The notes beneath the pieces were generated by a model. The model was given only the letters and a program-made list of their open reading frames with translations. It made no database searches and had not been told where the DNA came from. This document shows, one piece after another, positions 1 to 63,718 of a stretch of 63,718 bases of DNA (positions are counted from its first letter, which is position 1; each line of letters opens with the position of its first letter). This stretch comes from Desulfobacteraceae bacterium (lineage in GTDB: Bacteria > Desulfobacterota > Desulfobacteria > Desulfobacterales > JAABSP01). Location: positions 1 to 63,718 of the forward strand of contig JAABTD010000007.1 in the NCBI GenBank assembly GCA_011390065.1. The letters are read 5' to 3'. A program made the translations under genes and the position numbers.

Positions 1-82
1 TGAACGTCAGCGCACCCCAGGCAGGCCCCATCGGAAAAAATAAAAAAAGAAAGAGCCGAAACAGCTGCCTGAGAGAAAACAT
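1..82 (-). CDS. 5' fragment of a probable secreted protein running off the left window edge
   Basis: Minus-strand ATG at 82 reads MFSLRQLFRLFLFLFFPMGPAWGA-LTF with no stop before the edge; basic N-region, hydrophobic core and AxA-like cleavage site suggest a Sec signal peptide. Only 27 codons are visible. Confidence 0.45.
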   Translation of the reverse strand, partial: MFSLRQLFRLFLFLFFPMGPAWGALTF

Positions 83-459
83 ATCATTTTTTGGATACTT
101 ATTTTCCTCGGTATGGGGTCAACATTCACACTGCTATCTTCAATTTAGGCCAACCCGAAAGCGCTGTCAAGAAATTTCAGGTCCGAAAACAGCGCATTAT
201 TATGTTGACATCATGGAAGAAAATATCTTAGGGGTAGACAACTGGCTGAAGGAGATCGGAAAATGAGGGATATCTACGGGAAGGGTTGAGTGTGCGGCCT
301 CTTTTGCGACGCGTAAACGGGATACTTACTGAGAGGGCGGATCAGGCGGAACGCCATGCTGGGGATCGGACCGCACCTGCCCGACGGCCCCTCTCCCGCC
401 TCGCTATATGGGATGACCCCGACCGATCAGGGCCATTCCATTTTATTTTCTTCTCCGCC

Positions 460-1380
460 ATGAGGCGATGGTGGATCATCGCACTGGCGCTTCTCATGTG
501 CCCGGCCATCGGCAGTTCCGTTGACTTGGGAGACTCTGTCCTCAGAGATTACCCGGTCGCCCTGACGTTGCCCAAAAAACGCGTGGAGATCAGTCTGGAT
601 TACGCCCGCATCGATGACGCGTTCTTCTCCGACAGGGCCAGACCGGCCGACGCCCATTATCTCAACACCGGCCCGGAGGAGACCAACGGCGCACGCGTTC
701 TCCTGAATTACGGGCTATTCGACCGGACCACATTGCAGACCGGTTTTTTTTACCGGGACCTTGATTTCGGACCGGACGACATGGCGGTGGCGAGCTTCGA
801 CATCTCGGTCAAGCAGACCCTGTCCGACCGGATGTTCGGATGGTTCCCGTTTATCGCCATGGACGCCGGACTGCGCACCAATTACACCGACGATCTCGCT
901 TATCATGACAAAATAGATGACAAAACACTGTTTATCCGATTGACAGGCGGTGAAATATTTGGCAATCTGTTTCCCAACGCCTATCTCGAATACGGCTTTA
1001 CCGACATCGACGCGACGGCTGGCGGCGGTGGAGGCCCGGCGGGATTGAGCCTAGGGCTGGATCGAACGGAGAGTTACCTGGAAGCCGGCCTCTGTTTTCT
1101 CTGGAAATTTCCGTATGACGCCCTGATCCGGGCGGAGTACAGCTATCTGCGCATGTTGCGGGACGACGGACTGGGCGGTCCGACGGCCAACCATATCGCC
1201 CGGGTGGATTTCAATTACTTCGTAACCCGGCGATTCATCCTGAACACCGGCGGCGTTTATTACCACCGGGAACTCAACGGCGTTATCCCGTTCCTGTTCA
1301 ACGAAAACACCGAGAGCGGATTTGACCGGAAAGCCTTTGAAGTTTACCTGGGGTTCACCCTTCTTTTTGAAGGCGATTAG
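460..1380 (+). CDS. Hypothetical outer-membrane beta-barrel protein
   Basis: ORF 286..1380; start moved to ATG 460 because it gives a signal peptide (MRRWWIIALALLMCPAIGSS). Many amphipathic strands with alternating aromatic/hydrophobic residues and a C-terminal strand VYLGFTLLF. No named family recognised. Confidence 0.6.
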   Translation: MRRWWIIALALLMCPAIGSSVDLGDSVLRDYPVALTLPKKRVEISLDYARIDDAFFSDRARPADAHYLNTGPEETNGARVLLNYGLFDRTTLQTGFFYRDLDFGPDDMAVASFDISVKQTLSDRMFGWFPFIAMDAGLRTNYTDDLAYHDKIDDKTLFIRLTGGEIFGNLFPNAYLEYGFTDIDATAGGGGGPAGLSLGLDRTESYLEAGLCFLWKFPYDALIRAEYSYLRMLRDDGLGGPTANHIARVDFNYFVTRRFILNTGGVYYHRELNGVIPFLFNENTESGFDRKAFEVYLGFTLLFEGD

Positions 1381-1411
1381 CCTCCAATGCGGATTTAGAC
1401 CGGAAATTATA

Positions 1412-1440
1412 TTGACAACCGATACGTCACCCATTATAAG
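1412..1440 (+). promoter_or_regulatory. Sigma70-like promoter for the downstream lipoprotein gene
   Basis: TTGACA (1412-1417), 17-nt spacer, TATAAG (1435-1440). Confidence 0.6.
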
Positions 1441-1594
1441 GACGTAACTGCGCTGCATAAACGGAGGAAGCATCAGCGGAGCGACCCCCCATTATTCGCG
1501 GGCGGCGCTGAAAGAAGCAGGCTTTTAATTTTTGGTTAGGATGAGAATAGGCATTATTGGGAATGGTTTTAACAAACAAGAAGGAGGAAAGGTA

Positions 1595-2539
1595 ATGATG
1601 AAGAAAGTGAGAGGAATGGGTAGAGGGTTTTTCATTTTATCGGCGCTGCTGCTGATGTTCGCGGCGGTCGGATGCGATGACAGCGATACCACGGAGCGCA
1701 TTGTCTCGGACACGGATGAAGCGGTTGTTACGCCGGGCGTCAATGTACGAACATTTGATGTGCCGGCTGCTGGCATGAACATCAGCGTTGGCGCCGCCGA
1801 CGGAAATGCAGACGCGACGGTAAGGGCTTTTATCGACTCTGCTGGCGGGGCAACGGTAACGGTTCAAACAGGCGACTATGACACTGCTTTCATCGATGAG
1901 TTTGACGAACTGTTCGATGAAGACGCCGGCGACGGCAACAGATGGCAGGTGGCCGGTTTCGCCAGAATCAGCACGAACAATGCGGTGACCCTCAGCAACA
2001 TCTTGCTGACCATGCCGGACAGCGCCGTTGTCGGCGGCCGGACGCTTTCTGACTGGGTGACTGCCGGACAAAAACCGACCGTTCGCGTGTATGACGCTCA
2101 AACCGACGCATGGACGACCGTTAACCTCAATGATTATACGCTGGTGCAAAATAATGACGGCACCGTTACGATATCATATACCGGACTGCCGATAACCGTC
2201 GGCGATGGCGACGCCGTGGCGGTGATGGATCCGATCACCGATGTTGACGTTGATCTGAACGCCTCTAATCCGGACGACAATTGCGACGTCACCGTAACAG
2301 CGGATGTCGACGATTCCAACTACGATGTTACCGGCGCAATGTGGTGGGCCGATTGGGCGTTCGATGTTGTAGATGATGACAGCATCAGGCTTGATGGCGT
2401 GGTGTCGGTCGATGAAAGAGCCCCGGTACATGTTCGGGCAAATGTTGCCTACGCCAGCGGCGCCGATTCTGGCCTACAGACGGTCGAGAGAGTTTTCGGC
2501 ATCCGATGCGAAACCGGTTCAGGCGGTGTGACCCAGTAG
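1595..2539 (+). CDS. Acidic beta-rich lipoprotein of unknown function
   Basis: AGGAGG Shine-Dalgarno before ATG 1595; lipobox AVG-C; Asp/Val/Thr-rich beta-sandwich-like sequence; two extra Cys near the C-terminus. Confidence 0.75.
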   Translation: MMKKVRGMGRGFFILSALLLMFAAVGCDDSDTTERIVSDTDEAVVTPGVNVRTFDVPAAGMNISVGAADGNADATVRAFIDSAGGATVTVQTGDYDTAFIDEFDELFDEDAGDGNRWQVAGFARISTNNAVTLSNILLTMPDSAVVGGRTLSDWVTAGQKPTVRVYDAQTDAWTTVNLNDYTLVQNNDGTVTISYTGLPITVGDGDAVAVMDPITDVDVDLNASNPDDNCDVTVTADVDDSNYDVTGAMWWADWAFDVVDDDSIRLDGVVSVDERAPVHVRANVAYASGADSGLQTVERVFGIRCETGSGGVTQ

Positions 2540-2560
2540 CCAACCCTTTCAAGATAAGCC

Positions 2561-2604
2561 CAACAAAAAAAGCCGGCGGTATATCCGCCGGCTTTTTTTT
2601 GTTG
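2561..2604. terminator. Bidirectional rho-independent terminator
   Basis: CAACAAAAAAA-GCCGGCGG-TATAT-CCGCCGGC-TTTTTTTT-GTTG between convergent genes. Confidence 0.9.
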
Positions 2605-2874
2605 AGCCGAGAGAAATAAAGCGTTAGTGCATTCGTCTCCCAATCACACCACAGATCGCCTCAACGTTCTCCAAGCCCTCACAATCTGGCCCCAACCACG
2701 ACGGGCCTTCCGGCCGTGCCGCTTTTCCTGGGAACGGATCGCGCCTGCGTCCATATCAAGCAACATTGATGCCCCGGAACTGTTTTCGAGCCTCCGGGAC
2801 ACCACCATCGACGAGGCGACGGACCCTCCTTTATTGAGGATCGCCGCCACGAATCATCATCATAGCGCGGTCAG

Positions 2875-4989
2875 TTAATCCCTATCCACGCCCCACCTCT
2901 GATACGCCTCCCGCAACCGCATTGCATGAACGCGTATATAGCGTTCATTCAGCCGATCGTCATTGAAGTAAGCCTGGGCGAGATCATGGGTGGTCTTCGG
3001 GTTGACCGCCAAGTTGGCGACCACCGGATTCCTCTGACCTTCGTCGGCAACCGTCGTCTGGTGCTCGTACCACCAGGAATCAGATCCGGTCACCTGAAAA
3101 TACCATGGCTTCATGTCTCTTCTCGGCGTCAGCGGCAATGTGATTCGGATGCCGCCCGCTCTCTCTCCCGTGTCGGTCCCGATGTGCCGATAGAAAAATG
3201 AGATGGCCGTATCTCCGAAATACCGCTTCACCTCGGCGGTCACGCCCTGATCCTGATGCCAGTATTGCCCGTATGTCCCCTCCAGAAAAAGATCTAACCG
3301 TTCCCAATAAAACCGATAGGTCGCCAGATAGATCTCCCGATCAATCGACAGGTCCTCATCCTGAAAATACCCCAGTTTCAGACCGATCCGATGGCGGCCC
3401 TTGCCCGGAGACCAGAAAGTTTCGGAAAAAAGCCCGTAATTATCCTCTGCATACTGCCCCAGGGAAAACTGCGTGGCCACATCGGGCAGCAACTTGAACG
3501 CCTGATGGAACATGACGCGATCCAACCGGGCATCCTCCCGCTGTCGGGCGTATGCTTCCCCGTCATCGAATTCTTCCGACCAGAAAATCGGAATATCCCA
3601 CCGCGCGCTGAAAACGCCTCCGGTCCACATCGGAATCCGCAAATCCGGTCTGAGAGAGACCAGATAATCAAACGTGCTGATTTCTGTTCCTAAAAATGTT
3701 TTCATGCCGGGGTACAGCACCAACCGGGGCCTATAGAGGCTTGAATTCTCCCTTTCTCCAACAAACCGCACTTCCGCATCGACTTTCGTATCGTTCGATA
3801 TGACGACGCTGTTTAAAAATTGATTTTTTCTGCGCACCGGCACCTTCACAGGCGTCAGAAACTCACGGCAGGTTTGCACCGGAACCGACACCGAAATCAT
3901 TGGTATTCGATTTCGTTTCAGGACGATGGCCAGCGCTCTGAGACTCACGGGCGCCATTCGCGCGGAAACCCCCATGACCAGCCCGAGGCCATCCAAGGCA
4001 TTATGGTTATAGCGGTTGTTCTCATATTCGACATAAAGCGCATCCTCTCCCAAAATACCGGCCCTCACATTCTCGAAACCGAGATCCACCAGAGCCGCCT
4101 TGATGCGCTGAATCGGCTCATCCACCGATTCCGCTAAATCCGGCACATCTGACACCGGTTCTTCCAGATGCTCTGATGATTCCACATCATCCGCCGCTGC
4201 CGGCTCGATTTCCGGCGGGGTAAGTCTTTCCGCCGTTCCGGACGGGCCCAATTCCTCAGGAAGCCTTTCCCGCTCATAACGCCCCAAGCCCAGCGGAAAC
4301 TGGAGGGTCGCCGCCAGGTCGAACGCCCCGGCATCATGGTCAAGAGAGGTCTTGGCGGTCAACCCGAGATTGACGGGAATCGGGAACAGGTCATCCGGCG
4401 TAAACACCCGAAACCCGACATTGACCTCTTCCGTATCATACTCTCCCAGCAGATAGAGCCAGTCGAACAGCCGCACCTCGGCGCCGCCGAAAACCCCATC
4501 AAGCCGGTCCGGACCAATGCCGAGCCCGAGGCTCAGGCGGAGCGGCCCAATCGTTTCAGACGCCACGCCGTACTTGGTTTCCAGATGGGCAGACCCGCCA
4601 CCCAGATCCTGGATGCCGAATGCGAGATCGGGGATATAAGGGTTGTCGAAAAACCGGGGCAGCTGCACTTTCGCGTTGGCCGACAAATCTCTCATGCCGT
4701 CCGGATGTTCCTCGGTGAACCGACCGCCGATCTCGAAATAGGGCAGCAAACCGATGGAAAACATATAATTCTCAGCGCTGTCCTGCAGGTCTCTCCGATG
4801 GGGCTCCATCTGATCGGAGAAAAGGAAATAGAGCCGCCCCTGCTCCGTAACCACCGCATTGGGCGCATTAAACAATCCCGTATATCCCTGAAGCGAAAGA
4901 CCATTGTGAAACGTCGATGCCGCTCCCTCCGAAAAAGGCGCCGCCAGGCACAACAAGCCGAAAACCAGACATTGAATCGTTTTTTTCAT
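2875..4989 (-). CDS. yjbH: YjbH/GfcD-family outer-membrane polysaccharide biogenesis protein
   Basis: 704 aa with signal peptide; SLQGYTGLFNAPNA and LLPYFEIGGR start motifs and YENNRYNHN mid-protein motif typical of YjbH; sits next to polysaccharide export genes. Confidence 0.8.
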   Translation of the reverse strand: MKKTIQCLVFGLLCLAAPFSEGAASTFHNGLSLQGYTGLFNAPNAVVTEQGRLYFLFSDQMEPHRRDLQDSAENYMFSIGLLPYFEIGGRFTEEHPDGMRDLSANAKVQLPRFFDNPYIPDLAFGIQDLGGGSAHLETKYGVASETIGPLRLSLGLGIGPDRLDGVFGGAEVRLFDWLYLLGEYDTEEVNVGFRVFTPDDLFPIPVNLGLTAKTSLDHDAGAFDLAATLQFPLGLGRYERERLPEELGPSGTAERLTPPEIEPAAADDVESSEHLEEPVSDVPDLAESVDEPIQRIKAALVDLGFENVRAGILGEDALYVEYENNRYNHNALDGLGLVMGVSARMAPVSLRALAIVLKRNRIPMISVSVPVQTCREFLTPVKVPVRRKNQFLNSVVISNDTKVDAEVRFVGERENSSLYRPRLVLYPGMKTFLGTEISTFDYLVSLRPDLRIPMWTGGVFSARWDIPIFWSEEFDDGEAYARQREDARLDRVMFHQAFKLLPDVATQFSLGQYAEDNYGLFSETFWSPGKGRHRIGLKLGYFQDEDLSIDREIYLATYRFYWERLDLFLEGTYGQYWHQDQGVTAEVKRYFGDTAISFFYRHIGTDTGERAGGIRITLPLTPRRDMKPWYFQVTGSDSWWYEHQTTVADEGQRNPVVANLAVNPKTTHDLAQAYFNDDRLNERYIRVHAMRLREAYQRWGVDRD

Positions 4990-5070
4990 GGAGATATCCT
5001 ATTCTGAACAGGTTGATTTTGCAGGCGTCCCGACCTTTGATCCATTTGAAAATATCAGATTCAAAACTGT

Positions 5071-5115
5071 TTGACAAATCCTTCCTTTATCTATAGTTAT
5101 GATTCCTTTATAGAT
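5071..5115 (+). promoter_or_regulatory. Putative promoter/operator in the divergent yjbH / exporter intergenic region
   Basis: TTGACA at 5071-5076; direct repeat TTCCTTTAT at 5082 and 5103; inverted repeat ATCTATA...TATAGAT. The -10 spacing is non-ideal. Confidence 0.35.
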
Positions 5116-5201
5116 GAATTCTTTCAGGACTTCCAAGCACTTCATAAAGACACGCTTTCGAGAGGACAATCGTTTACGCAATGACACTCCAGGTTGAAAA
5201 A

Positions 5202-8200
5202 ATGATGAAAAACAGGATCGGCATCGCCCTGAAAATAATAGCCGCATCTTTTCTCCTCTGCGCCCTGGCGCGGCCGGCCCTTGCCCAGCAAAGCGGGCTT
5301 CCGGCTTCGGCGACTCCTTCGCAGGTTCAGCAGGCCATTCGATCCGGCCGGGTCAGCCAACAGCAGGTTCAGCAGGCCACGGAGGCAATGCGTAGGGGCG
5401 ACGTCAGCGCCGATCAACTCCAGCAGGCTCAGCAGCAAATGGGTGAAGGTTCCCTTACGCCCCAGGAAATTCAGAAGGGAAAAGAACTGATCGAAAACCA
5501 GGAAAGGGACGCGCGCGAAACCGAGCCTTCCGATGAAAGGCCGGACAGAGATGAACAGGATGAGGCCGGAAGCGGCAAAGACAAAACATCACAAAAACCG
5601 CGCCTGAGCATCTTCGGCCACAACCTTTTCTCAGAAACGCCGGACGCCTTCGGCCCCATCAAATCCATGCCGGTGTCCAACGATTACATCGTCGGGCCGG
5701 GAGACGAGATCCGAATCTATATGTGGGGACGTCTGGACGAATCCCACGCCCTGGAGGTCGATACCGAAGGCGTCATCAATCTTCCCAAGATCGGTCCTCT
5801 CACCGTTGCCGGCCTGACCTTCGGCGAACTCAAAGAACAGATCCGGCACAGAGCGGAAGCGATCACCGGCGTCAACGTCAACGTTTCCATGGGCAAACTC
5901 AAGACCCTTCAGGTATTCATCCTCGGGGAGGTGAAAAATCCGGGCATCCACACCGTCAGTTCTCTTTCGACGGTGACCAATGCGCTGCTGGCGGCCGGCG
6001 GCCCGACCGAAATGGGCTCCTTGCGGCGGGTGCAGCTGAAACGGCGAAAAGAAATCATCGCCGTCATCGACCTTTACGACCTTCTGCTGAAAGGGGATAT
6101 ATCGGCCGATACGACCCTGATGTCCGGCGACGTCATTTTCGTCCCCCAGGCCGGACCATTGGTGGCCATTTCCGGAACCGTAAAGCGTCCGGCGATTTAC
6201 GAACTTAAAGACATGGTCTCTCTGGAAAACGCCCTGGACATGGCCGGCGGCCTCGCGCCGAGCGCTTACAGCCAACGCATCCAGATTGAACGGTCGGTCG
6301 ACAACAAAGAGTTGATTGTCCTCGACATATCGGATGATCAGCTGAGGCGGGGACGAACCGTCGATTTGAAAGACGGCGACGTGGTGCGCATCTTTTCCAT
6401 CCTTCCCACTGCCGTCAATGCCGTGTATCTGTATGGCAACGTCGCACGGCCCGGCCGGTACGCTTACCATACGGGGTTGCGCCTCCGGGACATCCTCCGG
6501 GACGTGGAAAGCGTCCTCCCCGACACCTATTTCGACTATGCTTTGATCAAACGGTACCAGTTCGCGGAAGCCCAGGCCGAATTGATCCCTTTCAACCTGG
6601 GTCAACTGCTCTTTTCCGGCGACAATCGGCAGAATATCGCCCTGATGCCCGGAGACGAAATCCATGTGTTTAATCAGTCGCAATTCCAGGACCAGGCCTA
6701 CGCCGACGTCAAGGGCGAAATCCGGGAGCCGGATCGCTACGCCATCGACGATATGACGCTCCGGGACCTGATCTTGAAAGCAGGCGGGCTCACCCCCAGC
6801 GCTTACAAGCCGAGGGCGGAACTGATCCGGTACGACAAGGACCGCAACCAGCGCACCATCTATTTCGACGTATCGGCCGTCATGGCGGAAGATCCGGCCC
6901 AGAACATCAAGGTCCAGCACCAGGACGAAATCATCATCCATTCCGTCCTGGAAGACCAATGGAAAAAAACCGTCTCCATCATGGGCGAAGTCAACAACCC
7001 GGGAGAATACGCGCTGACGGAAGGCATGCATCTCAGGGAACTGATATTCAAGGCCGGAAGTTTTACCAGAGACGCTTACATGAAGATGGGCCATCTTCGC
7101 AAGACCGCCCCGGTGACCAAGGACATCACCATCCATTCCTTCAACGTCGCCAAGGCAATGGCGGGAGATCCCAACCATAATCTGTCGCTGTCGGACCTGG
7201 ACGAGATCATCGTCTACAGCGTATGGGATTATAAGGAAAAATACACCGTCGCCATCAACGGACTGGTGCGGAATCCCGGAGACTATCCCTATGCCGAGAA
7301 CATGATGGTCAACGACCTGATCCTGCTGGCCGGAAACGTCCGGGATGCGGCCTACATGGAAGAAGCGGAACTGGTCCGGTTTACCATCGAAGACGGCAAA
7401 ACCGTGGAAACCAACATCATCGCCTTCAACATCCGGCTGGCTCAGCAGGACCACCCTCAGCACAATCTCAAGCTCAAACCCATGGATGTGATCACCATCA
7501 AACAGATCCCCGACTGGTGGGAACGGACCCGGCTGGTCACGGTAACGGGCGAGGTCTTTTTTCCGGGAACCTATCAGGTCAAGAAAGACGAATTGCTCAG
7601 CAGCGTCATCGAGCGCGCCGGCGGGTTCACGGAACACGCTTATTTGAGAGGGGCCCAATTCACGCGGGAATCGGTGCAGGAAGTCCAGCAACGGCGCATG
7701 AACGAAATGCTCCAGGAACTGGAACTCGAAATCGCCAGAATGTCCTCGGAGGAAGTCAAAAAATCGCTTTCAACGGAGGACCTGGCGGCGCAGTCGGAAT
7801 TTATCAACGCCCAGAAGATGCTGATTCAAAAATTGCAGGAAAGCAGGGCCACAGGGCGGGTGATCGTTTCTCTGGGTCCCCTGTCGTCCTTCCGCGGCAG
7901 CAGCACGGATCTGGCGATGGAAGGCGGCGATGCCCTCCACATTCCCAAACAGATGAACACGGTCAACGTCATGGGCGCCGTCTACAATCCAACAGCGATC
8001 ATATTCGATGACAACAACCCCGAACTGGCCTATTATCTGGACCGTACCGGCGGTCCGACCGAAAATGCGGATGAAGATCTGATCTACGTCATCCGAAGCG
8101 ACGGAACCGTCGTAAGCAAGACGCGGGAACGCTCCTGGTGGAGACGCTTCGAGAACATTGCGCTTTATCCGGGCGACACGGTTCTGGTGCCGGAAAAAAT

Positions 8201-8294
8201 CGTCCGTTCCAACATCATGCGGGACACCAAGGACATCACCCAGATTCTCTATCAAATCGCCACCACCGCTGGCGTGACCGCGGCCTTGTTTTAA
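5202..8294 (+). CDS. Large SLBB-repeat polysaccharide export protein (KpsD/OtnA/WbfF-like)
   Basis: Poly_export motif DYIVGPGDEIRIYMWG followed by about 8 SLBB-like repeats (V.I.GEV..PG.Y, AGG); C-terminal PGDTVLVP...ITQILYQ; signal peptide without lipobox. Confidence 0.85.
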   Translation: MMKNRIGIALKIIAASFLLCALARPALAQQSGLPASATPSQVQQAIRSGRVSQQQVQQATEAMRRGDVSADQLQQAQQQMGEGSLTPQEIQKGKELIENQERDARETEPSDERPDRDEQDEAGSGKDKTSQKPRLSIFGHNLFSETPDAFGPIKSMPVSNDYIVGPGDEIRIYMWGRLDESHALEVDTEGVINLPKIGPLTVAGLTFGELKEQIRHRAEAITGVNVNVSMGKLKTLQVFILGEVKNPGIHTVSSLSTVTNALLAAGGPTEMGSLRRVQLKRRKEIIAVIDLYDLLLKGDISADTTLMSGDVIFVPQAGPLVAISGTVKRPAIYELKDMVSLENALDMAGGLAPSAYSQRIQIERSVDNKELIVLDISDDQLRRGRTVDLKDGDVVRIFSILPTAVNAVYLYGNVARPGRYAYHTGLRLRDILRDVESVLPDTYFDYALIKRYQFAEAQAELIPFNLGQLLFSGDNRQNIALMPGDEIHVFNQSQFQDQAYADVKGEIREPDRYAIDDMTLRDLILKAGGLTPSAYKPRAELIRYDKDRNQRTIYFDVSAVMAEDPAQNIKVQHQDEIIIHSVLEDQWKKTVSIMGEVNNPGEYALTEGMHLRELIFKAGSFTRDAYMKMGHLRKTAPVTKDITIHSFNVAKAMAGDPNHNLSLSDLDEIIVYSVWDYKEKYTVAINGLVRNPGDYPYAENMMVNDLILLAGNVRDAAYMEEAELVRFTIEDGKTVETNIIAFNIRLAQQDHPQHNLKLKPMDVITIKQIPDWWERTRLVTVTGEVFFPGTYQVKKDELLSSVIERAGGFTEHAYLRGAQFTRESVQEVQQRRMNEMLQELELEIARMSSEEVKKSLSTEDLAAQSEFINAQKMLIQKLQESRATGRVIVSLGPLSSFRGSSTDLAMEGGDALHIPKQMNTVNVMGAVYNPTAIIFDDNNPELAYYLDRTGGPTENADEDLIYVIRSDGTVVSKTRERSWWRRFENIALYPGDTVLVPEKIVRSNIMRDTKDITQILYQIATTAGVTAALF

Positions 8295-8313
8295 TGGTTG
8301 AGGTGCGGAAAAG

Positions 8314-9303
8314 ATGACAATGAAACCAATCCAAACCGATGAATCGGCGGCAAAGCTGATTCCCACAAAAGACGCCCCGGGTGTTCCCGCTGCCGAAGAC
8401 GACGAGATCAATCTTCTCGATCTGTTCCTGGTGCTGCTCCGGCATAAATTTCTGATCATTTTTCTGGTGATTGTCGCCGGTGTGGGCGCAGTTTTTTACA
8501 GCCTCAGCCTGGAAAACATCTACCGCTCCGAAGCGACCCTCACCCCCCGGGAGGAGGAAAAAAGCGGTCCTTCCATCCCCTCCCTCGGAGGTCTGGGCGG
8601 CATGATGGCCGGCCAGCTCGGCCTCGGCGGCGGCGGCAGCCTGGAGAAACTGCAAGTCGTACTCGGCAGCCGGGAACTGACGCTGAAAATCATCCGTAAA
8701 TATGAGTTGATGCCGATCATTTTCGAAGATATGTGGGATGCGGAAAAAGGCGATTGGAACGCCGAGGTCGAAGATCCGCCGACTATGCAGGACGGACTGA
8801 GAGCCGTTAAGGACGGGATGCTCAAGGTCGGTTCGGATATGGAAAAAGGGACGTTAACCATTGGATTCGAGCATAAAAACCCGGAAACGGCAAAAGAAGC
8901 CGTCAATTATTACATAAAGGAACTCAGTGAAACATTGCGGGCGGAGGTGCTCCACGACGCCAATGAAAACAAACGGTTTTTCAGGGAACAGCTGGATCGC
9001 ACCAGCGACGCGTTGCTGAAAGAAAAAATCTACAACATGCTGGCAAAGGAGATCGAAAAAGAAACCTTTGCAAGGGCTCAGAAATACTACAGCTTCCAGG
9101 TCGTCGATCCGCCCATCGTCCCGGATCTGGACAAGAAAGTCGCCCCGAAGCGGTCCATCATCTGCATTCTGTCCGTTTTCGTCGCTTTTTTCTTTGCGGT
9201 GTTCCTCTCATTTTTCCTGGAATTTACCCGACGGATCAAGACCGATGATCCTGAGCGGTATCGCCAGATCAAGGACGGCCTGAAGCCCTGGAAACGGATT
9301 TAG
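8314..9303 (+). CDS. wzz: Wzz-type polysaccharide co-polymerase / chain-length determinant
   Basis: EDDEINLLDLF N-terminus, two TM segments, C-terminal VVDPP...PKRSII motif; no tyrosine kinase domain. Confidence 0.85.
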   Translation: MTMKPIQTDESAAKLIPTKDAPGVPAAEDDEINLLDLFLVLLRHKFLIIFLVIVAGVGAVFYSLSLENIYRSEATLTPREEEKSGPSIPSLGGLGGMMAGQLGLGGGGSLEKLQVVLGSRELTLKIIRKYELMPIIFEDMWDAEKGDWNAEVEDPPTMQDGLRAVKDGMLKVGSDMEKGTLTIGFEHKNPETAKEAVNYYIKELSETLRAEVLHDANENKRFFREQLDRTSDALLKEKIYNMLAKEIEKETFARAQKYYSFQVVDPPIVPDLDKKVAPKRSIICILSVFVAFFFAVFLSFFLEFTRRIKTDDPERYRQIKDGLKPWKRI

Positions 9304-9306
9304 GCG

Positions 9307-10479
9307 GTGATCGTTCAGACAGGTCTGGCGCGATTTCTTCAGTCCCGGCCGGAAAACAGACCCTCCGGTCGGTGGGGACTGCTCTGCAACCCCGCATCGG
9401 TGGACCCCGCCCTGCGCCACTCGCGCCAGGCGATCAATGAACGGTTTCCAGGACGGCTGACCGCCCTTTTCTCTCCTCAACACGGTTTTTTCGCCGACAA
9501 GCAAGACAACATGATCGGCTCCGACCATCTGATGGACCCGATGCTGAAGATCCGCGTCTTCAGCCTCTACGGTGAAACCCGATGGCCGACGGAAGAGATG
9601 TTCGACGCTATCGACGCCCTTCTGGTGGACCTCCAGGACGTCGGGACCCGGGTCTATACGTTTATTTATACCCTGTCTTACTGTATGGAAGCCGCGAAAC
9701 GCTTCGGCAAACAGGTGGTGGTGCTCGACCGCCCCAATCCCATCGGCGGAGAAACGGTGGAAGGCAATTGTTTACGCCCTGAATACGCCTCCTTTGTCGG
9801 CCGGTACCCCATTCCCATGCGGCACGGAATGACCATCGGGGAACTGGCGCTTCTCTTCAATCATCATTTCGGCATCGGATGCAATCTCCAGGTGGTTCCC
9901 ATGCAGGGATGGCGTCGGTCTATGGATTTCGGGGATACCGGTCTTCCCTGGGTGGCGCCTTCGCCGAACCTGCCGACGCCTGCCTCGGCCCTGGTCTATC
10001 CCGGCCAGGTGATATGGGAGGGAACCAATGTCTCGGAAGGTCGGGGCGCCACCCAGCCCTTCGAGGTCTTCGGCGCGCCCTTTATCGAGACGCAACGAAT
10101 ACTGGAGGCATTAGGGAGCCGACGGCTTTGTGGGGCCATCCTGCGACCCGTCGCCTTCGAGCCCATGTTCAACAAATGGGCGGGGCGTCTGTGCCACGGA
10201 TTCCAGATCCATGTCCGGGACCGGCGCCGTTACCGGCCCTATGCCGCCAGCCTGGCGCTCCTCAAGGCGATCTTGGACCTGCATCCCGGGGATTTCCAAT
10301 GGAAAGCGCCGCCCTATGAATATGAAGTTGACAAGTTGCCCTTCGATCTCATTACAGGAGATCCGAAAATCCGTGAAGCCATCGAAACCGGTCAAGCCGT
10401 CAACGCATTGGCGTCAAGCTGGCAAACGGAACTCGATGGGTTTATCGAAATGAGCCGGAAACACCATCTGTACGAATGA
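9307..10479 (+). CDS. namZ: DUF1343 exo-beta-N-acetylmuramidase (NamZ family)
   Basis: LFSPQHG, DLQDVGTRVYTF, LDRPNPIGG, RHGMTIGELA, PSPNLP and EGTNVSEGRG motifs. Confidence 0.9.
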   Translation: MIVQTGLARFLQSRPENRPSGRWGLLCNPASVDPALRHSRQAINERFPGRLTALFSPQHGFFADKQDNMIGSDHLMDPMLKIRVFSLYGETRWPTEEMFDAIDALLVDLQDVGTRVYTFIYTLSYCMEAAKRFGKQVVVLDRPNPIGGETVEGNCLRPEYASFVGRYPIPMRHGMTIGELALLFNHHFGIGCNLQVVPMQGWRRSMDFGDTGLPWVAPSPNLPTPASALVYPGQVIWEGTNVSEGRGATQPFEVFGAPFIETQRILEALGSRRLCGAILRPVAFEPMFNKWAGRLCHGFQIHVRDRRRYRPYAASLALLKAILDLHPGDFQWKAPPYEYEVDKLPFDLITGDPKIREAIETGQAVNALASSWQTELDGFIEMSRKHHLYE

Positions 10480-10488
10480 GGCCATCGC

Positions 10489-12213
10489 TCAATCGACGAA
10501 CAATGGCACGATGCTGAACCGGTCCACATCCACCAGCCCTTTGTCCGTAATCTTCAGCGACGGAATCACCGGCAACGCCAGAAAAGAAAGGGACATAAAA
10601 GGATCGGCCAGCCGGCACCCCATGCCGCGGGCGGCGCCGATGACCCGGTCCATCCCCTCGCGCACCCGGTCCATGGGTGCGTCGGAAATCAACCCCGCAA
10701 TGGGAAGGGGCAAAGTTTCCAGAATCGCCGGATGGTCTGCTTCCCCGCCCACCGCCGCCAGGCCGCCCCCCATGTCCGCCACGGCTTTCAAGGCGGCCTT
10801 CATCTCCGCATCCGAAGCCCCGACCACGATGATGTTATGGGCATCATGGGCCACGCTGGATGCAATGGCGCCCCGCTTCAGATTAAACCCCCGGACGAAT
10901 CCGACGCCAAGGCCGCCCCGTCCGGTATAGCGCTCCACGACGGCGATTTTGAGCAGATCACGGGAAACATCGGCCATCGCCGATCCCCCTGAAACCGCCG
11001 CATCGGCCACTGCATGGCGGGTGATAATCTGATCCGGCGTCAATTCGATCACCCGCATCCGGTCGCCTTCGGCCGGGACTGTCAGATCAATGCGTTCCAG
11101 AGGAATGGCCATGGGCGACGGCGGCGGATCGATTTTCGGCCTTGCCGGTTCTCGCTTTATCTTGCCGTTTAAACACCTTTGGACGCCCCGAGTGAACACC
11201 ATTTCGGCCCGCGGCGCCGCCAAGTCTGAAAACACCACCATATCCGCCTGCCGGCCGGGTGAAACGGCGCCAAGGTGATCCAGACCGAAATATCGCGCCG
11301 GGTTCAAGGTGGCCATCCGGATAGCAATGAGGGGATCGAGACCCGCGGCAATGGCCCTGCGGATCATGACATCAATGCTGCCTTCATCCATCAAATCATG
11401 GGGATGACGATCATCGGTGCACCACATGATGCGATGATGGTTCTGCTCCGTCACAATGGGCAACAGGTCATCCAGGTTCCGGGCGGCGGCGCCTTCACGG
11501 ATCATGATGTGCATGCCTGCCGCCAGTTTTTCAGCCGCTTCCCGGGCCGTGGTGCATTCATGATCGCTTGCTATCCCCGCCGACAGGTAGGCGTTCAGAT
11601 CCCGCCCGCTCAGCCCGGGACAATGTCCATCCACCGGTTTGCGGTGATTCCTCGCCGCCTGGATCTTCCGGAGAACATCCGGCGTTCCGGCGAGCACGCC
11701 TGGATAATTCATCATCTCGCCCAGCCCCAACACCCTTTTTTCTTTGAAAAACGGCATCAGCGCGTCAGCCGACAAAACAGCCCCGGAAGTCTCCATATCC
11801 GTGGCCGGTACGCAAGAGGGGAGCGTAAAACAGATATTCATGGGCTGATCTTCGCTCGCGGCGAGCATGTACCGGATGCCGTCCGCCCCCAGCACATTGG
11901 CGATTTCATGGGGATCGGCCACGACGGTGGTCACGCCTCGGGGCAAAACGGCCCGGACAAACTCCGGGATGGCGGTCATGGCGCTTTCGATATGAACATG
12001 GGCGTCGATAAATCCCGGGCACAGGTATCTGCCGCCGAGATCCATCGTTTCATGGGCCCGGTAGTCGCCCGATCCGAGGATGCATCCCTCGGCAACGGCG
12101 AGGTTTCCGGCCACAATTTGTCCGTTGAAGACGTTGACGATGCGGCCGTTTGTCAGCACCAGATCAGCGGGTGTTTCCCCCCGAGCGCACCGGATGATTC
12201 GGACCCTGTCCAT
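10489..12213 (-). CDS. ade: Adenine deaminase
   Basis: PGFIDAHVHIESAM, DPHEIANVLG, EMMNYPGV, DGHCP, SDHEC, CTDDRH and SSVAHDAHN motifs. Confidence 0.95.
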   Translation of the reverse strand: MDRVRIIRCARGETPADLVLTNGRIVNVFNGQIVAGNLAVAEGCILGSGDYRAHETMDLGGRYLCPGFIDAHVHIESAMTAIPEFVRAVLPRGVTTVVADPHEIANVLGADGIRYMLAASEDQPMNICFTLPSCVPATDMETSGAVLSADALMPFFKEKRVLGLGEMMNYPGVLAGTPDVLRKIQAARNHRKPVDGHCPGLSGRDLNAYLSAGIASDHECTTAREAAEKLAAGMHIMIREGAAARNLDDLLPIVTEQNHHRIMWCTDDRHPHDLMDEGSIDVMIRRAIAAGLDPLIAIRMATLNPARYFGLDHLGAVSPGRQADMVVFSDLAAPRAEMVFTRGVQRCLNGKIKREPARPKIDPPPSPMAIPLERIDLTVPAEGDRMRVIELTPDQIITRHAVADAAVSGGSAMADVSRDLLKIAVVERYTGRGGLGVGFVRGFNLKRGAIASSVAHDAHNIIVVGASDAEMKAALKAVADMGGGLAAVGGEADHPAILETLPLPIAGLISDAPMDRVREGMDRVIGAARGMGCRLADPFMSLSFLALPVIPSLKITDKGLVDVDRFSIVPLFVD

Positions 12214-12231
12214 GGCGTATTTCCCTGGCGG

Positions 12232-13545
12232 TTAATCATTTTCGAATATGGCGGCGGCGATTTGGAGGACGGGGTCTCGAATGGCGGGCCAGTCGAGGGT
12301 CTGAAGGCGGCGACGCCGCAGCAACCATCGGCCTGCCACCATAACATCCCGCACATCGGCGCCGTCAGCCGCATAGACCAGATGGGAGACGGCGTGGTGC
12401 ATCGGTTCGAAATGGGGACTGCCGGCATCGAGAATGACAAGGTCCGCCGACTTGCCCTTTTCCAGAGACCCGATGCAGTGGGCCAATCCGAGGACCTCCG
12501 CGCCGCCGATGGTCGCCATCTGCAAAACCGTTCGGGCATCCATGCTCGTTGGATCGCACGCTGCGACTTTATGAAGCTTTGCCGCCATGTCCATGGTCCT
12601 GAACATGTCAAGGGTATTGCTGCTGGCGCACCCGTCGGTTCCCAGGCTCACGGGAATTCCGGCGCCCCGCAGTTGAGGCGCCGGCGCAACGCCGCTGGCC
12701 AGCTTCATGTTGCTCTGGGGGCAGTGGGAGACCGCTGCCCCGCTGCGGCGCAGGATGGCCCTGTCTTCCGGATGCAGCCATACCCCATGCACAACCAGCG
12801 TGCGTGCATCGAGGATCCCCAGGCGGTCGAGGTAAGCGACGGGGGATTGGCCCTGCTCGGCCCATAGCCGGCGATACTCTGATTCGGTCTCGGCGGCGTG
12901 GATTTGAAACAGCAGATCGCCGGCAGCCGATTTGGCCCGTTTCAGCGTTTTGGCGGAACACGTGTAAGGCGAATGGCAGAAGATGGAAGGGGCAATCAGA
13001 GGGGAGCGGCCGCGCCATTTCTCCGTAAAGGCGCGGGCATGGGAGACGTTTGACGATGGATTGTCCACGCCTGGGGCGGGAAAATCGATCACCCCCTGCG
13101 CCAGCACCGCCCGGATGCCCGCCGTATGAACCGCTTCCGCCACGCTGTTTTCATGGAAATAGCCGTCGCAACAGGTGGTGGTTCCCGACAGAATCATCTC
13201 CGCGCAGGCCAGCAGCGTTCCTTGCACGACCGTTTCAGGGGTGATATGCCGCGCTTCGGCCGGGAAAATATGGTCCTGGAGCCAGGTCATCAGCGGCAGA
13301 TCATCGGCCAGACCTCTAAATACGGTCATGGGAAGGTGGGTATGGGTGTTGACCAGGCCCGGGAAAACGATGCCGCCGTCTGCATCCACCCCGTCAAACG
13401 CGCCTGTCCGGGGCGCATCGGGGGTCGATGCTCCAATATCGACAATGCTGCCGTTGCGGATGGCGATGAATCCATTGTCGATAATATCGAACCCCTGGTT
13501 GACGGTAACAATTGTCGCATTGTGTATGAGTGTATCCCGGTTCAT
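12232..13545 (-). CDS. mtaD: 5-methylthioadenosine/S-adenosylhomocysteine deaminase-like amidohydrolase
   Basis: PGLVNTHTH, FRGLADD, HAAET, HCPQSNMKLASG and LGTDG motifs; start moved to ATG 13545. Substrate is inferred. Confidence 0.75.
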   Translation of the reverse strand: MNRDTLIHNATIVTVNQGFDIIDNGFIAIRNGSIVDIGASTPDAPRTGAFDGVDADGGIVFPGLVNTHTHLPMTVFRGLADDLPLMTWLQDHIFPAEARHITPETVVQGTLLACAEMILSGTTTCCDGYFHENSVAEAVHTAGIRAVLAQGVIDFPAPGVDNPSSNVSHARAFTEKWRGRSPLIAPSIFCHSPYTCSAKTLKRAKSAAGDLLFQIHAAETESEYRRLWAEQGQSPVAYLDRLGILDARTLVVHGVWLHPEDRAILRRSGAAVSHCPQSNMKLASGVAPAPQLRGAGIPVSLGTDGCASSNTLDMFRTMDMAAKLHKVAACDPTSMDARTVLQMATIGGAEVLGLAHCIGSLEKGKSADLVILDAGSPHFEPMHHAVSHLVYAADGADVRDVMVAGRWLLRRRRLQTLDWPAIRDPVLQIAAAIFEND

Positions 13546-13585
13546 ATCAGCGTCAAACCATACCCCTTTTCCGCTGTCAAGGCAC

Positions 13586-13623
13586 AAAAAATCCCGCGGC
13601 GATGGCTCGCACACGGGATTTTT
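13586..13623 (-). terminator. Intrinsic terminator after dnaK
   Basis: AAAAATCCCG...CGGGATTTTT stem about 20 nt past the dnaK stop. Confidence 0.7.
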
Positions 13624-13644
13624 CTGCGACAATGGTTTTTGTCG

Positions 13645-15567
13645 TTACTTTTTGTCTTCCTTGACCTCTTCAAAATCGGCATCCACCACATCTTCGTCGC
13701 TGCCGGATGCGGCGCCGCCCGAGGTTTGGCCGGCTTCCCCTTCAGCCCCCGGCTGTTGGCTTGATGCTTGCTGGTACATGGCTTCGGCCAGTTTGTGGGA
13801 GGACTGCGTCAACTCGTCGCTCAGTCGCTTGATTTCCTCGGCGTCATCGCCTTCCATGGCCTTTTTCAACTTACCCATGGCTTCTTCGACAGTGGACTTG
13901 GTGGCGCTGTCCACCTTATCGCCAAGATCCTTGAGCGACTTTTCGGTCTGGTAGATGAGGGAATCCGCCGTATTTCTGGCCTCCACCAGTTCCCGCTTTT
14001 TCTTGTCTTCTTCGGCGTGGGCTTCGGCGTCCTTTTCGAGTTGCTCGATCTCCTCTTTGGAGAGTCCGCTGGAGGCCGTGATCCGGATAGATTGCTCCTT
14101 GCCCGTGGCCAGGTCCTTGGCCGACACGTTGACGATGCCGTTGGCGTCAATGTCGAAGGTGACCTCGATCTGAGGCACGCCGCGCGGCGCCGCGGGGATG
14201 CCCACCAGCTCGAACCGGCCCAGGGTTTTATTCCCCGCCGCCATTTCCCGTTCGCCCTGGAGCACATGGATCGACACCGCCGGCTGATTGTCCGCCGCCG
14301 TGGAAAAAACCTGGCTCTTCTTGGTCGGAATGGTGGTGTTTTTTTCGATGAGCTTGGTCATCACGCCGCCCAGGGTTTCGATGCCCAGGGAAAGGGGGGT
14401 CACGTCCAGGAGCAGAACATCTTTTACGTCGCCTTTCAGCACGCCCCCCTGGATGGCCGCCCCGATGGCCACGACTTCGTCCGGATTCACGCCCTTGTGC
14501 GGATCCTTTTCAAAAATCTTCTTGACCCGATCCTGTACCGCGGGCATCCGGGTCATACCGCCCACCAGAATGACCTCATCGATATCTCCGGCGCTCATCC
14601 CGGCATCCTTCATGGCCGTTCTGCAGGGACCTTCCAGATTGTCCAGCAGATCGCTGACCAGAGATTCGAGTTTAGACCGGCTGAGCTTAATGTTCATGTG
14701 TTTGGGGCCGCTGGCGTCCGCCGTGATAAAAGGCAGGTTGACATCGGTTTCAACAGAGGAGGAGAGTTCCATTTTGGCTTTCTCCGCCGCCTCTTTCAAC
14801 CGCTGAAGCGCCATTTTGTCATTTCTGAGATCGATCCCCTGGTCCTTCTTGAACTCGTCCGCCAGGTAATCGATGATGCGCAGGTCGAAGTCTTCGCCGC
14901 CCAAATGCGTATCACCGTTGGTGGACTTCACTTCGAACACCCCGTCGCCGATCTCGAGGATGGAAACATCGAAGGTGCCGCCGCCCAAATCAAACACCGC
15001 AATCTTCTCTTCGGTCTTTTTATCGAGCCCATAGGCCAGGGAAGCGGCCGTAGGCTCATTGATGATCCGAAGCACATTAAGTCCGGCGATTTTTCCCGCG
15101 TCTTTGGTCGCCTGGCGCTGGTTGTCGTCGAAATAGGCCGGAACGGTGATCACCGCGTCCGTCACCGGCTCCCCCAGGTATTCTTCCGCGGAGTGCTTGA
15201 TGTCGGCCAAGATAAAAGAAGAGATTTCCGCGGGGCTGTGCTGTTTTCCGCGAATGTTGATCCGGATGTCGCCGTTGCTCGCCTCTTCGATCTTAAAGGG
15301 GAGGATCTTCACATCCCGCTGCACTTCTTTTGATGAGAATTTCCGTCCAATCAGCCGCTTCACGCCGAAAACCGTGTTTTCGGGATTGGTGATGGACTGA
15401 CGTTTTGCAATCTGACCCACCAGCCGTTCCCCACTTTCGGATACCGCCACCACAGAGGGGGTGGTCCGTCCGCCTTCGGGATTTGTGATGACCTTCGCCT
15501 CGCTGCCCTCCATGACTGCAACGCAGGAGTTGGTCGTTCCCAAGTCTATACCGACTACTTTGCCCAT
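13645..15567 (-). CDS. dnaK: Chaperone DnaK
   Basis: [26 protein letters not shown] and VDADFEEV signatures. Confidence 0.99.
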
Positions 15568-15670
15568 ATCTTCTCCTCCTTAAACCATTCATCTTTTTCG
15601 GTGTTGGGCGCCGCGCCCTCTCGACCATCATCGGAGAAAACCACCCAACATTATTTGTTTTTATTTATCA

Positions 15671-16330
15671 TCATTCGGCGTCGACGTTTCCGGATCCGTC
15701 TTCGCCCCTGGAAACCACCACCATTGCCGGCCTCAAAAGCCGTTCCTGAATCATGTATCCCTTCTGAAACTCTCTGATGACGGTATTGTCCGGAAACGTT
15801 TCGGATGCTTCCTGCATGGCGGCTTCATGGACCGATGGATCAAAGGGTTTTCCTTCTGCTTCGATGGGCGTGACCCCAAACTTTTCAAAGACCTTGAGGA
15901 TTTCCTTCCGGGTCATCTCAATGCCTTCCAGCAACCCATCGTCCGCCTTTCCATTTTCTTTTGCGGAACGAATCGCCAGTTCAAGATTGTCCACCACCGG
16001 GAGCAGGGCTTTCACCAGGGTTTCGTTCGCATACTTCCGGTGAGACGCCATTTCACGCGCAGATCGCTTTTTATAGTTTTCGAATTCTGCAGAGACCCGA
16101 AGAACCCGATCCCGAGCTTCTCTAAGCTCCTCCTGGGCCGAAGCGAGCTTCTCCTGAATATCATTATCCAGCGCTGAATCGTCGCCGGGCGCATCCGTTT
16201 TGGGATCGTCTCCTTCCAGATGGGGCGTCTCATCGCCGTTTTCAACCGGCGCCGGACCGGGCTGCTTTCCCTCAACGTCTGTTCGTTCTTCCTCCTTCGG
16301 AGGCGTCTTCTTGCCTTTATCCGTCGTCAT
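15671..16330 (-). CDS. grpE: Nucleotide exchange factor GrpE
   Basis: AEFENYKKR, LLPVVDNLELA, FDPSVHEA and KGY...RLLRPAMVVV motifs; directly upstream of dnaK. Confidence 0.97.
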   Translation of the reverse strand: MTTDKGKKTPPKEEERTDVEGKQPGPAPVENGDETPHLEGDDPKTDAPGDDSALDNDIQEKLASAQEELREARDRVLRVSAEFENYKKRSAREMASHRKYANETLVKALLPVVDNLELAIRSAKENGKADDGLLEGIEMTRKEILKVFEKFGVTPIEAEGKPFDPSVHEAAMQEASETFPDNTVIREFQKGYMIQERLLRPAMVVVSRGEDGSGNVDAE

Positions 16331-16502
16331 GGGTTGCTGTCACCTCTCAATTTTCCTCATTTTTTCGGATAGCTCAGTTCCAACATTGTCAACAAAATAA
16401 TACGGCGCGGGGTAATGTCAAGGTAAAGAGCAGGATAGAAAGGGGCCGGCATCTCTGGCTTTGCGATAAATCATCAGGGGAGATAAAAGGCATGAAAAGG
16501 GA

Positions 16503-16755
16503 GGTTGTGCACCCCCTATCGAATGCTTTACCCAATCATCCGGAACCAGGAAATGGCCGGGATCGATCCGTGACACAAACGCTATCGCTTATCGCTGCTT
16601 CCTTCCGGACCTGACGAGGTTCGCGACTGTCTGTTGCACGGCGGCCGACCAAAACGGCAACCGGTGATCGGGTTGTGATCCTCCAGGGGGGATTCAGCCC
16701 CGCATAAAGCGGATTTCGGGTCGAGGGCACCGCTAACTCCCCGCCTAGCACAACC
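16503..16755 (-). ncRNA. ffs: Signal recognition particle RNA, long form with Alu domain (~253 nt)
   Basis: S-domain core TCAGGTCCGGAAGGAAGCAGC on the minus strand; 5' Alu-like GGCGGGGAGTTAGCGGTGCCCTCGACCCGAAATCCGC closely resembles Bacillus scRNA as recalled; 5' GGTTGTGC pairs with 3' GCACAACC. Confidence 0.93.
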
Positions 16756-16762
16756 AAATTCA

Positions 16763-16790
16763 ATAATACATCACCACGCTGAATTTTCAA
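16763..16790 (-). promoter_or_regulatory. Sigma70-like promoter of the SRP RNA
   Basis: TTGAAA, 16 nt, TATTAT, ending 7 nt before the predicted RNA 5' end. Confidence 0.6.
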
Positions 16791-16852
16791 GGATCAATCC
16801 AAAAAAATTTCCCAAAAAAATTTCGATTTCACCGCTTTAAGCCGACCAAATA

Positions 16853-16880
16853 TTGACATTCCCCTCTCTTCGCGGATACT
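16853..16880 (+). promoter_or_regulatory. Sigma70-like promoter of tilS
   Basis: TTGACA, 16 nt, GATACT; ATG follows 8 nt later. Confidence 0.5.
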
Positions 16881-16888
16881 CTGTCTCC

Positions 16889-18349
16889 ATGCAGGACCTG
16901 CGACTTTTACAACGCGTCAAACAGACCATCATGAGCCACGGCATGCTGACGCCCGGAGACGCGGTGCTATCCTGCGTTTCCGGCGGGCCCGATTCCGTTG
17001 CATTGCTCCATCTGTTGTTCGCCATCGCCCCGGAACTGCGACTCCGGCTTGGCGTGATTCATCTCAACCATGGACTTCGGGGCGCTGCTTCCGATTCGGA
17101 TGCCGATTTTACGCGTTCCATCGCCGACAACCTGCACCTGCCTTTTTTTGAAAGAAAAACGGATGTCTCCGCCTTCGGTAAGAGTCGCAGGCTCTCTCTG
17201 GAAGAGGCGGCCCGGCAGATGCGCTATGCCTATTTCACAGAGATCGCAGATGCATATCGGTACGACAAGATCGCTTTGGGACATCATTCCGATGATAACG
17301 CGGAACTCATTCTGATGAATCTCATCAGGGGATCCGGTCCCCAGGGCCTCGCCGGCATTCCTCCCGTGCGGGAGCATCGATTCATTCGCCCGCTGATCGA
17401 CACCACCAGGGATCAGATTAAAAATTTCCTGGACGACAACGGGATCCCGTACGTTATCGATGCCTCCAATCAGGATTTTCGCCATCGCCGGAATCGAATC
17501 CGACACCAGTTGATCCCTCTGCTCCAGGATCTTTATAATCCAGACATATCGGGGACGCTTTCTCGCTTCGCCGCCATCATGCGGGATGAAAACGACTGGA
17601 TTGACCGGTTGTCGGCATCAACCTTCCGGGAATGCCTCTTGACTGAAGAGGACGACCGTCTCATTTTCTCCTCTACCCGGCTGAGAAGGCTGGAGCGTCC
17701 TCTGGCCAGGCGCATCCTTCGCAAGGGCATCTTCCGCCTTAAGGGGAACCTAAAGCGAATTCGCTTTTCTCATATTGAAGCCATCCTTGATGTGATCGGG
17801 GAGGCGTCGGACGGCCCTTGCGCTGAAAAACAGCTGCATCTGCCCGACCGCATTCAAATTGAAAAAAGCGCCGACCGACTCACCATAAAACGGGTGGATA
17901 TGCCCCTTCGATACGGGCCCCATCCAGGAACGAACTCAATCGCCTTCAAACATTTGGTTCCACGTCCCGGTGCAGCAACGGAAATCGAAATCCCTGAAAT
18001 CGGGGCGCGAATGCGTTTTATCCTTCTGACCGAAACGGCTTTGCCGGATGACTTTTCATCCCCTGCGACGGCCTGCTTCGACCTGGATGCGCTTGTGTTC
18101 CCCCTCGCAATACGCTCTCCGCGCCCGGGAGATCGCTTCAGGCCATTGGGGATGAAAGGCTCTCAAAAACTCAAGGATTTTTTTATCAACCAAAAAATCC
18201 TCAGGGACGAACGGGTTCGATGCCCCCTTCTGGTCTCTGATGGAAAAATCCTGTGGATCGCCGGATATCGCACCTCGGAATTCGCCAAAGTTTCGGAAGC
18301 CAGCCAAAAGCTCTTGAAGGTTGAATTTTTCTTGCCTAATTCTCCTTGA
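16889..18349 (+). CDS. tilS: tRNA(Ile)-lysidine synthetase
   Basis: VSGGPDSVALL PP-loop, HLNHGLR, EEAARQMRY, GHHSDDNAE, RPL and RNRIR motifs; C-terminal GDRF...KLKDFFI domain. Confidence 0.96.
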   Translation: MQDLRLLQRVKQTIMSHGMLTPGDAVLSCVSGGPDSVALLHLLFAIAPELRLRLGVIHLNHGLRGAASDSDADFTRSIADNLHLPFFERKTDVSAFGKSRRLSLEEAARQMRYAYFTEIADAYRYDKIALGHHSDDNAELILMNLIRGSGPQGLAGIPPVREHRFIRPLIDTTRDQIKNFLDDNGIPYVIDASNQDFRHRRNRIRHQLIPLLQDLYNPDISGTLSRFAAIMRDENDWIDRLSASTFRECLLTEEDDRLIFSSTRLRRLERPLARRILRKGIFRLKGNLKRIRFSHIEAILDVIGEASDGPCAEKQLHLPDRIQIEKSADRLTIKRVDMPLRYGPHPGTNSIAFKHLVPRPGAATEIEIPEIGARMRFILLTETALPDDFSSPATACFDLDALVFPLAIRSPRPGDRFRPLGMKGSQKLKDFFINQKILRDERVRCPLLVSDGKILWIAGYRTSEFAKVSEASQKLLKVEFFLPNSP

Positions 18350-18398
18350 TGGTTAATATTATATTGTTTAATCAACTTTTGTCAGGAGGTAATCGCCC

Positions 18399-20294
18399 TT
18401 GAACCCGTTTTACAAAAATCTGGCTCTATGGCTGGTCATCACGCTCATGATGATCATGCTCTACAACCTTTTCAATCAACAACATACGACTGAGACCAAC
18501 GTCAGTTACACCGAATTCCTGTCAATGGTGGAAAACGGCAGTGTTTCGGAAGTGATCATCCAGGATCAGGAACTGCTCGTGACCGATGCCCAGGGCAATC
18601 GCTTCAAGCTTTATGCGCCGGAGGATGCGGATCTGGTTCGGACGCTTCGGGACAGGGGCGTGGCCATCCAAGCCAAGCCGCCGGCCGAATCGCCATGGTT
18701 CATCTCCGTTCTGGTATCCTGGTTTCCCATGATCGTGCTCATCGGAGTGTGGATTTTTTTCATGCGTCAAATGCAGTCAGGCGGGGGCAAAGCCATGTCT
18801 TTCGGCAAAAGCCGGGCGCGATTGCTTTCAGACCAGGCGGAAAAGGTCACTTTCGAAGATGTAGCCGGCGTGGATGAGGCCAAAGAGGAGCTGTCGGAAA
18901 TCGTTGATTTTTTAAAAGATCCTAAAAAGTTTACCCGTTTGGGTGGTCGCATTCCGAAGGGAGTGCTGCTCATGGGGCCTCCAGGTACCGGCAAAACGCT
19001 CCTGGGGCGGGCCATCGCAGGGGAGGCCGGCGTTCCCTTCTTCAGCATCAGCGGCTCCGACTTCGTCGAAATGTTCGTAGGCGTGGGCGCTTCACGGGTC
19101 AGAGACCTCTTCGTTCAGGGAAAAAAGAATGCGCCGTGCATCATCTTTGTGGATGAAATCGATGCGGTCGGCCGCCATCGCGGCGCCGGTCTCGGTGGGG
19201 GCCACGACGAGCGGGAGCAAACCCTGAATCAGCTCCTGGTGGAAATGGATGGTTTTGAATCCAACGAAGGCGTCATCCTCATCTCGGCCACCAACCGGCC
19301 GGACGTCCTCGATCCCGCGCTGATGCGTCCCGGCCGGTTCGACCGTCAGGTGGTGGTGTCGCTGCCGGATATCCGGGGCCGGGAAAAAATCCTCCAGGTT
19401 CATATGCGGAAAACCTCCATTGCCTCGGATGTCTCTACAACTGTGCTGGCCAAAGGCACCCCTGGGTTTTCGGGAGCGGATCTGGAAAACCTCGTCAATG
19501 AAGCGGCCTTGCTGGCGGCGAAGCGCAACAAAGAACAAATCGACATGGTCGATTTCGAAGACGCCAAAGATAAGGTCTATTTAGGGCTTGAGCGCAAATC
19601 CAAGGTGATCTCAGAGGAAGACAAGCGGACCACGGCCTATCATGAAGGCGGACACGCCCTGGTTGCCCGCTTTTTGCCTGAAACAGACGCCGTCAACAAG
19701 ATCACCATCATTCCCCGCGGCCGCGCTGCCGGCGTCACCTGGTTTCTACCCGAAGAGCGGGATTTTAAATTCAAGGATCAACTGGAAAGCGAACTCTCCG
19801 TCGCTTTCGGAGGACGCGTTGCCGAAGAACTCGTGTTCAATCGCATCAGCACCGGCGCCGCCAACGACATCAAACAAGCTACGGAAATGGCGCAGAAAAT
19901 GATTCGTTCCTGGGGGATGAGCGAAACGCTCGGACCGCTGTCCTACGCCAAAGGTGAGGAGCAGATCTTTCTAGGCAGAGAAATCGCTCACAACCGCGAT
20001 TATTCCGAAGATACGGCTCGAAAAATCGATGAAGAGATCAGCAATCTCGTCAACAGGTCCTATGCCAAGTCGAAAAATGTTCTGGAAGAGAACATGGATA
20101 TCCTCCATCGACTGGCCGATCTCCTGCTGGAAAAAGAGACCGTCCTGGGCGAAGAACTCGACGATCTTATTTTCTCCCTGCGGCCCGGCATCCAGTTGCC
20201 CTCTACCAGGAAGCATCCTGCGGGGAGAGCAGCGCCCAAGGGCCAGCCGAAGCCCGAAGCCGAAACTTCGCAAACCGAATCAACTACGGAATGA
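18399..20294 (+). CDS. ftsH: ATP-dependent zinc metalloprotease FtsH
   Basis: Two TM helices, GPPGTGKT Walker A, SRH ([13 protein letters not shown]), HEGGH zinc motif; TTG start after AGGAGG. Confidence 0.99.
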
Positions 20295-21175
20295 AGCCCT
20301 ATACCATCTCGTGGAAAAATCATCGGCTGGAACTGGGTCCACAGACCTGCATTATGGGCGTGCTCAATGTTACGCCGGATTCTTTTTCCGATGGCGGCCG
20401 ATTTTTTGATGCCGATGCGGCGGTGGCCCAAGCCTTGAAAATGGCGGCGGACGGGGCCGGCATCATCGATATCGGTGGAGAATCGACCCGTCCTTTTTCC
20501 GACAGCGTCCCTGCGGAGGTCGAAATGGCGCGGATCATACCCGTCATCCGGGAGATCGCACCGCAGATCTCCATACCGATTTCCATTGACACCACCAAAT
20601 CAGAGGTCGCTGAAAAAGCGCTGAAAAACGGCGCCGCCATCATCAACGACGTCAGCGCCCTCCGGATGGACCCCGAGATGGGCGCTGTGGCCGCCAGACA
20701 CGGTGTCCCGATCATTGTGATGCACATGAAGGGGACGCCGAAAACCATGCAGGCAGCGCCGGTATACGATGACCTGCTGGGGGAGATCAGGGACTTTTTA
20801 GGAGAGGCGATCCAGAGGGCGCTGGACAGCGGGGTGGAGAGGGAAAAGATTATCGTCGATCCCGGCATCGGCTTTGGTAAAACCATGGATCACAACCTGT
20901 CCATCCTTGCCAATCTGCATACTTTTGAATCGCTGGACGCGCCTCTTTTAATCGGCACTTCCAGAAAGGCGTTTATCCGGAAACTTCTGAGACGGACAGA
21001 TGAACCGGAACTATCCACCGATCAGCCGGAAGTCGAAACCGGCACTCAAGCGAGCGTGGCGGCCGCCATACTCGGCGGGGCGCACATCGTCCGCGTACAT
21101 AACACCGCTAACGCACGTTCAACCGCCCGGATCATCGATACGATTCGTTCCCTTCAAAACGAAAACCCGACATAG
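20291..21175 (+). CDS. folP: Dihydropteroate synthase
   Basis: MGVLNVTPDSFSDGG, IDIGGESTRP, DPGIGFGK and GTSRK motifs; ATGA overlap with ftsH. Confidence 0.97.
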   Translation: MKPYTISWKNHRLELGPQTCIMGVLNVTPDSFSDGGRFFDADAAVAQALKMAADGAGIIDIGGESTRPFSDSVPAEVEMARIIPVIREIAPQISIPISIDTTKSEVAEKALKNGAAIINDVSALRMDPEMGAVAARHGVPIIVMHMKGTPKTMQAAPVYDDLLGEIRDFLGEAIQRALDSGVEREKIIVDPGIGFGKTMDHNLSILANLHTFESLDAPLLIGTSRKAFIRKLLRRTDEPELSTDQPEVETGTQASVAAAILGGAHIVRVHNTANARSTARIIDTIRSLQNENPT

Positions 21176-21184
21176 GAATTTTAC

Positions 21185-21961
21185 ATGCATAATTTCAGGT
21201 TAATGCCAACCCGCTGGATTCTGGTGATGCTGATTTTTGTTCTCTTCCCCGCATGTGCCAACAATCAGAAATCGCAAGTGCGACGCCAACAGGCGGAGGC
21301 ATCCAGGAATCTGGGGGAGGCGTATCTGGCGCAGGGCAATTTTACGCTTGCATTGAGGGAACTCCTGAAATCCGAAAGCCAGAATCCCGATGACCCGTTT
21401 GTGCATAACAACCTGGGCCTAGCCTATATGGGCAAGGGAAAACTGGATGCCGCCATCGGCCATTTCCAGAAAGCGCTGGCTATTAATCCAGGCTATGCCC
21501 CCGCGCGAAACAACCTGGGTACGGCCTATCTCGCAAAAAAGGACTGGGATGCCGCCATTGCGACATTCAAGGAAGTCGCCGAGGATCTCCTGTACGCAAC
21601 ACCGCACTTTCCGCTGTCGAACCTCGGCTGGGCGTATTACAATAAGGGAAATTATGAACTCGCTGAAAAATATTATCTGGAAGCGCTCGATATAGAGAAA
21701 AATTTCCCAATCGCTCAGAGGGGTCTGGCCCGCACTTATATGGCCATGGGCAAATTGTCCGATGCCGTTAATGTCCTTGAAAAAGCGATCGACAATGCCC
21801 CCAGAATGGCGGAACTGCATTTGGAACTGGGCATGGCTTATGCTGCGCTGAATCAGAAGGAAAAAGCCCTGGATGCGTTTAACAAGGCGATCGCGTTGAA
21901 TCCGGAGGGTGAGATTGCGCAGGAGGCGCAGCGCGTGCGGTTGGAGATGTTGAGCAATTAA
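21185..21961 (+). CDS. TPR lipoprotein, PilF/PilW/Tgl-like secretin pilotin
   Basis: Lipobox FPA-C, LGEAYL first TPR, ARNNLGT, Y.TPHFPLSNLGWAY; about 6 TPRs; adjacent to the pilQ operon. Confidence 0.75.
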   Translation: MHNFRLMPTRWILVMLIFVLFPACANNQKSQVRRQQAEASRNLGEAYLAQGNFTLALRELLKSESQNPDDPFVHNNLGLAYMGKGKLDAAIGHFQKALAINPGYAPARNNLGTAYLAKKDWDAAIATFKEVAEDLLYATPHFPLSNLGWAYYNKGNYELAEKYYLEALDIEKNFPIAQRGLARTYMAMGKLSDAVNVLEKAIDNAPRMAELHLELGMAYAALNQKEKALDAFNKAIALNPEGEIAQEAQRVRLEMLSN

Positions 21962-22042
21962 TCAGTTTTCAGCAAATGATTCAGTTGCCCACCTATCTTT
22001 CCCTTCTTCACTTAATTCTCGAACAATCAATGTCCATCAAAA

Positions 22043-22079
22043 GCCGTGCCGCTTGGAATTAAATTCCAAGCGGCACGGC
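22043..22079. terminator. 17-bp perfect inverted repeat, probable terminator for the pil operon
   Basis: GCCGTGCCGCTTGGAAT-TAA-ATTCCAAGCGGCACGGC, followed by TTTT on the minus strand; lies between convergent genes. Confidence 0.7.
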
Positions 22080-22176
22080 GCATACTTATCTGAATCAGGG
22101 CTTTCGGTGATGCACTGCGATGCATGAACATGCTGAAATCGTCCAACCTTGCTGTGCCTGCTCCGTCGTCAGCTCA

Positions 22177-25100
22177 TCAAAAAGACCAAAAATCGCTCCG
22201 GATAATCGGGAGTTGAATCGTTATTTGTTGCAATGAACCCGAGCAGCCGGGCGCCGTTATCTCCCCTGTAGGACAATCCGGATCGAATTCAAATACAAGC
22301 CCTCCATCCGTATCGGCATTATAGATATATCGAATGACAAATGGGTTTCTGGTCCGTTCGTCTGTAGTGTCCCGCCATGTGCCGGGATAGATCAGGCTGT
22401 CAGGATAGATTATGCTGTAGACATTCCTCTGCTGGCTTGTCTCAACGGTGAAAGAAGAACCGCCTATGGGCGGGTTGCCGTATTCATCCTGGACAAACGC
22501 TTCAAAAATCAATTCGTTCTCATCTTCGACTGCAACCGGCAAAGGATCGCCTGTTTCCCAAATATTGTCACCCGCCTTGCTGTTAATGGCAACCAGCTCG
22601 AAGCTCATGCTGGCAGCGCCGGAAAACAGAACAAATGTCCTCGCCATGATGGTATTGTTCATCCCGCTCCTGCTCGCCGTCCAATCCGGAAGCGATTCAT
22701 TGGACAGGCCGGAATCAGCTTTATGAAAACTGATGCCTTCCCCGCCTATGAACAGGCTTTTGGTCTCCCCGAACGGGCCTTGGGCCAGGGACATGGCATG
22801 TTGCGCGAAAAGCGTTGCGTCATCGGGAGGATCGAATTGCGGGAGCCCTTCACTTGCTTCCAACCACAGTCCTCCCTCTTTCATGAAGCCGGATCTGTCA
22901 GATTTCAAATCATGGTAGTACAGATTGCCCACGGGGTGGAACCCCTCCGGCTCGAAATAGGTAGTGGCGTATAATCGATTGTTTGTCTCATCTAAAAGAA
23001 GTTGTTTGATATTCAATCCGGGATTGCGGATGGTGGTAAAAGTGAATTTGTCGCCCGGTTCGAAGGGGATGTTCCCTTCGACTATTGTAAATGCAAGGTC
23101 TACTGATGCCACTTCATAGCGCTGCCCCTCCATCGCGTGGTCGGGTTGGTCAGGCTGATCCGGGTCAGGAATAACTCCCGTATCACTGCCCGTTATGGTA
23201 AAGCCTCCCGCTGTTTGTTCGCATTCACCTTCCGGACATGCGCCTTGTTCGCAATCTCTCCCATCTGAATTTTCAACACATACCGCATATTCTTCATATT
23301 CAAGCGTCCAGTTCTCCGACAGCGTTTTTTTCCCGACGGTCACATCGGTTACTCTTCCGGTCCCTTGGTTTCGGATATCGCCTGCCGGAATAGTCGCCAT
23401 CAGGCCTTCTCCCAAACCTTCTGTATAATATTTCCAGCTTTTGCCGCTATCCGTGGAGACCCAGACGCCTGCATCCTCGGTTCCTGCATACAAAATATCA
23501 CTGACCCCCCCGTCGGCGCTGGAGTGCAACGCCAAGCTGTTGACGTGATCGCCGGGAAATGAGTTGGGCGCCCCGTCGGTGGAATCAGTTGTTTTGTAAA
23601 ACCATTGTCGTCCGCCTCCACTGCCGGCGTCTTTTGGATAGCTTTTGTATATGCCGCTGCTTGTCGCCGCATATAAAATCGCATCGGCGCCATGGGTATC
23701 GACGATCCTGACGATATCGTTGATATTGCGCCCCTTGCCCAACACTTCGGCTCGTTTAAAAATGACGCCGTCTTCGGAATATAAAATACCGTCGTTTTCA
23801 GTGCCAGCCCATACCCATGGGTACTCTCTGTAAGGCACAGCGTCGTCGTCGTAGTCACAAAGAACCGTTGACACCGCCGAACTGATACTGTTCAAATCGC
23901 TTAAGGGATAGGATTTCAACCCTATCCACTCTTCCGCACTGCCGCTGTTCCAAGTCAAACCGCCGTCAAGGCTCCGATAGATGTTCCCCTGCCCCAGAAA
24001 ACCGGTTGCCGCGTAAACGATGTTGGTTTCATCACGGTCAATGGAGATATCATTAACATAGGGGTAAATCCAATTCTGTCCCGGGTGGCTTGACGACCGG
24101 CTCCTATTTTCCCAGGTTTTACCCGAATCCAAAGATTTGTAAACCCCTCCGCCATCGGTTCCTGCAAAAAGTATATATCGATCCCTGGCTGCGAAATCGA
24201 CCGGCGCCAGATCGAGACTGGTGATATGGGTGGTCCTGCCGCCGACTGCTTCAGCGGTAATCGAGACGCCGCCTTCCAGCGGCCGGGGAGTAGGCGTCGA
24301 AAACAACGTGCTGTTTGAAAAACCGCCGGCAGTATTTGTATTTTGCTCGCCTTCCTCAATAAGACCGCCGGTATTATAGGTTTTAAATGATATAGCAGTC
24401 CCGTCGGGCACCGCATTGCCATAATAATCCCCTGCATTGGCAATCAACAGATTCTCCAAACCGGTGTATGAAAGACCCGAAATATTGTTGTATTGCGCAC
24501 TGATCCCAAATTCCTCGCCGACCGGAGGGCCTGCCTTTATAACAATCTGACTCACCACGGTGCTGACATTGCTATTATGGAAGTAAGTCGCTTTTACACT
24601 GACGGGTCCGGATTCGTAACCACTGCGCAAGACGGTGCCGACCCTCCCCTCGCCTTCGGTAAGGTCGAATATCGGCGTGAGGAGTTCCCCCCCGCCAGGT
24701 CCTGTGAGAATCTCAAAATCAATCCGATACCCATCTTGCACGGGATTGCCTGCATTGTCTTTTACTTCAAAAAAGAGTTGGACCGTTTCCTGGCCGCCGG
24801 TCCCTCTCACGCTGATTTCAGTCTGATCGGGCGGCGCCACGTTGATGGATGCGGGCGGGGGGTTAATGGTGATGGTTCCGGTTTCCGTCACTTCTACATT
24901 GTCTGTTACCCAGGTGGCCGTGATGGTGATCTCCCCTCCTTCATTTGGGGCTATATACCACGCGCTCACCCTGCCGGCATCGTCGCTGAGCCCATCGTTT
25001 TGAAGCTCTATCGTTCCGGTCCTGGACATGCCGGCCGAGGATTGGAGGGAAAATGTCACTTCCTCGCCGATCGCGGGGTCTCCGTTGGCCAGTTCAAGAG

Positions 25101-27921
25101 TGGCGATGATCTCGGCGCAATTCAGGGCCGTGCCATCCTTGCAGCTTTGCTGTCCCGTCCCCAAAACGATGTCGGGCGCTATCAACAGGCTGATGCTGCC
25201 TGGGGTATAATCAATATCGATCTCCTGGACAATCCCGCCGATCCTCTCGGTCTGCTCGCCATTCACTTCTTCTGCATATTTGTCGGTACCAACCCGAATC
25301 GTCGCCGTGCCGGGCTCGTTGTCGGCCGTCAGCCTCGCTATCGCCTCGCCGCCCACCGTAAACGATTGCGCAATACCGCCGACAAAGCCGCCTCCTCCGG
25401 AAACAACGCCGAAATAAACCGGCGTGTCATCAGGCGCGGGATCGCCCCCCACCATCGTCAAAACCGCACTAACGATGGCCTGGCTTTCGCCATCAGCCGG
25501 CAGGCTCGAGGGTTCGAGACTGAGTTGAATACCCGCGATCCGGGGGCCTACCAACTGAATTTCTACAGTTGTTTCCACGCCATTGGTTGCAACAATCTTC
25601 ACTTCGTCCTTGCCGCCATCCGGTACAAGACTGGGCGGTGTATAATTAACCGTTGCCGTGCCGCCCGCATCCGTTACAGCGGTGCCTGAATCAACAGCTC
25701 CGAACATCTCTCTGTCTCTGATCGTAAGCGTCGCACCGGGTACGAAATTGTCATATGCATCCCTCACTGTCATGGTGATAGTGCTGCCGACATCTTGTCC
25801 TAACGTCAATTTGGAAGGACTCGCGCTTGCTGTGACCATAGCCGGGGCGCCCGGATCAAACCCGACTTCTGCGGCAGCCCACACGCCTCCGGCCGTAATA
25901 GTGACGGTAGCGGTCCCTACATTGGTCGGGCTAATGAGTTGGGCCGTTGCCCTGCCGCCGATAGTTGTGGGATCTATCCGGGTTCCCGCATCATTCGTCG
26001 TCCCCTGGAACGTTCCGGCTGTGGTCGTAAAAGTCACTTTCGTTCCATCCGAAACCGCCTGCCCTTCAAAATCATTCACCTCAGCCGCAACCAGAACCAT
26101 CGTCTCACCGTCTGCAACAATGCTGGGAGCGCCCGTACTGGCGGTTATCGAAGCGACCTGAGCGCCGATAAGGGTAATCGTGATTTCAGCATTCTCAGTT
26201 TCATTGTTTTGATTCTTAAGCGGATTGCCGTTTTCATCTTTGACCGATACTGCGACATCACCGGTTTGGGTTGAAGTGGTGAAAACCGTGGACGCAAGGC
26301 CTCCTGCGGTTGTCGTAACAACTGATTCAGACAGTTGTCCCATGTTCGGCGCAGAAAGCTCGAACAAAACATTGCGCCCTTCCAGCCGGTGACCTGCTGC
26401 ATCATAGACAATGGCCTCGATGGTGCTTTGCTGCGATCCGTTTGCCGTTAAATTCACCGGATCAGCGTACAATTCGGCGCTGTAGGGAGAACCGGCCGCA
26501 AAGTCGACTGCGACAGTGTCCGACAATCCCGCCACGGTTCCGGTAACAGTGGCTGTCTCGACAATCGTACTGCTTTGCAGGACCACCCGTGCGACGCCGT
26601 TCTCCGTCTGGGCCCTGATGCCGCTTAAGGCGACATTGCAACCGGCCGTACCGTTCGGCGGGCAGGACAATGACCCTGCCGTGCTTGAAAAAACCACTTC
26701 AGTTCCATCAAGGGCTGGATCCTGGTTGACGTCCAGAACAGTCGCTTTAACGGTTGTCGTCGCCTGCCCGTCCGCAGTAATTTCCTCATCAACGGCCGTA
26801 AGATCGATGGCGTTTATTTCCACGACCGCCAGCGAAATCGTGAGGATATCGCCCGGTTCAATGTTCAATGTCCGCTCAATAAGCTCTCCATCCGGTCCCA
26901 CGGCAACGACTTTCAATTGACCGCTGGGAGGAATCGGCACCTCCCCAAAGTAAAACGTACCATCGGACAGCACCCTGACAACCTCATCCCCTACATAAAC
27001 AAAGCTTCCCGGCGTCGCCGTGCCCCGCACCGTTCCGGTTCTGCTTTCCTCATAAAAAATGCCATATACCCCACCGTCGGAGACGGATACGGCTGTTCCA
27101 TCCGCAGGCGTGTCGTCGGTCTCACCTGCAACCTCCCATCGGTGCTCATATGGATCGAAATGCAGGATGCGCACATTCGAGAGGGATCCGGGATTCGGAA
27201 GAATCAATTCTCCCGCGGCATCCATTTTCAATAAAGGGGGATTGATGAACACCATGGACGCAGGGGCCTGCTTACCCCCTATGATCACATCATTTGCCGC
27301 CAGCGTATCCGGCGACGGCAGCGGGACGGGCAACGGTATGGACAAATTGATGTATTCTACGTTCACCGATGCACTCGAGGCATCGGATCTGCCATTGCCG
27401 TTAAAAACATCGAAAACGCCATCCGGTTGAGGGGCGACATTCAACCGCGCCCTCTGTCCATCGATCGTGTTTGAGTTGACGGAACCGCCGACTTGTGCAT
27501 TGATGGAAACCGACGATGCCGCAGCCGTTTGAAGCAGCAAGCTCTGTTCAACAGCATCTCCGGAAGAAAGATCGGCAAGACGAAAAGTCGGAATAAGCCC
27601 CGATCGCGTGCCCAGCACCGTGTGCATTTCCTCGGATATGTCCATGGAAAATTGGCCATCGGCATTGGTAACGGTCGTATTCACCCCGTCTTCATTCTGT
27701 ATGGCATGAATTTTCACCTGGGGCGCACTATTGCCGTTTCCACTATAAACGGTGCCAGTGAAATTAAACGTCGGCGTCGGCGTCGGCGTCTCTCCACCGC
27801 CATCACCGTCGTCTCCGCCATCCGTGCCTTTTCCGCCTTTCGACCCACATCCAGCTAAAAGGAATATGCCCAACACCATCACTGTAAACAGATAGACTAA
27901 TTTTCCGATGCTGTATTTCAT
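22177..27921 (-). CDS. Giant lipoprotein (1914 aa) with invasin/intimin-type Ig (Big_1-like) repeats and a BNR/Asp-box beta-propeller; putative adhesin
   Basis: Lipobox LAG-C; about 7 repeats like ITADGQATTTVKATVLD..G.PV.DGT.V.F; SLDSGKTW, SLDGGLTW and STDSGKSW Asp-boxes; FAGTDGGGVYKS blades. Confidence 0.8.
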   Translation of the reverse strand: MKYSIGKLVYLFTVMVLGIFLLAGCGSKGGKGTDGGDDGDGGGETPTPTPTFNFTGTVYSGNGNSAPQVKIHAIQNEDGVNTTVTNADGQFSMDISEEMHTVLGTRSGLIPTFRLADLSSGDAVEQSLLLQTAAASSVSINAQVGGSVNSNTIDGQRARLNVAPQPDGVFDVFNGNGRSDASSASVNVEYINLSIPLPVPLPSPDTLAANDVIIGGKQAPASMVFINPPLLKMDAAGELILPNPGSLSNVRILHFDPYEHRWEVAGETDDTPADGTAVSVSDGGVYGIFYEESRTGTVRGTATPGSFVYVGDEVVRVLSDGTFYFGEVPIPPSGQLKVVAVGPDGELIERTLNIEPGDILTISLAVVEINAIDLTAVDEEITADGQATTTVKATVLDVNQDPALDGTEVVFSSTAGSLSCPPNGTAGCNVALSGIRAQTENGVARVVLQSSTIVETATVTGTVAGLSDTVAVDFAAGSPYSAELYADPVNLTANGSQQSTIEAIVYDAAGHRLEGRNVLFELSAPNMGQLSESVVTTTAGGLASTVFTTSTQTGDVAVSVKDENGNPLKNQNNETENAEITITLIGAQVASITASTGAPSIVADGETMVLVAAEVNDFEGQAVSDGTKVTFTTTAGTFQGTTNDAGTRIDPTTIGGRATAQLISPTNVGTATVTITAGGVWAAAEVGFDPGAPAMVTASASPSKLTLGQDVGSTITMTVRDAYDNFVPGATLTIRDREMFGAVDSGTAVTDAGGTATVNYTPPSLVPDGGKDEVKIVATNGVETTVEIQLVGPRIAGIQLSLEPSSLPADGESQAIVSAVLTMVGGDPAPDDTPVYFGVVSGGGGFVGGIAQSFTVGGEAIARLTADNEPGTATIRVGTDKYAEEVNGEQTERIGGIVQEIDIDYTPGSISLLIAPDIVLGTGQQSCKDGTALNCAEIIATLELANGDPAIGEEVTFSLQSSAGMSRTGTIELQNDGLSDDAGRVSAWYIAPNEGGEITITATWVTDNVEVTETGTITINPPPASINVAPPDQTEISVRGTGGQETVQLFFEVKDNAGNPVQDGYRIDFEILTGPGGGELLTPIFDLTEGEGRVGTVLRSGYESGPVSVKATYFHNSNVSTVVSQIVIKAGPPVGEEFGISAQYNNISGLSYTGLENLLIANAGDYYGNAVPDGTAISFKTYNTGGLIEEGEQNTNTAGGFSNSTLFSTPTPRPLEGGVSITAEAVGGRTTHITSLDLAPVDFAARDRYILFAGTDGGGVYKSLDSGKTWENRSRSSSHPGQNWIYPYVNDISIDRDETNIVYAATGFLGQGNIYRSLDGGLTWNSGSAEEWIGLKSYPLSDLNSISSAVSTVLCDYDDDAVPYREYPWVWAGTENDGILYSEDGVIFKRAEVLGKGRNINDIVRIVDTHGADAILYAATSSGIYKSYPKDAGSGGGRQWFYKTTDSTDGAPNSFPGDHVNSLALHSSADGGVSDILYAGTEDAGVWVSTDSGKSWKYYTEGLGEGLMATIPAGDIRNQGTGRVTDVTVGKKTLSENWTLEYEEYAVCVENSDGRDCEQGACPEGECEQTAGGFTITGSDTGVIPDPDQPDQPDHAMEGQRYEVASVDLAFTIVEGNIPFEPGDKFTFTTIRNPGLNIKQLLLDETNNRLYATTYFEPEGFHPVGNLYYHDLKSDRSGFMKEGGLWLEASEGLPQFDPPDDATLFAQHAMSLAQGPFGETKSLFIGGEGISFHKADSGLSNESLPDWTASRSGMNNTIMARTFVLFSGAASMSFELVAINSKAGDNIWETGDPLPVAVEDENELIFEAFVQDEYGNPPIGGSSFTVETSQQRNVYSIIYPDSLIYPGTWRDTTDERTRNPFVIRYIYNADTDGGLVFEFDPDCPTGEITAPGCSGSLQQITIQLPIIRSDFWSF

Positions 27922-28012
27922 TTATCTTCCTTATCTGATGTCTAAGTCATACATAAAGCAGCACACTGGTTTTCAGCTTCCAACCCGGTACAAGGCAGAA
28001 GGCAATCCTGCA

Positions 28013-31000
28013 TTAAAGCTGCAACTGACGCTGCTCCAGCTGAACGATCTTGGGGGTAATGAAAATCAGCAGTTCCCGTTTGTCCTGTGCTTGAACTCTC
28101 GACTTGAACAACCACCCGAGCAACGGTATTTTTGACAGCCCCGGCAGGCCGTCGTTGGATCTTGTCTGATTTTCTCTGATAATGCCGCCGATGACGAAGG
28201 TGTCTCCATCGTTGACCAGCAATTCGGTCGAGGCCTCATTGGTCGACAATGCAGGACCGTCGGGGGTCTGTTGAAAAATATCGTTGTTCTGGATCTGCAC
28301 TTTCATGGAAATGCGGTTGTCCGGAGTAATATGAGGCGTCACATCCAGTTTCAAATCAACTTGTTTGAACTCGGTCGTTGTTTCTCCATTTTCATCCGTT
28401 GTCGCATAAGGATATTCAAATCCTTGGCTGATATTGGCCGCTTTATTGTCTAAGGTTAAAATTCGCGGCGCTGAAATGATTCTACCCTCCTCCTGAGACT
28501 CCATGGCCATCAACATCGCATTGAGAAGGAACGGCGTTCCGGCGATCCTCAGAAAATTGAACCCGATGCTGCCGAACTGGTTCACCGGCAGGTTGATGGC
28601 GATGTCGGTGCCATACGTGCCCCCCAGGACGTTATACGCTCTTTGCGGACCCGCGCCCGGTTCCGCTTCCGCCCCGGAAGCGACGGTCGCATCACTGATG
28701 CCGGTGCTCATTCCCCAGTTGGTGCCGATCTCTCTGGAAAAATTGGTGGTGGCTTCAACGATGCGCGCCTCGATCAGCACCTGGGGCGTCACCCGGTCAA
28801 GCTTTTCGACGATTTCCCTTGCCTGCTTGATCGTGCCGGCCGTATCCGTCAGGATCACCATGTTGGTGCGCGTATCCACGCTGAGAGACCCCCGGTCTTT
28901 TGTTATGATCTTATCCAGATGCGGTTGAATCTCTGTGGCGGCATCTGAATAGCTGACGGGAATGTACTCCGTGATCAGAGGTTCCAGCGCTTTTTGCTGA
29001 TCCTGGGCCGACCGCTGGGCCGCAAGGGTTTCCTGTTTTTGCTGTTCTTCCTGCTTGAGGGTGTTCCGGGTTGCGACCCGGATGATGTTGCCCTCCATGG
29101 TTTTGCCTAGTTGGTTCATCTTCAGGACAAGGTCGAGCACCTGATCCCATGGCACAGGATGTTCCAGGGTGAGGGTTACCTGCCCTGTTACGTCATTATC
29201 AACGGCAAAATTCTTGCCGCTCACCTCTCGTAGAATGCGAAAGACATTCTTGATATCTGTTTCATAGAAATCCAGCGCAATGGGTTCCCCCGTATATCTC
29301 GGGCCTGTATCGATCAATCCCGCTTCCGGAGAGAAGTCATCCATAAAATCAGCGCCCGCCGCATCAAAAGACGCAGCCGGCGGCTCTCCGGCGAACCCTT
29401 CCATTGCAGCAGTCGGCATATCGAAAGCACCGGGCGCCTCGGCGCCTCTTGCAACGGCCCGTTCTTCATAGGCGGGGGCCGTCGACGGCCGGGTCTGGGA
29501 CGGCGCCTCATCAAAAGCCGGCGCACGCTCGGATATACCGGGCTGCGGCCGGGCGCCTGGAGACGTTGGCGCTTGATTCCGCGCGTCTGTCAGCATGGGC
29601 TGCGGCATCGTTGTTTCGGCAGGGCGTGGTGATATGGAGGAGGCTTCGAAATGGACCATCAAAAGCCCATCTGTCTGTTCGACATAGTATGGCACCGATT
29701 CCCGCAATTGGATGTCAACGACGGACACTTCCTCTCCGGACTTTTCGGTCTGCCGGGGAAGGATGCGATCCACGGCGCTCTCGAATCGATCGGTGATGAG
29801 CGGTCGCTGACGATAATCCGGGGTTTTGGTATTGAACAACTGCAGTTGCAATGCTCTATTGCCGACGCTTTCGATATTGTGCGCAACCGGCTCCGATGTG
29901 CCGATGATCAAAGTGGACTTGCCGGCTTCCTCGCTCAGGAAATCGACGCGATTCACCCACGCCGGTTTTCCGCTCACTTGAACCGACGGACGAGGCGCCG
30001 CCGGAGCCGTTCTTTCGGACGGCATTTCAGGTGCTGCCCGCTCAACGGGCGCCATCCCCGGGACGGGTTGTTCAACAGGCCGGACAGGCGGCGGCGCAGG
30101 TTGGGCCGGTGCTTCCATGCGCGTATCGGCTATCATGGTCCCTGGAGTTTGTCCTTTTCCAACGTAGACCACCATGCCGTTTTTTTCCGGATACGCTGAA
30201 AAATTTGAAAGGTATTCCGGACGGGTCTCAATATATACCCGCACCTTGTTCGGATAGGTTTCGTGTCGGACCTTTTTCACCCACTGGGTATCCACCGGGA
30301 ACGCGTTTTGCTTCTCATAGGGATTTTCGATGTTGTCAATATCAAAAACAATGGCAGGCGGATTTTGAATGGTGAGGACTTTATAATCGGCGATCTGACC
30401 GTCTCCCCTCAGCGTGACCATGGTGCTGTCGGGAAGTTGCGTCGCATAAATCGACTGAAGACGGTTCGCCGTATCTTTGACAGATGATCGGGGCTGAGCC
30501 GTTTCCGTCATGGACCGGCTGCTTTGCCGGATCGGGGCTCCGCTTGCATACGCCGCATCCGTTCCCACATGGATCAACAGACCGTTATCGACCGGATACG
30601 CCGAAAACGCGGATAGATACTGTTGTTTCGTTTCCAGCACCAGCCGAAGTCGATCCGGGTAACCGAAATACCGGACGGTTTCCACCCAGGGGCTGTCAAC
30701 CTTCACAATCTTTTCATTCTTGTAAGGACTCTGCAGGTTGAAGATGTCGAAAATGATGCGCGCCGGGCTTTTAATGGTAAATGCCTTATAATTGGTGATG
30801 GCGCCGTCTGCTCCCACAAAGACTTTCATGCTGTCGTCCATTTTTGTCGCGTAAACGGAATGCAGCCGTGTTGCAGTTTGGATGGGAGTGGATTCATAGG
30901 CGTCGGTTTCCTTTCCATCTGCGGAACGCGTCCCTGATGCGTCACCGGAAAACAGTATGGACACGGCGCCGTCCTCTCGAAGGATCTCATGCGAAAGATC

Positions 31001-31420
31001 CGAGTTGAGCACGATTTCTATTTTGGTGGTTTTCTGGTCGGCGTCATTTCTGATTTCCGAAGCCTTTACGGAACGAATGACTGCGTTTTCTTCTCCGGTT
31101 TGGTGGACGCCCATGGTCTCTTCCAAATCAAGGCCGGTTTCCGGGAAATACAACAGCACCGTCGGCGGAAACGGCTGTTTTGCGGAGGAATAAGTAAGCT
31201 CTTGATTTCCCTGGATCAATACACCCGGCGCATCCGGAGTTTGCAAAATTTCCAGTCGTGTGATCACTTTAGAGAAGGCTTGATTGTCGGCGCTTGAATC
31301 GGCAATCTGCCCTGGGCCTTTGCTGGAAGCGCATCCCGCAAAAATGGATATCACGAACATCAGCAGAATGCCGGCTACCCCAAAAAAATGACAGTCTTGT
31401 TTCTTGACGCTACATTTCAT
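28013..31420 (-). CDS. pilQ: Type IV pilus secretin PilQ with multiple AMIN domains
   Basis: YTGEPIALDF, V.L.LEHPVPWDQVLD, QVLIEARIVEA, ISAPRILTLDN and RELLIFITPKI motifs; AMIN-like repeats (PARIIFDI, PPAIVFDI); start moved to ATG 31420. Confidence 0.95.
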   Translation of the reverse strand: MKCSVKKQDCHFFGVAGILLMFVISIFAGCASSKGPGQIADSSADNQAFSKVITRLEILQTPDAPGVLIQGNQELTYSSAKQPFPPTVLLYFPETGLDLEETMGVHQTGEENAVIRSVKASEIRNDADQKTTKIEIVLNSDLSHEILREDGAVSILFSGDASGTRSADGKETDAYESTPIQTATRLHSVYATKMDDSMKVFVGADGAITNYKAFTIKSPARIIFDIFNLQSPYKNEKIVKVDSPWVETVRYFGYPDRLRLVLETKQQYLSAFSAYPVDNGLLIHVGTDAAYASGAPIRQSSRSMTETAQPRSSVKDTANRLQSIYATQLPDSTMVTLRGDGQIADYKVLTIQNPPAIVFDIDNIENPYEKQNAFPVDTQWVKKVRHETYPNKVRVYIETRPEYLSNFSAYPEKNGMVVYVGKGQTPGTMIADTRMEAPAQPAPPPVRPVEQPVPGMAPVERAAPEMPSERTAPAAPRPSVQVSGKPAWVNRVDFLSEEAGKSTLIIGTSEPVAHNIESVGNRALQLQLFNTKTPDYRQRPLITDRFESAVDRILPRQTEKSGEEVSVVDIQLRESVPYYVEQTDGLLMVHFEASSISPRPAETTMPQPMLTDARNQAPTSPGARPQPGISERAPAFDEAPSQTRPSTAPAYEERAVARGAEAPGAFDMPTAAMEGFAGEPPAASFDAAGADFMDDFSPEAGLIDTGPRYTGEPIALDFYETDIKNVFRILREVSGKNFAVDNDVTGQVTLTLEHPVPWDQVLDLVLKMNQLGKTMEGNIIRVATRNTLKQEEQQKQETLAAQRSAQDQQKALEPLITEYIPVSYSDAATEIQPHLDKIITKDRGSLSVDTRTNMVILTDTAGTIKQAREIVEKLDRVTPQVLIEARIVEATTNFSREIGTNWGMSTGISDATVASGAEAEPGAGPQRAYNVLGGTYGTDIAINLPVNQFGSIGFNFLRIAGTPFLLNAMLMAMESQEEGRIISAPRILTLDNKAANISQGFEYPYATTDENGETTTEFKQVDLKLDVTPHITPDNRISMKVQIQNNDIFQQTPDGPALSTNEASTELLVNDGDTFVIGGIIRENQTRSNDGLPGLSKIPLLGWLFKSRVQAQDKRELLIFITPKIVQLEQRQLQL

Positions 31421-32522
31421 GGTATCCCTCTCCAGGAGGCTTTTGGATTTTAAGTTCTCTTTCACGCACCGTTATTTCGCCGCGGATATCTTCATACTCC
31501 TCTTCGACAATGATTCTGTCTTTCAGTATCTCAGCCACCTTGCCGGAATGGATTCCGATATACGTTCCCTTGGAAATAATATACCCTTTTCCGGAAGACT
31601 CCTGGACCAATGCGCGATTGCCACTTTCCGCCCGGATGACGCCGACCAGCTTCAGTTGATTCAGGTCCATCTTTTCCAGCGGTGTCCGGGGAATTCGCTT
31701 TTCCCTTTTTGGTTTGTCCGCTGTCGAACCGCCTTCGACCGGCTGTTCTTCAGGCGGCGTTTCTTCTTCTTGGGGCGGCTTGAACAACGGCTCGAATGGA
31801 TCCACTCTGCCGGAAGGATCATAGCCGGTCTTTGTTTTTGTCTCTTCTCTGGCGATGCCCAAAATGGAAGCCAGCGCGCTGTCGCTGACGCCGGCGTCCG
31901 TTGTTCGGCTTTCCCCCGTCGACGTCTCGGGCGCTTCCGCCTTTTCCTCCGGCGGCCGATCTGCTTCCTCCTCATCGGCCGGCGTTTCCCGCCCTTCGAA
32001 CACCGGCAAATCGTCCGGGAGCGATGCGGTTTCCATCGTCGCCTCCTCGGAAACATCGGCATCCACGGCTGCCGCCGTCTGTGGTCGTTGTGCTTCCGCC
32101 GGCTTTTTTTCCGGCGCCGGCTTGTTATTGTTCTCCGACATCTCAACCGGCGCTGTTCGCGGCGGTTTTACCGCAGGGGCCGGCTGTTCGGGCGCAATCT
32201 TTTTAATATCTATCGGTTTATTGTCTTCCGGCTGGACAGGTATAACGATAACATCGGGGATCTTTTTGGTGACGGAAGCACTTTGAGCGGATTCCTGAGA
32301 GGGCGATTGCTCCTTAAGAGCGGCGGGCGATTGGGACTCGACCGGCTGTTCAGAGGCAACTTGTAGAGGCTCTTGAGGTGTTTTTTCCTCTGGTAAAACA
32401 ACTTTTTTGCGCACTGAGGCCGTTTTTTCGGCGTCGTTCGGGGGATCGCTGCAACTCCATAAAGTGAGGGCGATCAAAACGCAAAAAATGATTTTCCATG
32501 CTCTAAAAAAATGCGCTTTCAT
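31410..32522 (-). CDS. pilP: Type IV pilus assembly lipoprotein PilP with long acidic linker
   Basis: Lipobox LWS-C; YDPSGRVDPF and RTPLEKMDLNQLKLVGVI...ALV...G.GY...G..IG motifs. Confidence 0.9.
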   Translation of the reverse strand: MKAHFFRAWKIIFCVLIALTLWSCSDPPNDAEKTASVRKKVVLPEEKTPQEPLQVASEQPVESQSPAALKEQSPSQESAQSASVTKKIPDVIVIPVQPEDNKPIDIKKIAPEQPAPAVKPPRTAPVEMSENNNKPAPEKKPAEAQRPQTAAAVDADVSEEATMETASLPDDLPVFEGRETPADEEEADRPPEEKAEAPETSTGESRTTDAGVSDSALASILGIAREETKTKTGYDPSGRVDPFEPLFKPPQEEETPPEEQPVEGGSTADKPKREKRIPRTPLEKMDLNQLKLVGVIRAESGNRALVQESSGKGYIISKGTYIGIHSGKVAEILKDRIIVEEEYEDIRGEITVRERELKIQKPPGEGYHEM

Positions 32523-32533
32523 AGCGACAACTA

Positions 32534-33127
32534 TTATTTCTTTTCAGGGGTGGTTTCTAAAAATTTATATGTAACCGCCGTGCAGGTGATATTAAGCGTG
32601 CTTTCTTCTGCCTTGCCGGTTTTGGTCATGCGAATGTCCTTGAGATTGACTATACGATTCAGTTCCGAAATCTTGTATGCAAAATTCACAAAATCATGGT
32701 AACTCCCGTTAACCTGGATCGATACGGGAATTTCAGCATAAAATCCCTTGGGTTTTTCCGGCTTTGGCTGGAAGAGTAAAAAATCCAGCTTCGCATCCTG
32801 ACCCGAGTGGGAGATATTCGTCAACAGAGTGGGGATTTCTTCACTTTCCGGCAGCGCCCGTTTGGCCTCTTCAAACGTTTCTCTGGCTGCAGCCATCTGC
32901 GCTTCCACTTCCTTCAACTTCGAGGCTTTGCGCTTGGCGATCATCAACTCCTGTTCCAATTTGCTCAGGTCGCCTTCAAGCTTAGTGATCTCTTTATGCT
33001 TCGGCATGAAGAGGAAATACACCGATGGTCCAAGCAGTAAAATCAGCGCCCCCACGCATATAAGAATGCGGTGGAGCCGGCTTAATTTTTCTACTTTCTG
33101 AAATAAAGGCTGCAAATCAACTTTCAT
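32534..33127 (-). CDS. pilO: Type IV pilus assembly protein PilO
   Basis: One TM plus coiled coil; LPESEEIPTLL, FYAEIPVSIQVNGSYH and RIVN motifs. Confidence 0.93.
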   Translation of the reverse strand: MKVDLQPLFQKVEKLSRLHRILICVGALILLLGPSVYFLFMPKHKEITKLEGDLSKLEQELMIAKRKASKLKEVEAQMAAARETFEEAKRALPESEEIPTLLTNISHSGQDAKLDFLLFQPKPEKPKGFYAEIPVSIQVNGSYHDFVNFAYKISELNRIVNLKDIRMTKTGKAEESTLNITCTAVTYKFLETTPEKK

Positions 33128-33813
33128 GATCTACTCGCTTCGTCGGCTTTAGGTGGGGCCGATGCCATGCGCTCTTTCTGGCATGTGACTTGAAACCGTT
33201 TCAAATTAATTTCTTCACGGGCTTTGTCCGGCCTGAGGGTCATGTGCTGCAACGTCACCAGTTTGACATTGGAATAAACGTTGAAATCCTCTTCCCCCAG
33301 TTCCTTCGTTGCATTTTCTAACTGAGTCATGAAATCGGCCACCGTTTTGTTGTCCAGAGCGATCCCCTCGATCGTCAGATGGGTTTCGACTTTTTCTTCC
33401 CTTTTGGCGCTTTTTCCTTTTCCACTCGTGATGACGGTGATGCGTTCCACCGCTTCGAAACGCGCCAGCCACATCCGATCTTTGATGATCATTTCGTTCA
33501 TGTTGTCCAGCAGCCGGAAGGATGCTCCCCGCCCCGCATTCAACTCTTCGATCACGGTGAGTTTTTGGTTGAGGAGGTCCAGCTGTTTGCGGATCGCTTC
33601 CACCTTGGCGACAATTTTCTGAAATCGATCCAGCTCCTTTTTCGTGTAATCGATTTTTGCATTCAGATCGGTGATCGCGCCATTCAGGTGGGAATTGTAC
33701 CAGGCGACGGCGCCGATGATCAGCGCCAGGTAGACAAGAAAAACAAAGACCTGATTTCTCGCAGACTCTTTTTTCTTTTCAGAGACATAGGGCAGAAGGT
33801 TGATCCGTATCAT
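33124..33813 (-). CDS. pilN: Type IV pilus assembly protein PilN
   Basis: MIRINLLP start, TM, coiled coil, WL..F...L.IEG.A PilN domain. Confidence 0.93.
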   Translation of the reverse strand: MIRINLLPYVSEKKKESARNQVFVFLVYLALIIGAVAWYNSHLNGAITDLNAKIDYTKKELDRFQKIVAKVEAIRKQLDLLNQKLTVIEELNAGRGASFRLLDNMNEMIIKDRMWLARFEAVERITVITSGKGKSAKREEKVETHLTIEGIALDNKTVADFMTQLENATKELGEEDFNVYSNVKLVTLQHMTLRPDKAREEINLKRFQVTCQKERMASAPPKADEASRS

Positions 33814-34865
33814 TTATCGCCGACCCTCCTCAACGCCAGCCCCAAACATATGGCCGCCTGGGGGGCGATTCTGTCGAGGTCCAGAGGATCGAAATCCCCT
33901 CCCACGCTTATATTTTCGAAAGGATTGATGATTTCAACATGGGAAGACGTTTCTTCAGCCAAAAGATCCCTGAACCGTTTGATGTTGGCGCCGCCGCCGC
34001 TTAAAATGATCTTCCGGATCGTCTCTCCCGGATAAGTGGAATAAAAAAAATCCAGAGCACGACGAATTTCCGTACACCAATCCGTCACCACGGCGGTTAC
34101 GATCTCCATCAGGTCCTTTGCCGCCATTGCGCCCGAATCCCCGCTGTGGTACAAATGCTCGGCCTCTTCCAGTGAGCAGCCGATCTGGGAAACGATCTGC
34201 TGATTGATCTGACCGCATCCCAGGGAGACATCCCGGACCAACACCGATAGATCCCCTTTTAATATATTGAGCGTCGTTTTGGCTGCGCCCACGTCGATCA
34301 ACGCGACGTTGTCGTTTTCCGGCTCATAGTTGACGTCGTAAATGTTCTGCAGAGCGAATGCATCCACATCGATGACCTTGGGCGTTAAATCCGCCAACTG
34401 GATGAGGCTTTCATATTCGCTGATGACTTCTTTTTTCGCGGCCACAAGCATGACGTTCATCTGGTTGGGATTGTCTTCCAACTCTCCCAGTATCTGAAAA
34501 TCCAGGTTGACATCGCTGATATCGAAAGGAATATACTGTTCGGCTTCAAAATGGATCGTCTCCTGCAATTGATCTTGCGGCATGGATTGCACAACGATCG
34601 GCTTGACAATAATGGAATACCCTCCGATGGATATGGCGACGTTTTTTTCTTTGACTTTATACATTTTGAAAAGCTGCCGGATGTACCGTGCGATTTCCGT
34701 GGGCTCCTTGATGGTCCCGTCTTCAATCAGTTCCGCGGGGATGTCGAGCATTCCGAATTTTTTGAGCCGATATCCTTGCTTTTCATGTTCGATTTCACCA
34801 AGTTTCAAGGTCCTTGAACCGATATCCAGACCGACGATGCTTTGCTTTTTCTTACGGAATATCAC
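33810..34865 (-). CDS. pilM: Type IV pilus assembly protein PilM
   Basis: VGLDIGS, EAEQYIPF, VMLVAAKK, VDVDAFAL, IDVGA and LSGGGA actin-like motifs; GTG 34865 is the likely start. Confidence 0.95.
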   Translation of the reverse strand: MIFRKKKQSIVGLDIGSRTLKLGEIEHEKQGYRLKKFGMLDIPAELIEDGTIKEPTEIARYIRQLFKMYKVKEKNVAISIGGYSIIVKPIVVQSMPQDQLQETIHFEAEQYIPFDISDVNLDFQILGELEDNPNQMNVMLVAAKKEVISEYESLIQLADLTPKVIDVDAFALQNIYDVNYEPENDNVALIDVGAAKTTLNILKGDLSVLVRDVSLGCGQINQQIVSQIGCSLEEAEHLYHSGDSGAMAAKDLMEIVTAVVTDWCTEIRRALDFFYSTYPGETIRKIILSGGGANIKRFRDLLAEETSSHVEIINPFENISVGGDFDPLDLDRIAPQAAICLGLALRRVGDK

Positions 34866-34999
34866 GATAGGCTCTTTGTGGGATTGACATTGGGTTTGCT
34901 CCATGTGCGCTTCCACATGCAACGGCGACTAACGGGTGGCAAGCGAGCGTCGAAATGCGGAAACGGACTGTGATGGCCATTTATAAAATGACGTTTTCT

Positions 35000-35028
35000 T
35001 TTTACCAGCTTATGTGATATAGTGTCAA
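35000..35028 (-). promoter_or_regulatory. Possible sigma70 promoter for pilMNOPQ
   Basis: TTGACA on the minus strand (35023-35028) with TAAAAA 18 nt downstream. Confidence 0.35.
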
Positions 35029-35290
35029 CGGAAATAACGTCTTTTTAGACTTCTGGTTTATCTGCCGCGCCATCGGGTCTGCATCCTAAAAACCGCTGCA
35101 TGATCTTCCCGGCTCTTTTCTCTCTAAGGCGGTTATTCCACAGGCCGGTCAAAACGGTCAATAGGTTTAAGCAGGTATTGAAAGGTAGAGATATCCTACC
35201 CCAAGGCAAGTCTGTTTTCCAGCCGGGAATAGAGTCAATGTTCCCGGCTGGTCTGCTTTTCAGGATAGAGAATAATTGATGGCAGTTCAA

Positions 35291-36709
35291 ATGAGCGAAG
35301 AAAAAGTCAAACCATTCAGACTGGTCAAATATTTCACTTACAGCAGCCTTATTGTCATTTTCCTGGGAACGCTGGTCCTCTCGCTGATGAACACCCACTG
35401 GGCCAGAGCCATGCAGTTGAAAAAAAGCGAGGAATATGCGCTGTTGCTGGTTGAAAACTTGAATCATCAAGTATTTCTGCAATTTATTATTCCGATAGCC
35501 CTGAAATTCGGTAAAATTCAACTTCGCAACAAAGAACAGTTCGAGCGAATGGACAAGGTGGTGCGCAGTACGCTTCACAGCTTCAAAGTGGACATGGTCA
35601 ATATATATGATATGAATCATATTATTTCTTACAGTTTTGATCAAGAAAAAATCGGCAAAGAAAACCTCGGCGGCGCCAGTTATGACAAGGCCCTTTCCGG
35701 AAATCCCACTTCCAAATTAATTCAGCGGGGCAATTTCTGGCAGCTTGTCCTGGGATATCCTCAGAAAAGTAAAATCGTCACCTTTGCTCCTCTGCGCGCC
35801 GAAAAACCCCTGTCCACGATCTCCGGGCCGGTGTTGGGGGTCGTTGAAATCATTCAGGACTTATCAAAGGATTATAAAGCCATCGTCCGGTTCCAGATCC
35901 GGGTCATCCTCACCTGCACCGCTGTCATGGGCCTTCTTTTTCTGGTGTTGATTTTCGTGGTCAAGCGCGGAGAGAGCATCATTCACCACCGCAATATCGA
36001 AAGAATCCGCTTAAAGGAGCAATTAAATCGAGCCCAGCGGCTCTCGGCTTTAGGCGAAATGATCGCCGGAATCTCCCATGAAATTCGAAATCCTCTTGGA
36101 ATCATAAGGAGTTCCGCAGAACTGCTGAAGAAAAAAATGGCGGCCGTCGACCCCTCAAACGCCTTCCCCAACATTATCGTGGAAGAGGCCACCCGGTTGA
36201 ATCTCATCATCACCGATTTTCTCGAGTACGCAAAACCCAAAGCCCCTCAGATGACAGTCTGCCGCCTCCAGCGGATTCTCGAAAAGAGCATCGCCTTTTT
36301 ATCAGGACAATTCCAGCAGACCGGCCATGAAATCGAATCGTCCTACGAAAAAGATCTGCCTGAAATCATGATGGATTTCGATATGATGCATCAGGCGTTT
36401 CTCAACATCCTCATCAATGCAATGCAGGCCATGCCGGAAGGAGGCAAAATCCGGATTGATGCTCGTTCCAATGGGGACGCCGCGGTGATCTCCTTCGAGG
36501 ATGAAGGAAAAGGGATTCCAGAATCGGCTCTGGCTCAGGTCTGGGACCCATTTTTTACCACCAAGGAAACCGGGACGGGTCTGGGTCTGGGAATTGTAAA
36601 AAATATCGTTGAAGCGCACGGCGGCAGCGTCGACATCCGGAACGGACCCCAAGGGGGCGCTGTAGTGACCATCCGCCTGCCGTTTATCGTCCCGAAATCC
36701 GAAACCTGA
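35291..36709 (+). CDS. Membrane sensor histidine kinase
   Basis: Two TM helices flanking a sensor domain; H-box SHEIRNPL, N-box NILINA, DEGKG, PFFTTKE and GTGLGL. Confidence 0.93.
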   Translation: MSEEKVKPFRLVKYFTYSSLIVIFLGTLVLSLMNTHWARAMQLKKSEEYALLLVENLNHQVFLQFIIPIALKFGKIQLRNKEQFERMDKVVRSTLHSFKVDMVNIYDMNHIISYSFDQEKIGKENLGGASYDKALSGNPTSKLIQRGNFWQLVLGYPQKSKIVTFAPLRAEKPLSTISGPVLGVVEIIQDLSKDYKAIVRFQIRVILTCTAVMGLLFLVLIFVVKRGESIIHHRNIERIRLKEQLNRAQRLSALGEMIAGISHEIRNPLGIIRSSAELLKKKMAAVDPSNAFPNIIVEEATRLNLIITDFLEYAKPKAPQMTVCRLQRILEKSIAFLSGQFQQTGHEIESSYEKDLPEIMMDFDMMHQAFLNILINAMQAMPEGGKIRIDARSNGDAAVISFEDEGKGIPESALAQVWDPFFTTKETGTGLGLGIVKNIVEAHGGSVDIRNGPQGGAVVTIRLPFIVPKSET

Positions 36710-36724
36710 AATAATCAGAGCGCA

Positions 36725-38116
36725 ATGGATACCATTCTCATCGTCGATGACGAAAAAAACTATACCGTGATTTTAAGCGCGGTTCTGGAAGAGGAAGGCT
36801 ATGAAACACTTACGGCCAACAGCGGTCGCGAAGCCCTGGAAATTCTGAAAAACTGCGATGTGGACCTGGTGCTCACAGACATGAAGATGCCCTCTTTGGA
36901 CGGCATGGAACTGCTGGAGCGGGTCAAGGACAAAGATCCTGATTTGCCGGTGATCATGATGACGGCTTATGGCACGGTCGAAAAGGCCGTGGAAGCGATG
37001 CAGAAAGGGGCTTACAACTACATTCTCAAGCCGTTCGACAATGAAAGCCTGATCGTGTATGTAAGCAGGGCCGTGGCCATGTACCGGATGATAAAGGAAA
37101 ACCGCCGTCTGAAGGATGCTGTCGAGTATCGCTACAGTTTCGGCAATATCATCGGGAAAAGCAAGCCGATGCAGGCGGTTTTCCAGACCATTCGCAAGAT
37201 CGCGCCCTCCAACGCCACGGTTCTGATCGAAGGGGAAAACGGCACCGGGAAAGAGCTGGTTGCGAAATCGATCCACTTCAACAGCCCGAGGCGGGACAAT
37301 GCCTTTATCGCGGTCAACTGCGCGGCCCTGTCTGAAAGTCTTCTGGAAAGCGAACTCTTCGGTCACGAAAAAGGGGCTTTCACCGGCGCCGTGGCCATGA
37401 AAAAAGGGCGGTTTGAACTTGCAGACAGCGGAACCTTGTTTCTGGACGAAATCGGGGAAATCTCGCCGCAGTTGCAGGTCAAGCTGTTGCGGGTGCTTCA
37501 GGAAAAAATTTTCGAACGGGTGGGCGGCGTGAAACCGATTTCCGTGGATATCCGCATCATCGCCGCCACCAACAAGGAGTTGAAAAAGGAGGTGGACGCC
37601 GGCCGCTTCCGGGAGGATCTCTTCTACCGACTCAACGTGCTCCACATCGTACTGCCGCCTCTCCGGGATCGCAGTGAGGACATTCGGCTTCTGGCGAATC
37701 ACTTCATCGACAAATACGCGGGGGAGCGAGAATCGGATGTCAAGGTCACCGGCATTGCACAGGAGGCCGAACGATTGTTCTATGAATACGAGTGGCCCGG
37801 CAATGTCCGGGAACTGGAAAATGTGATCGAGCGGGCCGTTATTCTCTGCCCGGGCGATAAAATCCGGGTCGATGATCTTCCCAAAAACTTCAAGAAAAGC
37901 GCCGACAGCACACTGCAGATCGAAGGGGTGCCGCCCGATGCAAAACTCAACAAGACGCTGGCCCTGGTAGAAAAGAAAATGATCGAACGGGCATTGCGGC
38001 TCAGCGGCAACGTGCAGGCCCATGCCGCACAGTTGCTGGGCATCGGAAAAAGCGGGCTCAATCAGAAGATCAAGAAACACCGGCTTGATGTGGGGCCGAA
38101 AAACGCTGCCCCCTAG
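36725..38116 (+). CDS. Sigma54-dependent (NtrC/AtoC-type) response regulator
   Basis: Receiver (VDDE, DMKMP), [39 protein letters not shown] and a Fis-type HTH. Confidence 0.95.
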
Positions 38117-38802
38117 CCGGCAAGCTGCTCTTTCACCAGATCCGCATAAATGGAATCCGCATAGTCCGAAACGATGGTCTCATAAGCTTTCCGGCTCTTT
38201 TCCGCATTGTCCAGGAGATTGTAAATCCGACCCAAATTGAAATAGGCCTCACTTTTCAGGACCGGGCTTTCGCCGGCAACAATACGCTCGAAATAAAGGA
38301 CTGATTTTTCATGGGCGTTCTGCTGTTCACAGGCATACCCGAGACCACTCAGCACCAGATTTTCCAGGGCAGGGTCGCCCTTGAACGAGGGCAGCGCCGT
38401 CTCGTACAGACGCACCGCCCGGTCCGATTCTCCCGCCTCATAGGCGATATGCGCGTACATCACCCGGCCCAGCTTTCCCGCTTCGGTGTTGCCGTAGTCC
38501 GCCAGAAGATCCTGGAAGTCGCGGTCGACTTCGTTATAGGCTTTGACCGGATCTGTATCCTCGAGTGCGACTTCGTAACGACTCCATGCCTCGGAAAACA
38601 GGGCGGACGCCCTGTTTTCTGATCGGTAGCCGACGTATTGCACCGCCGCAAAGACAATCAGCAATAGCAATATGCCACTGAAAATACCGATAAGCGTCTT
38701 TTTATTGGCCATCGCATAGTTGAACATTTTGCTCGAAAAGGTCAAGAACTCATCCGGTTCCTTGAGCAGCTGTTTTCGGGTAACCTTTTTATTTTTCGCC
38801 AC
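38113..38802 (-). CDS. YfgM-like membrane-anchored TPR protein
   Basis: KQLLKEPDEF N-terminus, one TM, TPR helices; GTG start 38802. Confidence 0.75.
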   Translation of the reverse strand: MAKNKKVTRKQLLKEPDEFLTFSSKMFNYAMANKKTLIGIFSGILLLLIVFAAVQYVGYRSENRASALFSEAWSRYEVALEDTDPVKAYNEVDRDFQDLLADYGNTEAGKLGRVMYAHIAYEAGESDRAVRLYETALPSFKGDPALENLVLSGLGYACEQQNAHEKSVLYFERIVAGESPVLKSEAYFNLGRIYNLLDNAEKSRKAYETIVSDYADSIYADLVKEQLAG

Positions 38803-38862
38803 GAGCACTCCTTTATGAATTATCAATCAATATAGCGTTTTATATCTATGCCTGCATCTTCC

Positions 38863-39300
38863 CTACCAGATGAGCATTTCATGTATCCATCCTTTATCGC
38901 CGTCGGCGTGCTGGATATGGATCCAGTTGCCTTTCCGTTCCAGCACCTTGAAGGGGACCCCGCGTTCCACGGTAAAGACGATATCGGTGTCTGTTCCGGG
39001 CCCAGACCGGACGTTGCATTTGTCCTTAACCACAATCACCGAGGGCATCTTTTTGACCAAGTTGTCGTACACCCAGCCCTTGTCCCCTTCAAAATCCTGA
39101 AAATAGAACCAGTCGCCCGATTTTCGGATCACTTCAAGGGGATGATGCCGCTCCACTTTCCAAAGGATATCGTAATTGGTGCCGGGACCGGACCGGATAT
39201 TGGCGGTGGGGACGTCAACAGTGATCCGCTGGGCCGATACCGCGCCAACGCCGACAAAAAGCAGCAGGACTGACAGCAAACAATGTTTTACCATGATCAA
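38863..39300 (-). CDS. Secreted tandem bacterial SH3-domain protein
   Basis: Signal peptide plus two ANIRSGPGT / CNVRSGPGT...GDKGW repeats. Confidence 0.88.
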   Translation of the reverse strand: MIMVKHCLLSVLLLFVGVGAVSAQRITVDVPTANIRSGPGTNYDILWKVERHHPLEVIRKSGDWFYFQDFEGDKGWVYDNLVKKMPSVIVVKDKCNVRSGPGTDTDIVFTVERGVPFKVLERKGNWIHIQHADGDKGWIHEMLIW

Positions 39301-39314
39301 CCTCCTTCACAATC

Positions 39315-39356
39315 GAAATTTGCGTCCATGATAGGGGATGGGCGCGCAAATTTCAA
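39315..39356 (-). promoter_or_regulatory. Sigma70 promoter embedded in a 10-bp inverted repeat
   Basis: TTGAAA, 17 nt, TATCAT on the minus strand; GAAATTTGCG (39315-39324) and CGCAAATTTC (39345-39354). Confidence 0.55.
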
Positions 39357-39368
39357 GGGTGAGATCGA

Positions 39369-40001
39369 CTATGAAAAATAGAATTCGATTTCAGGCAATT
39401 TAACGCAAGTCAACTTGTTGCCGTACACCGCACCGGTATCGATCCCGATTTTGTTGGGCGCCACCAGCGGATGAGTGAACGGGGTATGACCGAAGATCAC
39501 CCGTTTTCCGAAATCATTCTCGGACTGGACGAAGGGACCGCGGATCCACAACAGGTCGTCGGGTCCCTGCATGTCGAGCGGGATCTTGTCCCTCAGTCCC
39601 GCATGGACGAAGATATAATGTTCCGTCTCATGGTAAAGCCCCAGCGAGCTGAAAAACGCCATATGCGCCTGGGGGATGGGAAAGGACGCTTCTCCATGAT
39701 GCCGCATATAACTTTCCAGGGTCTGACTGCCGCCGTTGACAAGATAGGTGAATTTATCGAAATCGGTCAGGTAAGACGCCAGCATCTCCTCATGGTTCCC
39801 TTTGAGAAAAACAACGTTGGGATGCCGCGCTTTCAATCCCATCAGATAGGTCACCACCTCGCAAACCTTCGGTCCCCGATCGATGTAGTCGCCCAGAAAC
39901 ACCAGGGTGTCCTTTTCCAGGTTGATATCAATCCGGTCCATCAGGTCCATCAGCTTGTCATAGCAGCCGTGGACATCTCCTATGGCGTAGATGCGTTCCA
40001 T
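39369..40001 (-). CDS. Calcineurin-like metallophosphoesterase (PphA/ApaH-like)
   Basis: GDVHG, LGDYIDRGP, GNHE, VHAG, GHTP and IDTGA motifs. Confidence 0.92.
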   Translation of the reverse strand: MERIYAIGDVHGCYDKLMDLMDRIDINLEKDTLVFLGDYIDRGPKVCEVVTYLMGLKARHPNVVFLKGNHEEMLASYLTDFDKFTYLVNGGSQTLESYMRHHGEASFPIPQAHMAFFSSLGLYHETEHYIFVHAGLRDKIPLDMQGPDDLLWIRGPFVQSENDFGKRVIFGHTPFTHPLVAPNKIGIDTGAVYGNKLTCVKLPEIEFYFS

Positions 40002-40937
40002 TTAACCCGACATGAACACCCGCCGCCGCTGGTCCAGGCGATGGAGGCCCTCTTCCTTTGCCGCGGAAAGCGCCGCCTGGATATCGGCTTTGGATGGATA
40101 GCCGGCCAGTTCCGGAAACTCCCGGGCCCGACCACAGGGGCGGTATTGCGGCATGATGTTGACATAGGTATCCCCGGAAATCTCCCGGGCCAGAAACCGC
40201 ATGATCTCCCGGGTTCCCGCGATCCCGCCGGGCAGCGCCAGATGACGCACCAAGAGTCCCCGGCGGGCCAGTCCATCGTCCCCGATATCGAGATCCCCCA
40301 CCTGCCGGTGCATCTCGCGAATGGCTTCTTTGACCGCCTGCGGGTAATCCGGCGCATCGCAGGTTTTAGCCGCAAGCGTTTCATTCCAAAACTTGAAATC
40401 AGGCATGTAGATATCGACGATGCCGTCCAGCAGCTTCAGGGTATCGACGCTGTCGTAGCCGCCGGAATTATAGACCAAAGGCGCCCGCAGTCCCCCTTGT
40501 ACAGCCGTCTCAAGCGCCGAAAGGATCTGGGCGACGACATGGGAGGGCGAGACAAAATTGATGTTGTGGCAGCCCATTTCCTGGAGCCGGATCATCATCC
40601 GCCCCAACTCTGCATCGGAAACGGCCCGCCCTGCGCCGCCGTGGCTGATATCCCAGTTCTGACAGAAAACGCACATCAGGTTGCAGTGGGTGAAAAAAAT
40701 GGTCCCCGATCCTCCGGTCCCCACCAGGGGCGCCTCTTCGCCGAAATGGGGATCATAGCTGGCCACCCAAGCCGATCGGCCGGTCTGACAGACGCCGGTC
40801 TCTCCGGCCAGGCGATCCACCCCGCATCGCCGGGGGCACAGGGTGCAGGCCTTCAAGGACGCCATGGCCTCTTCGGCTCTCCGCGACAGCTCCCCGCTGC
40901 TATAAGCTTCCAGATACGCCGGTTGAAATTCAGCCAT
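40002..40937 (-). CDS. Radical SAM protein, PflX-like
   Basis: CTLCPRRC, HFGEEAPLVG..GSGTIFF, CNLMCVFCQN, YMPDFKF and VRHL.LPG motifs; start moved to ATG 40937. Confidence 0.88.
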   Translation of the reverse strand: MAEFQPAYLEAYSSGELSRRAEEAMASLKACTLCPRRCGVDRLAGETGVCQTGRSAWVASYDPHFGEEAPLVGTGGSGTIFFTHCNLMCVFCQNWDISHGGAGRAVSDAELGRMMIRLQEMGCHNINFVSPSHVVAQILSALETAVQGGLRAPLVYNSGGYDSVDTLKLLDGIVDIYMPDFKFWNETLAAKTCDAPDYPQAVKEAIREMHRQVGDLDIGDDGLARRGLLVRHLALPGGIAGTREIMRFLAREISGDTYVNIMPQYRPCGRAREFPELAGYPSKADIQAALSAAKEEGLHRLDQRRRVFMSG

Positions 40938-40959
40938 TTCCCATCTTTCTCCCCGGTCT

Positions 40960-43137
40960 TCAGACGCCGTAACCCAGCAACTGTCCCGTCTGGTAAACAC
41001 AGAAAGACGCCACCCATGCCAAGGTCGTGCTGTAAACGATATTGAAAACCATCCATCCCGAAGACCCGGTTTCCCGTCGAATGGCAGCCACTGTAGCCAG
41101 GCAGGGGACGTACAACAGGATGAAAATCATCATGGACAGGGCCGACAACGGCGTCATGCCCGTGGTTTTCAATGTTTCCTTGAGCACCTCGCGGCCCTCG
41201 TCCACGGCATGGAGGATGCCCAGGGTGCTCACCACGATCTCCTTGGCCACGAACCCGGTCACGATGGCCACGCTGCCCCGCCAGTCAATCCCCAAGGGTT
41301 CAAACACGGGCGCCAGGAATTTCCCGAGTCGTCCCATATACGATTTTTCGGCATGCTCCGCCTGCCGGGCCCGCTGCAGATCCTCGATGCGCTCTTTCCG
41401 CTCCCGCAGAATCGGATCTCGTTCTCCGGGCTCTGCGTTCGCCAGCGTTGTCCCATAGGCCGCCTTCAAGGCTTCGATGCGGCCGCTGTAATCCATATCG
41501 TAATCGATATTGCGGGGAAACGCCGACAGCCCCCACACCACCATCGAACCCACTAGGATCACGCCGGTCATCTTTTTTAAAAACATCTTGCTGCGGTCCC
41601 ACATGTGAATCACCAGGCTTTTGAACGTGGGCGCCCGATAGGGCGGCAGTTCCATGACAAAAGGCGCATCGGCGCCCCGCAGCAAAACGGTTCGAAATAA
41701 CCGGCCTGTGATGATGGAAAGAACGATTCCCGTCATATAGATGCCAAAAATGACCGTGCCGGCCCGGGCCCCGAAAAAAGCCCCCGCCAGGATGATATAG
41801 ACCGGAAGCTTCGCCGAACAGGACATGAAGGGCGTGATGAGAATCGTGAGAATCCGGTCTTTTTCGCTTTCCAGGGTGCGGGCGGCCATCACCGCCGGCA
41901 CGTTGCACCCGAACCCCATGAGCATGGGAATGAACGATTTGCCGTGGAGTCCGATCAGGTGCATGATCTTGTCCATGAGAAACGCGGCCCGGGCCATGTA
42001 TCCGGTATCTTCGAAAATGGCGATGAAGAAAAACAGAATCAGGATATTGGGGAGAAAGACGATCACGGACCCCACGCCGGCGATCACGCCATCCAGCACA
42101 AACGCCCTCAGGATGCCCTCCGGCAGGATGGCGCCAAGAAGGCGCGACAGCAGTCCCACCCCGGATTCGATCCATTCCATGGGGTAGGCCCCGACCGTGA
42201 ACGTCACCTGAAACATCATCCAGATGAAAAAGATAAAGATCGGGAACCCCACAAATCGATTGGTCAGCACCAGATCGATATTGCGGGACATGTCCACCCT
42301 TCGCCGGGTGGAGGTGGTCACCACTTCCTTGATGATGCCCGCGATGAAGCCGTACCGCTCGTCGGTCATGACGATCTCCGGATCATCGTCGTACAGCTCC
42401 CGGAGGGTGAGACGCTCCTGAGCCACGGCCGTCATCAGATCGGCGGCGCGATCCCCTGTCGCGTCGGCAACGCGGTCCCGGACCACCGAATCGTTTTCCA
42501 GCAGCTTGATGGCCGTCCACCGCGGATTGTAGGGACCATCGCCGACAACGTCGGACAACCGCCGGCGGACCCGGTCGATGGCGATTTCGATGTCCTTGGT
42601 GTACTTCACTCGGCGGCGCCGGGAGATCTCCGTAGGGGATTCCGCCAGTTCGATGGCCTTTTTCAGAAGATCGTCGATCCCCTCGTTGCGATTGCCCACG
42701 GTAAAAACCACCGGCAGGTCCAGGAGTTCCGACAGCTTGTCGGCATCGATCTTGATGCCCCGTTCCCGGGCCAGATCGGCCATGTTGAGTGCGAACAACA
42801 CCCGGCAGTCCAGTTCCCGCAACTGGGTGGCCAGATAAAGGCTTCGCTCCAGGTTGGACGCGTCGATGATGTCGATGACCACATCCGGCGTCGATTCGAG
42901 GATAAAATCACGGGCTACGATCTCTTCGATGGAAAAAGGCGTCAGGCTGTAGGTGCCCGGCAGATCGATAATCCGGAGTTCGTATCCATATTTGTGGATC
43001 GTCCCCTCTTTTTTCTCCACCGTGACGCCCGGCCAGTTGCCCACCTTTTGGCGAGTACCGGTAATGTGGTTGAAAATAGTGGTCTTGCCGGAGTTGGGGT
43101 TGCCGGCCAGAGCAATGGAAAGACAATTGGGCGCCAT
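40960..43137 (-). CDS. feoB: Ferrous iron transporter FeoB
   Basis: GNPNSGKT, GNWPGVT and DLPGTYS G-domain; GFGCNVPA, PFMSCSAKLP, MELPPY and YVPCLA membrane motifs. Confidence 0.97.
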   Translation of the reverse strand: MAPNCLSIALAGNPNSGKTTIFNHITGTRQKVGNWPGVTVEKKEGTIHKYGYELRIIDLPGTYSLTPFSIEEIVARDFILESTPDVVIDIIDASNLERSLYLATQLRELDCRVLFALNMADLARERGIKIDADKLSELLDLPVVFTVGNRNEGIDDLLKKAIELAESPTEISRRRRVKYTKDIEIAIDRVRRRLSDVVGDGPYNPRWTAIKLLENDSVVRDRVADATGDRAADLMTAVAQERLTLRELYDDDPEIVMTDERYGFIAGIIKEVVTTSTRRRVDMSRNIDLVLTNRFVGFPIFIFFIWMMFQVTFTVGAYPMEWIESGVGLLSRLLGAILPEGILRAFVLDGVIAGVGSVIVFLPNILILFFFIAIFEDTGYMARAAFLMDKIMHLIGLHGKSFIPMLMGFGCNVPAVMAARTLESEKDRILTILITPFMSCSAKLPVYIILAGAFFGARAGTVIFGIYMTGIVLSIITGRLFRTVLLRGADAPFVMELPPYRAPTFKSLVIHMWDRSKMFLKKMTGVILVGSMVVWGLSAFPRNIDYDMDYSGRIEALKAAYGTTLANAEPGERDPILRERKERIEDLQRARQAEHAEKSYMGRLGKFLAPVFEPLGIDWRGSVAIVTGFVAKEIVVSTLGILHAVDEGREVLKETLKTTGMTPLSALSMMIFILLYVPCLATVAAIRRETGSSGWMVFNIVYSTTLAWVASFCVYQTGQLLGYGV

Positions 43138-43147
43138 GCGAGAAATG

Positions 43148-43408
43148 CTATCTGACCTGATCCACGGTGATCTGTTCGGCTTCCGCCACCCGGAGAGAGA
43201 CGTGGTATCCTTTGACGATCAGTTCCATGGGATCCCGAAGCGGGGCGTATTTTTCCACATAGACCTCTGTTCCTTTGACAATGCCCATCTCCAGTATCCG
43301 CCGACGCAGAGGGCCGTTGCCGCCCACCCGGACAACCCGAGCGGTCCGGGACTCCTTCACGTCGCTGAGCCGGACCGGTTTTTCCACCGCTTCGTCTGTA
43401 CAATTCAC
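43148..43408 (-). CDS. feoA: Ferrous iron transport protein FeoA
   Basis: RRILEMGIVKG...APLRDP...KGY.VSLR motifs. Confidence 0.93.
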   Translation of the reverse strand: MNCTDEAVEKPVRLSDVKESRTARVVRVGGNGPLRRRILEMGIVKGTEVYVEKYAPLRDPMELIVKGYHVSLRVAEAEQITVDQVR

Positions 43409-44106
43409 GGGAGGGGCGTCTCCTGATGCCCTTCAATCGGCTTCACCATGATCTTCTCCGCAAGACCGCGCCCGAGAGCATACCGACTGTAGTCAAGCGC
43501 CACCACCACCTGACCCGAATTGATATTGGTAATCACCTCGATTTCATCCCCCACCCGCAACCCCATGGAAAGCAACCGCATCCGGGATTTGGACCCCCCC
43601 GTGAATTCCCGTATGACCAGCCGCTCCCCCTGTCGGGCGGCGGCCAGCGGGATCTCCCGGACACGCTCCTTCATGCAATCGGCGCAGATGCCGTAGATTT
43701 CCATCCGATGCTGAAGCATATGGAATCCCTGGGCGGCGGCGATCCGCTTCTGGAGGTCCTCCAGCTGGTCGTTGTTGAACTCGACGATTTTCCGACACTT
43801 GGTGCAGATCATATGGTCGTGATGCTGTCCAAGATGCCGGTGCTCATAGCGGATCTGTCCATTGTCGAACCGGTTCGCCTGGGCAAAGCCATAGCGGCCC
43901 ATGAGATCCAGGGTCTCCCGAACAAACTCGGCGCTGAAAACGTATCCGCTGCGCTTCAGCAAATCCGTCAGCTCTGTTTCGGTCACATGATGCTCGGTCT
44001 GCAGGAAGGTCTCCAGGATCTTAAACCGATCCTCGAACCGGTCGATCTCCTCCCCCTTGAAAAGTTTCTGGAACTGCTCTTTTTCCTGGCGGTGAATCTG
44101 CCTCAT
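43405..44106 (-). CDS. Fur-family regulator fused to a C-terminal FeoA domain
   Basis: Fur part: HHV, YEH...HHDHMICTKC, HRMEIYGICADC. FeoA part: RLLSMGLRVGDEIEV...ALGRGLAEKIMV. Confidence 0.85.
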   Translation of the reverse strand: MRQIHRQEKEQFQKLFKGEEIDRFEDRFKILETFLQTEHHVTETELTDLLKRSGYVFSAEFVRETLDLMGRYGFAQANRFDNGQIRYEHRHLGQHHDHMICTKCRKIVEFNNDQLEDLQKRIAAAQGFHMLQHRMEIYGICADCMKERVREIPLAAARQGERLVIREFTGGSKSRMRLLSMGLRVGDEIEVITNINSGQVVVALDYSRYALGRGLAEKIMVKPIEGHQETPLP

Positions 44107-44113
44107 TTTCAGG

Positions 44114-44359
44114 TTAACCGGTCGGACCGGGGATATCGTAGGTGGTGCAGGAACCGCTCTGGCAGGTCCGGCTCTGGGACTTGACGCCGCCGGATGAGCC
44201 GCCGCCCGGACCCATGGCGTAATTGGTGGAACTCAGGACCCGCTGGAAATCTTCAGACTTGCATCGGGGGCAGCACAGTTCTGCTTCACCGTCTTTCTGC
44301 ATGACCAGCAACTCGAACAGTTCTTCGCATTTCGAGCACTTGAATTCATATATGGGCAT
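44114..44359 (-). CDS. FmdB-family zinc-ribbon protein
   Basis: MPIYEFKCSKC...CPRC motif; C-terminal CQSGSC. Confidence 0.85.
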   Translation of the reverse strand: MPIYEFKCSKCEELFELLVMQKDGEAELCCPRCKSEDFQRVLSSTNYAMGPGGGSSGGVKSQSRTCQSGSCTTYDIPGPTG

Positions 44360-46088
44360 TGCCATTCTCCTTATTGATATTTACATTACGAGATCCTGAT
44401 CGTCGCTGAACCCAGAAAAAATCAATCAGCCGGGGATCGAGATCTTTCTCGTCCACAGCCCCGTATTCAGCTTCAATCGATTGAAAAAGATCCGCCATAA
44501 CAGGCCCCAGCGCATCGGCAATATCGGCGGCCTCCATGCCGCTTTTTTCCGCCAGCCATTGGAGGAAATGGTCCTTCATGGCATTTACAATCCGTCGGTC
44601 GCCGCCCGGCGTCCACAGCGCTGTGAAAAACACCTTGAACCGATCCGGCTCAATGGGCGACAATTCCTGGGAGAGACCCAGCCAGCGCCGTGCCCAGAGG
44701 GTCAACAAAAGCCGTTTATAAGTGATAAACCGGTTTTTGACAACCGGCAAATCCATTCGACCCAGCAGATCGTCCAGGGCGATAACGGCCTCCAGGGATG
44801 TTCGGGCAGATCGAATATCCGCCAAGGACGCAAACTCCCGATAGATCACCCCGCTTTTATAATTGTCGAAATAAAGCGGCCGTTCCAGCAGGAGCCCGCC
44901 GATCACGCCCATCCATTCTTCATCCCAGAAACTGATCGGCAGCCTCTTTTTTTCGAACCACGCCGTCTTTTGCCATTGCTGGGCCCGCCACTTCAGGGAA
45001 AGGGCTTTTCCGTAACCGACCCGAAAAAGTCGCGACAAGGGGTAGGTTTTAATCAATGCCGCCATGGCGTTAACGGCCTTGCGATCCTCTAACGGCATCA
45101 GGGATTCCAGGCCGATGCTGATGTATCCGCAGGCTTTTTTCACAATATCCCTGAGTCCCTCCCGAGTTCGGACAGCGATGTTGTCGGCGGCGATGATCTG
45201 ATTGCTCAATCCGGCGAATTCGCTCTGGAGCTGCTCCAGCACGTCTTCGCCCCGGATCGCCTGGAGCGCCCGGGTAAACGTCGTATCCGCGCCCATGGCC
45301 ATCGCCGGAAATATCGACGCCGGCAGATCGGCATCGGCGTCACTTTCTGTGACCATGGTTTTTCTGCCGCCGGCCTTCAGATCGCCGGCCTTGAGCGGCT
45401 GATAGACGGAAACGGCTTCCTCGAAGGGAAGAAATCCTTTTTCCGCCAGCCGGACGTTGCGCAGCCGATAGGCCTCCTCTTCGAACTCAGCAGGAATGAA
45501 AGTCGAAAATTCCAACATCGTCCGGTGATACGTGCCATAATCGTGTTCGGCGAGTCTTTCCAGAAACCGGCTCAGGAACCCATACCGCAGTTGCTGCTCC
45601 TCCCCGTCCTCCAAACCCGGATCTTCACGGATATCAATGTAAAACGTATCATCTATCGTAAAGAGTCCCTCGCCGAAATCAGAGGGGTCCTGGTCGTGCT
45701 GGCGGACGAAAACCGCCATATTTCTGAACATATAAAATTCGATCAGTTCCGTCTGATCGGCCAGGAACCATTCCACCAGGCGGGACGGATTGGCCGTCAT
45801 CAGAAGATCCAACCATCGGGTGAGCGAGCGCATCGACAGGCGATCCCGATCCCAGGCCTCGATATCCAGGATATACGCCCACTGGGGAAACGACGCCAAG
45901 GAGAGCAGCTCCAGGGCATCGGCGTGTCCGATTTCCTGAATCAGCAGGTAGAGATCCTGTTCCGAAAAAGATCGAACAAGGGCGCCGGGGCGAGGGGCAT
46001 TAAGGATGGCGTCCAGGGCCGCCTCTGGTTCCATGGAAAGAATGTCGCGCCGCGACAACGCCCGCCGGGTGTTGGTGGTTAAATCCAT
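44346..46088 (-). CDS. Conserved deltaproteobacterial hypothetical protein (DUF6178-like)
   Basis: EQDLYLLI.EIG, LDIEAW, EEEAYRLR..RL.EKGF and FRVG motifs as recalled for DUF6178; start moved to ATG 46088. Confidence 0.65.
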   Translation of the reverse strand: MDLTTNTRRALSRRDILSMEPEAALDAILNAPRPGALVRSFSEQDLYLLIQEIGHADALELLSLASFPQWAYILDIEAWDRDRLSMRSLTRWLDLLMTANPSRLVEWFLADQTELIEFYMFRNMAVFVRQHDQDPSDFGEGLFTIDDTFYIDIREDPGLEDGEEQQLRYGFLSRFLERLAEHDYGTYHRTMLEFSTFIPAEFEEEAYRLRNVRLAEKGFLPFEEAVSVYQPLKAGDLKAGGRKTMVTESDADADLPASIFPAMAMGADTTFTRALQAIRGEDVLEQLQSEFAGLSNQIIAADNIAVRTREGLRDIVKKACGYISIGLESLMPLEDRKAVNAMAALIKTYPLSRLFRVGYGKALSLKWRAQQWQKTAWFEKKRLPISFWDEEWMGVIGGLLLERPLYFDNYKSGVIYREFASLADIRSARTSLEAVIALDDLLGRMDLPVVKNRFITYKRLLLTLWARRWLGLSQELSPIEPDRFKVFFTALWTPGGDRRIVNAMKDHFLQWLAEKSGMEAADIADALGPVMADLFQSIEAEYGAVDEKDLDPRLIDFFWVQRRSGSRNVNINKENGNAHI

Positions 46089-46138
46089 TTGCCTGTGATC
46101 CTTCATGGGAACATGTATATGCACCCGGCTTCTTTTTG

Positions 46139-47398
46139 TCAACGCCGGGTTCCGGACGGTTCTTTATGCCACGAGGCAAATTTCAACAGCATCGCCAGAC
46201 CGGGAATGGCCAGCAGCGTGCAGAGAACGAAAAAGCCCAACCAGCCGAGGGCGTCAGCCATCAAACCGGTGGGCGAGGTAATCACATCCCGGGAAAATCC
46301 CATGAAACTGGTGAGCAGCGCATACTGAGTGGCGGTGAACCGTTTATCGGTCAGGCTGGCCATAAAGCCCATATAGGCGGCGGTTCCCATGCCGGCCGAA
46401 AGATTTTCGAATGCGATGACTCCCGCCAGGGCGATCACGCTGGGTCCGACCAGGCTCAGCATCGCGAAACCCGCGGTGCTGATCGCCTGAAGCAGACCGA
46501 ATACCAGCAGAGAGCGATGAGTGTTGAGTCGCAGCATGACCGCTCCCCCCAGGCCGGCCCCGGCGATGGTGGCCCAGAAACCGAAGATCTTGACCACTGA
46601 CCCGATTTCCGTTTTGGTGAACCCGATATCGAGATAAAACGGCGTGGTCATAGCGGCCGCCATCTGGTCCCCGAGCTTGTAAGCGACCACAAAGGCCAGC
46701 ACCCACAGGGCGCCCGGTCGCCTGAAGTACTCCACGAACGGGTCGATCACCGCTTCCCGCAAGGTTCGGGGCTGCCCCTGCCCCACCGGAGGTTCCGTGG
46801 TCCACAGTGTGGCGACGATGCCCGCTGCCATGCAAGCCGCCATGAAGAAGTAGACTTTTTGAAAGGACATCTGATCGGCCAGGATCAGTCCGCCGCCGGA
46901 AGCCAGCAGCATGCCGACGCGGTAGCCGTATACGTAAAGCGAAGATCCCAGGCCCAATTCCGCGTCAGCCAGATCCTCCCGGCGATAGGCGTCCACCACG
47001 ATGTCCTGACTTGCGGAGAAAAAGTTGACCATCACGGCGGCCAGGGCCACCCAGTAGAGGTTCTGGCGGGGTTCCGCCATCCCGAGTCCGGCGATGGCCA
47101 AGGTGAGGCAGATCTGGATGATCAGCAGCCATCCCCGACGGCGCCCCAGAAAAGGGGGCGTATATCGATCGAGAAAAGGAGACCAGAGGAATTTGGTCGA
47201 ATAAGGCAGCCGGGACAGGGCCATCAAACCGATGAGGGCCAGATCGACCCCGGCCTCTTTCATCCAGGCCTGGAGCACGCTGAGGGTGAGCAGCAGGGGC
47301 AGGCCGCAGAAAAACCCCATGACCATGGCCATCAGCATCCGGCGGGTGAAAAGAACCTTGGAAAAGGCCTTTTCGCTGTCGGTTGAATCCTCCGTCAC
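46139..47398 (-). CDS. ampG: AmpG-family muropeptide MFS transporter
   Basis: GLPLLL, KFLWSP..D, GRRRGW, SASQDIVVDAYRRE, YKLGD and TATQYALLTS motifs. Confidence 0.93.
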   Translation of the reverse strand: MTEDSTDSEKAFSKVLFTRRMLMAMVMGFFCGLPLLLTLSVLQAWMKEAGVDLALIGLMALSRLPYSTKFLWSPFLDRYTPPFLGRRRGWLLIIQICLTLAIAGLGMAEPRQNLYWVALAAVMVNFFSASQDIVVDAYRREDLADAELGLGSSLYVYGYRVGMLLASGGGLILADQMSFQKVYFFMAACMAAGIVATLWTTEPPVGQGQPRTLREAVIDPFVEYFRRPGALWVLAFVVAYKLGDQMAAAMTTPFYLDIGFTKTEIGSVVKIFGFWATIAGAGLGGAVMLRLNTHRSLLVFGLLQAISTAGFAMLSLVGPSVIALAGVIAFENLSAGMGTAAYMGFMASLTDKRFTATQYALLTSFMGFSRDVITSPTGLMADALGWLGFFVLCTLLAIPGLAMLLKFASWHKEPSGTRR

Positions 47399-47438
47399 CC
47401 GATGTCTCTAATGCGGCGCGCCCGGTCAGAGCGACAGT

Positions 47439-49406
47439 TCACCCGGCATGTGCTTCGAGATGGTCAGGCGTCACGACCGACCCGTGGACCGCTTCCAGAG
47501 CCATCAGTTCTTTTCGCTGCTGCTGCAGGATTTCGAACAATCGGGGCGGCAGGTTTTCCTCCTTGCCATAGGATCCGATCTGCATATCGATGCGGGCGAC
47601 AATATTGTCGATATAAAGAGAAAACTGTTTAACATAAAGCTCGTAGGGATACTCTTTCTGGATGATCTTCTGGAACAGTTCTTTCAGATCCTCATATTTC
47701 GGCAGGTAGCCGATGGGCGCCTTCAGGGCGTCTACTTCACCATGGGCCCGTCTGCCCAGCCACGCCATCCACACCTTAACGTCCCGTTTTTCTCCCAGTA
47801 GTTTTTTGGAATCGCCGCCCCGGGCCTCATGGCTCAAGAAATAATTGAGTCCGGCCATCAACGGCTGTTTTTCCCTGGCGATTCTATCGCTGTTGAAGAA
47901 CCGGAACTGGGCGTCCATATAGTCCCCCAAAGCTCCGGGAATAAAAGGCGCATTGGCCCAGGGCTGGCGTTTGACGCCGACGGCGCCCACCTCGGTGGCC
48001 GTGGCCGCCGAGACGATGCAGGCGCCGATGACCACGCCTTCGTCCGGCGTCCGGCCGACCCAGACCGGCGGCATGGTGTTGCTGTCCCTGCCGCTGTAAG
48101 TGATGACCCGGGTCTCCACGCCGGCCGGATTTTCCGCCTCCTCGCTGTAGTTCTCCAGGAAGGTCGAAGCGATCGTGCATCGGGCGTTGGGATGGGAAAC
48201 CGGCAACGGATCGCCCTTTTCATCCGTCATCCCTTTTTCCCAGCGTCCCTGGTGATTATACCCTCTTTCCGGCGTTTTCTCGCCGTTGCCGGTCCACTGA
48301 GGCACGCCGTTTTCATCAATGAGCACATTGGACCAGATCACCTCCGCGCCGGGCTTCCGGAGCAACGCCATCAGTTTGGGGTCCCCCTCCCAGTTCACAT
48401 CCTCCACGATGCCGAAGATGCCGCACTCGGGGTTGACCGATCGCACCGTGCCGTCGTCCGCGATCCACATCTGGGCCAGATCGTCTCCCACGAAATGGGT
48501 CCCGGCCATGGCCGAGGTGGTTTTGCCGCATCCGCTGGGCGCAGCGCCCGCAAACCAGGTGATCCGACCGGCCGGTTCTTCGAAACCGGTGATGAACATG
48601 TGCTCCGCCAGTTCACGGCCCCGTTGCTCGTACACGGAGTGATCCACCGAAAACCGGTGGTTCCCTTTCTTCAACAACAGCGTATTGCCTGCATAGGTGC
48701 AGTTGAAGCTGTAGGTCGTCTGGTGGCTGCGGTCCATAAACACCCGGGCATCCGGCAGATCCTCGGCACGGTTTTTCCCCTCGCTATGAATATTGGTGTA
48801 AAAATGGCCCAGATGCTTGACCTCCCGGTCAAAATTGGCATAGGCGTTGCGATAGAGGATTTCGGCGCTGTGGGCCACGTAGGCGGAGCTGGTGATTTCC
48901 AGGGCCGGATTGGAAACCGGGGACCCCACGGGGCCGCGCATATAGCACCCCACGATCATGGTCTTGCCCTTCATGATCCCCCCCATCTTGTCCCTCACCT
49001 CTTCCAGGGCCATCTCCCGATCCATGCGCTTGGCCAGGGAAGAGACCGTTTCCAACGGATTGGCGATGTAGTAGGTCCGGTCGATGATGCGGCCCTGCTC
49101 CTCCTTCAGGTCGTAGTGGATGGTGTGCCCATCCATGGGGAGTTTCTTCTCCTCGCCTTTTTTCAGAGCGAGTTCCCGGATGAACTGCCGATCCTCCTCG
49201 GCGCCCGTATTGAGATACACGTCATCAGGATCGCACAGAAGGATGGCATTGGCGATTTTAATGCGCACTTCAGGCGTGGAGATCTGTTGCATCCGCTCCA
49301 GATGGTCTGGCGTCATCCTGCTCTGAAACACCCGATTCGCTCCTTCCGGCGAATCGATGTTGCCGATCTCCTTAACAATGTCGTTTCCTATTTGTTTCTG
49401 CAACAT
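47439..49406 (-). CDS. pckG: Phosphoenolpyruvate carboxykinase (GTP)
   Basis: YAGN.LLLKKG, AEHM, AAPSGCGKT, GDDLA, NPE.G.FG, HPNAR and NYFL motifs. Confidence 0.92.
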   Translation of the reverse strand: MLQKQIGNDIVKEIGNIDSPEGANRVFQSRMTPDHLERMQQISTPEVRIKIANAILLCDPDDVYLNTGAEEDRQFIRELALKKGEEKKLPMDGHTIHYDLKEEQGRIIDRTYYIANPLETVSSLAKRMDREMALEEVRDKMGGIMKGKTMIVGCYMRGPVGSPVSNPALEITSSAYVAHSAEILYRNAYANFDREVKHLGHFYTNIHSEGKNRAEDLPDARVFMDRSHQTTYSFNCTYAGNTLLLKKGNHRFSVDHSVYEQRGRELAEHMFITGFEEPAGRITWFAGAAPSGCGKTTSAMAGTHFVGDDLAQMWIADDGTVRSVNPECGIFGIVEDVNWEGDPKLMALLRKPGAEVIWSNVLIDENGVPQWTGNGEKTPERGYNHQGRWEKGMTDEKGDPLPVSHPNARCTIASTFLENYSEEAENPAGVETRVITYSGRDSNTMPPVWVGRTPDEGVVIGACIVSAATATEVGAVGVKRQPWANAPFIPGALGDYMDAQFRFFNSDRIAREKQPLMAGLNYFLSHEARGGDSKKLLGEKRDVKVWMAWLGRRAHGEVDALKAPIGYLPKYEDLKELFQKIIQKEYPYELYVKQFSLYIDNIVARIDMQIGSYGKEENLPPRLFEILQQQRKELMALEAVHGSVVTPDHLEAHAG

Positions 49407-49431
49407 GGCCGGATCTCCTTCCCTGGTTCCA

Positions 49432-50598
49432 TTACACCGGCAGCGTGAACTGCGGTTCGCCGATCTGAAATTCCCCTTTCAATATCCAGCTCTTGAGAAT
49501 ATGAGCGATCTCTCGGGCCTTCACGACACTGGAAAGAGGGACCGTAGGCGTCATCTCGCCGTTCACCTGGATGAATCCGCTTTTCAGCTCCGCATAACTG
49601 ACCTGTCCATGGCTTCTGGACACGCCATTGGGATAATCATGTCCGTAATCGACGATCTGTGTAAAAATCTCCTCATCGGACACCGCCGTGTATCGGGCCA
49701 TCTCTTCGTTGAGGATGGGAATCGGGATGCCCAGTCCCACAGACAGGGAACACCCATACCCTTGAATGGACGCCCCTCTCAGCCAGTCCGGCGACATCCC
49801 TTTAAGGTCCCCCATCACGCACAGCGTCCCGGCCGGGGAAACCGGCGTTCCACCGTCGGTCCGCTCGGCGGCCGGTTTGTGCTGGGTGCCGTGCCAGGCG
49901 ACGTATCCGACGGACCCGCCCAGGAATAACCGCGTCCCGATGCCGATGGTCTTATAATAGGGGTCATTGAAAAGAGGGCTCAACTGGCCCGCCGAGCAGT
50001 AGTTGGCGTTGCCGGCTCTGGGTTTGAGGGCGCCCATATAGGTATAGATGGTTTTTTTGGTGAGATTGATGGCGCAATTGTAATTCTGATAGCCGTTGCG
50101 GGGGTTGCACAACACCGCATAGGGCAGCGTCGCCAGGTCGATCTTTTTCTCCGCCGACCGATTGGGATAACAGTCGGTGCCGTAGGACTCGGCCTTCAGA
50201 TGGACTTTTCTTCCGGCCACCAAGTCCTGGATCACATGCCCGCCGCCGTAGTTGAACTCTCCGGGGTACACTTTGTTGAGCGGATCATCCTCGCAGGGCT
50301 CCGTCGCACCGATGTAGCAATCGACCGCCGCCAGGCCCGAATAGGCCGGCACGTTGTTTAACCACACTTTTGCGGCCTTCATGGTGGGGGTGAACTGGCC
50401 GAAATTGAGAAAAGCGCCCGACGAACACATGGGAGCGAAAGTGCCGGTGGTCACCACATCCACCTGCCGGGCCGCCGCAACCGGCCCCTTGTCCCGGACA
50501 ATGTCGATCATCTCCTCCGCCGTCGCCACCACCACCTCGCCGGAACGGATCTTTTTATTGATCTCTCCGTAGGTTTTATTGACCTCGCATGTTTTCAT
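49432..50598 (-). CDS. DUF39 homocysteine-biosynthesis protein (aspartate-semialdehyde sulfurtransferase, MA1821-like)
   Basis: VDVVTTGTFAPMCSSG with the conserved Cys, RNGYQNY, YTYMG.L and GQLSPLFNDP motifs; no CBS extension. Confidence 0.85.
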   Translation of the reverse strand: MKTCEVNKTYGEINKKIRSGEVVVATAEEMIDIVRDKGPVAAARQVDVVTTGTFAPMCSSGAFLNFGQFTPTMKAAKVWLNNVPAYSGLAAVDCYIGATEPCEDDPLNKVYPGEFNYGGGHVIQDLVAGRKVHLKAESYGTDCYPNRSAEKKIDLATLPYAVLCNPRNGYQNYNCAINLTKKTIYTYMGALKPRAGNANYCSAGQLSPLFNDPYYKTIGIGTRLFLGGSVGYVAWHGTQHKPAAERTDGGTPVSPAGTLCVMGDLKGMSPDWLRGASIQGYGCSLSVGLGIPIPILNEEMARYTAVSDEEIFTQIVDYGHDYPNGVSRSHGQVSYAELKSGFIQVNGEMTPTVPLSSVVKAREIAHILKSWILKGEFQIGEPQFTLPV

Positions 50599-50628
50599 GA
50601 TGCTGACCCCCGCCTGTCGAAATAACCG

Positions 50629-52038
50629 TCAATTGAGATACTGCAGTTCGGATTCGGCGTCTGCAATCTTGTTGAGCACGTTGTTTTGGATCCACGCCCC
50701 GTCCCACCACTCCACCGGGTTGACGAAGGTATCGCGCACCATCATGCCGAAATGGAGGTGATCGCCGCCGGCCATACCGGTGACCCCGGTCCGACCGATG
50801 ACATCCCCCTTTCGGACCATCTCCCCCTCGGCGACGCTGATGAGGCTAAGATGGGAATAGGTGCTGAACAGTCCGAATCCGTGGTCGATTACCACCGTAT
50901 CGCCATAGATCCCGATATCGCCCGTAAAGGCCACGCGTCCGTGGTTGGCCGCCGGCGCCTCCGCGCGCTTGAAGGAGGCCAGATCGATTCCCATATGGTC
51001 CTGCCGGTCGATCACCGTCTCCTTGTACCGATACTCGCGGTGGTCCGCGAAGCCTGCCTGCCTTGCAGAGCCGGGGAGACGAAGGAAGTCGCCCTCCCAG
51101 TGCAGCGCGGGATCGGAGGTTCGGGTATGGCGGGTCAGTTCCACATAACTGGCTCTGCGAAGATGTCGGTTGACCCAGATGAACCGCTCAGGAGGGGATG
51201 GATCCACCGAGGCCGGTATCATGGCCTCGAACTCCGGCATCTTCCATTGCAGGAACCGGTCTGAAATGACGATGACATCGTCCTGGAACTTGCCTTTCCG
51301 AACATAATGCGGCAAGCCGGTGCGGGCTTCATTGCCGGCGGCGTCCTTTGCAAAAACATGCATTCCTATTCCAGGATCTTTATCGTAACCAAGGGCGATG
51401 AAAGACAGGTGCACGGAGGAAGCATCCGAGTCGAACACGGCGCCGGCCGGCTGACCGGGATACCGATGGCCGTCCACGGAAACGCCGTGCTCGGGGCAAC
51501 TTTCGGAAAGGGTATAGATGACCAGGCCGGCGCCGCCGGAGACCAGGTTGTGGTCTTTGCTCAACACCCGAATATCAGGGGCTCGGGTATCGATCAGCAC
51601 CGATTTTTCCAGCGTGGCCTCATTGCCGCTGAACCATTGGCGCCAGGAAGCGTCCGTGGCGCTGATTTTCAAAGTGGCCCGGCCGTCGGTAAGGCCGAGT
51701 TGGCGGGGGGAAATGGTGGTCTGCAGGGTTTCTTCCGCCACCGCCCCGGATCGCCCGACAAGGGGGGTGGGAAACGCCTTCTCCGCCAGGGTCGCAATCC
51801 GGCCGGCTTTCTCCAATCGAATATCGACCCGCGCAAGGCCGCTGCCGCTGTCGGATACGGTTACCGCCAGGGGCTGGTCCGCGCGGATGAAGGCCAAATC
51901 ATCCGCCAGAGCGATGCGGGGCGGTCCGCCGTCCAGCTTGACAAACAACATCCAGCCGATCAAGCCGACCACCGCCAACAGCACCAGACCGCCAAACACC
52001 ATAAAACATCCGACAACAGCACTTCCTCTTTTTCTCAC
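50629..52038 (-). CDS. M23-family metallopeptidase, membrane-anchored
   Basis: HMGIDLA, YGDTVVIDHGFGLFSTYSHL, GDHLHFG motifs and an N-terminal TM. Confidence 0.92.
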   Translation of the reverse strand: MRKRGSAVVGCFMVFGGLVLLAVVGLIGWMLFVKLDGGPPRIALADDLAFIRADQPLAVTVSDSGSGLARVDIRLEKAGRIATLAEKAFPTPLVGRSGAVAEETLQTTISPRQLGLTDGRATLKISATDASWRQWFSGNEATLEKSVLIDTRAPDIRVLSKDHNLVSGGAGLVIYTLSESCPEHGVSVDGHRYPGQPAGAVFDSDASSVHLSFIALGYDKDPGIGMHVFAKDAAGNEARTGLPHYVRKGKFQDDVIVISDRFLQWKMPEFEAMIPASVDPSPPERFIWVNRHLRRASYVELTRHTRTSDPALHWEGDFLRLPGSARQAGFADHREYRYKETVIDRQDHMGIDLASFKRAEAPAANHGRVAFTGDIGIYGDTVVIDHGFGLFSTYSHLSLISVAEGEMVRKGDVIGRTGVTGMAGGDHLHFGMMVRDTFVNPVEWWDGAWIQNNVLNKIADAESELQYLN

Positions 52039-52122
52039 TCGTCCTCTAACGCTCCTATCCTTTCGAAATTTTGGGAATCATAGCAACTTAATCCGGCCCG
52101 ATCAAGGGATGTTTTTCGTTTC

Positions 52123-52151
52123 TTGACTTTTGGCGTCGGCGGGGGTACATT
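52123..52151 (+). promoter_or_regulatory. Sigma70 promoter of the kdsA-lpt-rpoN cluster
   Basis: TTGACT, 17 nt, TACATT; ATG 6 nt later. Confidence 0.6.
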
Positions 52152-52157
52152 TTTGTC

Positions 52158-52976
52158 ATGGATCGCCGCATCGACATACTGAACATGACCATCGGAAAAG
52201 ACGCGCCTTTGTTGCTTATCGCAGGCCCCTGCGTGATCGAAGATGCGTCGACCACCTTTTCCATCGCTGCTCATCTGCGGGACCTTGCCCGGCAGCTCGA
52301 TATGCCTTTCATCTTCAAAGCCTCCTACGACAAAGCCAATCGCAGTTCCCTGATGTCCTTCAGGGGCCCCGGGCTGGCCGACGGGTTGGCGGTGCTGGAC
52401 CGCATCAAGAACCAGCTCCGCGTTCCGGTGATTTCGGATGTCCATCGGGTCGAAGAGGTCAAACCGGCGGCGGCCGTGCTGGATGTGCTGCAGATTCCGG
52501 CCTTCCTCTGCCGTCAAACCGATTTTCTACTGGCGGCGGCCCAAACCGGAAAACCGATCAATGTCAAAAAAGGACAGTTTCTGGCGCCCTGGGATATGGA
52601 AAACGTCGTCGCCAAACTGACTTCAACCGGCAACCGGAACATCTTGATCACCGAGCGCGGCGCCGCCTTCGGGTACAACAACCTGGTTGCGGACATGCGA
52701 TCCATTCCCCTCATGCAGGAGATCGGCTATCCGGTGATTTTCGACGCCACCCATTCCGTGCAGTTGCCGGGCGGCGCCGGGGACCGGTCCGCGGGGCAAC
52801 GGGAATTTGCGCCTGTCCTGGCCAGGGCGGCTGTGGCCGCCGGGGCCGACGGGGTGTTTCTGGAGGTTCACCCTGACCCGGATCATGCCCTTTGCGACGG
52901 CCCCAATTCCCTCCACCTGGAAACCCTTGCCGACCTGCTCCCCCGGCTCCTGTCCATCCGGCGGGCCATCTCCTGA
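52158..52976 (+). CDS. kdsA: KDO-8-phosphate synthase
   Basis: IAGPCVIE, KASYDKANRSS, QIPAFLCRQTD, KKGQF, ERG..FGYNNLV and FDATHSVQ motifs. Confidence 0.97.
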   Translation: MDRRIDILNMTIGKDAPLLLIAGPCVIEDASTTFSIAAHLRDLARQLDMPFIFKASYDKANRSSLMSFRGPGLADGLAVLDRIKNQLRVPVISDVHRVEEVKPAAAVLDVLQIPAFLCRQTDFLLAAAQTGKPINVKKGQFLAPWDMENVVAKLTSTGNRNILITERGAAFGYNNLVADMRSIPLMQEIGYPVIFDATHSVQLPGGAGDRSAGQREFAPVLARAAVAAGADGVFLEVHPDPDHALCDGPNSLHLETLADLLPRLLSIRRAIS

Positions 52977-52978
52977 CC

Positions 52979-53506
52979 ATGCCCCTTTCCCTCGCCGACC
53001 GATTGCGCGCCATACGCCTGCTTCTTCTCGACGTAGACGGCGTGTTGACCGACGGCGCCATCGTCTATTCCGATAACGGCTCAGAAACCAAAGCCTTCAA
53101 CGTCAAAGACGGGCTGGGCATTCGAATGCTCCAGCGGACGGGCATCACCGTAGGGATCGTTACCGGCCGGCGCTCGGAATCCCTGTATTGCCGGTGCCGG
53201 AATCTGGACATTGATCTGGTCTTTGACGGCGTAGCCGACAAAGGGGCTGCGCTGCCCTCCATTCTCCAGAAAACCGGGCTGACCGCCGAAGCGGTGGGCT
53301 TTATGGGAGACGATCTGCCCGATCTCCCTCTCATGCGCAAGGTCGGCACGGCCTTGGCGGTGGCCGACGCCGCTCCCGAAGTGATCTCGGCCGCCCACCT
53401 GGTGACGAGCCGCGCGGGCGGGAAAGGAGCGGTCCGGGAAGCCGGGGAAGCCATTCTCAGGGCCCGGGGCGATTGGGAGGCGATCCTGAGCGGTTATCGG
53501 TCATGA
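52979..53506 (+). CDS. kdsC: KDO-8-phosphate phosphatase (HAD)
   Basis: LDVDGVLTDG, FNVKDGLG, MGDDLPD and GG.GAVRE motifs; start moved to ATG 52979. Confidence 0.94.
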   Translation: MPLSLADRLRAIRLLLLDVDGVLTDGAIVYSDNGSETKAFNVKDGLGIRMLQRTGITVGIVTGRRSESLYCRCRNLDIDLVFDGVADKGAALPSILQKTGLTAEAVGFMGDDLPDLPLMRKVGTALAVADAAPEVISAAHLVTSRAGGKGAVREAGEAILRARGDWEAILSGYRS

Positions 53507-54087
53507 GGTCGTCCCGACGACGCCGGATCCGACCGTTGAAATGGATACTGACGGCGGTAATCGTTCTGTCTCTTTCCATCGTGATCGCGCTTTTCGTCCG
53601 TTATCAGAGCCGTCATGACGCCGCGGACACCGCCCCCGCTGAAAGTTCGGAAGAGGCGACCATCTCAGTGGACCGCGTGGAGCACATCGCCACCCGTCAC
53701 GGTCGGGTCGAATGGCGGTTGAGCGCCGACGCAGTCCGGTATCTCAACGCGCAGAAAAAAGCGGTTTTCGAGGAGGTGGCGATCACATTCTTCACCCGGC
53801 GCGACGAGGAGATCCGACTGGTCGCCCGGAAGGGGGAACTCGACACCGAGACCCAGGACATCCGGATATCCGGCGACGTACGGGTCACCGGCAGCGGCTA
53901 TCGACTGGAGACCCCGGAACTCCGATATGACCATAACCGGAAGATTTTTATCGCCGACGAGGGCGTCCGGGTGGAGAGCGACGGACAGCGTCTGTCCGCC
54001 GACGCCATGACATTCTACATGGAAAACAACAAGGCAGATTTGAGGGGCAACGTAGAGGGGGTGATTCGTGAATCGATCGATTTCTAG
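53503..54087 (+). CDS. lptC: LPS export ABC transporter periplasmic protein LptC
   Basis: One TM plus beta-jellyroll (W.L.AD, G.V.V, L.T..L.Y); position between kdsC and lptA. Confidence 0.85.
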   Translation: MRSSRRRRIRPLKWILTAVIVLSLSIVIALFVRYQSRHDAADTAPAESSEEATISVDRVEHIATRHGRVEWRLSADAVRYLNAQKKAVFEEVAITFFTRRDEEIRLVARKGELDTETQDIRISGDVRVTGSGYRLETPELRYDHNRKIFIADEGVRVESDGQRLSADAMTFYMENNKADLRGNVEGVIRESIDF

Positions 54088-54619
54088 CCAAAAGACAGCC
54101 GGCAGAAAAATGTTGAAGTTCGCGCTGGTGAGCCTGACGATGTTCCTGGTCCTGAGCCGTCCCGTCTCCGGCGCCGAGGAGGCCGCGCCGTCGGATCGGA
54201 TTCAGGTGCGCGCCGACCGCCTGGTGGCCGATCAAGGAGGACAGTATGCAGAATTCACCGGCAACGTCCGGGCCAGCCAGGGCAATACGGTGATCACCTG
54301 TGATCACCTGCGGATTCATTATGCGGCCGACATCGCCAAGGGATCTGAACAAAGCGGCGATCCCATCGAAAAAATCGTGGCCGAAGGCCATGTCACCATC
54401 CGATTTGACGACAAAGTCGCCCAGACCGACCAAGCCACCTATACAACCCAAGACCGGGTCTTGGTGCTGTCGGGAGAGGGCTCCAGCGTCACCAGCGGAA
54501 AGGACGCGATCAGCGGCTCTAAAATCATCGTAGACCGGATCAGCGAACGGATCCGCGTGGAAAGCGGCGAAAAGCCGGTGGAGGCTGTTTTCTACCCGGC
54601 AGGCAAAGGACTCGATTGA
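54068..54619 (+). CDS. lptA: LPS transport periplasmic protein LptA
   Basis: I.V.ADRL, FTGNV.A.QG, AEG.V and ISG.KI motifs; ATG 54110 is an alternative start. Confidence 0.87.
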   Translation: MNRSISSQKTAGRKMLKFALVSLTMFLVLSRPVSGAEEAAPSDRIQVRADRLVADQGGQYAEFTGNVRASQGNTVITCDHLRIHYAADIAKGSEQSGDPIEKIVAEGHVTIRFDDKVAQTDQATYTTQDRVLVLSGEGSSVTSGKDAISGSKIIVDRISERIRVESGEKPVEAVFYPAGKGLD

Positions 54620-54620
54620 C

Positions 54621-55343
54621 GTGGCCGTCCTCTCCGTCAAGGGACTGATGAAAGTCTACCACGGTCGAAAGGTGGTCGACTCTGTGAGCTTGACCCTTGA
54701 AAGCGGATCGGTGGTGGGATTGCTGGGCCCCAACGGCGCCGGAAAAACCACAACCTTCTATATGACCGTCGGTCTGATCCGGCCCGACGGCGGGCAGGTT
54801 TTCCTTGACGATGTTGATATTACCGATTACCCTATGTACCTTAGAGCGCGCTGCGGCGTGGGTTATCTTCCACAGGAGACGTCCATTTTCAGGAAATTGA
54901 CGGTGGAGCAGAACGTACTGGCGGTGCTTGAAATTTTTCCCATGTCCCGGACGGAACGAAAGAATCGGGCCACGGCGCTCCTGCAGGAATTGGGGATCCA
55001 CCATCTTTCAGAACAGCGGGCCAGCGTACTGTCGGGAGGGGAGCGAAGACGACTTGAAATTACCCGCGCCCTGGCGACGAATCCGTCTTTTGTGCTGCTG
55101 GACGAGCCTTTTGCAGGAGTCGATCCTCTGGCCGTCATTGATATCAAGGCCATCATCGAGCACCTGAAACACCGATCCATCGGGGTGATGATATCGGATC
55201 ACAATGTCCGGGAAACCCTGGCGGCTTGCGACCGGGCGTATATCCTCAGCGATGGCCGGGTCATCGAGTCGGGCGCTCCCAGGGACATCGCCGCCAGCGA
55301 CATCGCAAGAAAATCGTATTTAGGAGAGAGTTTCCGTTTATAA
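54621..55343 (+). CDS. lptB: LPS export ABC ATPase LptB
   Basis: GPNGAGKTTTF, LSGGERRRLEI, LLDEPFAGVDP and SDHNVRETL motifs. Confidence 0.97.
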   Translation: MAVLSVKGLMKVYHGRKVVDSVSLTLESGSVVGLLGPNGAGKTTTFYMTVGLIRPDGGQVFLDDVDITDYPMYLRARCGVGYLPQETSIFRKLTVEQNVLAVLEIFPMSRTERKNRATALLQELGIHHLSEQRASVLSGGERRRLEITRALATNPSFVLLDEPFAGVDPLAVIDIKAIIEHLKHRSIGVMISDHNVRETLAACDRAYILSDGRVIESGAPRDIAASDIARKSYLGESFRL

Positions 55344-55345
55344 TC

Positions 55346-56779
55346 ATGGCTTTTGAACTCAGACAACAGGTCAAGCTGACCCAACAGTTGGTGATGACGC
55401 CGCAGCTCCAGCAGGCCATCAAGCTGTTGCAGCTTTCCCGTCTGGAATTGCTGGACGCCATTCGCCAGGAACTGGAGGAAAACCCGGCCCTGGAAGAGGT
55501 CCAGGAAAGCGGCGTGGAAGATCGGCCCCTGGCGGAAGAACCAGAACCCGTCCAGCCGGAAGCGCCGGAGAAAGAGGTCACCATCGAAGAGCGCCTCACC
55601 GAGGACATCGACTGGAGCAATTTCATCGATGAATACAATACTCCCGGCAAGGTCAACTTCGAAAGCGAAGGCAAGGAATCCCCTCAGTACGAAGCGTTTA
55701 TTGCGCCCAAAGAATCTCTCAGCGACCACCTGTTGTGGCAACTCCTCATGACCGCGCCAACGCCTGAAGAGGAGCAGATCGCCAGCCTCATCATCGGCAA
55801 TCTCACCCGGAACGGGTATATTGATCTGTCCATCGAGGAGTTGGCCGAGGTAAGCGGGGCCCCGGCAGAGAAAGTATCGTCGGTGCTGGCCATTCTCCAG
55901 ACCTTCGATCCGCCCGGCATCTGTGCGTCGGATCTCATGGAATCTCTGCTGATTCAGACGGACCGGCTGGACATCGACGATCCCCTGGTGGACGAAATCA
56001 TCCGGCATCACTTCCATCATCTGGAGAACAACAATTTCAGGGCCATCGCCCGGGCGCTCAAACGGGACATCAAAGAAATCGTAGCCGCCGTCGAGATCAT
56101 CAAGAGGCTGGACCCCTGCCCCGGCCGGCAATTTTCCGAGGAACCGCCCCAGTACATCACCCCTGATATCTTTGTTTACAGAATTGAGGATGATTTTGTC
56201 ATCGTCCTCAACGACGACGGCATGCCCCGACTGCGTCTCAGCGCCTACTACCGGGAAGCTGTCGGCAGCGACGCGCAAATGACCACCGGGGCCAAGCAGT
56301 ACATCCAGGAAAAAATCCGCTCCGCTTCATGGCTCATCAAAAGCATTCAACAACGGCAGAAAACCCTCTACCGGGTCATGGAGAGCATTCTCAAATTTCA
56401 ACGGGATTTCTTCGACAAAGGCATCGATTACCTGAAGCCGCTGGTTCTCAGAGACGTCGCCCAGGATATCGATATGCATGAGTCGACCATCAGCCGGGTG
56501 ACCACCAACAAATACGCCTATACCCCCCAGGGCATTTTCGAGCTGAAATATTTCTTCAACAGCTCCATCAGCCGATCCGACGGCGAGTCCATGGCCTCCG
56601 CCAGCGTCATGCAACGGATCCGGCAGATTATCGAAAACGAAGATTCAAAAGCGCCGCTGAGCGACGACAAAATATCGGAAACGCTCAAAGCATCGAACAT
56701 CAACATCGCCCGGAGAACGGTGGCCAAATACCGGGAGATGATGCGGCTACTTCCGTCCAGCAAACGCAGACAATATTGA
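55346..56779 (+). CDS. rpoN: RNA polymerase sigma-54 factor
   Basis: MTPQLQQAIKLLQL, HESTISRVT and RpoN box ARRTVAKYRE; start moved to ATG 55346. Confidence 0.98.
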   Translation: MAFELRQQVKLTQQLVMTPQLQQAIKLLQLSRLELLDAIRQELEENPALEEVQESGVEDRPLAEEPEPVQPEAPEKEVTIEERLTEDIDWSNFIDEYNTPGKVNFESEGKESPQYEAFIAPKESLSDHLLWQLLMTAPTPEEEQIASLIIGNLTRNGYIDLSIEELAEVSGAPAEKVSSVLAILQTFDPPGICASDLMESLLIQTDRLDIDDPLVDEIIRHHFHHLENNNFRAIARALKRDIKEIVAAVEIIKRLDPCPGRQFSEEPPQYITPDIFVYRIEDDFVIVLNDDGMPRLRLSAYYREAVGSDAQMTTGAKQYIQEKIRSASWLIKSIQQRQKTLYRVMESILKFQRDFFDKGIDYLKPLVLRDVAQDIDMHESTISRVTTNKYAYTPQGIFELKYFFNSSISRSDGESMASASVMQRIRQIIENEDSKAPLSDDKISETLKASNINIARRTVAKYREMMRLLPSSKRRQY

Positions 56780-56790
56780 GGAGGTGTTCC

Positions 56791-57339
56791 ATGCAAACAT
56801 CGGTATCCTTCAAAAATCTGGACCCGTCGGACAATCTCAAGGCCTACGTGGGCGACAAACTGAATCGATTCGATAAATACCTCGACAATCCGGCCGATGC
56901 CAGCGTGGTCCTGTCTGTTGAAAAATTCCGCCATATCGCCGAAATCAACATCGTTGGCGATCGATTGAAAATAAAGGGCAAAGAAGAAACCGACGACATG
57001 TACTCGGCCATCGACATGGTCCTGGACAAAATCGAAAAACAGATAAAAAAAAACAAGCAGAAGAAACGGGACAGAAGATCCGCCGATTCCAAAACGATGG
57101 TTATGGAGAGCATGGCGGAGGCGGCCGCCATCGCCCCCGCCCCTTCTCAGGAGGACGGCCCCAGAGAAGTCAAAATAAAAAATATTGAATACAAGCCAAT
57201 GGACGTGGAAGAGGCCGTCCTTCAGATGAACTTGAGCGATGACAATTTCCTGGTGTTCACCAACGCCAAGACGGATCGGATTAACGTCTTGTATCATCGG
57301 AACGACGGGCATTACGGCCTGATTCAGCCCCTGGGCTGA
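56791..57339 (+). CDS. hpf: Ribosome hibernation promoting factor, long form
   Basis: DMYSAID...KIEKQIKK N-domain and KPMDVEEAVLQM...F.VF.N C-domain; AGGAGG before ATG 56791. Confidence 0.95.
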   Translation: MQTSVSFKNLDPSDNLKAYVGDKLNRFDKYLDNPADASVVLSVEKFRHIAEINIVGDRLKIKGKEETDDMYSAIDMVLDKIEKQIKKNKQKKRDRRSADSKTMVMESMAEAAAIAPAPSQEDGPREVKIKNIEYKPMDVEEAVLQMNLSDDNFLVFTNAKTDRINVLYHRNDGHYGLIQPLG

Positions 57340-57400
57340 ACGGCGTTCCAAACGGACGCCCGGAAAGGACGGCGACGCGACTTTTGATAAGTGACAACCG

Positions 57401-57859
57401 ATGAAGATTCTCGACGTATTGGAGGAGGAAGCCGTCCTGGTTAACCTGAAAGCCAGGGATAAAAAGGGGGCCATCGAGGAACTGGTCGCCCCCGTTGCAC
57501 GGATTTCCGGCATTGAAGACGATATCCTGGTCCGCGTATTGCTGGACCGGGAACGCTTGGGCAGCACCGGGATCGGCAACGGAATCGGCATCCCCCACGG
57601 AAAGTTGAAAGACCTGGACCGACTGCTTCTCGGGTTCGGCCTGAGCCGAAAAGGCATCGATTTCGAATCCATGGACGGGCGGCCGACCCATCTTTTCTTT
57701 CTTCTGGTGACGCCTGAAAACTCGACCGGGCTGCATCTGAAGTTGTTGGCCAATATTTCGAAAATTTTGAAAAACGAGGCGTTTAAGAAGCGGCTGTTTG
57801 CCGCAACTCAACCCTCTGACATCATTGATGCCATAAAGGAACACGAAGACGCGTTTTGA
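57401..57859 (+). CDS. ptsN: PTS IIA (Ntr/fructose-type)
   Basis: RERLGSTGIGNGIGIPHGK, phospho-His motif. Confidence 0.92.
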   Translation: MKILDVLEEEAVLVNLKARDKKGAIEELVAPVARISGIEDDILVRVLLDRERLGSTGIGNGIGIPHGKLKDLDRLLLGFGLSRKGIDFESMDGRPTHLFFLLVTPENSTGLHLKLLANISKILKNEAFKKRLFAATQPSDIIDAIKEHEDAF

Positions 57860-57902
57860 TGCCGCCGTCTCTTGGGGGCGCGGTGCAGGCGCCGACAGAT
57901 CG

Positions 57903-58778
57903 ATGAAGCATTTAAAGATTTTCATCATCACCGGGGTGTCCGGCTCGGGGAAGAGCACTGCGATTGCGGCCTTTGAGGATGCGGGATTTTACTGCGTCGA
58001 CAACATGCCCGTAGCCCTGCTTCCCAAGTTTCTGGAGTTGCCGCTCGACCGCGATGTCGCGATAAATGGTCTGGCCTTTGTCATGGATCTCCGGGAGCGG
58101 GGATTCCTTCATCGATATCAAGACATCCTGGAAGATCTCGAACAAAATGGGGGCTGCAATTTCGAGATTCTCTTTCTGGAAGCCGACGAGGCAGTGCTGC
58201 TCCAGCGTTACAGCCAGACGCGGCGGCATCATCCTTTATCTAGGAACAAAGGGCTTCTGGAAGGCATCCGGGATGAGAAACGGCAACTGGAAGGGTTGAA
58301 GCAATCGGCCGACGCGGTGATCGATACAACAAATTACAATGTTCATGAACTCAAGGCCCACGTCCTCGACATTGTACAGAAGCACAAGAAGCTGTCGGAA
58401 ATGCGAATACATGTCCTCTCCTTCGGCTTCAAATACGGGGTGCCCCTGGATGCCAATCTGATCATTGATGTCCGGTTTATTGACAACCCCTATTTCGTCC
58501 CTCACCTGAAGCCCCTGGACGGAACGCATCAGGCGATTAGAGATTATGTTCTGAATCAGTCGGATACCCGGGTTTTCCTGGAAAAGTATCTTTCTTTGCT
58601 GGAGTTCCTGGTTCCACGCTATGAAAAAGAGGGAAAAGCCTACTTGACGATCGCCGCTGGATGCACAGGCGGCCGACATCGGTCGGTGGTCATCGCGCAC
58701 ATGTTGCACGAGCATCTCAAAAAATCAGGAAAACGCGTGGATATCGCGCATCGGGACATCGCGCAGGTCAGCGACTGA
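57903..58778 (+). CDS. rapZ: RNase adapter RapZ
   Basis: ITGVSGSGKS, VDNMP, TRRHHPL, SFGFKYG, DVRF..NP and GCTGGRHRSV motifs. Confidence 0.96.
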   Translation: MKHLKIFIITGVSGSGKSTAIAAFEDAGFYCVDNMPVALLPKFLELPLDRDVAINGLAFVMDLRERGFLHRYQDILEDLEQNGGCNFEILFLEADEAVLLQRYSQTRRHHPLSRNKGLLEGIRDEKRQLEGLKQSADAVIDTTNYNVHELKAHVLDIVQKHKKLSEMRIHVLSFGFKYGVPLDANLIIDVRFIDNPYFVPHLKPLDGTHQAIRDYVLNQSDTRVFLEKYLSLLEFLVPRYEKEGKAYLTIAAGCTGGRHRSVVIAHMLHEHLKKSGKRVDIAHRDIAQVSD

Positions 58779-58820
58779 ACCCGGGAAAAGATCTTTTATG
58801 TTACGGCGCCGGATACAGGT

Positions 58821-59234
58821 ATGATTGGCATTGTTATAGTGACGCACAGTCGGCTGGGGGAGGCCCTTATCGAAGCGGCCGAGTTCATATTGGGGTCCCG
58901 ACCCGAAGGAACGGTGGCGGTATCCATCAACCTGCAGGAACAAGTCGATTCTCTTCGGGACAGGATCTCGGAAGCCATAAAAAAAGTCCGGAATCCGCAA
59001 GGGGTCCTGGTGTTGACGGATATGTTCGGCGGCACCCCCTCCAATCTCGCCTACTCTTTCCTGGAAGAGGGACGGGTGGAGGTTATATCGGGGGTGAACC
59101 TTCCCATACTGATCAAAGCGGTCAACGCCCGGGAGGAGATGGAGCTGGTCAAACTTGCCGAGTGCATCGAAACCTACGGTAAAAGAAGCATCTCGCTGGC
59201 CAGCAGCATTCTGAAAGGCAACAAGCGAGGGTGA
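58821..59234 (+). CDS. Stand-alone mannose-family PTS EIIA
   Basis: MIGIVIVTH, LTDMFGGTPSN and GVNLP.LI motifs. Confidence 0.92.
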   Translation: MIGIVIVTHSRLGEALIEAAEFILGSRPEGTVAVSINLQEQVDSLRDRISEAIKKVRNPQGVLVLTDMFGGTPSNLAYSFLEEGRVEVISGVNLPILIKAVNAREEMELVKLAECIETYGKRSISLASSILKGNKRG

Positions 59235-59261
59235 AAGGCATTGCGGTGGAACCTCCATCCA

Positions 59262-59711
59262 ATGAGAGAAGCCGACATCGACGCCGTTCTGACCATCGAA
59301 ACGGCCTCCTTTCAGCGACCCTGGAACCGGGAGTCATTTCTGGATGAGTTGGCCAACCGGAACGCCGCCGCCTTCATCCTGAAACGTCATGAGGCGTTCG
59401 AATCCTCTGCGGCGACCGCCTATATCTGCTTTCGGTTGCTTTACGATGAAATGCATCTCATGAAGATTGCCGTCGCCCCCGACTGGCGTAACAGCGGGCT
59501 CGCCGGCCGGGTATTGAGCCATGGTCTGGGACAGGCCGCGGCCCAAGGCGCCGCCGTCGCCCTTCTGGAAGTCCGGCCAACGAATCAATCGGCCCTTGGG
59601 CTCTATCGCCGGTTCGGATTTCGTCAGATCGGCCGGAGAAAACAGTATTATTCCGAGACCGGGGAGGACGCCCTGGTCCTAATGCGACACCTAATAAAGG
59701 AGGAATCATGA
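59262..59711 (+). CDS. rimI: Ribosomal-protein-alanine N-acetyltransferase
   Basis: IE..SF..PW, IAV.P..R..G, LEVR.TN..A..LY..FGF..GRR..YY motifs. Confidence 0.88.
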
Positions 59712-60712
59712 CCACCAAAATCGGAATCAACGGATTCGGAAGGATCGGCCGCCTGGTATTCAGAGCGGCGCTCCGCCACGGAGATGTGGAAGTGGTCGCC
59801 GTCAATGATCTGATGGATCCCGCGACCATGGCCTACCTTCTCAGCCATGATTCGGTCCATGGAACCCTGGACATTGCCGTCTCCGCCAAAGACAACGCTC
59901 TGGAAGTGGGCGGCAAGACCATTCACGTCAGCTCTGTCAAAGATCCGGCCCAGATCGACTGGAAAGGATCGGGCGTCGACATCGTCGCCGAATGCACCGG
60001 TCTGTTCCGGGATGCGGAAAGCGCAGGGAAGCACTTGTCCGCGGGCGCCCGGAAAGTGATCATCTCCGCCCCGGCCAAAAGCCCCGACATTACCATCGTC
60101 ATGGGGGTCAACCACAACCAGTACGATCCCCGGAACCATCATATTCTCTCCAATGCCTCCTGCACCACCAATTGCCTGGCGCCGGTGGCAAAAGTTCTTT
60201 TGGAAAACTTCGGCATTCAGTCCGGCCTGATGACCACCATCCATTCCTACACCGGCGACCAACGCCTTCTGGACTTCCCCCACAAAGACCTGAGACGGGC
60301 CCGGGCTGCGGCGCTTTCCATGATCCCCACCACCACCGGCGCCGCCAAGGCCGTCGCCCTGGTGCTTCCGGAACTGGAGGGAAAACTGAACGGTCTGGCC
60401 GTCCGCGTGCCCACCCCGAACGTTTCCCTGGTGGATGTGGTGGTGACGGTGGAAAAATCTGGCGTCACGGTCTCAGATATCAATGAAGCCATGAAGGCGG
60501 AAGCCGAAGGCCCTCTCAAAGGAATTCTGGGATACAGCGAAGAACCGCTGGTCTCCATCGATTTCAATGGCTGTCCGCTTTCCTCCATTGTCGATGCGCC
60601 CAACACCTACGTCGTGGGGGACCTGGTGAAAGTGCTGTCCTGGTACGACAATGAAATGGGCTATTCGAGCCGGATGGTGGATCTGGCCGCCCTGATCGGA
60701 TCCCAACTGTAG
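59708..60712 (+). CDS. gap: Glyceraldehyde-3-phosphate dehydrogenase, type I
   Basis: [22 protein letters not shown] and WYDNE motifs. Confidence 0.98.
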
Positions 60713-60728
60713 GCGAAAGGAGGCAAGC

Positions 60729-61496
60729 ATGGCCGCTCGAAAACCCCTGATTGCCGGAAACTGGAAGATGCACAAAACAGTCGCCGAAGCGGTGGACGCC
60801 ATCCGAAATCTGGCGGAACGCATCCCGGGTGAATCCAAGGTGGAGATCATGGTCGCGCCGCCTTTTACGGCGCTGGCCCCGGCGGCGGAAGCGCTGAAAC
60901 ATACCGCTATCGCCCTGGGGGCCCAAAACATCTTCTGGGAGGACGAAGGCCCCTATACCGGTGAAATCAGCGGCCCCATGCTGACATCGGCCGGGTGCAG
61001 CCATGTGATCATCGGCCACTCGGAACGCCGGCAGTATTTCGGAGAGACCGATGAAACGGTCAACAAGCGCCTGCGGGCCGCCTTCCGCCATGGGTTGATC
61101 CCTGTGTTCTGCGTCGGCGAGACCGAGGGGGAACGGGAAGCGGAAAAAACATTTTCAGTTCTTGACAAACAGGTCGCCAATGGGCTAAAAGACTTTGTTG
61201 CGGATGACCTGAAACAGCTGGTTCTGGCCTACGAGCCGGTATGGGCCATCGGTACCGGCAAGACAGCCACCAGCGAGCAGGCTCAGGAGGTCCATGCGTT
61301 TTTGCGATCCCTGATTGAAAAAAAGCTTGGGCGGGGCCTTGCCGAATCCCTCAGAATCCTGTATGGAGGCAGCGTAAAGCCGGGCAATGCAGCCGAACTG
61401 ATGGGGATGCCCGATCTGGACGGGGCGCTGGTGGGCGGCGCCAGCCTGGACGCCAAAACATTTTCCGAGATCGTTCTGTATGACCGGTCCGCTTAA
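60729..61496 (+). CDS. tpiA: Triosephosphate isomerase
   Basis: AGNWKM, GHSERR, AYEPVWAIGTG and LVGGASL motifs. Confidence 0.98.
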   Translation: MAARKPLIAGNWKMHKTVAEAVDAIRNLAERIPGESKVEIMVAPPFTALAPAAEALKHTAIALGAQNIFWEDEGPYTGEISGPMLTSAGCSHVIIGHSERRQYFGETDETVNKRLRAAFRHGLIPVFCVGETEGEREAEKTFSVLDKQVANGLKDFVADDLKQLVLAYEPVWAIGTGKTATSEQAQEVHAFLRSLIEKKLGRGLAESLRILYGGSVKPGNAAELMGMPDLDGALVGGASLDAKTFSEIVLYDRSA

Positions 61497-61534
61497 ATCA
61501 ACTTAATGCTCGATGGAGCTGAAGCCATATTGTT

Positions 61535-61882
61535 ATGACACTGATACTGATTGTTGTTCACATTATCGTCTGCATCGCTTTGATCATGATCGTCCTGCTG
61601 CAAACCGGCAAAGGGGCGGACATCGGCGCGGCCTTCGGCGGCGGTTCCAGCCAGACCCTTTTCGGCAGCACCGGCGCATCGACCTTTCTGAGCAAGGCAA
61701 CCACCTTTGCGGCAGTCCTCTTCATGATGACCTCCCTGGCGCTGGGCTACATTTCAGGACATAAAGGGGGAGGCTCCATCATGATGGAACAACCGCCAGT
61801 TCGTACAACCGAAGAAACCCCGGCCTCCGAAGATCAACCAGCCCCGATGACGGACACCACGGAGCAGGAGGCAACCGACTAA
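61535..61882 (+). CDS. secG: Preprotein translocase subunit SecG
   Basis: Two TMs; VLLQ.GKGA.IG.AFGGG.SQT.FG motif; follows tpiA. Confidence 0.96.
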   Translation: MTLILIVVHIIVCIALIMIVLLQTGKGADIGAAFGGGSSQTLFGSTGASTFLSKATTFAAVLFMMTSLALGYISGHKGGGSIMMEQPPVRTTEETPASEDQPAPMTDTTEQEATD

Positions 61883-61900
61883 ACATGCCATCAGACATAT

Positions 61901-61987
61901 GCCGAAGTGGTGGAACTTGGTAGACACGCTATCTTGAGGGGGTAGTGGGCCACGCCCGTGCCGGTTCAAGTCCGGCCTTCGGCACCA
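61901..61987 (+). tRNA. tRNA-Leu (anticodon GAG)
   Basis: GCCGAAG acceptor pairing with CTTCGGC, D-loop GGTAGAC, anticodon stem CTATC/GGTAG with loop TTGAGGG, long variable arm, GGTTCAAGTCC T-loop and encoded CCA. Confidence 0.97.
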
Positions 61988-62038
61988 TAAATTGAATAGA
62001 CAGGCAATAACCGACACTTACACTTGAAGCTGATTTTT

Positions 62039-62056
62039 GGGGACACATAGGGGACA
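62039..62056 (+). repeat. GGGGACA direct repeat, putative integrase arm-type sites
   Basis: GGGGACA at 62039 and 62050 (11-nt period), about 50 nt from the tRNA end. Confidence 0.5.
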
Positions 62057-62119
62057 GATTCAAGCCCTATGCCCCAAAAAAGAAAAGCCCGCATCGGATG
62101 ACGCAATCCGACAAGGGCG

Positions 62120-62148
62120 TTGACACACAGATCGCAAGCGCTTAAAAT
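62120..62148 (+). promoter_or_regulatory. Near-consensus sigma70 promoter with no downstream ORF on its strand
   Basis: TTGACA, 17 nt, TAAAAT. Confidence 0.75.
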
Positions 62149-62154
62149 ATTGCT

Positions 62155-62235
62155 TGTCTAATCGGTTGTGCTTTCCGGCCCTTTCGGAAAGCGCTTTCTA
62201 AGCCCGCTGGATGGTCAGATCCAGCGGGCTTTTTA
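62155..62235 (+). ncRNA. Putative ~80-nt two-hairpin small RNA
   Basis: Bounded by the promoter above and a 13-bp terminator stem with U tract; internal hairpin GCTTTCCG/CGGAAAGC; no ATG-initiated ORF inside. Confidence 0.55.
62200..62235. terminator. Intrinsic terminator shared by the putative sRNA and the convergent RHH gene
   Basis: AAGCCCGCTGGAT-GGTCAG-ATCCAGCGGGCTT-TTT. Confidence 0.85.
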
Positions 62236-62255
62236 TGTCAAAGAACGACCAGCCG

Positions 62256-62453
62256 CTAAGGCTCTGTGCTTTTGGTATCCTTCCCGGCCCTTTTTCTTTC
62301 GTGTCTCTCCACGCTCTCCGTTGCCCACTTCACAAACAGCGCCGTTACCGATGTATCCAAATCAAGGGCCATCTGCTTGACCCTCTTGTGGAGTCCTACA
62401 GGGAAGTTCAAATTCAGTCTGTGTGCGCCGTCTGGGGCTTTCTTCGATACCAT
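62256..62453 (-). CDS. Small ribbon-helix-helix DNA-binding protein (CopG/Arc/ParG-like)
   Basis: TAAGGAG Shine-Dalgarno before ATG; RLNLNF ribbon strand, PVGLHKRVKQMALDLD helix 1, TSVTALFVKWATESVE helix 2; own candidate promoter TTGACT-18-TAGACT. Confidence 0.75.
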   Translation of the reverse strand: MVSKKAPDGAHRLNLNFPVGLHKRVKQMALDLDTSVTALFVKWATESVERHERKRAGKDTKSTEP

Positions 62454-62537
62454 TCAATGTCTCCTTACGATCAAGTCTAAACCCTTTATCTCTGTATAGT
62501 CAAGCCTTTTTTCGCATTAAAGGCCCCCAAGGGCTTT

Positions 62538-63692
62538 TTACCGTTGCTCCACCTTCCCCGCCTTTCCGTCCTCCCCGCTCAGATTTAGCAGGTTGACCTC
62601 TAACTTGTCGCCGGTGGGGATGTAGTCGGCATACCATTCAATCGTAATACTAAGGTCATGGTGTCCGGCTTGTTCCATCACGTAAAGAGGTTTTGCCCCT
62701 GAACTAAAAAGCAAGCTGACATAGGTATGCCTGATGTCGTTGAAACGGATTTTCCGAAGGTCCGCCTTTTTTAAGCGCTTTTTGAACCTGTCGCGGGCGG
62801 TATTTTGGGACATGTATTTTCCGTCTTTATGGAAGATGACGGCGACGGGTCCCCCCAGGCCGCCTTCCAGCGCTTCCCGTTTGCGCCGAGTCAGCAGATC
62901 CCGAAGGACCGGTAAGAGGTCGTCGGAGATATCGACCCATCGGTTCTTTCCGTTCTTGGGCGGCCCTATTCCGTCTTTGCGCCGGCGGAAAGACTTGGAG
63001 ACCTCCAGCCGCTTTTTATGCCAGTCTATATCGGACCATTCCAGCGCCAGCAGTTCGCCAATCCGCAGGCCCGTTGAAAAGGCGGTCATATAGAAGGGGT
63101 ATTCATCCGGGAAATATTGACGGCAGGTCGAAAGGACCTGATAGACCTCCTTATGGTCGAAGGGGAACATTTTCGGCTTTTTGGACCGCTCCAGGTTCAA
63201 CCGCTTCAATATCCCGTTGCAGGGGTTGTCCTTGACCATCTCATCTTCGATTCCGTAGTTGAAAACGCCGCTGATAACATCCTTGACCACGCCGATATGA
63301 CTTTTTGAAAAGCCCCGGTTTTTGAGACCCATCAGCAGGTCCCTTACATGGCCCCTGGTGATCGCCGTCAACTCCAGATCTCCGACAACGGGGTTGATGT
63401 AGTCCCTCAGAAGCTGCCCGTATCGTTCATAGGTGGGGGGTTTGTCCTTGACCTTAATCAAATCTTCAAGCCAGATCGCCGAGTAAATCTTGAAGGGCTT
63501 TTCCGCCGGCTTGGGGTCGGCTTTCCGCCACAACCCTTCCGGGTCCCGTATCAACTCGGCTTCAAACAGCCGCTTTGCCTCTTCGGCCGCCTTCCGGTTG
63601 CCCACCTTCCGCTTGATCCGCCGTCCCTTGTGCTTGACATCGACATACCAGACCCCAGACCCCTTGTCCTTTTCCCAGATCGTAACGCCCAC
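62538..63692 (-). CDS. Phage-type tyrosine integrase
   Basis: N-terminal arm-binding domain (GVWYVDVKHKGRRIKRKVG), core-binding domain, TGLRIGELLAL, PKNG, NDIRH, GHHD and WY catalytic motifs. Confidence 0.93.
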   Translation of the reverse strand: MGVTIWEKDKGSGVWYVDVKHKGRRIKRKVGNRKAAEEAKRLFEAELIRDPEGLWRKADPKPAEKPFKIYSAIWLEDLIKVKDKPPTYERYGQLLRDYINPVVGDLELTAITRGHVRDLLMGLKNRGFSKSHIGVVKDVISGVFNYGIEDEMVKDNPCNGILKRLNLERSKKPKMFPFDHKEVYQVLSTCRQYFPDEYPFYMTAFSTGLRIGELLALEWSDIDWHKKRLEVSKSFRRRKDGIGPPKNGKNRWVDISDDLLPVLRDLLTRRKREALEGGLGGPVAVIFHKDGKYMSQNTARDRFKKRLKKADLRKIRFNDIRHTYVSLLFSSGAKPLYVMEQAGHHDLSITIEWYADYIPTGDKLEVNLLNLSGEDGKAGKVEQR

Positions 63693-63718
63693 CAGGCCCC
63701 CTTCCTTATCCCTCGATC

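Follow-up and report, generated by a model that had tools for sequence, protein, structure and literature searches.

A propeller-headed Ig-repeat lipoprotein family encoded next to the type IVa pilus secretin in Desulfobacterota

Analysis of the window, i.e. the entire 63,718-nt stretch of DNA considered here, confirmed that the genes pilM, pilN, pilO, pilP and pilQ are followed by a gene for a lipoprotein of 1914 aa, all on the minus strand, as an earlier note on this sequence had observed. In our assessment, it is rather more probable than not that this giant gene completes the pilMNOPQ operon as its final cistron and that its product serves the secretin module, the outer-membrane part of the Desulfobacterota type IVa pilus, as a dedicated accessory; this product is probably a surface adhesin. 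Two lines of evidence carry this reading. The protein carries a lipoprotein signal, a flexible linker and a conserved three-domain N-module, followed by 8 Ig domains that form a rod and by a BNR-propeller head that is likewise conserved, and across deeply diverged lineages the genes of its family lie, with operon-like spacing, next to pilQ, tsaP or the gene for a pilotin like PilW or Tgl. Such proximity indicates that the genes are functionally tied without revealing a mechanism.

All five pilus proteins score above their Pfam cutoffs and are encoded in the canonical order of a type IVa pilus PilMNOPQ operon. PilM (33810..34922, minus strand, as for all genes of the operon) matches PF11104 with 251 bits and TIGR01175 with 248 bits (cutoff 133); its start codon may instead be the GTG at 34865, where the earlier note had placed it. 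PilN (33124..33813), whose gene overlaps pilM by 4 nt, matches PF05137 with 31 bits (cutoff 22.8), PilO (32534..33127) matches PF04350 with 149 bits, and PilP (31410..32522), a lipoprotein with the N-terminal signature LTLWSC and a long Pro/Glu/Ala-rich linker, matches PF04351 with 62 bits. The secretin PilQ (28013..31420) reaches 385 bits with TIGR02515 (cutoff 284), as against rival secretin models that remain below their cutoffs (GspD at 237 bits for a cutoff of 351, and likewise MshL), and profile searches delineated two AMIN domains followed by N0, Secretin_N and Secretin domains. Its likely start is Met16 of the open reading frame, giving 1135 aa, which is also the length of the database copy (P0128), and it bears a lipobox of its own, IFAGC, as PilQ proteins of relatives also do.

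The ATG of the giant gene at 27921 is separated from the pilQ stop codon (28013-28015) by a 91-nt spacer (27922..28012, minus strand) containing the Shine-Dalgarno sequence AAGGAAG. No terminator-like or sigma-70-like site was found on scanning this spacer, which folds into small hairpins only and lacks a T-run, and a scan for sigma-54 -24/-12 sites across 21-39 kb of the window, spacer included, yielded zero matches. The strongest intrinsic terminator of the region, a 17-bp stem with 11 GC pairs followed by TTTT (22043..22079, minus strand), closes the operon 98 nt past the giant-gene stop; lying between convergent genes, it may act in both directions. Both the uninterrupted same-strand spacing and the strong hairpin after the giant gene had been claimed in the earlier note, and the coordinates and scans agree with it. 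From the short same-strand gap with its Shine-Dalgarno sequence, the absence of terminator or promoter matches within it and the placement of the terminator only after the giant gene, we infer that the giant gene is likely to be co-transcribed with pilQ.

The N-terminal 51 residues of the giant protein (27769..27921, minus strand) comprise a signal peptide, modeled as a helix at 4-23, the lipobox LLAG|C25 and a Gly/Asp/Pro-Thr linker (26-51) that is disordered, with model pLDDT below 50 at 23-45. C25 is invariant and G26 nearly so among 13 aligned homologues; a lipobox is found in most full-length homologues throughout the family, and the lipobox cysteine is followed family-wide by Gly at +2 and Ser at +3 (C-G-S-K-G-G). 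The mature protein has a pI of 4.15. The N-module (aa 52-372; 26806..27768, minus strand), delimited by an AF2 model of pLDDT 87.5, Foldseek comparisons and conservation in 17 homologues, consists of a transthyretin/CarboxypepD_reg-like domain, a ZU5-like domain and a beta-sandwich. The first of these (aa 54-132) gives a weak, sub-cutoff Pfam match (19.8 bits), and Foldseek aligns it with the TTL domains of carboxypeptidases D, N and M at an rmsd of 1.5-2.8 A over ~82 residues; the second is recognizable at the level of the fold only (ankyrin ZU5 3f59, TM 0.54-0.55). Autoproteolysis of the ZU5 type, which would free the stalk from its anchor, was considered and rejected because a conserved nucleophile is absent: the position resembling H-F-S is HFD in this protein, and among homologues its first residue is H, R, Y or W, its second F and its third D, N or S. 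The stalk (aa 373-1239; 24205..26805, minus strand) is made of tandem Ig repeats matching Pfam Invasin_D3 (112.8 bits, 1e-32) and Big_1 (101 bits, 4e-29), both above cutoff, and a self-trained HMM counts 8 of these at 380-1219 plus a weak ninth at 1799-1834. Thus, the lipobox, linker, carboxypeptidase-regulatory-like domain, ZU5-like domain and propeller head that the earlier note read from the sequence are all borne out, the ZU5 assignment by fold comparison only, and its estimate of about 7 Ig repeats is corrected to 8.

The head (aa 1240-1914; 22180..24204, minus strand; AF2 pLDDT 80) is a single propeller into which a beta-sandwich is inserted (nt 23029-23355) and which is followed by an Ig-like domain at the C-terminus. 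Searches of the whole giant protein against the sequences of PDB chains returned no match at E<=0.01; structural comparison with Foldseek retrieved GH74, Ycf48, DAIP and SorLA-Vps10 as the best PDB matches of the head, all of them BNR-type propellers, with a probability of 1.00 for GH74, Ycf48 and Vps10 and TM-scores of just 0.25-0.45. Strict SxDxGxxW Asp-box motifs occur at 1263, 1317 and 1489 and a looser one at 1374, so that the head displays the repeated motifs on a propeller fold that characterize the BNR/Asp-box superfamily; the Pfam Sortilin-Vps10 model scores 16 bits, below cutoff. An alignment of the heads of 18 homologues contains 82 invariant columns. The head shares its fold class and SxDxGxxW motifs with the GH74 xyloglucanases, Ycf48, sortilin/Vps10 and DAIP, and differs from these propellers in being a single propeller broken by a beta-sandwich and followed by an Ig-like domain. 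That GH74 xyloglucanases are its best structural matches (E 2e-11), along with a weak NCBIfam glycosylhydrolase match and an EPS export cluster 13 kb away, could be taken to mean that the protein is a GH74-type surface glycan enzyme or a lectin that processes or binds EPS or slime pulled by the pilus. We regard this as very improbable: TM-scores to GH74 are just 0.25-0.34, the NCBIfam match reaches 23.6 bits where the cutoff is 175, and BNR propellers are mostly non-enzymatic binders. In GH74 enzymes, moreover, the catalytic cleft with its two Asp residues is formed by a tandem pair of seven-bladed propellers, in contrast to the single propeller of the giant protein, the score of which lies below the family cutoff.

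Sampling of GTDB species genomes by the head domain yielded 74 loci in other species, of which 54 could be judged, and in 48 of these 54 a PilQ-type secretin is encoded upstream of the head gene on the same strand. The two genes are direct neighbors in 31 of the linked loci, a median of 55 nt apart (range 6-404 nt; 6 nt in Desulfatibacillum alkenivorans DSM 16219, L047); 4 have a PilW/Tgl-like gene between them, and the remaining 13 show gaps of 0.5-6.7 kb whose identifiable content is a TPR gene and/or more Ig-repeat ORFs. The linkage is retained despite differing outer flanks, including rimP-nusA-infB, ribH-nusB and pilSR contexts. Since linked copies occur in every clade of the head-domain tree and the five unlinked ones are scattered singletons, one of which (L009) pairs with a linked copy from the same genome (L019), the linkage to pilQ is ancestral; chance adjacency is ruled out by the locus tally together with this tree. 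Hence, the neighborhoods of homologues, in which the earlier note had proposed to look for a pilQ connection, reveal a strong and ancient one, an outcome that speaks against the refutation it had named, and of its interpretation the lipid-anchored stalk-and-head architecture and the link of homologues to pilQ find support, with delivery through PilQ retained below as a conditional proposal.

The helpers of the secretin are part of the same picture. In the window the giant gene is flanked by pilQ on one side and, on the other, by a convergent gene for a TPR lipoprotein (21185..21961, plus strand; lipobox LFPAC), which is a candidate for a PilQ pilotin akin to PilW, PilF and Tgl. Its best NCBIfam matches, PilW (129.5 bits, cutoff 154) and Tgl (116 bits, cutoff 225), are both sub-cutoff; its lipobox and size are compatible with such a pilotin (~250 aa). 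Homologues of this gene flank or separate the secretin and head genes in ~20 loci, and a tsaP homologue directly follows the head gene in 8. Comparison with solved structures relates one of these TsaP proteins (L004) to Myxococcus xanthus TsaP (3jc8, E 1.4e-35) and that of D. alkenivorans to 6ve2_O (E 6.8e-24).

This gene order might simply reflect co-regulation: the protein could be a mechanistically independent surface adhesin, carried by the Lol pathway as far as the outer membrane and flipped or exposed there by some other route, that lies in the pilus operon only for adhesin and pilus to be made together during attachment, aggregation or gliding. An adhesin-like architecture with a variable stalk, a +2 Gly compatible with Lol sorting and the existence of unlinked paralogues (among them L009, L016, L041 and L081) are in line with such an adhesin; as these paralogues exist, the protein can presumably work without being encoded next to pilQ. 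We nevertheless judge this explanation unlikely, given that co-regulation alone rarely holds a gene directly after one specific gene across family- and order-level divergence, and that its partners always belong to the group of secretin, pilotin and TsaP and not to the pilins or motor genes, which includes three loci (L007, L014, L045) with a secretin and a TPR gene but no pilMNOP in the flank covered.

Sampling by pilQ instead of the head covered four related pilQ operons, and in 3 of the 4 the gene after pilQ codes for an Ig-repeat lipoprotein with a GCGS lipobox; some pilQ operons of the clade (L089) have no gene of the giant type. Because of such operons and the unlinked homologues, the giant gene is not an obligatory part of the pilus. 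The lipoproteins encoded after pilQ in Desulfococcus multivorans (744 aa) and at locus L090 are headless; what the pilQ-downstream lipoproteins of the clade have in common is their place behind pilQ, a lipobox and Ig domains, the head not being universal. Nor is the N-module a universal PilQ-docking element, a role we discarded since many linked copies, e.g. that of Desulfamplus, lack it. The stalk ranges from 2 Ig domains in the 1038-aa protein of Desulfamplus magnetovallimortis to those of proteins exceeding 3700 aa, and one homologue (P0011) has two heads; such variation in stalk length is the mark of fibrillar adhesins on the cell surface.

These variations also bear on a further alternative, according to which the protein faces the periplasm from the inner leaflet of the outer membrane as an accessory, plug or scaffold of the secretin, comparable to TsaP, the Slk plugs of Pseudomonas aeruginosa or the secretin belt/cap proteins of Deinococcus. 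The location of the gene, with pilQ on one side and either tsaP or the pilotin gene on the other, would suit such a role, as would the conservation of the N-module and head, which suggests a conserved partner, and the speculation of the authors of PMC13392014 that bacteria without SlkAB have other kinds of secretin plug. However, 8 to >25 Ig domains, which by our estimate would measure ~30-100 nm if extended, do not fit the periplasm, the free variation in the length of the stalk and the number of heads is unlike a stoichiometric part, and some pilQ operons lack the gene, making this alternative quite unlikely. The giant gene does share its association with the secretin with TsaP, PilF/PilW/Tgl, SlkAB and the Deinococcus belt/cap proteins; its product has neither sequence nor fold similarity to these accessories, is far larger, has a variable stalk and is not universal.

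Returning to the reading of the protein as a pilus-linked surface adhesin, we propose that it would be acylated, with the stalk holding the head at a distance from the membrane, on the outside of the cell close to where the pilus emerges, and that it might act there as a fibrillar adhesin or ligand-binding partner working with the pilus. To reach this position the lipidated protein could be handed to the pilus machine, pass through PilQ and be retained by its lipid in the outer leaflet; from the available comparisons this seems the most likely route to the surface, though we advance it tentatively and at less than even odds. The earlier note knew of no characterized route of this sort, but there is a precedent in type II secretion: surface display of InvL, a barrel-less invasin-like protein, and of the pullulanase PulA depends on the type II secretin, a homologue of PilQ (PMC9245377). 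Display of lipoproteins by a type IVa pilus machine would be the new element. InvL of Acinetobacter baumannii has in common with the giant protein a lipoprotein signal (here LLAG|C25, as in the InvL/PulA type), invasin-type Ig domains, the lack of a barrel and a distal binding domain. The likeness is one of architecture: the giant protein is 3-4x larger and has a BNR propeller at its tip in place of a lectin-like domain, and its gene lies inside a secretin operon, that of the type IVa pilus PilMNOPQ machine instead of a type II system. Surface exposure of InvL needs the secretin machine GspD (PMC9245377), and the giant protein may have a like need of PilQ. PulA of Klebsiella oxytoca is another surface lipoprotein of type II secretion. 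An Asp at +2 keeps PulA off the Lol pathway; the giant protein has Gly in its place, but this rule is enterobacterial and may not be that of Desulfobacterota. The propeller with its inserted domains may also come near the size limit of the secretin channel, which counts against export. The broader idea that in Desulfobacterota the type IVa machine doubles as a display system, exporting an operon-end adhesin via PilQ to be lipid-anchored by the pilus exit, is more doubtful still; if true, it would constitute pilus-coupled export of surface lipoproteins in parallel to the type II secretion of InvL and PulA.

Two other classes of adhesin resemble the giant protein in part. It shares a tandem Big_1/Invasin_D3 stalk with intimin and invasin, the inverse autotransporters (type Ve), in which an N-terminal 12-stranded barrel exports the passenger domain. 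A search of the giant protein (P0001) with the IAT_beta barrel model PF11924 gave no match at E<=0.01 and its N-terminus is a lipoprotein signal, in keeping with the absence of such a barrel remarked on earlier; it is lipid-anchored and has neither LysM nor a C-type-lectin tip, and true barrel-bearing relatives appear only as distant matches (P0075, P0116). With PilY1/PilC it shares large size, association with the pilus, a beta-propeller at the C-terminus and a role presumed to be adhesive. In contrast to these proteins, its propeller is of the BNR/Asp-box type, it is a lipoprotein, and it is encoded after pilQ rather than with minor pilins. Membership in the PilY1 family was rejected, as there is no Pfam match to PF05567 and the gene context, with pilQ and the TPR lipoprotein as neighbors, is wrong.

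In the literature on lipoproteins encoded downstream of pilQ or linked to pilMNOPQ, and on Desulfobacterales, we found no description of a pilQ-linked family of this kind, which probably represents an accessory of the outer-membrane part of the pilus that has so far gone undescribed. Most of the detailed work on type IV pilus machines concerns Pseudomonas, Neisseria and Myxococcus, and none of the genomes found to carry the head domain belongs to these genera. The lineage-wide neighborhood of secretin, pilotin and TsaP points to a component of this outer-membrane part that has been missed, or to a cargo of it. Should the protein leave the cell via PilQ, type IVa pili would join type II secretion in secretin-mediated lipoprotein display, and the gene after pilQ would offer a genomic rule for finding cargo. 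If it is merely an adhesin cooperating with the pilus, it becomes a candidate factor in the aggregation, filament cohesion and surface attachment of sediment bacteria. The carriers are abundant marine sulfate reducers, including the gliding Desulfonema and the magnetotactic Desulfamplus, and several are in culture (D. alkenivorans DSM 16219, Desulfonema ishimotonii, Desulfonema magnum 4be13, D. magnetovallimortis and, with its headless form, D. multivorans), so that the question is open to direct experiment.

Within the window no pilin genes were found. Divergent from pilM lie the genes for a PilS/PilR-like pair (35276..38116, plus strand), a histidine kinase with HisKA and HATPase_c domains and a sigma-54 response regulator with Response_reg, Sigma54_activat and HTH_8 domains, and such a pair is likewise divergently placed before pilM in L002, L003, L006, L087, L088 and L090.

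The window corresponds to contig C413 in a 5.04-Mb draft genome of 464 contigs and carries six ORFs in the same orientation on its minus strand: pilM (33810-34922), pilN (33124-33813), pilO (32534-33127), pilP (31410-32522), pilQ (ORF 28013-31465) and the giant gene encoding the 1914-aa protein P0001 (22177-27921). The five Pil proteins are recognized by Pfam and NCBIfam models above the curated cutoffs. PilQ scores 385 bits against TIGR02515 (cutoff 284) and falls under the GspD, MshL and SctC cutoffs, which identifies it as an AMIN-containing secretin of the type IVa pilus. Translation most likely starts at ORF residue Met16 (nt 31420), and the copy in the database has 1135 aa; from this start the protein opens with a lipoprotein signal (MKCSV...IFAGC; window 31330-31420, minus strand). 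The same GC-type lipobox is present in 5 of the 6 PilQ proteins of relatives examined (also at loci L002-L006). PilQs with this lipobox resemble "liposecretins", yet a gene for a PilW/Tgl-like pilotin stays nearby.

The giant gene begins 91 nt after the pilQ stop, with AAGGAAG 5' of its ATG. Consensus scans of this gap showed no promoter-like or terminator-like site, a sigma-54 scan gave no match, and folding of the gap RNA yielded only small hairpins without a T-tract. Within the 14-kb region, the strongest terminator (22079-22043, a 17-bp stem with 11 GC pairs) lies 98 nt beyond the giant gene. Hence the arrangement described in the earlier note, with no visible terminator after pilQ and a strong hairpin behind the giant gene, is borne out by the sequence and by consensus scans, which as pattern scans do not prove co-transcription.

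P0001 starts with a signal peptide and lipobox (LLAG|C, residues 1-25), followed by a Gly/Asp/Pro-Thr linker that is disordered in the structural model (residues 26-51), an N-module (residues 52-372, pLDDT 87.5), eight Ig repeats of the Invasin_D3/Big_1 type detected by Pfam and repeat finding (residues 373-1239), and a head (residues 1240-1914, pLDDT 80); the mature protein has a mass of ~198 kDa and a pI of 4.15. The first domain of the N-module aligns structurally with the transthyretin-like domains found in carboxypeptidases D, N and M (rmsd 1.5-2.8 A), the middle part of the module resembles ankyrin ZU5 domains (TM 0.54-0.55 on target), and its third part is a beta-sandwich. Pfam and the models uphold the domain list of the earlier note overall, with the Ig count corrected from 7 to 8 and the ZU5 call reduced to a similarity of fold. 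The head, a BNR/Asp-box propeller bearing 3 strict SxDxGxxW motifs and 1 looser match, belongs to the BNR propeller class in the broad sense only. An inserted beta-sandwich occupies head residues ~284-392 (window 23029-23355, minus strand) and is followed C-terminally by a terminal Ig-like domain; the four-Cys loop of the insertion in P0001 (CVENSDGRDCEQGACPEGEC) is seen in close relatives only. The best PDB matches of the head are GH74 enzymes, Ycf48, DAIP and SorLA-Vps10, with TM-scores kept low by the extra domains, and a GH74-like, glycan-active function is a rival to a role in adhesion. Relationships to two familiar adhesin classes could be ruled out: P0001 has no intimin-type barrel detectable by Pfam, as an intimin or invasin would require, and it differs from PilY1 in lacking a PF05567 match, in its gene context and in its predicted lipidation.

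Full-length homologues occur in genomes and metagenomes of the Desulfobacterales type. The nearest two, at 65% and 62% identity, are in synteny with the window, and another three, more distant (2408-3271 aa, 34-42% identical), lie directly behind pilMNOPQ, with outer flanks that differ: rimP-nusA-infB, ribH-nusB or pilSR. A fourth distant homologue is found behind an orphan secretin and a TPR gene, with two more Ig-repeat genes intervening. When one genome per GTDB species was scanned with a head-domain alignment (A1), we recovered 74 head-bearing loci (L008-L081) from Desulfobacteraceae, Desulfococcaceae, Desulfatibacillaceae, Desulfatiglandales, Syntrophales and others; the cultured carriers in this set are Desulfonema magnum, D. 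limicola, Desulfatibacillum alkenivorans, Desulfamplus magnetovallimortis and Desulfatirhabdium butyrativorans. Sorting by tblastn with the Pil proteins of the window placed a PilQ-type secretin immediately upstream on the same strand in 31 of the 74 loci (median gap 55 nt, range 6-404). A PilW/Tgl-like TPR gene separates the two in 4 more, and in a further 13 the secretin lies 0.5-6.7 kb upstream on the same strand, the gap being filled, where identified, by a TPR gene, additional Ig-repeat ORFs or both. Twenty loci were not assessable (contig or flank too short in 17; Ig-repeat ORFs running to the locus edge in L012, L013 and L043), and 6 have no secretin within reach: L072, which adjoins the TPR gene and a LysM gene, and L009, L016, L022, L041 and L081, with unrelated or unassigned neighbors where checked. 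Genomes of such size (~4000 genes) encode one to few secretins, and chance adjacency is therefore negligible. Linkage to pilQ, for which the earlier note proposed to examine the homologues, is widespread among them. A second type of locus (L007:941-14416; L014, L045, L053, L056, L076) combines a divergent secretin (~31% identity), a TPR lipoprotein and 1-3 Ig/propeller genes, with no pilMNOP genes detected within the flank examined.

In a maximum-likelihood tree of 70 head domains, linked copies occur in all clades, while the five unlinked copies placed in it are scattered singletons nested among them, representing five separate changes; unlinked L009, for example, branches beside linked L019 from the same genome. 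By this topology the pilQ link is ancestral and the unlinked copies are secondary paralogues. Starting instead from four related PilQ proteins on long contigs, we found pilQ followed by a 2099-aa lipoprotein with head in Desulfonema ishimotonii, a 1268-aa lipoprotein with N-module and Ig repeats but no head in L090, a 744-aa GCGSSGG-lipoprotein with only a weak Big_1 match in Desulfococcus multivorans, and nothing other than the convergent TPR gene in L089. What stays constant is a lipobox, Ig domains and placement behind pilQ, with N-module and head as optional modules.

The lipoprotein signal is conserved. The stalk varies, from a form with 2 Ig domains and 1038 aa in D. magnetovallimortis up to proteins of >3700 aa, with one or two heads per protein. 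Among 18 head sequences that share 39-66% identity, 82 columns are invariant. When 1.84 billion representatives were searched by profile, we found the full head architecture in the order of 100 clusters among the matches listed, and 70,061 weaker matches were generic BNR propellers, pointing to a moderate-sized, lineage-restricted family. Three members stand out: the homologue P0011 (L004:10001-19816, 3271 aa) has two complete head modules, whose insertion motifs lie near residues 1506-1562 and 2941-2998; the protein of Desulfamplus magnetovallimortis (L057:9230-12346) shows an at least threefold multiplication of the insertion together with its shortened stalk; and in Desulfonema magnum 4be13 (L031:2232-12094) the gene downstream of pilQ is represented by two ORFs, one for a 2145-aa Ig stalk and one for a 1142-aa head, which overlap by 4 nt and reflect either a real division into two genes or a frameshift.

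The convergent gene 3' of the giant (21185-21961, plus strand) encodes a 258-aa TPR lipoprotein, which NCBIfam matches best to two PilQ pilotins, PilW and Tgl, with neither score reaching its cutoff. Its homologues flank or separate secretin and head gene at about 20 loci, and a TsaP-like gene immediately follows the head gene in 8, as in D. alkenivorans DSM 16219 (L047: pilQ, 6 nt, a giant of 3710 aa, 92 nt, tsaP). Against solved structures, the TsaP-like product of L004 matched the M. xanthus TsaP chain of 3jc8 (E 1.4e-35) and that of L047 matched 6ve2_O (E 6.8e-24). Together these neighborhoods consistently point to the outer-membrane sub-complex of secretin, pilotin and TsaP, rather than pilins or motors, as the partner of the giant gene.

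The giant is real, conserved and uncharacterized, and literature searches found no paper describing a head-bearing, pilQ-linked family. The combination of a variable stalk with a conserved distal domain is a hallmark of fibrillar adhesins at the cell surface, and is difficult to accommodate in a periplasm. This bears on the rival view of a periplasmic scaffold or plug, for which dedicated plug proteins of P. aeruginosa secretins offer a parallel, other kinds elsewhere being those authors' speculation (PMC13392014). We favor a candidate secretin-associated surface lipoprotein adhesin, in which a lipid-anchored stalk and head would be displayed at the outer surface and produced together with the secretin. 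Given the homology between type IVa pili and type II systems, the giant may plausibly cross the outer membrane via PilQ. By analogy, type II secretion is the best precedent for such a crossing: InvL of A. baumannii, an invasin-like lipoprotein without a barrel, depends on GspD to be exposed at the surface, with PulA as the classic example (PMC9245377). These secretin-dependent surface lipoproteins would be closest in their working, although here the gene adjoins a type IVa pilus. Counting against PilQ passage are the Gly at +2, as opposed to the Asp of the PulA type, the large head, the occurrence of unlinked paralogues and the absence of the gene from some pilQ operons; in a rival account, export is independent of the pilus and the genes are merely co-regulated. 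Hence, of the earlier proposal of a surface adhesin dependent on PilQ for delivery or function, the underlying observation (ORFs, junction, homologue linkage) is confirmed and the interpretation is supported in part: comparative genomics firmly shows the tie to the secretin module, while the mechanism is inferred.

Upstream of the pil operon lies a divergent gene pair for a PilS/PilR-like histidine kinase and sigma-54 regulator. A small second TPR protein (TPR_21-like; 38113-38826, minus strand) adjoins the pilR-like gene, as it does in L006, L087, L088 and L090, and may be a member of the pilus regulon. A 199-aa ORF between pilM and the kinase gene (35045-35644, minus strand) overlaps the start of the latter, has no family match and is probably spurious. 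The window contains neither pilin genes nor genes for pilus ATPases, and its remaining genes are housekeeping genes (tilS, ftsH, folP, dnaK-grpE, feoB, pckG, rpoN, gap). Upstream of feoB, FUR and FeoA domains are joined in one ORF (43405-44106, minus strand; Pfam 2e-22 and 8e-16). At a distance of 13 kb from the pilus operon, an EPS-export cluster (2875-9303) comprises a YjbH-like gene, Wzz/GNVR and a Wza-like Poly_export protein of 1037 aa that contains several SLBB domains.

Follow-up and report, generated by a model that had tools for sequence, protein, structure and literature searches.

A probable small RNA gene conserved at the tRNA-side end of integrative elements in Desulfobacteraceae

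Does the short stretch between a tRNA-Leu gene and the integrase end of an integrated element in a Desulfobacteraceae genome encode a functional small RNA (sRNA), and if so, on what might this RNA act? The window analysed here (63,718 nucleotides) is an entire contig, C413, of a draft genome (G000) of 5.04 Mb with an estimated completeness of 98.6%; it stops inside the element, the far end of which was assigned via a separate contig, C424. A first-pass annotation had described an orphan sRNA gene at the edge of an integrated element, in which a TTGACA-17-TAAAAT promoter and a 13-bp terminator enclose about 80 nt with a hairpin and without any ORF, and which converges on an RHH gene. A functional, element-encoded sRNA had been proposed, possibly as part of an RNA plus RHH cassette. 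The promoter, the two hairpins and the converging RHH gene are present, and the position at the edge of an element is borne out by the tRNA gene on one side and a tyrosine integrase on the other (Table 1). The whole region, from the tRNA with its att site through the sRNA and RHH genes to the integrase, spans ~1.8 kb.

Table 1. Features at the tRNA-side end of the integrated element (positions in the window).
Feature	Position	Strand	Basis and remarks
tpiA	60729-61496		
secG	61535-61882		
tRNA-Leu(GAG)	61901-61987	+	ARAGORN; Rfam tRNA, 46 bits; integration target
att core repeat	61971-61987		last 17 nt of tRNA-Leu(GAG), TCCGGCCTTCGGCACCA
Spacer from tRNA to IR-A			~100 bp
IR-A, minus-strand intrinsic terminator	62076-62118	-	hairpin 62087-62118, minus-strand U-tract 62076-62086; adjoins the -35
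sRNA promoter	62120-62148	+	-35 TTGACA 62120-62125, 17-nt spacer, -10 TAAAAT 62143-62148
Predicted sRNA, ~80 nt	62155-62236	+	start inferred ~7 nt past the -10
Hairpin 1	62168-62194	+	11-bp stem GTGCTTTCCGG/CCGGAAAGCGC, C/U loop
IR-B, intrinsic terminator of the sRNA	62200-62234	+	13-bp stem 62200-62231, then T5
Converging 65-aa RHH-like gene	62256-62453	-	ORF and profile match to RHH structures
Candidate RHH-gene promoter	62474-62503	-	TTGACT-18-TAGACT; consensus scan 9/12, weak evidence
Tyrosine integrase (int)	62538-63692	-	Pfam Phage_integrase 2e-24 and SAM-like N-terminal domains

The predicted sRNA begins with a short variable 5' leader, which is followed by hairpin 1, the linker UUUCUAA and the terminator. 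Its promoter matches the sigma-70 consensus at 11 of 12 positions. Promoters as good as this occur three times in the 63.7-kb window and 115 times in the 5.04-Mb genome, and the anatomy of a single copy is suggestive rather than decisive, because such matches are rare yet not unique. The 86-nt RNA folds into two hairpins (hairpin 1 and IR-B) at -42.6 kcal/mol, with a z-score of -5.9 and none of 200 shuffled sequences folding as well.

The locus does not stand alone, contrary to its description as an orphan. BLAST and covariance model searches revealed four copies of the module in the genome itself (in the window and on contigs C460, C424 and C150, the latter three being 77-80% identical to the window copy) and at least ten further copies in related Desulfobacteraceae assemblies. 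A covariance model, R1, which was built from eight copies, finds 11 full copies with scores of 58-167 bits and four more (110-125 bits) in Logan/NCBI contigs that were reached via RHH homologues, two of these contigs carrying the same element; complete matches thus number 15. Full copies occur in the three other species of the genus and, outside it, in another genus of the same family (G003, 109 bits) and in another family of the same order (G208, 58 bits). A tRNA gene for Leu-GAG, Leu-CAG, Cys or Met precedes every complete copy at a distance of 70-110 bp, except that the C424 copy is preceded by the last 17 nt of tRNA-Leu(GAG) rather than by a whole tRNA. Exact-pattern scans of GTDB genomes, JGI metagenomes and IMG/VR, together with blastn against plasmids and phages, returned only Desulfobacteraceae MAGs, and the weak R1 matches within the order (<40 bits) lie more than 1.4 kb from the nearest tRNA and resemble ordinary terminators. 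The family is real but phylogenetically narrow.

Two of the weak R1 matches (G031:C6:15435-15582 and G163:C4:82470-82615) have a promoter-hairpin-terminator arrangement of their own (TTGACA...TAAAAT / TATAAG); neither adjoins a tRNA or an integrase, and they are probably sRNAs unrelated to the module. Terminator-only versions were observed directly 3' of tRNA-Leu(CAG) (G006:C144, ~1423-1465) and of tRNA-Met (G008:C27:24412-24515), one of them with a tandem duplication of GCCCGCTGGATGG within its 5' arm. They look like deletion derivatives that have kept just the plus-strand terminator.

Comparison of the copies shows where the module is constrained. In an alignment of 11 copies, mean column identity is 0.98 in the -35, the most conserved segment of the module, and 0.76 in the -10, as compared to 0.57 in the spacer between them, the length of which is held at 16-17 nt in 10 of the 11. 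The three helices have 93.6% of their cells paired and compensatory change at 13 pairs, values matched by none of 500 column shuffles, and pairing falls to 34-45% in a control with slid partners. IR-B accounts for eight of these pairs, with 97.6% of its cells paired, and the compensatory changes in hairpin 1 are CG<->UA and UA<->AU. The copies come from a handful of closely related MAGs, so that part of the conservation is shared ancestry and the shuffle statistics overstate independence. The wobble pairs additionally reveal the strand: on the plus strand, G-U pairs outnumber A-C pairs by 15 to 2 in hairpin 1 and by 18 to 1 in IR-B, which indicates that both were selected as plus-strand RNA, whereas IR-A, read on the same strand (5 G-U, 8 A-C), favours the minus strand. 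The gene has its own promoter and its own intrinsic terminator, both under selection, as would be expected of a cis-antisense type of RNA. Conserved hexamers over a diverged spacer, compensatory pairs and a strand-specific G-U bias argue strongly that the element carries an sRNA gene that is genuine and under selection, and in this respect the initial proposal very probably was correct.

Several other identities were considered for the region. Its description as free of ORFs is literally inaccurate, since a mechanical 70-aa GTG ORF (62168-62380) crosses it; however, this ORF runs through the terminator, and hairpin loops, which vary from 5 to 9 nt among copies, would shift its frame, so that a peptide-coding function was rejected. 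A REP-like repeat was rejected because IR-A, IR-B and hairpin 1, when searched as genome-wide repeats in G000, are confined to the four modules, a MITE because the context is constant across copies, and a 5'-leader because, with a single exception, the copies have convergent genes downstream. Against Rfam 15 at a permissive E-value, no family reached its threshold: the best non-tRNA match was RF02837 (anti-hemB) with 19.9 bits, as compared to a required 49.5, and the sub-threshold matches are generic two-hairpin alignments.

The att site lies in the tRNA and not in the sRNA gene. The 17-mer TCCGGCCTTCGGCACCA occurs exactly twice in the genome, at the end of the window's tRNA gene and at C424:22823-22839 (~5824-5840 of locus L006), and the second copy is directly upstream of the C424 module. 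Their sequence and placement mark the two 17-mers as the probable attL and attR of the window's element, behind which a second element, now decayed, follows in tandem; this suggests that C424 carries the far end of the window's element and that two tandem elements occupy one tRNA. Past the 17-mer, C424 contains a decayed module with an RHH remnant and a truncated XRE gene, followed by host genes (tsaE-like, NAD(P)HX epimerase). C424 and C150 have ~100 bp past the tRNA end in common, the former after a 3' fragment of tRNA-Leu(GAG), the latter after tRNA-Leu(CAG). Homology beyond the ends of different tRNA-Leu genes implies that the module is element DNA, i.e., the attP arm next to int, and not host DNA. 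An att site inside the sRNA terminator is not supported, since the 17-bp direct repeat corresponds to the 3' end of the tRNA and C424 and C150 are homologous from the tRNA end onward.

The first-pass annotation had also called for sequence and covariance searches near related integrases. These showed conservation within the genus and in a few relatives, whereas related integrases elsewhere in the order are not accompanied by the module. Integrase homologues of 30-52% identity were found in 33 of 301 genomes of the order, mostly adjoining a tRNA gene, and their int genes end ~85-100 bp from it. The sole feature detected in most of these gaps is a conserved plus-strand terminator hairpin, GGCCGTAATCC-N4-GGGTTACGGCC, and a hairpin of this type is retained ahead of IR-A in three of the module-bearing copies. 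An int-tRNA gap without the module in relatives, together with the old hairpin kept in three copies, identifies the sRNA module and the RHH gene as a clade-specific insertion between int and att. The GGCCGTAATCC-N4-GGGTTACGGCC hairpin and its variants were seen at Leu, Phe and Met tRNAs (L065-L088), with a T-run and ~10-15 nt past the tRNA 3' end; it may serve at once as a substitute terminator for the tRNA and as a site in attP to which the integrase binds.

Other elements of the family show the layout beyond the point at which the window ends. A sister element, represented by L094 and L096, has, in order, an HTH gene (present in the L094 sequence), a serine resolvase, int, RHH and the module. 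In the element at tRNA-Leu(CAG) on C150 (1-2750; L007), a frameshift splits the integrase into two ORFs (1566-2132 and 2083-2742), and the other genes comprise an HTH gene of excisionase type, a second and short ORF for a tyrosine recombinase, and a transposase fragment; this element is decaying, yet its sRNA module and RHH gene are intact.

Which gene does the sRNA face? In the window it is the RHH gene, whose stop codon is 21 nt from the T-run of the sRNA and whose 65-aa product is charged. The family profile matches structures of the CopG family (PDB 9kkd, E 1e-4) and of ParG (1p94, E 3e-4), which places the product among RHH proteins; single sequences remain below threshold in Pfam, except that the C460 paralogue reaches RHH_1 at 1e-8, and only three close homologues of the window protein were found among 5.8 billion proteins. 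The suggestion of an RNA plus RHH cassette is only partly upheld. The converging gene is an intact RHH gene in 7 of 14 complete copies (window, C460, C150, G006_C245, G007_C71, G008_C310 and L094) and a remnant in two more, but elsewhere its place is taken by a 95-aa ORF that follows RHH (L095-L097), by a small recombinase (G003) or by an MqsA-like gene (G006_C114). The G208 copy has kept the sRNA with no converging gene and has a weak IR-A U-tract. As the RHH gene is replaced in some copies, the constant partner of the sRNA is the 3' end of the integrase-side operon with the tRNA/att junction, and not RHH. The 95-aa ORF (MSKSFASKMVKMGWERAEA...; L095:396-683, L096:2326-2613) overlaps the RHH stop and lies between RHH and the sRNA; it has no Pfam match and only a weak PHROG match, and may be the lost partner of the window's stand-alone RHH gene.

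Whichever gene converges, its stop codon is 5-50 nt from the T-run in the 11 copies in which a converging gene was placed and measured. IR-B is not predicted to terminate transcription from that direction, its minus-strand flank being UUAGAAAG with no U-tract. A minus-strand terminator is predicted at IR-A in 10 of 11 copies, including the window, and in copies with a converging gene it is the only one predicted between this gene and the tRNA. Given a stop codon near the T-run and no minus-strand terminator at IR-B, the operon mRNA is predicted to read in antisense through the sRNA gene with its promoter as far as IR-A, where it would end.

From this geometry, we infer two transcripts, their pairing and an effect of pairing. 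The module forms a conserved 'end-cap' of a small family of tRNA-targeting integrative elements, in the order IR-A, near-consensus sigma-70 promoter, ~80-nt sRNA and plus-strand terminator IR-B. The integrase-side operon, int-RHH in the window and int-RHH-ORF95 in the sister element, would be transcribed toward the tRNA; its mRNA would read antisense through the whole sRNA gene and promoter to IR-A, and the sRNA would be fully complementary to the resulting ~170-nt 3' UTR. The two RNAs might pair from a loop-loop contact into a duplex that is cut by RNase III, and the cut would remove the protective 3' hairpin and lower the expression of RHH and int. The converging transcription units might also interfere mutually at the sRNA promoter, and the back-to-back terminators could keep read-through from the tRNA gene out of the integrase operon and vice versa. 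That the sRNA acts as a cis-antisense RNA on the 3' end of the integrase/RHH transcript is the reading we favour, with a confidence that is about evenly balanced. Two observations speak against it: the G208 copy retains its sRNA although it has no gene to converge on and only a weak IR-A U-tract, and the -10 region is impaired in two copies, by a deletion in G007_C3 and as TAAAAC in L094. An RNase III gene is present in G000 (on C400), while tblastn and the Pfam model PF17209, which detects Hfq in control genomes, found no Hfq in this 98.6%-complete genome.

The convergence could instead be incidental, if the sRNA acted in trans and paired via its loop, leader or linker with purine-rich ribosome-binding sites in mRNAs of the host or of the element. 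The build of the RNA, in which a U-rich linker joins a hairpin to a terminator with U-tail, resembles that of classic trans-acting sRNAs, the hairpin-1 loop is 82% pyrimidine over 11 copies despite its varying sequence (hand count from the alignment), which would fit anti-Shine-Dalgarno action, and the G208 copy shows that the sRNA can be kept in the absence of a converging gene. However, the leader, loop and linker are the least conserved parts of the alignment (identity of 0.52-0.73, as compared to 0.81-0.91 in the stems) and no conserved single-stranded seed was found in the 11 copies; neither such a seed nor Hfq, which together would mark an Hfq-dependent trans-sRNA, is in evidence. Complementarity is at chance level as well: within ~1.5 kb downstream of the four own-genome copies, the longest match is 10 nt and is equalled in 22 of 200 shuffles, and the longest matches genome-wide (blastn-short; 16 nt) all fall inside the terminator stem. 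A kissing-loop target in the RHH gene, the 10-nt repeat CCGGCCCTTT (62175-84 and 62279-88), was rejected as being at this same chance level and missing from the other copies. Weakly conserved single-stranded parts, no significant trans match and RNase III without Hfq fit a cis-antisense RNA and weigh against a seed-based role in trans, which we consider unlikely. Less likely still is a passive insulator, in which two back-to-back terminators part the tRNA gene from the integrase operon and the transcript is a functionless by-product. The outward direction of IR-A and IR-B would suit this role, as would the plus-strand terminator hairpin that most related integrases across the order have between tRNA and int, and the terminator-only partial copies after tRNA-Met and tRNA-Leu(CAG); but an insulator would need neither a promoter with a near-invariant -35 nor a hairpin 1 with compensatory and strand-specific changes.

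The location of the module between int and the core, in the P' arm of attP, raises the possibility of a cofactor of recombination, mobilisation or replication, be it as an RNA or by hairpins that serve as protein-binding sites of the attP arm. There is a precedent in SGI1, in which an essential sRNA lies between mpsA, a gene of tyrosine-recombinase type, and oriT (PMC9299015), and within the genus the stem sequences of IR-A and IR-B are conserved, both with GGAT...ATCC. Yet the terminator stem of G208 has a wholly different sequence with its pairing retained, which points to structure rather than to a binding site, and the G-U bias points to selection at the RNA level; moreover, homologous integrases work without the module, and it has no sequence likeness to SGI1. 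We regard this role as improbable. Least credible is an anti-defence RNA (a CRISPR-repeat mimic, Racr) or an RNA antitoxin of type I or III, although anti-defence genes are often accompanied by small regulators, several type I toxin-antitoxin pairs overlap convergently at their 3' ends, and a weak Rfam alignment to CRISPR-DR17 was obtained (19.3 bits at E = 1, with a threshold of 42). The CRISPR-repeat mimic that had been mentioned initially is not borne out: the repeat of the sole array found in the draft assembly, CTCACAACCCCTCATGGGGATAAATAAC, is unlike hairpin 1 or IR-B. This array (C184:14109-14941) comprises at least 13 repeats with ~36-nt spacers, two consecutive ones being identical, and reaches the contig end. 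An RNA antitoxin can be set aside on similar grounds, since no toxin ORF was found on the overlapped strand: the module contains no complete minus-strand ORF of at least 30 aa, and of the two that extend into it one overlaps RHH out of frame and the other runs into the tRNA gene; the converging genes (RHH, ORF95, recombinase, MqsA-like) are not small hydrophobic toxins, and tandem repeats of the type III kind are absent. A P4 CI-type immunity RNA, also raised at first, does not fit a gene with its own promoter and terminator, and repeated complementary sites of the seqA/seqC type were not found within ~1.5 kb downstream of the four copies.

If the cis-antisense reading is correct, a convergent sRNA nested between an integrase operon and its terminator would add a second way, acting through RNA in trans, of controlling integrase from the 3' end, a mode of control which to our knowledge is known mainly from lambda sib. 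A further step would be a 'trans-sib' switch, in which a strong and constitutively expressed sRNA in the attP arm sets integrase and RHH levels from the mRNA 3' end, or an RNA cofactor of the recombinase akin to sgm-sRNA; either way, an entire clade of tRNA-integrating elements would have its stability and excision governed by RNA, a prospect we think improbable at present. Being 78-80% identical, the four paralogous sRNAs of this genome might also cross-regulate elements that lie in tandem or compete, which would amount to RNA-based incompatibility between integrative elements. We know of almost no sRNA biology in uncultured sulfate-reducing bacteria, and the absence of Hfq in G000 bears on how any sRNA of this lineage works. 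The covariance model is new and its matches have no Rfam counterpart, the compact tRNA-att/sRNA/RHH/int region offers a clear test system, and the module marks the integrase-proximal end of an element family, which is of use in finding island boundaries in fragmented metagenome-assembled genomes. Given the narrow phylogenetic range and the familiar type of mechanism, we rate the general impact as moderate.

Among known systems, one of the closest is OOP of phage lambda, a constitutive RNA of ~77 nt with its own promoter and terminator that is convergent to cII and complementary to the 3' end of cII mRNA, the decay of which it triggers in an RNase III-dependent manner. Both are short RNAs of mobile elements, each with its own promoter and terminator, that converge on a regulator gene. 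However, OOP overlaps the coding end of cII, whereas the overlap of the module is predicted to be confined to the 3' UTR; its sRNA gene is nested between the converging gene and the terminator of that gene, at the att-proximal end of the element, and the two have no sequence likeness. The sar RNA of phage P22 is a small antisense RNA that is convergent toward the RHH repressor gene arc and masks the ribosome-binding site of ant. Here, too, a putative antisense RNA faces an RHH gene in a mobile element and the sRNA promoter would be crossed by opposing transcription, but beyond the overlap the module has only a terminator and the att site and no downstream gene. In pMV158, a small RHH repressor, CopG, and a countertranscribed RNA, RNAII, jointly act on one mobile-element operon; RNAII is directed at the start of repB translation, downstream of copG, whereas nothing lies downstream in the module, for which RHH is dispensable. 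The pairs bsrG/SR4 and txpA/RatA of prophage-like elements in B. subtilis are convergent, with a complementary 3' overlap of ~100 nt that leads to degradation by RNase III. They resemble the module in convergent transcription, predicted 3' overlap and location in an integrated element, but the gene that the module sRNA would overlap is not a small hydrophobic toxin, which places it outside the type I toxin-antitoxin systems.

The proposed effect on the integrase recalls lambda sib, a cis-acting, RNase III-sensitive hairpin beyond att that senses the integrated versus the free state. In both cases integrase expression would be set from the mRNA 3' end via an RNase III-sensitive duplex beside att; the duplex of the module, however, would form in trans via a dedicated sRNA, and the module is linked to int in both states. 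The sgm-sRNA of SGI1, which arises by processing of the 3' end of a longer mRNA and on which conjugative mobilisation depends, is also carried by an integrative mobilisable element, between a gene of the tyrosine-recombinase family and its DNA site (PMC9299015), but no likeness to the module in sequence or structure was found. By analogy, the module would work most like OOP/cII, sar/arc-ant and the 3'-overlapping type I pairs, with an effect on the integrase resembling that of sib. It is not a member of OOP, sar, type I or sib by sequence or defining features, but a new sRNA family of a known kind of regulator, distinguished by its nesting between a converging operon and the terminator of this operon and by its fixed place at the att-proximal end of tRNA-integrating elements.
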